From Ureaplasma parvum serovar 3 str. ATCC 27815 (GTDB lineage Bacteria > Bacillota_I > Bacilli_A > Mycoplasmatales > Mycoplasmoidaceae): a DNA stretch of 32,000 nucleotides. Location: the NCBI RefSeq assembly GCF_000019345.1, contig NC_010503.1:660001-692000 (forward strand), written 5' to 3'. Under the pieces are notes generated by a model. It was not told where the DNA came from and did not search any database. It saw only the letters and a program-made list of their open reading frames with translations. Positions 1 to 32,000 of this stretch are shown one piece after another (the stretch's first letter is position 1; the number at the start of each line of letters is the position of its first letter). Position numbers and translations under genes: made by a program.

Positions 1-393
1 AAATGAAGTAATTGGAGTTGATAACATCCCATAATCTTCATTAATATAAACAGTATAATCAAAACTACTAAAAATTTCAGCAACTAGTTTCAAATTTTCA
101 CGTGAGCCAAAGCGGTTGTCTCGGCCAATAACAATAATTTTATTAAAATTCTTTTTCGTTTCTAAATATTCAATAAAACCTAATGTCAATTGAGTATAAG
201 TTATTGCATTTAAATAACGAGTTCCTTCTTCATAAATACAACGTACACCTGATGTACCGAATTTAAATCGATAATTTTCATCAAAAATATGATCAATTTC
301 TTTTTGAGTTTTATTCTTATATTCTTCTTTAATTACTTGAGGAATTTTTGGTGAATTTAATCAACAATTAAAAATTTTATTTGTATTTTCCAT
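1..393 (-). CDS. Phosphomannomutase/phosphoglucomutase-family phosphomutase, N-terminal part (gene runs off the left edge)
   Basis: ATG at 393-391 follows GGAGA (complement of 401-405). The translation is MENTNKIFNCWLNSPKIPQ...FKFGTSGVRC...IVIGRDNRFGSRE. FGTSG(V/I)R and GxDxR are N-terminal hallmarks of alpha-D-phosphohexomutases. There is one in-frame TGA (Trp). Confidence 0.6.
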
Positions 394-427
394 AATTTTA
401 TCTCCTTTCTTATTTTATAATGAATAA

Positions 428-823
428 CTATAGAGATATATTTGGATCTCATCCAAATGGTAATAATTGTTCAACATTATATTCTTTATAAGTACCATCA
501 TTGTTAAAAACGACGATTTTTGCATCCTTTTTAAAAAATTCAAAAATCACTTGACGACATGCACCACAAGGACTCGCAATATCACCATTATTTTTTGTAA
601 TTATATAAACTGTTTTAAATGTTTTTGCACCATTTGCAATTGCATTAAAGATTGCATTTCTTTCAGCACAAGAAGTTAATCCAAATGATCCATTTTCAAC
701 ATTCACACCAGAGATAAATCCTAAATCAGTATCAACATAAGCAGCAACTGGATAATTTGAATAAGGACTATAACTTTTTTTTAATAACTCTAATAATCCC
801 ATATAAATATCATTATATTTCAT
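428..823 (-). CDS. cdd: Cytidine deaminase
   Basis: ORF 449..823 carries the zinc-ligand motifs CAERNA and PCGACRQ. The TGA at 451-449 reads as Trp, and the frame continues (WDPNISL) to TAG at 430-428. A GGAG RBS lies upstream. Confidence 0.9.
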
Positions 824-862
824 ACTTCAATAACTCCAAATGTTACAAATATCTAACACTAT

Positions 863-871
863 ATTATAACA
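863..871 (-). promoter_or_regulatory. Extended -10 promoter element (TGTTATAAT) upstream of cdd
   Basis: The minus strand reads ...caaaaTGtTATAATatag about 40 nt upstream of the cdd ATG. No good -35 is visible. Confidence 0.4.
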
Positions 872-910
872 TTTTGAAAAAAGTTATAACCTTTTAATAA
901 ATGATAAGAG

Positions 911-939
911 TAAAAAAACCATCATTATTGATGGTTTTT
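911..939 (-). terminator. Rho-independent terminator after tRNA-Trp
   Basis: A perfect 10-bp stem pairs AAAACCATCA (915-924) with TGATGGTTTT (929-938) around a 4-nt loop. On the minus strand a 7-T run follows it. Confidence 0.65.
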
Positions 940-947
940 ATTTTAAA

Positions 948-1023
948 TGGCAAGGGTAACAGGACTCGAACCCGCAACACGCAGATTTGGAGTCTGCTGT
1001 TCTACCAATTGAACTATACCCTT
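948..1023 (-). tRNA. trnW: tRNA-Trp, anticodon CCA
   Basis: The 76-nt minus-strand sequence AAGGGTA TA GTTC AATTGGTA GAAC A GCAGA CTCCAAA TCTGC GTGTT GCGGG TTCGAGT CCTGT TACCCTT G CCA folds as a cloverleaf. The anticodon loop is CU-CCA-AA, the T-loop is TTCGAGT, the discriminator is G73 and the CCA end is encoded. Confidence 0.9.
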
Positions 1024-1033
1024 TTTTTGTAGT

Positions 1034-2107
1034 TTATTTATATGCTAACCTTGTTAAAACCAGGGCTTGTCCGTCTTTTACTACAATTGTATCTTCAATT
1101 CTTACACCACCAACATTTGGGATATAAATTCCTGGTTCAACAGTAACAACTGCATTTAATGGCAATTTATTAGGATTACCAGCATTAGTATTTGGTAATT
1201 CATGTACTTGTAAACCTACACCATGACCTGTTCCATGTGTGAAATAGCCCTTAAATTTAGAATTATCAACAATGTCGCGACATACTTTATCAACTTCTTG
1301 ACCTGTTACTTTTGTACTCAATAGATTAATCCCTGCTGTTTGAGATTCAAGAACTTTATCATAAATTTCTTGCATTTGTGGATTTGCTTTATTTCCAACA
1401 ATAAAAGATCTTGTAATATCAGAACAATAACCTTTATAAGTACAACCAATGTCAACAGTTACCATATCTCCATCTTCAATTACACGATTTCCTGGATGAT
1501 GATGTGGTGATCCGCCATTTGGACCTGAAGCAATAATTGGATCAAATGAATTTAATTCTCCACCTAATTCTAACATATGTTTTGAAACTAATGTTGCAAT
1601 TTCAAGTTCTGTTCGACCAATAATATCTTGTTCTCGAATTCAATTACATGTTAAAGCTGCAATATCAGCAGCTTTTTGTAAATATTCAAGTTCTTTTTCA
1701 GTTTTAATAGCACGTAATGTAGCTGATGTAAAAGGAGTAGTATTTTTTACTAATTTTTTTAACATTTCATGAACATCTAATGTTACATAATCAGCTTCAA
1801 CTAATGCATTAGTAATATTTAATTCAACCATTGCGTCTTTTAGTAGATCAAAAGTTGATTTTTGTGGTGTGCGAGCTAATAAAATTACCTTTGCGTTTTT
1901 TACAGTTTCAGACGCTGCTGTATAATAACGAGCATCCACTAGATAAATTGCTTTACCATCTTTATTAATAAACACAAAACCATCACTTGAAGCAAATTCT
2001 AAAAATCAATAACGGTTATAATTAGAAAATAAAATCATACCGTCAGCGCCTTGTGCTTCATGTTCTTTAATTGTTTTTAAAACTTGTTGTAATTTGAAAT
2101 CACTCAT
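1034..2107 (-). CDS. pepP: Xaa-Pro aminopeptidase/dipeptidase (peptidase M24B)
   Basis: Fragments 1034..1576 and 1640..1975 plus the N-terminus up to ATG 2107-2105 are all in one frame, joined by TGA codons. The pita-bread metal-ligand context is present: DxGCxYxGYCSD, HGxGHGVGLxVHE, EPG and RIED. Confidence 0.8.
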
Positions 2108-2117
2108 AATTTAATAC

Positions 2118-2279
2118 CTATTTTTTCTTAATTTCAACGTGAGTTGTTACTTTTCGACATTTAGGACAAAATTTATTTAAAGAAAGTCTGTCTGGATTAT
2201 TTTTTGCATTTTTTGTAGTAATGTAATTAATACTTTTACTCTCATTACATTGTAATCTAACGCCTCGTTTAATCGCCAT
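2118..2279 (-). CDS. rpmG: 50S ribosomal protein L33
   Basis: This 53-aa ORF is missing from the track. It reads [53 protein letters not shown], which shows the L33 pattern including the CxxC. A GAGGTG RBS lies upstream. Confidence 0.85.
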
Positions 2280-2339
2280 TATGTAGTCACCTCTTCGAAC
2301 AATAATCTATTAATTATATTAAAAATAAAGCTATTTAAC

Positions 2340-4082
2340 TTATTTTTTTAATCTAATCTTGTTTTCTAACATATTTATAAAATCTGTAATAGAAACTGTT
2401 GTCGTTTTTTCACTACCATAGCAACGGTAAGTAACCATTTTGTTGTTTTTAATTTCTTCATCACCAATAACAATTTGATAAGGGATTTTTTGAATTTGAG
2501 CTTCACGAATTTTTTTTGATAAACGCTCATTACGTAAATCTACATTACTACGAATTAAATGCTTTCTTAACTTAATATTTAGCTCCTTTACATAATCAGT
2601 ATGTAAATTTTCATTAACAGGAATGATAACTACTTGAATAGGTGATAATCAAAGCGGTAAAATACCTTTAGTTTGTTCTAATAAAATTGCTAATAAACGT
2701 TCATAAGTTCCAATAATACCAATATGAATCATTACCGGTACGCTTTGTTCATTACTTTCATTAATATAAGTTAAATTAAAACGGTTTGGTAATAAAAAAT
2801 CTAATTGGATAGTTGAAACTGTAATAATTCGATTTAAAACAGTTTTAACCTGAAAATCGATTTTTGGACCATAAAATGCCGCTTCTCCTACCATCTCCTT
2901 ATAAGGAATATTGTGATCTTTTAACATTTTACGTAACACATTTTGTGATTGTTCTCACATTTGAGGATCATCATAATATTTTTCTTTATCATTAGGATCA
3001 TTTAAAGATAAATGAATTTCAAATGTTTTAATACCCAATCCTTCTTGAGCTTCTTGAATCATTTTAAAAGCATTAATAACTTCATGTTCAATTTGATCAA
3101 AGCGACAAAAAACATGACAATCTTCTAAAATCATCTCACGAACCCGCTCAAAGCCTGTTAATCCACCTGATGATTCATAACGATGTAAAATTGAATGTTC
3201 ACTTAAACGAATTGGTAAACTTCGATATGAACGAAGTTCATTAGAGTAAACTAATGTATGATGAGGACATGTCATTGGACGAAGTACTAAGATTTCATTA
3301 TCAATTTGTACTGGTGAAAAAATATTATCTTTATAATGATCTCAGTGTCCACTCGTTTTATATAAATCTATACTACCTAATATAGGCGTAATAACAGTAT
3401 CAAAATTAAATTGAAATTCAACTTCATTAATAAACTTTTGTACCTGATTTTTAATAATGGTTCCATTAGGTAATCAAATTGGTAATCCTTGGCCTGCTAG
3501 ATTATTAAAAGTAAATAAGTTTAAATCTTTACCAATTTTACGATGATCACGTTCTTTTCGTTCTTGTAAATCTTTTAAATAAGCGTCTAATTGATCTTGA
3601 TCACTAAAAGCAACCCCATAAATACGAATTAATTGATCATTATTTGCATCACCTCGTCAATATGAACCTGCAATATTTAATAATTTAATTGCCTTGATCT
3701 CTTTTGTGTTTTGTACATGCGGGCCTTTACATAAGTCAAACCATTTACCTGAGTGATAAATTGAAAGTGAATTATTTTTATTTTGTTCAATAATATCTAA
3801 TTTATATTTATTGTGTTTAAACAATTCCTTTGCTTTTTCATAAGTAACTTGTTCATAATCAAACGTTAAAGCTTGAGTAGTAATTTTCTTCATTTCTTTT
3901 TCAATTTTTAATAAATCTAAAGGGGTAATTGAGGTATTTGGATCATTTAGATTAAAATCATAATAAAACCCCTCATCAATCGTTGGCCCAATCGCAAGGC
4001 TTAAGTTAGGATAAAATTTTGTTAGTGCCATTGCTAAAAGATGTGCAGCACTGTGATTTAGTTTTTGATCAAACTTATACAT
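2340..4082 (-). CDS. thrS: Threonyl-tRNA synthetase (580 aa, begins in the editing domain)
   Basis: Fragments 3657..4082, 2955..3275 and 2649..2939 share one frame, with TGA codons in the gaps. The frame ends at TAA 2342-2340. The N-terminus [17 protein letters not shown] carries the HxxxH editing motif. Class II catalytic and anticodon-binding regions are recognisable. An AGGT RBS precedes the ATG. Confidence 0.9.
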
Positions 4083-4234
4083 AAATACCTCGATAAAATA
4101 TTTTTGATATTATTTTTATTTACTAAGTATATTATATAACGTTATATTAATATAATAATTCTATAAAATCCATATTTTGCTAAAATATAATTTGTTTTAA
4201 ACCTATATTAAAATAATTAAGTAAGGACAAGGTT

Positions 4235-5131
4235 ATGAAAAAATCATTTTTAATCATGACAGATTCATCAACGACTTTAGATCGTGAATGAGCTAAAAAT
4301 AATGATGTTATGATTCTGCCGCTTTCTATTTTACGAAGTGATCATACTTTAATTGTAGATGATGGTATAGAATCAAAGCCAGAGCGAATTTATGAAGACA
4401 TTGATAATGGATACACCTTTCAAACAAGTTGTACACCATATGGTGTTTTAATTGAAGCTATTGAACAAAAACTACAAGAATATGAAAAAATTATTTTTAT
4501 TGGCATCTCTAGTGGATTTAGTAGTCAATTCAATAATGCAAAAAATTTAGAGAAAGAATATCAAGACAAATTATTTGTTGTAGACACAGAAGACTTTGGC
4601 TATTCCTTAGAACATCTAGTTTACAAAATTAAAGCAATGTTAAGCAATAATATTAGTTTTGGTGATATTTTAAAAATGATTAACAAACACCATGATTATA
4701 CAAGTAGTTTTTTAGCATGTGAAAATATTACTGGCCTTGTTCGTTCTGGTCGAATCCCTAAAATCATTGGTACTATGTTAAAATTAAGTAAAGTAACACC
4801 CATAATTAAAGCTGAATGAAAAAATCACCGTGCGGGAATGGCATTAAATATTCGTTCTGCACCCCATAAAATTCTTGAAAATATTAACCATGTTTTTGAT
4901 AATCAACTAAATAATCATACAATTGAAAAAGTATGTATTCTACAAGCGGGATTATCAAGTGAAAGAATTGATGAACTAAAAAATGATGTAATTAACCATT
5001 TTCATGTTGATAAGGAAAAGATTGTAATTAGATCTGGTCCTCCAATCTTTTTAGTATATGTTTGAAAAGGAGCATTAGGTATTCAAGTGATAGCTAATAT
5101 TCCAAAAAAACATGTTGAAAAAAAACATTAA
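4235..5131 (+). CDS. DegV-family fatty-acid-binding protein
   Basis: ATG 4235, the fragments 4310..4819 and 4838..5065, and the tail to TAA 5129-5131 are one frame joined by TGA. The sequence shows the DegV pattern: MKKSFLIMTDSSTTL..., IGISSGFSSQ and SGRIPK. Confidence 0.8.
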
Positions 5132-5853
5132 TAATAGACTTTATACAAATATAATCCACAAGCGGGTGCTAATTTAATACTAGCACCCTTTTTGGGGTAT
5201 ATTAATAATTCATGAATTTTTGCTAAACTTATTTTATTAAAAGCATAATCTAAACAAGAAGCAACGATCATACGAACCATGTTTTTTAAAAAACCATTTG
5301 CATTAATATAAATTATTAAGTGTGTATCTCTTTTGATTTTAACTCAATTAATGCGACGTATTGTCATTGTTAATTCACTAGTTGAAAACGATTTAAAATC
5401 ATGTTCGCCAACAAACAATTCTAATGCTTCTAATATTTTTTGATCATTAATTTTTTGATTAACAAAAAGTTCATAATTATTTCTAAACAAATCAAATTCA
5501 TAATCATTAATGACATATTGATATGTTTTAGAAGTAGCATTATATTGAGCATGAAATGAATCATCAACCTTTTGCACTTCTAAAATTTGAATATCAGAAC
5601 TAGTTCGTGAGCAAAGTGCTTGATAAATAATGTGCGAATCATATTTTAACGCACTATGTTTAACACTAAAGGTTTGCTCGTAAGCGTGTACACCTTTATC
5701 AGTACGTCCTGAACCAATAATCCTGATATTATTAATTTTAAAAATTGATTTAAAAATTTCTTCTAAATCCCCTTGAACCGTTCTTTTTTGTGGTTGTCTA
5801 GCTCATCCATAAAATAAACTACCATCATAACGAAGACTAATTTTATAATTCAT
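5128..5853 (-). CDS. truA: tRNA pseudouridine(38-40) synthase
   Basis: Translation from ATG 5853-5851 gives MNYKISLRYDGSLFYGWARQP...GSGRTDKGVHA, which contains the catalytic Asp motif. The frame runs through TGA codons and fragment 5344..5577 to TAA 5130-5128. Its stop codon overlaps the convergent degV-family stop by 4 nt. Confidence 0.85.
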
Positions 5854-5882
5854 AATTATTAATTCCTATTCCAATAAATAAA

Positions 5883-5907
5883 AAATAACCTGTTTAACAA
5901 GTTATTT
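5883..5907 (-). terminator. Possible terminator or attenuator hairpin after ecfT
   Basis: AAATAACCTG (5883-5892) pairs with CAAGTTATTT (5898-5907) with one mismatch and a 5-nt loop. A T-rich tract follows on the minus strand. It lies only about 30 nt upstream of truA, so termination may be partial. Confidence 0.35.
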
Positions 5908-5914
5908 CATCAAA

Positions 5915-7231
5915 TTACTTAGCAAACAATGCACTTGCTTCAAATACACCAAATGGAGTGAAATAAAATTTAATCACGGCCAATGATATTAAAAATCCAA
6001 CGAGAATACACAAAATTCCAAATAAAGCATAATCTGCTAGGTTTAATGGAAAAGTACGATAACGTGTTCGTGCATAACGAGGGTTATAAGAACGTGCTTC
6101 CATAGCATTTGCTAAATCTTCTGCTTTTTTAAAAGCAATTGAAAATAATGGTACAACTAGTGAAATTAATGATTTTAATTTTTGAATAGGTCCGCCATTA
6201 TTAAAATCAACACCACGTGAAGCTTGTGCATTTAATATTCTTTTTGATTCATCTAATAATGACGGAATAAAACGTAATGCAATTGAAATCATCATTGAAG
6301 CCTCAGCAACAGGCAATCGTAAAATTTTAAAAGGACTTAACAAATCTTCCAAACCATTTGTCAATTCAATAGATGAAGTCGTAGCTGTTAGAATTGATGA
6401 TAAGGTTATCATTAAAAAAATTTTTATTGATATATAAACAGCTAATTGAATAGCAATAGGACTTAAAGCGAAAGGACTTCGTGTATAAAATAAAGCGGTT
6501 TGAGCCTTACCTAATTGATCACCTACACCTGACAAAATTAAACCTTGATATTTAATACCATTGATCTTTCATAAATTCGTTGACATATAATATGATAAAT
6601 GACTTAATGGCACTTCAAGTTTTCCAGATTTTAAGGTACTATTACCATAAATTGGATAAAAATTATTCAATCGAACATCTTGGTTTAACGCATTAAAAGT
6701 ACTTTCTAATTTTTTAACAGTTACGTTATTTTCATTTAAAAATTTAGCAACATTATAATCGGGTTTATCAATTAGTTTTTTAATAATCTCAGGACTAATA
6801 TAATTTTTAATTTCTCCACCTCAAATATTCGAAACTAAATTTTGGGGATGAGTTGATGAAATATCATTATAAAATAAATTAAATGATAAATTTCTATTAA
6901 TAGGACCATTAATTCAACTATTATTACCTAAAATTACTTTAGCTTGATCTGTGACATTATAAATAGCAATAGGATCTTTATATGTCATTCAATTAATAAG
7001 TAGTAGGATAATGAACAACATAACGACGGATTTAAAAACATTTCATAAAGTACGCTTAGGTAATTTAGCTACAAAAAAGACGATTAAAATAAAAATTCCA
7101 ATAATCATTTGCGCAAAAAAGCCAAGTGGTAAAAAAATCATAGCAATTAATAAAATAAAAGAAATAAATTTAATTGCTGGATTTAAACGATGAATTGGTG
7201 AACGTCGAAACACATAAGCATTAGCACTCAT
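5915..7231 (-). CDS. ecfT: ECF transporter transmembrane (T) component, 438 aa, with a large inserted loop
   Basis: Fragments 7043..7231 (MSANAYVFRRSPIHRLNP...) and 5915..6535 are in the same frame (1317 nt), and the gap contains only TGA codons. The C-terminal part has the EcfT coupling-helix ARG motifs (NAQASRGVDF and AMEARSY). It sits immediately downstream of two ecfA genes. Confidence 0.8.
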
Positions 7232-8533
7232 TTATTTTTCTCCTTTTTTAAATTCGATGATAGCATCTGCTAACTCTTCAATTGTGCGTGGTTGTTTTTG
7301 TTTTAGAATTTCATATTTAAGATCTTTTTTAATCAATTCATTAATAACTGCAATTACACGAGGAACTTGAATTGAAGTTGAATTAATAATGTGTTGATCA
7401 AAAAAAATTTCATAAGGTGTCCCTGTTTTAATAATTTCACCTTCATCCATTACAATCACTTCATCAGCAACTTCAAGCACATGTTCCATAGTATGGGTAA
7501 TAACAAAAACTGTTTTATTATTTGCTTTCGCATCTAAAATAATTTGCATCATTTCGTGTTCACCTGCAGGATCTAAACCAGCTGTTGGTTCATCAAAAAC
7601 TAAAATATCATTTTGGATTGCTAAAATTCCAGCAATTGCTACTCGGCGTTTTTGGCCTCCAGATAATCCAAAAGGTGAGCGTTCTAAATAATCATCTCCT
7701 AAACCTAATTTATTTAAATAAAATTTAGCTCGTTTTTTAGCTTCGCTTTTTTTTACACCTAAATTAACTGGACCAAACATGATGTCTTTTTCAATAGTAT
7801 CCTTAAACAATTGGTATTCAGGGAATTGGAATACAAAACCAACACGTCTACGTAATTCTTTAAACCGCTTTATTTTTTTTGATAAATGATAGTTCGTCTT
7901 AATTTCTTTTTTAATAAATTCAAAACGTTGTAACTCTTCATAATTCATCTTATCATTAATTTCTAATATAACATTTTTATCAACACGAACTACTGCTATT
8001 TTAGTGTTTTCTCTTACATAAGGATTTGTAATTAATTCATGATTATTTTTTGTTTTAATAAATTTTAAACTAATTGGTTTTTGTTTAAAATTTGCTTCAA
8101 ACAAAATCCGTGCTTGTTGAATATTAACTTCATTAGAAAATAAAACTAGAAAGGTCCATTGATCTAGTTGATTCCGTCATAATAAATTAATAATTTTTTT
8201 ATCATATGAATCAATCACTCCTAATAATTGGCGTTCAAAATCAAAATGATCACCAGAAACAATATCACCGACTTGAACGAAACCATAACGCGAGATCATT
8301 AATCCATTAAAATGAGTAACTAGCGTAGATTTACCAGAACCAGAATTTCCAATAATAAAATAGATTTTATTTTTTTTAAAATCATACGAAATATTATTTA
8401 ATGCGACTAATTGATTTTCTTGTTTTTCATCATAAACAGCATATAAATTTTTTACACGAACACTAATATCATTAGATATTGGTCGTGGTACTTTAAGTTT
8501 TCTTTTGAAAAAATAATCCATTAATTTTTGCAT
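7232..8533 (-). CDS. ecfA2: ECF transporter ATPase component A2, 433 aa, with an insertion between Walker A and the Q-loop
   Basis: Fragments 8177..8533 (Walker A GNSGSGKST) and 7232..8104 are in one frame joined by TGA. The second fragment carries the Q-loop VFQFPEYQLF, the signature LSGGQKRR, Walker B ILVFDEPTAGLD and the H-loop ITH. The stop abuts the ecfT start. Confidence 0.8.
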
Positions 8534-9405
8534 ATTTTTTCAATTAACTCCTCATTATTCAAAGTTAAATCAATTTTTAACCCCTTTTCCTTTAAGGTTT
8601 TTGCTAATTTTAATGTAAATGGAATATCTAATTGCATTTTTAATAAACGTTCTTCATTAGCAAAAATTTCTTGTGGTGTACCTATATATTGAACTTCGCC
8701 ATTTGACATGACAATAACTTTATCAGCTTTAACTACTTCTTCCATATCATGAGTAATAGAAATAATTGTTTTTTTTGCAACATCACGCAATGAAACCATT
8801 AATTCTTTTAATTCATTTTTTCCTTTGGGATCTAACATACTTGTGGATTCATCAAAAATAATCACTTTAGGATTAATTGCTAAAACAGAAGCAATTGCAA
8901 CTCTTTGTTTTTGACCGCCAGATAGTTCAAGTGATTCTTTTTTTAATAGATCTTCAATTCCCGTTGCAACAGCTGCATCATTAATAATATCTCACATTTT
9001 ATTTGGCGGAACCTTACGATTTTCTAAACCAAAAGCAATATCATCTTCAGCCGTAATACCTACAAATTGATTATCAGGATTCTGAAAAACAATTCCGATA
9101 TTATTTCGCAAATATTTTAAATTAGCAGCACTTATCTCAATTCCAAAAAGTTTAATTACACCGCTTTTAGGTTTTAATAATCCTGTTAAAACCTTAGATA
9201 TCGTTGATTTTCCAGAACCATTATGACCAATAACACAAACATATTCATTGTCATTAATTGTAAATGAAACATTTTTTAAAATCATTCGTTCTTCTGTATA
9301 AGCAAAATAAACATTTTCAAATTCAATGGCAACACTTGAATCATTAATAATCTTATCTAATGATGAAATTTGATAATTATGAGTATTTTTATCATTATGA
9401 CTCAT
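8521..9405 (-). CDS. ecfA1: ECF transporter ATPase component A1 (294 aa)
   Basis: Fragments 8992..9405 (Walker A GHNGSGKST and Q-loop VFQNPDNQF) and 8521..8865 (Walker B IIFDESTSMLD and ITH) share one frame. The gap encodes the LSGGQ region. An AAGGAG RBS is present. The gene overlaps the ecfA2 start by 13 nt. Confidence 0.85.
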
Positions 9406-9492
9406 TTAATCAACTCCTTAAAGAAGATATTTATATATTATATTATGTTTTTTAATAAAACATATATAAAGGCAATTAAAAATAGGTAAATA

Positions 9493-9518
9493 AAAGGTGT
9501 TAGATAACTAACACCTTT
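9493..9518 (-). terminator. Hairpin terminator after rplA
   Basis: An 11-bp perfect stem pairs AAAGGTGTTAG (9493-9503) with CTAACACCTTT (9508-9518) around an ATAA loop. A T-rich tract follows on the minus strand. It separates the rplKA and ecf transcription units. Confidence 0.5.
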
Positions 9519-9544
9519 CACATGTTTTATTATAAATAAAAAAT

Positions 9545-10234
9545 TTAATTATTATTAATAACAACTTTTATTCCAGGACCCATTGTAGGTGAAACAGCAA
9601 TATTTTGAATATATTGACCCTTTACAGTCGCTGGTTTTTTTGATTTAATTAAGTTTAATAATGCATTAGCATTTTCTTCAATTTTAGTTGTTTCAAATGA
9701 AACACGACCAATACTCATATGGATATTTCCATAAGTATCTGTACGGTATTCAATTCGACCTCTTTTAAATTCTTCTACAGCTTTTAGAACATCATTTGTA
9801 ACTGTTCCAATTTTTGGATTAGGCATTAGTCCACGAGGCCCCAATACTTTTCCTAATTTAGCTAATAATGGCATCATTTTTTGGTTAGTAATAATTACAT
9901 CAATTTGGTTTAACATCTTTTCAATATTTTGAATGTAATCTGCTCCACCAAAATAATCAGCACCAACTGAAGCAGCCTCTTCTTTGGTAATATCTTCACT
10001 TAAAACAAGAACTCGTACATTTTTACCATTACCGTTTGGCAATGAAATTGACCCACGTAATTGTTGTTCAACTTTAGTAGTATCTAAATTCAATTTAATA
10101 GCGATATTAATTGATCCATCAAATTTAGTAATTGACTTCTCTTGTGCTAATTTAATTGCATCAAATAATGGGTAAGCTTTTTGCTTATCAATTCCTTCAT
10201 AAGCAGCAAATAATTTTTTAGAAATTTTAGCCAT
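9545..10234 (-). CDS. rplA: 50S ribosomal protein L1
   Basis: An uninterrupted 229-aa ORF with typical L1 sequence (MAKISKK..., GPRGLMPNPK.GTV), located directly after rplK. Confidence 0.95.
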   Translation of the reverse strand: MAKISKKLFAAYEGIDKQKAYPLFDAIKLAQEKSITKFDGSINIAIKLNLDTTKVEQQLRGSISLPNGNGKNVRVLVLSEDITKEEAASVGADYFGGADYIQNIEKMLNQIDVIITNQKMMPLLAKLGKVLGPRGLMPNPKIGTVTNDVLKAVEEFKRGRIEYRTDTYGNIHMSIGRVSFETTKIEENANALLNLIKSKKPATVKGQYIQNIAVSPTMGPGIKVVINNN

Positions 10235-10236
10235 GA

Positions 10237-10689
10237 TTAGTTACCTTTCTTTTCTTTATATGCACTTACGCCTTCAATTACAATTCCCATTTGTTTTGCA
10301 GAACCAGCAATCATTCTTAAAGCGGCTTCTTCATCATATGCTGTCATATCAATCAATTTATAACGAGCTATTTCTAAAGCTTGTTCTTTTGAAATTGTTG
10401 CAACAGTTTGCTTTTTAGGATCTTTGGCACCACTTTTGATTTTAGCAATATCTTTTAGTAAAAAAGTCACGGGAGTAGTTTTGATAACATAATCAAATGA
10501 TTTATCTTTATAAGCTGTAATAATTACTGGGATAACCTTACCGTTTTGGTCTTTAGTTTTATCATTAAATGACTTAGTAAACTCAGCCATATTAATACCA
10601 ACTGATGCTAATGCTGGACCAGGTTTAGCTTGTCCACCAATTAGATTTAACTTTGCGATTCTTGTAACTTCTTTCTTTTTAGGAGCCAC
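10237..10689 (-). CDS. rplK: 50S ribosomal protein L11
   Basis: The ORF has L11 hallmarks ([22 protein letters not shown]). I prefer the GTG start at 10689-10687, which lies 7 nt after AGAGGT. The TTG used by the ORF track at 10698 abuts the RBS. Start choice is uncertain by 3 codons. Confidence 0.9.
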
Positions 10690-10813
10690 ACGCAACACCT
10701 CTTTCTACTTAATTTGTTAAGTTAAAATTTAAGATATTCGCTACGTGGTTTAACAAGTTTAAAACTCTTCCACATGCTAATAAATTGTGTAAGTAAGTTA
10801 CTACACGTATCAA

Positions 10814-10842
10814 ATTATACTATACAACTTACTTAAAATCAA
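10814..10842 (-). promoter_or_regulatory. Sigma-70-type promoter of the rplK-rplA operon
   Basis: The minus strand reads TTGATT (10842-10837), a 17-nt spacer, then TATAAT (10819-10814). This predicts a leader of about 115 nt. Confidence 0.55.
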
Positions 10843-10876
10843 TTAAAATTTAAAATTACTATCACTTTATTAATAC

Positions 10877-10905
10877 TTGGTTTTAATGGTGAAGGATGGT
10901 ATAAT
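10877..10905 (+). promoter_or_regulatory. Promoter of the giant FtsX-domain gene
   Basis: TTGGTT (10877-10882), a 17-nt spacer, then TATAAT (10900-10905) preceded by TGg, an extended -10. A GGAG RBS sits at 10958-10961 before ATG 10968. Confidence 0.55.
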
Positions 10906-10967
10906 AATAAAATTATACTGATTTAAATAAACACAAGTTGTACATTTGTTTTTAGTTTGGAGTTAAT

Positions 10968-13900
10968 ATGAAAAAAATGTTTCTATTAATGAAGAATATG
11001 ATGCGTTTATTCTTTAAAAATAAAACTTTAGTAACTCAACTTTCAATTTTAATGATTGTTTCAACAGTTGTTATTGTTGCAACAACGATTACAGTACAAC
11101 GTTTGCAAAAATCACAAAGCGATATTAAAAAAATTGGTTTACAAAGTGATTTTTTAATTGATACAAAAGAGCAAGATAATATTAATTTCAACGAAATTGA
11201 CGTTAGCAACAATCTTGTAAAACATAATGAAAAATTAATTCAATTAGCAACTTTTAATCAAAATATTTTAAAAAATTCAAATAATTATTTACAACTAGTT
11301 GATAATGCATTTCATAATCATAACCTTTTTTGGCCAACTAATGTAAACAATCAAAAAATAGATGTACTAAATCTTGAAGGAAATATCGATTGAAATAAAA
11401 TTAATCAATTAAAATTACAAACTGTTTTTTGATTTGAAAACAATAAAGAAAATAATCAAAATTTTGCTAACAATTATGATGATTTGGTTTATGAATATCA
11501 TAATTCTAAAAATCAATTAGTAGGATTTCAAAATTTAGATGGTGGGCATATTTTATTTAAAACACCGGCGTTAAAATCAGCAAACGGTAATTATGAAACA
11601 ACATTTAAAATTAATGCTGCAATTGTCCAAAAAAATAAACCATTTAAATCTTTTTTTAACTTTGATAAATATAAAGAATTAGGATTTAAGAATAAATCTT
11701 ATTTTACAAATCCTGTATTAATTAAAAATATAGATCTTTATTCAAAACAAGTTGTTCAAACACTAAACGATCGTTCAAATCAATCAATTGATTTTAAAGA
11801 CTATCAAAGCACATTTCAAGCCATTGTTGATACACTTGAAACTAACACGATAAATAAAGATTTTTATAGTGTGAATTTACATGTTGATTTTAACACACTA
11901 TCAACAAAATACCTACTATTTGCTAATTATTTAAAAAATGAAGGTATTGATAAAAACCGTTATATAAATGAATTAAAAATCGATAACTATAAACAGAAGT
12001 ATTTAGATTTATTTCAAAACCAAGTTTTAATTCCAAAAGAATTAATTGACGATCCAAAAAAAATAGAAGAAGTGCAAAAAATTATTGCAAAAGCCAAAGC
12101 CTTGTTAATTGCTAAAATTCGTGAAGAAACAAATATTTTTTATGAAAACTCACAAAAATCAGCTCTTGAAAATAAAAATAAGATTCGTGATTATGAGATG
12201 CAATTAAAACAAATAAATATTGCTCTACAAAATTCGAATTATTCTAATAACGAACTTATTCAATTAAAAAATGAACAAAAAGTATTAGCAGCAAATCTCG
12301 ATCAAGCAAAATTTAAACACTTTTTATATAATGATTTAATTAAACAAGATTTCCGTTCGATTTTAAATAATTATAATATTTATTATCGCAAACATGAATC
12401 AGCAATTTATAATGATGTTAAAAGTGATTCAAATTTTATTGTCACAAATGCAAGCAATCCAACATATACACAAAACGGTTTAATTGCACCAAGAAATCAA
12501 TGAATTGATAATATGGTGCAAATTAATGAAAAAAATAAAAATAGTCAAAATCCAAATAAAAAATTTAAGCGAATTTTTATTAATGATGATAATTCAAATA
12601 AAATTAATAACTTTTATGACCTTTATTCAAATTACATTAAAGTCATTCAAATTTTAAAAAATAGTTATGAAAAAGATCCAGATACTGATAAAGATTTACT
12701 AGTTGAAGAGCGTGATTATACTCCTTGAATTAATACATCACTAATTAATATATATCAACTTCCACAATTTTTTAATATCTTATTTAATCAATCTGAATGA
12801 TTATTATCAATTCAATATCTAAAAGAAATGAGTGATTATAAAAAATATTTACTACAAATTTTTGAACCATATCAAGATAAAGAATGGATTTTTAATTTAA
12901 AACATAAAGATTGACAAGATGGCGAACAAGTGGTTGCTATTTATAAAAATGCAGATAGTAATAGCGACCAAAAAGAATATTATTTTAACGGCTATGTTAA
13001 AAATCAACGAGCTTATATTAATGTTAAATATAATAAAAATCTGCCAACACGTTTAAAATTAATTAATATTATTAAACAAAATCAAATAAATCAAAAAAAC
13101 AATTTAGTTAATGTTTTAGATCAAGATTTAAATGATTATGCAAAGATTATTAATTTTAAAAAAGGTATTAAAGATATTAATACAAACCAGCAATCAGTTT
13201 ATGATCAGTGAGCTTTAAATAATCCACAAGATTATGCTATGTTTAAAATTTGATTATCAAAAATCATTAAACGTTATTATTTTCTACGACTTCAGCAATC
13301 ACCTTATGGATATACAATTCAAGCACAAAACGTTTTATCAAAAGCTTTGTTATTGCCGTTTACAATTAATATTATTAATCGTAGTTCAGATCTAGCATAC
13401 GTAAGCACATCTTATATTAAAGCTAATCAAAGAACAACAAAAAATATAAATAATTATAAAGAAATTGGTAATTATGAAGATTTTTTACAAGCACTAAAAC
13501 TTCCATATCGTATAATCGATGATCAACCAAACTATCGTGAAATTACTTTGCCAAACGGTCGTAAAAAAAGAATTGCTAAAGATTATTATAGTTGAATTAA
13601 TTATGTTGTTAGCCCCGCTAATAAAATTGAAATTAACGGCCAATTCTTCTTTATTATTGGTGCTGTAGATAGTCCTGAATTTTTATTTCCAGCAATAAAT
13701 GACTCAGACATCTTAATTAATAAACAAAAATCAACTGTTTTATATGTTAATGATTCAGGTTTTGCTAAACTTAAAACTATTTCAGCAAGCGTGCCAATTT
13801 TAGAGTATTACACACTAAAAGTTAATACTAATGATCTTAATTTATTACAAAAAAATAATGTTTATAATGAAATAAAATCAGAATTATTAGATTCTAAAAA

Positions 13901-16900
13901 AGGTAACATATATAAGAGAACTGATAAGGATAACCCTTATCCAATTTATGTTAAACGAACCTTTTTTTTAACACAATTGAGGAATTTAATTATTGCAATT
14001 GCACTTAGTTTGATTGTTTTAATCTTATTGTTAGGAATCTACTTTGTTACCTCAAGTATTAAAAATATGATTAATAAAAACAAAGTCATGTTCGGTGCTA
14101 TGCAAGCTCAAGGCGTATCAAGATGACAAGTTTGATTTTCATTCGCTCCTTTTTATACAATTCCTTCTTTAATTGTTTTAATTATTGGTTATAGTATATC
14201 TTATGAAATTCAACCCTTAATTATGCGTTTATTTAGCTCATATTGATTAATTCCTATCCCAGACCAATTTGTTAGTGTTGGTTGAATTTTTGCTATTCCA
14301 ATTGCTTTAACATTAATTTTAGGCTTTATTTGCTGGGTGTTAATTTATTATATTTTAAAACATTCAACCGCAGAGACAATGAAAGGCGATGCAGGTTTTA
14401 AAATCAATAAATTTATCATTAAAACAAAAGCAATCTTTTTAAAATTTGGTGCAATTCGAGTTTTAAAAGCTACTTATGTTGTTGCCAATTTAGCAAGAAT
14501 GTTGATTTTATTAGTAATCGCTTCCTCTTTTTCTATTATTGCTTCTATTATTGCAACAACAAAAAATAATTTTAGTCAGTCAGCAAGTATTACTAATGCT
14601 AAACGTGAATATCAATATGCAGTTGATTTATATTCACCAACAGAACAGGGAGGATTTTATTACATTTCAAAGTTTGATGAAATGGGTGTTTCTAATGAAT
14701 ATGCTCCTTTAAAACAAATTGTTAAAAATGTTAAGATTGTAATTAAAATTAAAAATTTAGTTAATAAAAAAGTCAATGTTGTATATATCAATAATCAAAC
14801 AAAGCAAAAAGTAATTATTGAAGCACTTATTAATGATAAGGGAATAATCACTTTTAAAACTAATCAGCTTGTTAAAGGTAGTTTTCAATTTGAAGGTATT
14901 TATGAACAAGAAACAAATAGAGTTTTAATTAATTCACAAAATTTAAATCCATCATTATTAAATATAGATAATCGAAAGATAGGCCATTTTATTTACTCTA
15001 ATCAAAAACAATATATCTATTTACTAAAATCATACTTTAATGACAATGATGTAATTTTAGATTATGTTGATGCTAATAATCAACATACTTATTTAAAAGC
15101 AAAAACTCTAGGTCAATACTTGGTATTTGATCCTTCACAATTAAAACAAAAACAAAAATATCAATTAGTTAATGTTATAAACCATAAAGGAAATACATGA
15201 GTTGATTTAAATAATATAAGTAATGATTTAAAAAATTTGGATTATTCCAAAAATGGACGTTATTTATATGATTATTATGGAAGATTACCATATTTATACT
15301 TTAATCATTTACCACAAAATCTAATTAACCAAAAAGTTTATTTGACTTATACAATTAACCAAAATGATGAATTTCGAATTTATGGTATTGTTAATAAAGA
15401 AAAAGAAGTAGTTTTTGACTTAACAAAATTAAAAATTAATACCCAACAAAGTTATCAATTACGCGATATGCGAATCGCAAATAGTGATTTATTAATTTAT
15501 GATAATAAACAACATGAATTTAATAATAATATTTTATATTTTGATAACAATTATTACGGTTTAAACAATAATAATCAAAAGCAAATTAATATTGATTACT
15601 TAACTCCTAATCGTAATCTTTATTTAACTTTAAAAGCAATGGGTAATGAATTTGTTAATAAGAAAAAAATACCTTTTATAATGACAAAAGCAATGGCTTC
15701 TTTAGTTGAACCTGATACTGCAATTTTAGATTATAATGAATTAGAAAAGGGTTATGTTTATCAAATTAGTACAGCAACACTAGAGGGTAGTGATACAAAC
15801 TTATACTTAGATAACGTTAATTCTATTGATAAAACAAAAGATAATGGCTTACCTTATTCGTCTCTAAAATACAATAACGCAATGCGTGAAATTAAAAATT
15901 TAGGTACTGATCATCCAGTCTATGGCAAAATGTTATCAAATGTTTATTATCCATCAATTAGTACCCAACCTGAAATCTTACAAAATATTCGTTTTTTTGA
16001 TAGTAAAGTAATTTCAAAAAGTTCTTTAGATGGAAATATTAGTGTTAAAGCAACGGATGTTAACATTGAATTTAACCCTTGAGTTTTTGCAAAAACTTTC
16101 TTACCTATCACAGCAATAGCTCGATCAGAACTAAATGAAAAACACTTATTAGATGAAGCATTTAAAACTTTTGGTTATGAAATTATTAATGGTAAAAAAA
16201 TCAATAAATTATATGATGTTCCTAACTTTGAAGATAATGGTATTATTCATCAAATATCATTATGAACAAAAAATGGTTTACCACCTAAAAGTGAAAATGA
16301 TGAAAATGCTTTCTTTATAAAACAAAATGGGCAATGGAAAATCAATGAAAAACCAGGCGTGTTAACAGAGCAGGGCGCCGCAGAATTCTTACCAGAATTT
16401 TTACGTTTAATTACTCAAATGTACACCTTCAAAACAACTCGTTATTTACAATATAAAGCCGGTTTAAAATTTGTTAATATTGAAGATGAAAAAGTACAAC
16501 AACCATATACATACTTATTAGGTAAAATGCAAACAAAAACAAAAAGATTTGCTAATGAAATTAAAATATTGGGTATTAATTATGAAAAAAATAAATTTAT
16601 TAATGGAAAACCAAGTCCTACTACTCAACTAAGTTTGATAAATGATCAGGGTGTTAATTTAATTGATCTAATTAAAAATGATGATCCTAATAATGAGATT
16701 CACAACATTATTATTAATAAAGTTGTCGCCCAAAAATATCATTTAAAGATTAATGATGTTTTTGAATATCAAATTAATAATCACATCAAACGTCTATCAA
16801 ATAAATTTAATAACACACCAGAGAATTATAAAACTAAGTTTAAAGTTGTTGGGATTAATGATAGTTTAATGGATGAGCAATTAATTATTAATCAAAAAGT

Positions 16901-17759
16901 TGCAAATAAACTAATTGGTTTTGATGATTATCGCCGTCGGATTCAAATCGAAAATGGTTATCCAATCATTGAAGAACGCGAGTTCAATGGATTCTTTACA
17001 AAAGAAAAAGAACCTATTTTCTTTAATAATATGGCTTCATTTTATTCACCTACTGGACTATCACCAGCAATTGATTCATGACCACAAAATTTATTAGAAA
17101 ATATTGGTGGTAATGTTCAAAGCATTAATATTTACTGAATTTTTTATTACAGTTGAGATTTAGCTAATTCGATTTTAAATGCTAGTTTCGATAAAAATAA
17201 AATTACTTGAGAACCTTTTTCAGAAATTAATTTAGATAAATTATTAAAGAAAATAGGAAAAATTTTTGGAAAAGAAGCTAATTTACCATCATTTAAAGCA
17301 GTTGATGCTAATATTGAAAACGAAATATTTGCTTCAGTAGTTGATAAAACATCATTTACATTATTATTAAATATCATTACTGCTATTATTCCATCACTTG
17401 TCATTATTATTATTCTAGTAGCTTCAACACTAGCTAATGAATCACGGCGTTTAATTGCTATTATGAAAGTATTAGGAATGCGTGATTTTAGAAATGTTAA
17501 TAATTTTATGTTTATTTATCCAATCGTATGATTATTAAATATTCTTATTGCTACACCGCTTTCTTTTGGAATTATTCATATTTATAAATTAGCAATCTTT
17601 GCTGCTTTTAATATTGTTTTAGTAGCTTCTATCCCTTGATGAATCTTTGTAATTAGTTATGGTTTTGTCGGGATTGTATTATTATTTGCTTGATTACAAA
17701 TGTTATATAAAACAAAAAAACTAAATTTACCAAAAGCTTTAAACCAATTTAATAATTAA
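10968..17759 (+). CDS. Giant (2263 aa) membrane protein with two FtsX/MacB-type permease domains and two extracytoplasmic domains of roughly 950 aa each
   Basis: Nine ORF-track fragments (10968, 11484, 12513, 12930, 13347, 13791, 14337, 15237 and 16359) plus the tail to TAA 17757-17759 are all in frame 0. They are separated only by TGA codons, for example at 11391, 12501, 13209, 14124, 15198, 16080, 17079, 17136, 17154 and 17208. There is an N-terminal TM helix at about 11030-11100. FtsX block 1 lies at about 13955-14390 (FGAMQAQGVSRWQV), with an extra TM helix at about 14470-14560. FtsX block 2 lies at about 17385-17700 (IAIMKVLGMRDFRNV). Confidence 0.75.
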
Positions 17760-17790
17760 AAAGACGGCCGTAAAGACCGTCTTTTTTTTA
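17757..17790. terminator. Bidirectional rho-independent terminator between the convergent giant gene and gatB
   Basis: A GC-containing stem pairs AAGACGG (17761-17767) with CCGTCTT (17777-17783). A T8 run follows on the plus strand, and the A-run on the other side gives a T-run on the minus strand. Confidence 0.7.
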
Positions 17791-17807
17791 ATGTTAATTG
17801 CTTGTTT

Positions 17808-19241
17808 TTATTTTTGTAAGATTTTTTTTAAAACATTAAAAGAAATGGTTGGATTCGCTTGTGCTTTAGTTAATTTCATTATTTCACCCATAAAAAATTT
17901 TTCAACACGGTCGGGGCGTTCATTGTATTGTAATAACATTTCTTGATTCTTAGCTAAAATTTGATGTCAAAGTTTAGTAATTTCATTTTCATTAGTAATT
18001 TGCTCAAAACCTAATTCCTTAATTAGAATTTGAGGATCTTTATTTGTCAAATAAATTTTTTCTAAAATTATTTTTGTTTGTTTTCCATTAATCAAAGTTT
18101 GATCAAATAATAAGATCATTCTAGCAATTTTTTGCAATAATTCTGGTGTAATTTCTTCAATGTTTTGCGTATTTTTATTAATTAGACCAATAAATTCCAA
18201 ACATAATCATTTATAAACACTTAAAGGATTATTAACAATTTTGTCTACATATTTAAATGCTTTAAACAACGGTCCATCACTTAATAACTGTTCGATAGCA
18301 GAACTAACTAAACCTTTTTGTGCTAGTTGTTGACGCAAATCATTAATACTACATGATTTAGTTAAAAACATTTTTTTTACATAATCATCACTTAGATGAA
18401 TTGGTGCAATATTTGCTTCACGAATATAGCGATAATTAATAGCATCATTTTTTGAACGCATAAAAACCGTTGTATTCGTATTATCATCAAAACGTCGTGT
18501 TTGTTGTTCAACATTCTGATTTAGTAAAATTAAATTTAATTGACGTCTTATCTCATAATCAATAGCTTTAGCAACATTTGAAATAGAATTAATATTTTTA
18601 ATTTCTACTTTTGTGCCAAATTTTTTAGCCCCTTGAGGTCTAATTGAAACGTTTACATCAACACGTAATGATCCATCTTCCATTTTTGCATCTGATATAT
18701 CATTAAACAATAAAATTTTTCGCAATTCTTCTAAAAATAAAACCGTCTCTTGTGCACTTCGTAAATCTGCTTCACTAACGATTTCAATTAAAGGTCATCC
18801 TGCACGGTTATAATCTAAATATATTTGATTACCTATATTAGTTTGTTTGGCTGTATCTTCTTCTAAATGAATTTGTTTGATACGTATTCGTTTTAAATTA
18901 TTATATTCATCAATGATTTGAATATAACCATTCTGACCTATTGGAAAATAATTTTGTGTAATTTGATATCCTTTAGGTAAGTCTAAATAATAATAATGCT
19001 TACGATCAAAAGCAATAAATTGATGATTAGTACGCATGTGTAATGCATTTGCTAAAAAAAGTCCTTTATGAACAACTTCTTGATTAACAGTTGGTAATGT
19101 ACCTGGCAATGCTAAATCAATTTCATTAATTAAAGTGTTAGGAATACTCTTATGCGATGTTGCTGCATTAGAAAACATTTTGGTTTTTGTATTAAGTGCA
19201 GTATGCACTTCAATACCAATAATAACTTCAAAATTTTGCAT
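17808..19241 (-). CDS. gatB: Asp/Glu-tRNA(Asn/Gln) amidotransferase subunit B (477 aa)
   Basis: Fragments 18795..19241 (MQNFEVIIGIEVHTALNTKTKMF...), 18207..18725 and 17967..18200 plus the tail to TAA 17810-17808 are one frame joined by TGA. The gene is adjacent to gatA and gatC. Confidence 0.9.
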
Positions 19242-19243
19242 TA

Positions 19244-20677
19244 TTATTTTTCCTCATTTCCTAGTAAATTATTGATTAAATAAGCGCCATTTAATAATTT
19301 ATTATCATTTAAGTAATCTGCTCACAAATTTAAACCTAAATTTCCTAATTTAGTTGTTAAAAAGGGGATTACAATTGATGGAAAACCACCAAAATTAGCA
19401 ATTTGCATTACATCTTCAACTAAATTAGTTGTGGGCTTTTGGTTGTTAACATCATCAATTGTTTCACTTATATCATGAACTGCTAAATTTAAAATTAAAT
19501 CACAATTTTTAAATAAATTTTTAGCTTGATCAACTATTAATGTACGCATTTTTTTAGCAGCAACTAATAAAGTTTCAAACTGGCTTTCTTGAGTAACATA
19601 AGCACCTATCATAAAACGTTGTTTTAATTGTGTTCCTAAATATAAAGTTCGCGTTTTAATAATTAAATCCTCATAGTTATCATAATCAATATCATGTTTG
19701 CCAAAAGTGATGTTTGTAAAATTAGAGTATGAACTATAAGCCTCACTAAAAGCGATTAATTTATAAACTGGACTAATTGCCTTTAATAAATTAATATCAT
19801 AATCAACATTAATTATTTCATGCTCATCATTTAATTTAACAATCAGATTAGTTAATTCTTGTTGATATTTTGATGCTAATAAATCAAAACTAGGTTTTAA
19901 AACACCAATCTTATATTTATTTTTTGTTTTTAGCATTGAAAGTGATTGTGTTTTAAAACTAAGACTTGTAAAATCTTTAAAATCTCGCTTAGCAAGAGCA
20001 TTAAAAACAATTTGCGTATCAAAAATATTATTTGTAAAAATTCCAACATGATCAAGAGAAGGAGCAAAGGGGTAAACGCCATAACGCGAAATAAGACCAT
20101 ATGACGGTTTAAAACCAACAATACCCATAATTGAAGCGGGGCGACGAACAGAATCTCCTGTATCTGTAGCAATTGCAAAAGGTACAACGCCTTGTTGAAC
20201 TAAAACAGCACTACCAGATGAAGAACCTCCGCTAACATGTTTTGGATTTAATGGATTAATTACAGGGCCAAATGCTGAATCAGTACCAGTGCCTCCTAAA
20301 CCAAATTCATCTAAATTTGATTTATTTAACAAAATTGCTTGTTTTTGATCTAATAATGTTTTAACTGTCGCATCATATGGAGGATTGTAATTTTTTAAAA
20401 ACAATGAACCACCTGTTGTAATAATATTCTTAGTTGAAATGTTGTCTTTTAAAGAATATGGAATTCCAAATAAATAATCAATTTCTAAATTATCACTACT
20501 AATCTTTTCATCTAAAAAAGCTGCTTGTTTCAATGCCTGTTCATAATTATTTGCTAAAGTTGCATTTAAATTTTTAATCTTTAAATCATGATCAATCGAT
20601 TTTTTAATCAAATCATAAATTTTAACTTCACGTTTTTTAATTTGATTATGAAGCGCTAAAATAGTTTTATTTTTCAT
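19244..20677 (-). CDS. gatA: Glu-tRNA(Gln) amidotransferase subunit A (477 aa)
   Basis: ORF 19322..20677 carries the amidase signature GGSSSGSA and a catalytic Ser/Lys context. The TGA at 19324-19322 is Trp, and the frame continues to TAA 19246-19244, 2 nt before the gatB ATG. Confidence 0.9.
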
Positions 20678-20951
20678 TTTTTAATACCCCATAATGATCG
20701 ATTACTTTTAGGCAATTATTTAGAACTTCTTCGCTATTATTACCTACACAAGAATTAATTTCATCTTCTCGTAAAAAATTATCAAAGGATTTATTAATAA
20801 TTTCAAAAGGTGTTATATTTTGTAAATTAAAAAGCTCAAAAACTTTAATTTCATTAAATAAATTATTTAAACGATTTTCAACCTGTTTAATTTCATCATC
20901 AGTTAATATAAACATGCATGATGACATTAATTTTTGTAAATTATAACTCAT
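20667..20951 (-). CDS. gatC: Glu-tRNA(Gln) amidotransferase subunit C
   Basis: The call rests on its 94-aa size, its position directly upstream of gatA (11-nt overlap), and GatC-like features (...LTDDEIKQVENRLNNLFNEI... and LREDE). Confidence 0.7.
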   Translation of the reverse strand: MSYNLQKLMSSCMFILTDDEIKQVENRLNNLFNEIKVFELFNLQNITPFEIINKSFDNFLREDEINSCVGNNSEEVLNNCLKVIDHYGVLKNEK

Positions 20952-20971
20952 CTTAATTTCTCTTTTCTTTA

Positions 20972-21988
20972 TTAGTCAACATGAATTGGAATATGTTTAT
21001 CCTCAACAATATCATCTTCATAATCATAACGAATTAAAGGAACAACAATTTTAAAAATTGGATAAATAATCAATAAGTTTAAAACCACCATTGGAATAAA
21101 TAAAACAGCACGAATTGATAATCATTGTGTATATTTTAGACTTGATAATTCAGCATCAAACGATGGCATCATTAGTACATTAACCACTGCTTCAGTTAGT
21201 AAAATTGTTACTAAAACAGGGGCAAATATAATGAATCAATTTGTTTTGGTTTTAGCTTTATTTTTTTTATTGAATCAATATTTTATCAATAAACTAAACC
21301 AAACAACGATAATTGATAATAAGAAAAAACCTAAAATAATGCCAATCATCAATGTTCGTGCAATTTTAATATCAAAACCAAATAATTGAATATTAAAACC
21401 CTTATCACCAATTCCTGGAGCAAAATATAAAAATAAGGCAATTCCTACACCAATTAAAATAGTTGCCATTGAACTATAAATTGCAAATGGTAAATCCTTT
21501 TTTTTGGAAGTAGTTAGAATAATTCGAATTAGTCCTCCAATTAATCCATAAGCCATAGCAGCAATTAAATAACCATAATGAAATACACCAGCAGTCATAG
21601 CCACAGATAATAAATCAGTCATTGCACCAATAAAAATACCTAAAATTGGACCAAATAATAAACCTCCAATTTTAATAAGAATCCCTTCTAAAGTAACACG
21701 TGTACCTGGTCAAGCACGAAAAATTACAGAAGCTGTGTTAGCTGATAAAACTGTTAATAATATAATCACTGCAACAGAAATCGAAATCACCATAGCAATA
21801 TTTGAAATCCCTTTAACCGAAGTTTTAGGAATAATATAAAAACGCTTTTGAAAACGAATTGAATAATAGATTTTTTTAATAACTGTAAAGATAATAAAAA
21901 CAATCAAAAATGCTAAAAAAATTAAAATTGATTGTCATGAATTAATTCCATTACCTTGTGAAGTATTAGTTGTATGTAATACACTCAT
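20972..21988 (-). CDS. Polytopic membrane protein resembling an ECF-transporter substrate-specific (S) component, 338 aa
   Basis: ATG 21988-21986 through fragments 21710..21907 and 21275..21622 to TAA 20974-20972 is one frame with TGA codons. It has multiple hydrophobic helices. The segments KTSVKGISNIAMVISISVAVIILL and LEGILIKIGGLLFGPILGIFIGAMTDLL resemble the conserved helix 1 and the LxGPxxG region of ECF S components. Confidence 0.5.
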
Positions 21989-22026
21989 TATATTTGTCAC
22001 AGATTCACCTCACTAATTAATAAATT

Positions 22027-22665
22027 TTATCATTTTATTGGAGTGCGTAAATGTTTAATTAAATAATCATTGCATTTACTAAAATGTTTACAAGTTAAAA
22101 AACCACGATGTGCACTTAATGGCGAAGGATGTGAAGCACATAAAATTAAATTTTGTTTTTGATCAATCAAATTAATGTAACTCATAGCTTGTTTTCCTCA
22201 TAATAAATAAACAACATGCTTTTGTTTTCTAAGTTCGTTAAACACATTTTTAATTAATTCTTCATAACCAAAATTTTTATGCGAATTTGGTTGATGAGCG
22301 TTAACAGTTAAAACAGTATTCAACAATAAAACTCCTTGTTTTGCCCAATCAGACAAATCAGGGTTTGTTCTTTTTATTTGTAAATCATATTCTAAAGCTT
22401 TAAAAATATTGATTAGTGATCCTGGTAAATTATTTCCTAAATCCACACTAAAACACAAACCATTAGCTATTTTAGGTGTATGGTATGGATCTTGCCCTAA
22501 AATAACAACTTTAGTTTGTTCAATATCAAAAAAATCAAAACATCTAAACCGTTGTTTTTTTAAAGGAAAAACTACTTGATGATTCTCGATGTTGTTGATT
22601 TTTTTAATAATATTTTTTAAATAACTTTGTTTAGTTTCATTAATTATGAATTCTTTTCATTTCAT
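22027..22665 (-). CDS. ung: Uracil-DNA glycosylase (family 1)
   Basis: The frame runs from ATG 22665-22663 ([16 protein letters not shown]...) through fragment 22198..22458 to TAA 22029-22027. The motifs [15 protein letters not shown] and HPSPLSA are all present. Confidence 0.9.
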
Positions 22666-24410
22666 TTGCTATAGTTAACATTTACACTTTTAATTTCATT
22701 AAGGTTAAAAAGATATTTTCTAAAATTATTCTTAGCAGCTTTAAAACTAGTCAAATTATGAATATTAGCATCCTTATTTTCTAAAGCAATCATTGCTAAT
22801 TGCGAATATGATTGTTTTGATAAAATTTGGTTGTTTTCAGGGTTAGTAACAGGTAAAATAGTACGAGAATTGTTAGATGCTTTAATTGCTTCAACAAATT
22901 TGCGTGATTTGATGAAATCATCTATTTTTAATTCATTGATCTTTTTTTCACCTAAGAAAGCATATGGATAAACACCATTTAGACCACGATCATGTTCATA
23001 ATATTGTCAGTCTTCAAGTTTTTTATCTTCAACATACTCTTTTTTATTAACTTTAGCTTCGTTTTTTAATTCTTGTTTTAAATCGCGGCCCAAAATACTA
23101 AACGCATGAATTTTAGATAATGTACCTGTGTAGTATTCATTATAAACAGTTGTACGTTTTTTCTCTGTCTCAGTTAACCCTGTTTTTTGATTTTTAATTT
23201 TTAAAAAATTTTCTTGAAGAGTTTGTGTTGCTTTTTGATTAATATTAGCAGAACGCATTGTTGATGGTGCAAAATTAACTACCATATCTTTTAATGGAAT
23301 TTCATAAACTAAATTACGAATTTCTGGTTTGTGATCATCATGAATTTCAGCATAAGTTTTTTTATCAACACTTGATAAAGCAGCGTTAATTGAACTAAGT
23401 GCATTTAGTTGACTACCATTAGAACTAGCTTCCATAAATGATCCAGCTTTTTTGTTTGAAGAGTTATATCAAGCATATTGTAATTTAATATTTTTTAAAC
23501 GTACAAGAACATTTTTTAAACTTGGATTAACTAATAATTCATCATTTACTTTAACACCAAAATTAGGTTTATTAATACTTAAACCTGTAATTGCATCTAC
23601 ATATTCTCAATCAAAACTAAAATTATATAAAGCAAGTTTGTATGTATGTTTACCTGCACCTACACCTTGTACTAAAGCTAATAAAAATTCTTTAGCAACT
23701 TCGTTTTTTAACCCTTTAAAAAGTTCAAAATCTTTATTTGAATGGTTATTAAATGCATGTTCTGCTAATCATTTTATTAATTGATCTGTCATAGAGGTAA
23801 TATAAGTATACAATCCATCACTAATAACTAAAGAGTTGATTAATTCACTAACCTTATTTATTTTTGTTAATTCATCACTTGAATATAGTTTTTGGTTAAA
23901 AACAGTTTGTTTTTTTGTTTGGTCAAGAATTTCTAAATTATTAGCATATTTACTTGTTGAATCAAAATTTAACTTATTACCAATTAAACGAATCAATTCA
24001 TTTTGCAAAATACTCAAATCAATTGGTGTTAGTTTAGTTGAACTTGATAAACTTTTTGTTCAAACTTCTTTTTTGGGAACCAAATAACCAAATTGATCGA
24101 TTTCTTTATTGTTTTTATCAAAGCGTTTATTATCTTTAACACTCGTATAAGTTAAATCACCTGCCGCATAATAAACATCATCTAATAAATTTTGATTCTC
24201 AAAAATCATTTCATGTTTTTGATTCTTACCTTCAAAGGCTCGAATTTTAATTTTACCAATATTATTAGTTGTAGCATTAGCACTAACATAATGAACATTA
24301 ACTTGAGGATGAGCAGCTGCTGAACACGATGCAGCAACAATTGGCGTTAATCCAATAAAACTAATTCCTAATATTGAAAAAATTAGCTTTTTACTTTTGT
24401 TTTTTTTCAT
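22644..24410 (-). CDS. Lipoprotein of unknown function (588 aa)
   Basis: Fragments 24060..24410, 23769..24017 and 23007..23435 share one frame joined by TGA. The frame stops at TAA 22646-22644. The N-terminus [29 protein letters not shown] has a basic n-region, a hydrophobic core and a lipobox cysteine. I recognise no catalytic motif. Confidence 0.7.
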
Positions 24411-24412
24411 AT

Positions 24413-25873
24413 TTACTCCTTTGAAGTGGTTGCACGAATAAATTTACTATTTAATTTAGAAAAAATAATATCAGTTTCACCTGTTGACCCGTTTCGGTTC
24501 TTTTCAACAATAAATTTTGCTTCAATCAAATCATCGCGCATTCGGGTTTCTTGATTATCATTTTGCATAAAATTGCGTTGTTTTCGATCCCAATGTAAAA
24601 AAGCAACAACGTCAGCATCTTGTTCAATTGATCCAGATTCTCGCAAATCAGACAATTTTGGGGAATTATCAATTGTTTTTACTAAAGGGTTATTTTTCAT
24701 ATTAACATTATTGCTTACATCACGTTCTTCTGCTTTACGTGAAAGTTGAGCGATAGCGATTACTGGTGCATTAATTTCTTTAGCAATGATTTTTAATGCA
24801 CTTGAAACACGACCTACCTCTTGTGTTCTTGTCATATTTTTATTTGCATTGCCTCCTGAAACCAATTGTAAATAATCTAAAACGACTAAAGCAATATCAT
24901 AACGTTTTTTTAAATCATATAATTTTGCTTCAATGTCTACAATTGAAATATTAGGACGATCATCGATAAAAATAGGTCAACTTTTAATATCATTGATTGC
25001 TTGCATAGCAAAAGACCTTGTGTCATATCCTTTAGTTATACGATATTTATTTTCTATAACTTCACGATTAGAAATTCCTGTTTTAATTGAGATAAACTTT
25101 TGTAAAATTTGTTCTTTAGTAATTTCAAGCGAAAACATTACAATGATCTTTTCTTTTTGATTTGGTTGAATATTTTCGTTATATTCAATAATTTCATTAA
25201 CATTGTTAACCATAACATTTAAACAAAATGTAGTTTTTCCAATTCCAGGACGAGCGGCAATAACAACTAATTCTCCAGGTTTATAACCATTAGTGAATTT
25301 ATCAATATTATCGTATTTAGTTTTAATAACTCCAGGAATAATCCCGCTATTGCCTATTTTATTTAATTTCTCAAAATATCGATTAGCAATTAATTCCATA
25401 TTTTCAATAGTATCTTCGGTTCGTGATGCAAGAATTTCTAAAAATTTTTCATGCATTTCTTTAAATTGATCTTTAGCGTTAATTAATGAAATTTGGGTTG
25501 CTAAAATCTCATTTGCAAAAACATCAAGTTTATTTTTAATTGAAGCATTCTTAATAATTTCAATACAATCTTTTAAATCTACTAAATAATCAGTACGATC
25601 TAAAATTTGAAGTAAATAATTCTTATGTAATAAATAATTTTGATCTTGTTCATCAATAATCACATAATTAGCTAATGCATTTAAAATATTTGATTCATTG
25701 ATTTTATACTTTTGTTCGTTTAAATTAGCAATTGTATTAAAAATATTTTGCTGAATCTTTTCTGGAAAATCTTTAACTTCTAAACGTAAAACAACATCTT
25801 TTCAAAAGTCATTATTATTAATAATTAAACAAAACAAATCTAATATCGCATCATTTAAGTCTTTTGTTGGCAT
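24413..25873 (-). CDS. dnaB: Replicative DNA helicase (486 aa)
   Basis: Fragments 24977..25663 and 24413..24865 and the N-terminus from ATG 25873 are one frame. It has Walker A ARPGIGKTTF, SLE, and the LSDLRESGSIEQDADV motif typical of DnaB. Confidence 0.9.
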
Positions 25874-25878
25874 AATTA

Positions 25879-26316
25879 TTATTCTTTGCTAACAATAACA
25901 TGAAGTTTAGCAGTAACCTTTTTATGCAATAAAATTTCAACAATATGTTCACCAATACCTAATGCATGTGGTTTTGTTATCATATGCTTTGTTATAAATT
26001 TTTGTTCTTTATTAATTTCATCAATAATTTGTTTATTACTAATTGATCCAAAAGTTTGTAAATTATTTGTTTTTAAAAAAAATTGTAGAGGCTTTTGCTC
26101 TAGTTTATCTTTTAGTAAAGTTGCGTCTAAGATTGCTTGTTGTTCTTGAGCTTCTAAAATTGCAAGATCTTTATTTAAAACTTCTTGTGATTTATTTGTT
26201 AATGCAACTGCTTTTTTTTGTCGAATTAAAAAATTTTTTGCATAACCATCACTAACATCAATAATTTCATTTTTTTTACCAAGACTTGCAATATCTTCTA
26301 ATAAAATAACTTTCAT
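25879..26316 (-). CDS. rplI: 50S ribosomal protein L9
   Basis: An uninterrupted 145-aa ORF. The sequence MKVILLEDIASLGKKNEIIDVSDGYAKNFLI is the canonical L9 N-domain. Confidence 0.9.
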   Translation of the reverse strand: MKVILLEDIASLGKKNEIIDVSDGYAKNFLIRQKKAVALTNKSQEVLNKDLAILEAQEQQAILDATLLKDKLEQKPLQFFLKTNNLQTFGSISNKQIIDEINKEQKFITKHMITKPHALGIGEHIVEILLHKKVTAKLHVIVSKE

Positions 26317-26336
26317 AACTTTACTCCTTATTATTT

Positions 26337-26390
26337 AAATAAAACGAACATATCATTAATTATTTATAAAATGACACATTCGTTTTATTT
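26337..26390 (-). repeat. 12-bp perfect inverted repeat (long-loop hairpin) between rpsR and rplI
   Basis: AAATAAAACGAA (26337-26348) pairs with TTCGTTTTATTT (26379-26390) across a 30-nt AT-rich loop. It lies in the 83-nt rpsR-rplI spacer. Confidence 0.4.
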
Positions 26391-26399
26391 TGATTTTAA

Positions 26400-26639
26400 T
26401 TATTCTTTAACGTATGGAAGTAATCCTACGAAACGTGCACGTTTAATTGCATTTGCAATTCTTCTTTGCATACGAGCACTTGCTCCTGTTACACGTCGTG
26501 ATGCAATTTTGTTATTATTGTTAATAAAACGTTGTAGTAATTCTACATCTTTGTAATCGACATGTTCGATTCCTTTAGCAGATAAAATACAAACTTTTTT
26601 ACGTGGTTTACGATTACGGTTATTAGTTACTTTGGCCAT
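26400..26639 (-). CDS. rpsR: 30S ribosomal protein S18
   Basis: A 79-aa ORF with typical S18 sequence (...[13 protein letters not shown]...GKI..RRVTG..A..QR.IA.AIKRAR...LLPY). A TAGGAG RBS overlaps the ssb stop. Confidence 0.95.
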
Positions 26640-26647
26640 AAAATCTC

Positions 26648-27148
26648 CTATTCTAAATCATCATCAAGATTAATTCAACTTGTAATTTCATCTTCTTCAT
26701 CATTATTTTTATTTAAATTTGATGTTGTCGATGAAAGGGTAGTTTGAGGTTTGTTTGAACTAAATGCTGCATCAGTATTAATACCTGTATATGATTCCAT
26801 CATTGTATCAACATTTACCTTATTGTTATCACTAGGACTTTGGTTTCGACGTGATAATGATTGAACTTGATCAGCGTAAACTTCAGTTACATAATTTGTT
26901 TTACCATTATTGTCGACATAACTTCGAGAAACTATACGTCCTTCAATTGCAATGGCATCACCCTTTTTTAAATATGTTGTTAAGAAATTAGCCTGATTAT
27001 TTCAAGCAACACAACGTATAAAATTTGCATTAGCATTAGGTGTATTGTCATTTACAGCGATTGTAAAGTTAGTAACTAAACGCCCACTTGGTATTTGACG
27101 AGCTTCTGGATCACGTACTAAATTACCAATCAATATTACTTTATTCAT
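26648..27148 (-). CDS. ssb: Single-stranded DNA-binding protein (166 aa)
   Basis: This gene is not in the ORF track as one piece. From ATG 27148-27146 it reads [33 protein letters not shown]..., an OB-fold SSB N-domain. A low-complexity linker and an acidic tail (...[17 protein letters not shown]) follow. It stops at TAG 26650-26648 and contains one TGA Trp. Confidence 0.9.
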
Positions 27149-27192
27149 TTTACGCCTCAATATCTTTAAAGTTAAATTAAAATACGTTATTT

Positions 27193-27675
27193 TTAACGTT
27201 TTGAATTTGTGTTTTTAACAAATTCTTTAACTGGCAAACCAGCTGCTTCTCGTTCGGCTTTCATTGCTTCATAAGCTGCTTGACGTTCTACTGCACGACG
27301 TTCTGCTTCTTCTTTTTGACGTGCATAAACTTCAGCACGTTTTTCATTACGTTGTACTTTTTTAGTATTAACAGTTGCTTTATAACCGTAATCTTTTTCT
27401 AAATTAATAATAATATGTCTCAATACATTTTTATTAATAATTGCTAAACGTCTAAATTCATTAATTAGGCTAACATCAGTAGTTTCAAAATTATAAACAT
27501 AACGATAAGCTGTTTTTAACTTATTAATCTCATAAGCTAATTGTTGCACGCCATCATAATTATTTTCTTTTACTTCTGTATTCTTTAAAGTTGCTTTTAA
27601 TTCATTTGCAACTTTATTAGCTTGTTCTTGATCTAAATCACCACGAACAACTAACATAATTTCGTATTTCGCCAT
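27193..27675 (-). CDS. rpsF: 30S ribosomal protein S6 with a charged C-terminal extension (160 aa)
   Basis: [14 protein letters not shown]...YRYVYNFE... is an S6 core. It is the first gene of the conserved rpsF-ssb-rpsR arrangement and has an AGAGGAG RBS. Confidence 0.9.
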
Positions 27676-27843
27676 TTATTTTACTCCTCTTATGGATATT
27701 AATAGCTAATTTTGTTGTTTTAAAATTAGCAAGAGTGTTTAGTTCAATAATTATTGTTGAATAAACGTTAAAATTATAGCAAATTTAGCAGTATAATAAA
27801 GTTAAATTATTAAGTATGGCATAGGATTTTTAGATTTTAAATT

Positions 27844-28353
27844 ATGGTTTTGATAGAAAAAATCAATGAACAAGATATTAATACCGTCGTAGCATATGTT
27901 GTTGCTTTCCGTAAAAAACTTTATCCCAAAGTTGATCATAATAACTTACCTAAGGAACTAGTTAATTTTAAACAAACTTACATTATTAATCCTTTAGGAA
28001 TATGGTTTAGTGTTTTTTTAGAAGATACACATGAATTAGTTGGAACAATTTCATGTCATGAATACGATTATAGATATAATAATCTATTCTATCTAGATAG
28101 AAGTACTAAAACAAGTGAGGTTGGTAAATTATATATTGATCCTTTGATTCGACGTCAAGGAATTGCAACTCGTTTGTTTAACGCATTAAAAGACCAAGCT
28201 AAAAAACAAGGAATTAAATGTTTTTATTTACACACACACCATCACTTGCCAGGCGCTAGAGAATTTTGGTTAAAAATGGGATTTAAAATTCAAAAAGAAA
28301 TGACTTTAGAAGATGATGGTCAAGACATTATTCATATGACTTTAGAATTATAA
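27844..28353 (+). CDS. GNAT-family N-acetyltransferase (169 aa)
   Basis: An uninterrupted ORF. The acetyl-CoA-binding motif A context is LYIDPLIRRQGIATRLFNALKDQAKKQG (R/Q-x-x-G-x-A), and motif B is like REFWLKMGF. Confidence 0.75.
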   Translation: MVLIEKINEQDINTVVAYVVAFRKKLYPKVDHNNLPKELVNFKQTYIINPLGIWFSVFLEDTHELVGTISCHEYDYRYNNLFYLDRSTKTSEVGKLYIDPLIRRQGIATRLFNALKDQAKKQGIKCFYLHTHHHLPGAREFWLKMGFKIQKEMTLEDDGQDIIHMTLEL

Positions 28354-28360
28354 TAATATA

Positions 28361-28392
28361 AAAAAATCATGGAATTATTAACCATGATTTTT
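28361..28392. terminator. Bidirectional terminator shared by the GNAT gene (+) and ssrA (-)
   Basis: A perfect 9-bp stem pairs AAATCATGG (28364-28372) with CCATGATTT (28382-28390). It is flanked by A6 on the left and a T-run on the right, so a U-tract follows the hairpin in either orientation. Confidence 0.7.
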
Positions 28393-28457
28393 GGTCACAA
28401 CTTATTGAATTGCACAACAAATTTTAATAATAATTAAATTTCTACTCGAAATTGTGA

Positions 28458-28870
28458 TGGTGGAGATGAGGGGAGTCGAACCCCTTTCCGCAACACATAA
28501 TTAATAATATCTACAGTTTAGTTTTATTAAAAATAGTGTAGTTAATAACTAATAAAACAAATTTAAAATTAACTAACTATTTGTTAAATCTATTTAAATT
28601 TAAACAACAAATAAGAATTTTAAATTTAAAACTATTGTAAAATAAGCCCAAAAACCAACCAATAGTAATTATGTTAATGAACGTTTCTACTAATAACTAA
28701 TTAGTACGCAAAAGCGTAGTTTGCATTAGTAGCTGAAGCCATAAACGCTGGGTTTAATTCTACTTCAGAAGATTTTTTATTTTCTGCATTTAAAATGCCT
28801 CGAAAGCGATAAGGGGCTAACCCCACTGCAATTAAAAATTAATGTGTCACGTCGAAACCGTGACATCCCC
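28458..28870 (-). ncRNA. ssrA: tmRNA (SsrA), 413 nt
   Basis: The minus-strand 5' end is GGGGATGTCACGGTTTCGACGTGAC... and the 3' end is ...GGGGTTCGACTCCCCTCATCTCCACCA, a tRNA-Ala-like acceptor and T-arm. The internal tag ORF starts at resume codon GCA (28787-28785) and ends at TAA (28703-28701). It encodes AENKKSSEVELNPAFMASATNANYAFAY. Confidence 0.9.
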
Positions 28871-28930
28871 AAATAAAATAGCACTATAAATAATTTATAG
28901 TTAATAATATTTTAAAGGATTAAAAAACAA

Positions 28931-28973
28931 AAAACAAGATTATTAATGTTTGTAAACATTTTTATCTTGTTTT
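28931..28973. terminator. Composite palindromic hairpin (possible bidirectional terminator or insulator upstream of ssrA)
   Basis: The outer arms are AAAACAAGAT (28931-28940) and ATCTTGTTTT (28964-28973). The inner arms are AATGTTT (28945-28951) and AAACATT (28955-28961). A- and T-runs flank both sides. Confidence 0.5.
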
Positions 28974-29148
28974 TTGTAGTTCATGGTTATATTATTTATG
29001 TTTATTCAATAGTATTTTTTAAAAAATTATCCACTTCATTTTTTGACACAAATATTCTAGTTTAGAATATCAAAATTATTTAGAAGTTTAACTTTATTTT
29101 GAAAAATAAAGTTAAAAATACTATAGTATTTATGTTTTATTTATTTAG

Positions 29149-29195
29149 AAAAACAGGGTTTTGTGCTAAAAGCGCAACTTCACCCTGTTTTTATT
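29149..29195. terminator. Strong two-tier hairpin terminator just downstream of the 162-aa membrane-protein gene
   Basis: AAACAGGGT (29151-29159) pairs with ACCCTGTTT (29182-29190), and an inner stem pairs TTGTGC (29161-29166) with GCGCAA (29172-29177). T-runs follow on both strands. Confidence 0.6.
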
Positions 29196-29198
29196 ATT

Positions 29199-29687
29199 TT
29201 AATAAGCCGAGATATATTCTTCTTGTAAAGTGTGACTTTTTTTTCGATTTCAATTAAATACTTTATCATACACAACTGTTAATAAAATTGATGAGACATA
29301 GTGTATGAAAGGAATTAATGAAATAATTAAAGCTTTTTTAACTTTCGTTTTATTTTCATTAAAATCATTTAAATACTTAATTAAAATGCGAATATTAACA
29401 ACTAAGCTAATTAAATATGTTAATGTTCATAAAACTAAAAATAGGCCAAAAAAACCAATTGATAAACGAATTTGTTCTTTTTGTGATAAATAAACTTCTA
29501 AATCTTTAGGATTTAACATGTTAATTAATTCTTTTTCATGATTTAGGGTATATGCATCAAATAAATTATGACGCACTAATTCATGACCAATTCAAGCTCC
29601 TACACAAACAAATAACGCAGCTGCAAATAAAAGTAAAACTCAATTTTGAATTGAAATAAACTTTAATCTTTTAAAAATTAAATCCAT
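29199..29687 (-). CDS. Small hypothetical membrane protein (162 aa)
   Basis: From ATG 29687-29685 it reads MDLIFKRLKFISIQNWVLLLFAAALFVCVGAWIGHELV.... The frame runs through TGA codons to TAA 29201-29199 (489 nt, in frame). At least three hydrophobic helices are visible. It begins 8 nt after the upstream gene's stop. I recognise no family. Confidence 0.5.
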
Positions 29688-29695
29688 AATCTTTT

Positions 29696-32000
29696 TTAAT
29701 TATCCCCTTCTGCTTGTGGTGATGTTGGTAAACCAGGACGTGGAGGTCTTCGATAATCATAAGCAAATTGTAAATAATATGTAAAGTTATTTTTCATACC
29801 ACCAAGTGATGAAATCGTTCAGTTTGTATCAATTTCCATAATAGGCACAATTGCTGCTTCATCACGTAAAATTTTTTCTAAATTTAAAATTGTTCTAAAG
29901 ATACTATCATCATCTTCTCAACCTGGACGATTCCCTGAAAAGAAATCAATAATTCTTTTACGTTGATCAACAACTGTTTCTAATTTTGTCATATAAATTT
30001 CATTATTAACTTTATCAGATATTTCATTATTCTCATTTCTTAAGTACTTACTTAATAATGGTTTTAAATCATTTATGTAAGATAAGTTGATTACTTGATA
30101 TGATCCAATTGGTAATTTTTTAATAGAAAATTTGTATTTAAATCGTTTTTTGAAATTAATTTCATCAATATTTTCTTTATTATAATATTTTGCATAATCT
30201 TCTTTTGTAGCTTGAACATATTGATTTGTTTTTTTATCGATAACTGGTTGAATTTGTAGCGTTGTAAATTGACCTGTTACATTATTTTGCAATACTAGTA
30301 AAAACGGTTTATTTTCACGTTTTGGATCGTGTTTATTTAAGAACTCTTCTGATAAATAAAATTCACGTTCTTGCATTGTATCAATTTCGTTCTGTAGATT
30401 ATTAGCTTCTTTTTCTCACGTTGATTTCGAACTACTTGTAGGCTCATTTTTAATTTTTTGATTTAATTTATTAATTTGGTGTTCTAAATCATGAATGATC
30501 TTAGCGTCATATTCAGAATAATTAACATCAAACATTGGAATGGCTTTATCTTTTAATTTTAATTTACGTAAATCAGCTCTATTTGTTAGGTGTTGTGGAT
30601 TATAAACTTCACTTGTTTTAATATTTGTTGGCGTTACCAATTCACGAATAATATCAGCGTCTTCTTCACTAATATGTAAACGTTTCAAAGCGTAATCTAA
30701 TTCTGCTTTATTTTTATAACGATCAAAAAAGTTTTTTGGCGTTCAAGATCCTGTTGGATTTAATTCATAACCTGAGCTTTTATTATTTTTTAAATCAATT
30801 CCATCAGGTGTTAAAAATAATCCTAATGCTGAGTCATAAGTACTACCAGCATATTTATCAAAGTTTTGATAAGAAATATCAAATTTACCACTATTTGCAA
30901 ATGTCACAAATGTGTTTGGCGGTAATGCTTGTAACTCTAATTTTACATAACCATTCAGATTACGGTCAATTAAATCTTTAATAGCAATTACAGCTTTTCC
31001 AATATCAGCTGGTTCGGTAGGATAAACAAATTTTAAAACAACTTGTTTTTTATCTGGATGTTTTTTCTTATATTTATCTAAATAAAATTTAGCAACTTGT
31101 GGATCAAAACCAGTATCTTTTCGGTTAATATTTTCAAATGTTGAATTTTTAGCAGCAACGTGGTCACTAAAATCATTATTTTGGATTAAAAAAGAACGGT
31201 TTTGTTTTCTTGTTTCATGTGTTTTTTCATCTTTAATAGTATCAATGTATTCACTATCAAAACGTTTATTATCAAATCAATATTCTAAATTACGCCCTTT
31301 TGAATCTTTAATTCTTTGAAATGATGTTCAAGTTGTAACTGGAAAAGATGAAGTTCAACCAGATAATTTTAATATGTTTTCTCTGTTAATAGCAAAAGCA
31401 ATTGCACGTCGTAAATCAGGATCTAGGATTGGAATGTCCTTATTAGGATTTTTTAAATATTCTTGATAACTATCATAACGTGATTGACGATCTAAATTAA
31501 ATTGCATTGCAACCGTTCCAGCCCCTGCTTGTTTTTTCATTAAATCACGCATTTTACTTTGCGCTCAGAATTTTAATTGATATGATGGTGGAACAGTAGT
31601 TGATGAAATCATCCCTTGTTCAAATCAAAGTGATGTAACTTCATTTTTAGAATTAAAATAAATTTTAATCTTATCGCTAATTGTTCAATTAGCTGAAAAA
31701 TAATCTTTATTTTTTTCTAATGTCATATAACCTTGAGGTCCTAAAACAACATCAGCAATATTAAATGGACCGCTTCAAACAAAATTTTCAAGAGTAGAAC
31801 CGAATTTTTCAATTCCACCATGTGTTTCAATAAAACGACGATTAACTGGTAGTAAAGCTTGGTTTCCTAAAATATCAGTCAATAAAACACTAAATGAAGG
31901 TTTTGGAGCATAAGTCTCAAATTCCATTAGTAAATCAAAACGTGAAGTTGGTAATGATTTAAATTTAAATAAATCTTTTGAATTAGCTAAAGTTTGTAAA
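29696..32000 (-). CDS. OppA-like solute-binding protein (SBP family 5), C-terminal 767 codons (gene runs off the right edge)
   Basis: Fragments 31355..31552, 30416..30688 and 29918..30376 and all the gaps are one frame joined by TGA. The frame stops at TAA 29698-29696. Family-5 SBP-like segments include ...WSGPFNIADVVLGPQGYMTLEKNKDYF... and DPDLRRAIAFAINRENI. A long charged insert with coiled-coil character lies at about 30000-30700, and the C-terminal tail is proline-rich. Confidence 0.65.

Follow-up and report, generated by a model that had tools for sequence, protein, structure and literature searches.

A single uninterrupted gene of 6.8 kb in Ureaplasma parvum serovar 3 str. ATCC 27815 has as its probable product the membrane subunit of a type VII (MacB/FtsX-type) ABC system, of the MG468-type giant fused-permease family. 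By sequence comparison the protein belongs to a narrow set of giant permeases in which two FtsX units are fused in tandem, MG468 of Mycoplasma genitalium among them. The gene lies in a window of 32,000 nt (NC_010503.1, positions 660,001-692,000 of the forward strand), and its features are collected in Table 1 with the numbering of that window. The identity of the gene is already known, as its RefSeq name is "FtsX-like permease family protein [Ureaplasma parvum]" and the family has been in the databases since the M. genitalium genome, so that it is not an unrecognised gene. Type VII ABC systems perform mechanical work outside the cytoplasmic membrane, and in these wall-less, single-membrane bacteria they carry ectodomains of 500-1800 residues.

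The gene and its conservation

When read with genetic code 4, frame +0 of 10968-17759 holds a single stop, which is the terminal one. The same frame contains 25 stops if read with table 11, and the other five frames contain between 93 and 262 table-4 stops. There are 24 in-frame TGA codons within the gene, of which 14 correspond to tryptophan across all six aligned Ureaplasma orthologues and several more align with tyrosine or phenylalanine; therefore TGA encodes tryptophan here and the open reading frame is genuine. An open reading frame of such length in DNA of 26.5% G+C cannot have a chance origin. Purifying selection acts on the gene (dN/dS 0.11; 0.108 over the full length in comparison with U. 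urealyticum). Constraint, by identity among six orthologues and by dN/dS alike, is strongest in the FtsX blocks, in the cytoplasmic loops and in the linker between the halves, with a dN/dS of 0.056 for FtsX block 2, and the fastest-evolving regions are the Ureaplasma-specific parts of the ectodomains (0.13-0.18, likewise against U. urealyticum).

An intact orthologue of 2223-2265 aa is present in each of the seven other Ureaplasma species from which one was retrieved. The U. parvum cluster has 59 members, and of the 15 that are listed 8 are full-length at 2263 aa; fragments of 183 aa and 1962 aa occur in other records. In the record of ATCC 700970, the reference genome sequenced in 2000, a 1-nt deletion equivalent to window position 13290 leaves the gene as two, UU542 (808 aa) and UU543 (1413 aa), as seen from the cluster members AAF30955.1 and AAF30956.1, from the protein alignment and from the DNA reading. 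The pairing of a 'unique hypothetical' UU542 with a 'conserved hypothetical' UU543 is either a frameshift artefact or a strain mutation, and the split hid the permease gene from orthology tables. The caution raised at the outset, that the gene might be a pseudogene, thus carries some weight for the ATCC 700970 record, but the gene is intact in the present sequence and in most strains.

Table 1. Coordinates of the permease gene and its features in the window (all on the + strand; ECD, extracytoplasmic domain).
Feature	Position	Basis or remark
CDS, 2263 codons + TAA, code 4	10968..17759	U. parvum FtsX-like permease family protein; intact form of UU542+UU543
Extended -10 promoter TGgTATAAT, 62 nt 5' of ATG, no -35	10897..10905	read directly
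RBS GGAG, 5 nt ahead of start codon	10959..10962	read directly; conserved in U. urealyticum
N-terminal cytoplasmic amphipathic segment (aa 1-23) and TM1 (aa ~24-44)	10968..11099	hydropathy
ECD1 (aa ~45-1003)	11100..13976	hydropathy, conservation
Long alpha-helical hairpin in ECD1 (aa ~363-449)	12054..12314	DSSP on model; prediction only
Base C, first base of codon 775 (CTT)	13290..13290	missing in ATCC 700970 record
FtsX block 1, TM2-TM4 (aa ~1004-1130)	13977..14357	Pfam PF02687, best stretch aa 1014-1127; hydropathy
Cytoplasmic TM2-TM3 loop, putative coupling helix of half 1 (aa 1036-1055, INKNKVMFGAMQAQGVSRWQ)	14073..14132	sequence
Cytoplasmic linker between halves (aa ~1131-1169) and TM5 (aa ~1170-1196)	14358..14555	hydropathy, conservation
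ECD2 (aa ~1197-2130)	14556..17357	hydropathy, conservation
Region with three DUF1410 (PF07198) repeats (aa ~1235-1540)	14670..15587	Pfam scan of fragment
Family-conserved C-terminal part of ECD2 (aa ~1650-2130)	15915..17357	matched in MG468 and about 100 other members
Best-modelled alpha/beta subdomain of ECD2 (aa ~1839-1989)	16482..16934	pLDDT 70-86, secondary structure
FtsX block 2, TM6-TM8 (aa ~2131-2247)	17358..17708	second Pfam FtsX stretch; hydropathy
Cytoplasmic TM6-TM7 loop, canonical FtsX-family coupling-helix motif (aa 2157-2176, NESRRLIAIMKVLGMRDFRN)	17436..17495	sequence
Intrinsic terminator, 10-bp-stem hairpin (17758-17786) then U8	17758..17789	RNA fold

Membrane topology and FtsX modules

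Hydropathy predicts eight transmembrane segments in a 1+3+1+3 pattern, in which the unit of one helix, a large extracytoplasmic domain of about 950 aa and three further helices occurs twice in tandem, the two halves being joined by a cytoplasmic linker of ~40 aa. This duplicated architecture had been proposed from the initial reading, and both three-helix blocks do score as FtsX domains: Pfam PF02687 matches the permease in two stretches (72.7 bits against a cut-off of 25.5, E 3.4e-20), and hhalign relates block 1 to block 2 with a probability of 96% (E 4.5e-9). When the family profile was compared with PDB sequences, it gave a weak match to the transmembrane regions of MacB (E 0.004) and LolC (E 0.085). 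FtsX block 2 is the best-conserved part of the protein (identity 0.68-0.77 over six Ureaplasma orthologues). Mean identity is 0.68 over the same orthologues for the N-terminal segment with TM1 and 0.63-0.70 across the genus for the linker with TM5, and the model places a single continuous helix in each of these regions, at aa 19-57 (low confidence) and aa 1162-1213. By analogy with the structures of MacB and LolCDE, the cytoplasmic TM2-TM3 and TM6-TM7 loops would have a coupling role, and within them G1049 and G2170 are invariant in an alignment of 35 family sequences.

The family is represented, among its named members, by mollicutes only. An exhaustive profile search found 190 relatives among 1.84 billion representatives, and 104 of the 149 matches listed, MG468 included, are 1227-3631 aa long; the MG468 representative (P0083) matches the second-half profile with an E of 4.2e-18. 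MG468 ('Uncharacterized ABC transporter permease MG468', 1783 aa) is likewise a single chain with the 1+3+1+3 pattern and two very large ectodomains, and the eight-helix plan is found also in P0175, P0007 and P0008. Giant tandem-FtsX permeases occur in M. zalophi (2730 aa), M. synoviae (2626 aa) and, from annotation and position, M. hominis (MHO_3530). Conservation extends from orthologues across Ureaplasma to homologues in Mycoplasma. Local hmmsearch defines two cores shared with the family (hmm ~750-1240 and ~1650-2257), of which the first comprises the end of ECD1, FtsX block 1, the linker and TM5, and the second the end of ECD2 with FtsX block 2. In contrast to these, ectodomain residues 45-750 and 1240-1650, the latter with the DUF1410 repeats, are specific to the Ureaplasma lineage in comparison with MG468-type permeases.

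The ectodomains

That the protein has two outsized ectodomains of ~950 aa holds true, but this is not peculiar to the gene since giant ectodomains are the rule in the family, whose members with a confirmed FtsX architecture have a median length of 1520 aa and reach 2730 aa. The further statement that nothing in them is recognisable stands for ECD1 and not for ECD2. ECD1 has no Pfam match and its AF2 model (mean pLDDT 49.5) gave no significant fold match; its residues 45-750 have relatives in Ureaplasma only, and aa ~750-1003 are conserved family-wide. Within the model of ECD1, DSSP assigns helices to residues 363-421 and 427-449, blocks in which the pLDDT is 62-82.

ECD2, on the other hand, contains DUF1410 in three stretches (E 4.5e-20, 72.2 bits against a cut-off of 25.5), which were found by a Pfam scan of the ECD2 fragment and missed by the scan of the whole protein; the U. 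urealyticum orthologue has a precomputed PF07198 match. The DUF1410 region, which is predicted to be beta-rich from strands in the model and is alignable with Ureaplasma orthologues only, has a weak, non-significant fold similarity to the tandem-repeat adhesin regions 6xi3 and 7dm0. The repeats also build a protein of Mycoplasmopsis canis (3631 aa, with 12 repeats and no FtsX match), and their presence in part of ECD2 ties DUF1410 to an extracellular location.

The second-half model is of low confidence (pLDDT 52 overall, 70-86 over aa 1839-1989), and all of its Foldseek matches with E < 1e-3 are type VII permeases or their periplasmic domains. At full length these are LolC/LolE, Spr0695, MacB, HrtB, YbbP and BceB, and as isolated ectodomains LolE/LolC (5udf, 6f3z) and YknZ (5f9q), with a probability of 1.0 in that low-confidence model. 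The model thus suggests, with low confidence, that the second half has a MacB/LolC-type fold, and from these matches to the entire half a fold like the MacB-type periplasmic core may lie within aa ~1650-2130. The corresponding Pfam family, MacB_PCD (PF12704), matches neither ectodomain even at E <= 10, and hhalign detects no relation between the ectodomain cores of the two halves. The best-modelled alpha/beta subdomain carries the motif IIINKVVAQKYHLKINDVF...KFKVVGI, and N1917, N1938 and R1942 of ECD2 are invariant across the 35-sequence family alignment.

The ATPase partner

A Pfam scan of the protein found no NBD within the permease, and the only ABC ATPases encoded in the window are EcfA1 and EcfA2, as previously noted. 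No ATPase gene adjoins the permease gene in any of the six Ureaplasma species examined, in a Ureaplasma-like MAG or on the P0007 and P0008 contigs. The permease genes of the Hominis group differ in this respect, having an ATPase gene directly before or after them. A MacB-type ATPase gene adjoins the homologous permease at nine of nine Mycoplasma loci (M. zalophi, M. synoviae, M. genitalium and 6/6 further loci), where the stop and start codons often overlap, and in M. genitalium two ATPase genes flank MG468; the ATPases beside these homologues resemble the MacB NBD.

The gene for the partner of the Ureaplasma permease most likely lies at another site in the genome. UU118 is the candidate, an orphan ABC ATPase whose gene is unlinked to that of the permease and is situated between tyrS and secA. 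Pereyre et al. 2009 equate, in their supplementary tables, MHO_3520, which is beside the permease MHO_3530, with MG468.1/MG065/MPN081 and with UU118, and among the entries with the generic labels ABC-1 to ABC-5 in the annotation UU118 alone has no assigned system (PMC2751442). Judged by their best matches in the PDB, the UU118 orthologues of M. zalophi and M. genitalium are ATPases of the MacB type. The MacB-type nature of UU118 and its pairing with the permease are accordingly suggested by the published best-hit table and by elimination. The permease is an orphan locally, as first described, but probably not genome-wide, given that the table names UU118. As the permease and its probable ATPase are unlinked in Ureaplasma, operon-based annotation will miss the pair.

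Relation to known systems

MacB of Gram-negative bacteria has, like the permease, the FtsX-type transmembrane unit of four helices in which a large domain separates TM1 from TM2, and is represented among the fold matches to the second-half model by 5lil and 5nik, with a weak profile match to 5gko. MacB is a homodimer of NBD-fused half-transporters with periplasmic domains of ~200 aa, and works with MacA and TolC across two membranes. In comparison, the Ureaplasma permease has no fused NBD, holds both halves in one chain, has ectodomains 4-5 times larger and resides in a single-membrane cell. LolCDE provides the best structural matches, with full-length LolC/LolE as well as their periplasmic domains in isolation (E 6e-7 to 4e-4). 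In the LolC-LolE heterodimer with LolD2, two non-identical FtsX-type halves are combined with a separate ATPase, as would be the case for the Ureaplasma permease, although LolC and LolE are separate proteins of ~400 aa whereas the Ureaplasma halves are fused, and a wall-less cell with a single membrane has nothing equivalent to the transfer of lipoproteins to LolA and the outer membrane.

In YbbAP of E. coli and in BceAB, HrtBA, YknXYZ and Spr0693-0695 of Gram-positive bacteria, all type VII ABC systems, the MacB-type ATPase is separately encoded; fold-search matches came from each of them (9ge6, 8g3a/7tcg, 7w78, 5f9q and 5xu1, respectively), and their ATPases were recovered by sequence searches. 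YbbP and BceB are single chains with two FtsX modules, but have ten transmembrane helices and one main ectodomain of ~200 aa between TM7 and TM8. Assignment to this ten-helix type was rejected, as the hydrophobic segments of the permease number eight and its two ectodomains, equal in size, follow TM1 and TM5. In FtsEX the small ectodomain of FtsX activates a peptidoglycan hydrolase and ftsE is adjacent. No ftsE adjoins the permease gene in the window, and since Ureaplasma, to our knowledge, has no peptidoglycan, the defining activity of FtsEX would be without a target.

Alternative explanations and possible function

One alternative is that the protein is an ATPase-independent surface protein, in which the FtsX helices are an anchor and the ectodomains, with their DUF1410 repeats and predicted helical hairpin, a passive adhesin, antigen or surface scaffold. 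This would account for the lack of an adjacent ATPase gene in Ureaplasma, for the use of DUF1410 repeats in the M. canis protein and for the rapid evolution of the Ureaplasma-specific ectodomain parts. It is nevertheless improbable, as a mere anchor has no need of FtsX blocks, cytoplasmic loops and a linker that are the most constrained parts of the protein, nor of the two invariant glycines, and as other mollicute homologues retain an adjacent ATPase and a candidate is present in this genome. Constraint on the loops and FtsX blocks is what is expected if an ATPase still docks there. That ATPase is exceedingly unlikely to be EcfA1/EcfA2 (7232-9405, minus strand), in spite of the divergent ecfT-ecfA2-ecfA1-rplA-rplK block that lies upstream of the gene in five Ureaplasma species, the present one included. 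The linkage of the gene is to rplK-rplA rather than to ecf: in U. diversum it has another context with no ecf gene within 10 kb upstream, which makes such energising very unlikely, and a related MAG locus lists rplK-rplA-FtsX on one strand and no ecf genes. UU538/UU539 are moreover orthologues of the cbiO1/cbiO2 ECF ATPases and sit beside their own EcfT. ECF ATPases dock on EcfT, the fold of which differs from that of FtsX.

It is similarly unlikely that the protein is specifically a MacB-like macrolide efflux pump, a label common for relatives in studies of mycoplasma resistance. The low-confidence second-half model does resemble MacB, and a list of efflux genes of M. iowae includes an 'MG468 homolog' (PMC13089696). 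The one experimental claim is indirect: an overexpressed variant allele of M. pneumoniae MPN_080, an ABC-transporter permease that has been called MacB-like, is reported to raise the erythromycin MIC, although that paper itself calls for direct confirmation of efflux (PMC13118816). None of the studies consulted demonstrates transport. Against such a pump are the lack of a MacA/TolC-type partner in an organism with no outer membrane, the ~950-aa ectodomains with repeat modules, which small-molecule efflux leaves unexplained, and the range of MacB-type functions. MacB-type systems are mechanotransmitters with very diverse roles, as in Lol, FtsEX, BceAB and HrtBA. Decay of the gene in U. parvum, to the point of its being dispensable and effectively a pseudogene in at least some strains, would fit the UU542/UU543 split and the fragments of other records. 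This is highly improbable given the intact gene in the window, in 8 of the 15 listed cluster members and in seven other species, and the low dN/dS over its whole length; the single-base deletion, in a genome of 2000, may be a sequencing error.

If the protein is the membrane subunit of a type VII ABC system, a separately encoded dimer of a MacB-type ATPase, for which UU118 is the candidate, would dock at the two coupling loops that are conserved on the cytoplasmic side. From there the long helices TM1/TM2 and TM5/TM6 would pass the effect of ATP binding and hydrolysis on to the ectodomains, with work performed extracellularly or in the outer leaflet and no solute carried through a pore. A tentative guess at this work is that molecules active on the membrane or bound to the surface, such as antimicrobial peptides, drugs, lipids or lipoproteins, would be expelled or removed, and the Ureaplasma-specific inserts, including the DUF1410 repeats, may serve as a projecting or host-facing module. 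Rather speculatively, and with the odds against it, the ectodomains could make of the MacB-type motor an ATP-driven extracellular machine of an as yet undescribed kind. It might extract lipids or sterols from the membranes of the host, clear the cell surface of host proteins or antimicrobial peptides bound there, or drive the conformational display of surface modules, and the unlinked ATPase gene would represent a Ureaplasma-specific rewiring of its regulation.

Expression signals

The gene lies between rplK, which is divergent and has a GTG start at 10689, and the convergent gatB. It has its own promoter and terminator, which together with the neighbours bears out the initial annotation; the extended -10, the GGAG and the pairing of the hairpin are all kept in U. 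urealyticum. The promoter block ATGnTATAATAATAAAATTAT is conserved in that species, and the RBS region TTTAGTTTGGAGTTAATATGAAAAA has the same letters there. The promoter is absent from the list of a sigma-70 scan that demands a -35, and promoters of M. iowae are reported to be without pronounced -35 boxes (PMC13089696). The terminator hairpin was not picked up by the terminator scan, yet it has a dG of -12.7 kcal/mol (z -3.3) with none of 200 shuffles equally stable, and compensatory changes preserve its pairing in U. urealyticum. An A-run lies upstream of the hairpin, such that the same terminator may also be usable by the convergent gatB.

Reading frame, conservation and expression signals

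The permease gene occupies positions 10968-17759 of the forward strand, in a window whose G+C content is 26.5%, and its product is 2263 amino acids long. With genetic code 4, frame +0 contains the terminal stop only; read with code 11 the gene has 25 stops, and each of the remaining five frames holds 93-262 code-4 stops. There are 24 TGA codons, 14 of which lie opposite tryptophan in all six aligned Ureaplasma orthologues, with several others opposite tyrosine or phenylalanine, so that TGA is read as tryptophan and the long ORF is real. The stop counts and the conservation of tryptophan rule out a table 11 reading.

In the databases its nearest matches are U. parvum entries that carry the name "FtsX-like permease family protein", and WP_042467196.1 differs from the window protein at two residues. 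Orthologues of 2223-2265 amino acids are present in seven other Ureaplasma species, with identities of 85% in U. urealyticum, 48% in U. diversum and 40% in both U. miroungigenitalium and U. zalophigenitalium; U. canigenitalium and Ureaplasma sp. ES3154-GEN also have one. The dN/dS ratio against U. urealyticum is 0.108 overall, falling to 0.056 in the FtsX blocks and reaching 0.13-0.18 in the lineage-specific parts of the ectodomains. Selective constraint is strongest on the cytoplasmic and transmembrane parts. The open frame, the tryptophan conservation and the dN/dS value rule out a pseudogene for the window copy, and the single uninterrupted table-4 gene of the initial annotation, whose description of the locus was correct in each detail checked, is upheld.

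The gene also has the promoter and strong terminator of its own that had been proposed. An extended -10 element and a GGAG site are both kept in U. urealyticum, where the pairing of the terminator hairpin is maintained through compensatory changes; consensus promoter and terminator scans overlooked both the -10 element and the hairpin with its eight U. Its neighbours are rplK and gatB, as described, and the window encodes no ABC ATPases other than EcfA1 and EcfA2. The start of rplK is the GTG at 10689 and not the first ATG, which gives a product of 150 amino acids, as called in U. urealyticum, and a divergent intergenic region of 278 nt. Divergent rplK-rplA genes adjoin the permease gene in five Ureaplasma species (the window and loci L001, L002, L007 and L091), and in a "Ureaplasma sp." metagenome-assembled genome (MAG) a 1478-residue version lies downstream of rplK-rplA in the same orientation (L089:2152-7820; locus L006 was also compared). 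This linkage is absent in U. diversum, and the downstream neighbour varies between species, being gatB, thrS or rpsP.

Features of the permease locus and of the rest of the window (nucleotide positions within the window; aa, residues of the permease)
Feature	Position	Strand	Remark
tRNA-Trp	948-1023	-	anticodon CCA
rplK	10237-10689	-	GTG start
Extended -10 element	10897-10905	+	TGgTATAAT, upstream of ATG
GGAG site	10959-10962	+	before ATG
TM1	aa ~24-44	+	hydropathy
First extracytoplasmic domain (ECD1)	aa ~45-1003	+	hydropathy
Predicted long helical hairpin in ECD1	12054-12314 (aa ~363-449)	+	model; ~60-residue helix folded back on a second
TM2-4	aa ~1004-1130	+	hydropathy
Cytoplasmic linker, ~40 aa	between TM4 and TM5	+	hydropathy
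TM5	aa ~1170-1196	+	hydropathy
Second extracytoplasmic domain (ECD2)	aa ~1197-2130	+	hydropathy
TM6-8	aa ~2131-2247	+	hydropathy
Terminator hairpin, then eight U	17758-17786 (hairpin)	+	directly after stop codon; dG -12.7 kcal/mol, z -3.3
gatB	17808-19241	-	neighbour of permease gene
338-aa multi-pass membrane protein	20972-21988	-	
588-aa protein	22644-24410	-	lipoprotein-type signal
tmRNA gene	28458-28870	-	tag peptide AENKKSSEVELNPAFMASATNANYAFAY

A tandem FtsX permease

Hydropathy bears out the duplicated unit that had been described, in which a transmembrane helix is followed by an ectodomain of about 950 residues and a three-helix FtsX block; the same layout led to the rejection of membership of the BceB type. 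Pfam FtsX matches both blocks (E 3.4e-20), and hhalign relates one block to the other (probability 96%). The ectodomain cores of the two halves showed no relation in hhalign, and BLASTP of one half against the other gave a marginal match in the FtsX block only (E 0.08). The NCBIfam scan of the whole protein gave no match, and no nucleotide-binding domain is fused to the permease. The canonical FtsX-family motif NESRRLIAIMKVLG is found in the cytoplasmic loop between TM6 and TM7, with a divergent version between TM2 and TM3; an alignment of 35 family sequences shows no variation at the glycines G1049 and G2170.

Searched with a second-half profile, 1.84 billion representative proteins yielded only 190 relatives. 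Among the 149 matches listed, 104 are 1227-3631 amino acids long (median 1520), and every named member is from a mollicute, among them M. genitalium MG468 ("Uncharacterized ABC transporter permease MG468", 1783 aa) and a 2514-residue protein of Mycoplasmopsis agassizii. A 3631-residue Mycoplasmopsis canis protein (P0082), which carries DUF1410 repeats, was rejected as a member because it has no FtsX match. Word-index protein searches returned just 8 and 9 matches, their sensitivity being hampered by low-complexity mollicute words. A full-length Ureaplasma profile defines two cores common to the whole family, one running from the end of ECD1 through the first FtsX block, the linker and TM5 to the start of ECD2, and the other comprising the last 330-480 residues of ECD2 with the second FtsX block; residues 45-750 and 1240-1650 align within Ureaplasma only. 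The eight-helix plan of the Ureaplasma permease recurs in MG468, a 2730-residue M. zalophi protein and two relatives from metagenomes, whose ectodomains have about 550-1780 residues. Giant ectodomains are therefore normal in the MG468-type family, and the size given in the initial annotation stands as a measurement but not as a peculiarity of this gene.

The ectodomains

The ectodomains had been called unrecognisable, a description that fails for ECD2 and survives the fold search for ECD1. Pfam scans of fragments found three DUF1410 repeats at residues ~1235-1540 (E 4.5e-20) and no other ectodomain match; MacB_PCD, which had been proposed as a check, matched neither ectodomain in whole-protein or fragment scans. 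The whole-protein scan lists FtsX only: hmmscan misses DUF1410 on the 2263-residue protein and scores a 306-residue fragment at 72 bits, so long, compositionally biased mollicute proteins need piecewise scanning. The M. canis protein has 12 copies of DUF1410, so this repeat also occurs outside Ureaplasma and has the look of a mobile extracellular module.

AlphaFold2 models built from nine sequences were poor (mean pLDDT: second half 52, first half 49.5). At E < 1e-3 every Foldseek match of the second-half model was nonetheless a type VII ABC permease or a periplasmic domain of one, namely LolC/LolE (best 6e-7), the periplasmic domains of LolE and LolC in isolation, and Spr0695, with MacB, HrtB, YbbP, the YknZ ectodomain and BceB following between 1e-3 and 1e-2. 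A MacB/LolC-type fold of this half may be proposed from this low-confidence model. The residues modelled best, ~1839-1989 (pLDDT 70-86), form an alpha/beta subdomain that contains the motif IIINKVVAQKYHLKINDVF...KFKVVGI, and the predicted helices of 52 and 55 residues through TM5 and TM6 would be consistent with a MacB-type stalk. The first-half model gave no significant fold match. Its only moderately confident element is the hairpin in the Ureaplasma-specific part, and this likewise had no significant structural match. In PDB sequence searches the Ureaplasma-only profile had no match, and the 35-sequence family profile found MacB (E 0.004) and LolC (E 0.085) weakly.

The ATPase partner

The claim that the permease is an orphan holds locally but very probably not genome-wide. 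The 10 kb flanking the gene on each side (about 3 kb downstream for U. diversum) contain no MacB-type ATPase gene in U. parvum, U. urealyticum, U. miroungigenitalium, U. zalophigenitalium, U. diversum or U. canigenitalium, and neither does the MAG locus. Two distant metagenomic relatives, L003:9258-16031 (2257 aa; the contig ends just downstream) and L004:7296-12536 (1746 aa), have no adjoining ATPase gene, and unlinked permease genes may not be unique to Ureaplasma. In M. zalophi, by comparison, the 2730-residue homologue is followed by a 288-residue ATPase, with stop and start overlapping, whose closest relatives of known structure are a pneumococcal ABC ATPase (5xu1), the MacB NBD, MJ0796, BceA, YtrE, LolD and YbbA. 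M. synoviae has the same arrangement, and in an ATPase-based genome scan the ATPase adjoins the permease in all six further Mycoplasma loci. In the genome-collection scan for the Ureaplasma ATPase, the generic motif TLLN[LI][IM]S[GA]LD gave at least 600 matches, mostly in unrelated bacteria, and the stretches shared by the M. genitalium, M. zalophi and two divergent mycoplasma ATPases are generic ABC motifs only. An ATPase search gave 7993 matches; among the 120 listed, all were apparently from Hominis-group mycoplasmas and none from Ureaplasma.

MG468 lies between two ABC ATPases (L090:4141-11291), one of 284 residues upstream, which is MacB-type by its PDB matches, and one of 311 residues downstream. 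The two differ, and each is about 36% identical to the single M. zalophi ATPase. The pair suggests a heterodimeric motor in the Pneumoniae group, as against one ATPase gene in the Hominis group. Published orthology tables equate M. hominis MHO_3520, the ATPase adjoining the "ABC transporter permease" MHO_3530, with MG468.1/MG065/MPN081 and with U. parvum UU118 ("ABC-1"), which lies between tyrS (UU117) and secA (UU119) (Pereyre et al. 2009, PMC2751442). The labels ABC-2 to ABC-5 belong elsewhere, to UU510 (the MG390 orthologue), UU515 (iron, with fatC) and UU538/UU539 (Ecf) (PMC2751442). From this literature and by inference, the motor is very probably encoded elsewhere in the genome, with UU118 as the candidate, and the "orphan" status would reflect how genes are ordered within a single genus rather than a missing component.

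Mechanism and alternatives

Most likely the gene encodes a type VII ABC permease with both halves fused in one chain. Its two coupling loops, which contain G1049 and G2170, would be the docking sites of an ATPase dimer, and ATP-driven movement would be passed along the long transmembrane helices to the ectodomains, whose target may lie at the cell surface or in the outer leaflet. A passive surface protein is disfavoured, since no part is under stronger constraint than the cytoplasmic loops. Energisation by the ECF ATPases EcfA1/EcfA2 is likewise disfavoured, and these were rejected as partners, on the gene contexts in U. diversum and the MAG.

Decay of the gene in U. parvum might be read from the year-2000 record of strain ATCC 700970, where it appears as UU542 ("unique hypothetical", 808 aa), which matches residues 1-775 and then runs out of frame, and UU543 ("conserved hypothetical", 1413 aa), which matches residues 858-2263. 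The split arises because the C equivalent to window position 13290 (first base of codon 775) is missing from that record; either an error in sequencing or a disruption peculiar to the strain could account for this. Among the other U. parvum records a few contain fragments, of 183 and 1962 amino acids, but most are full length. Decay is disfavoured by the dN/dS value and by the intact copies in seven other Ureaplasma species. It is because of the split that orthology tables give UU542, UU543 and MG468 as "no ortholog".

Literature searches found no paper on the permease gene, UU118, UU542 or UU543, no Ureaplasma proteomics or transposon data mentioning the gene, and nothing on FtsX permeases in JCVI-syn3. 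Relatives have been treated as presumed efflux components (PMC13089696), and the ABC-transporter permease MPN_080 of M. pneumoniae, said to be MacB-like, was proposed in 2026 as a macrolide-resistance determinant in a paper that does not itself show efflux (PMC13118816). The locus had been ranked as the window's best candidate for uncharacterised biology; the observation stands and the interpretation does so in part. Databases already carry annotations of the gene and its family. The role of such machines in wall-less bacteria is a genuine question that is not particular to this locus.

Other features of the window

The ECF module (5915-8533, reverse strand) looks enlarged. EcfA2 has 433 residues, with its ABC_tran match in two pieces, and EcfT has 438, long for a CbiQ-family protein; these lengths suggest sizeable insertions in both. 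A UGA-reading tRNA-Trp(UCA) is absent from the window. The U. urealyticum counterparts of the 588- and 338-residue proteins have no Pfam match on record.
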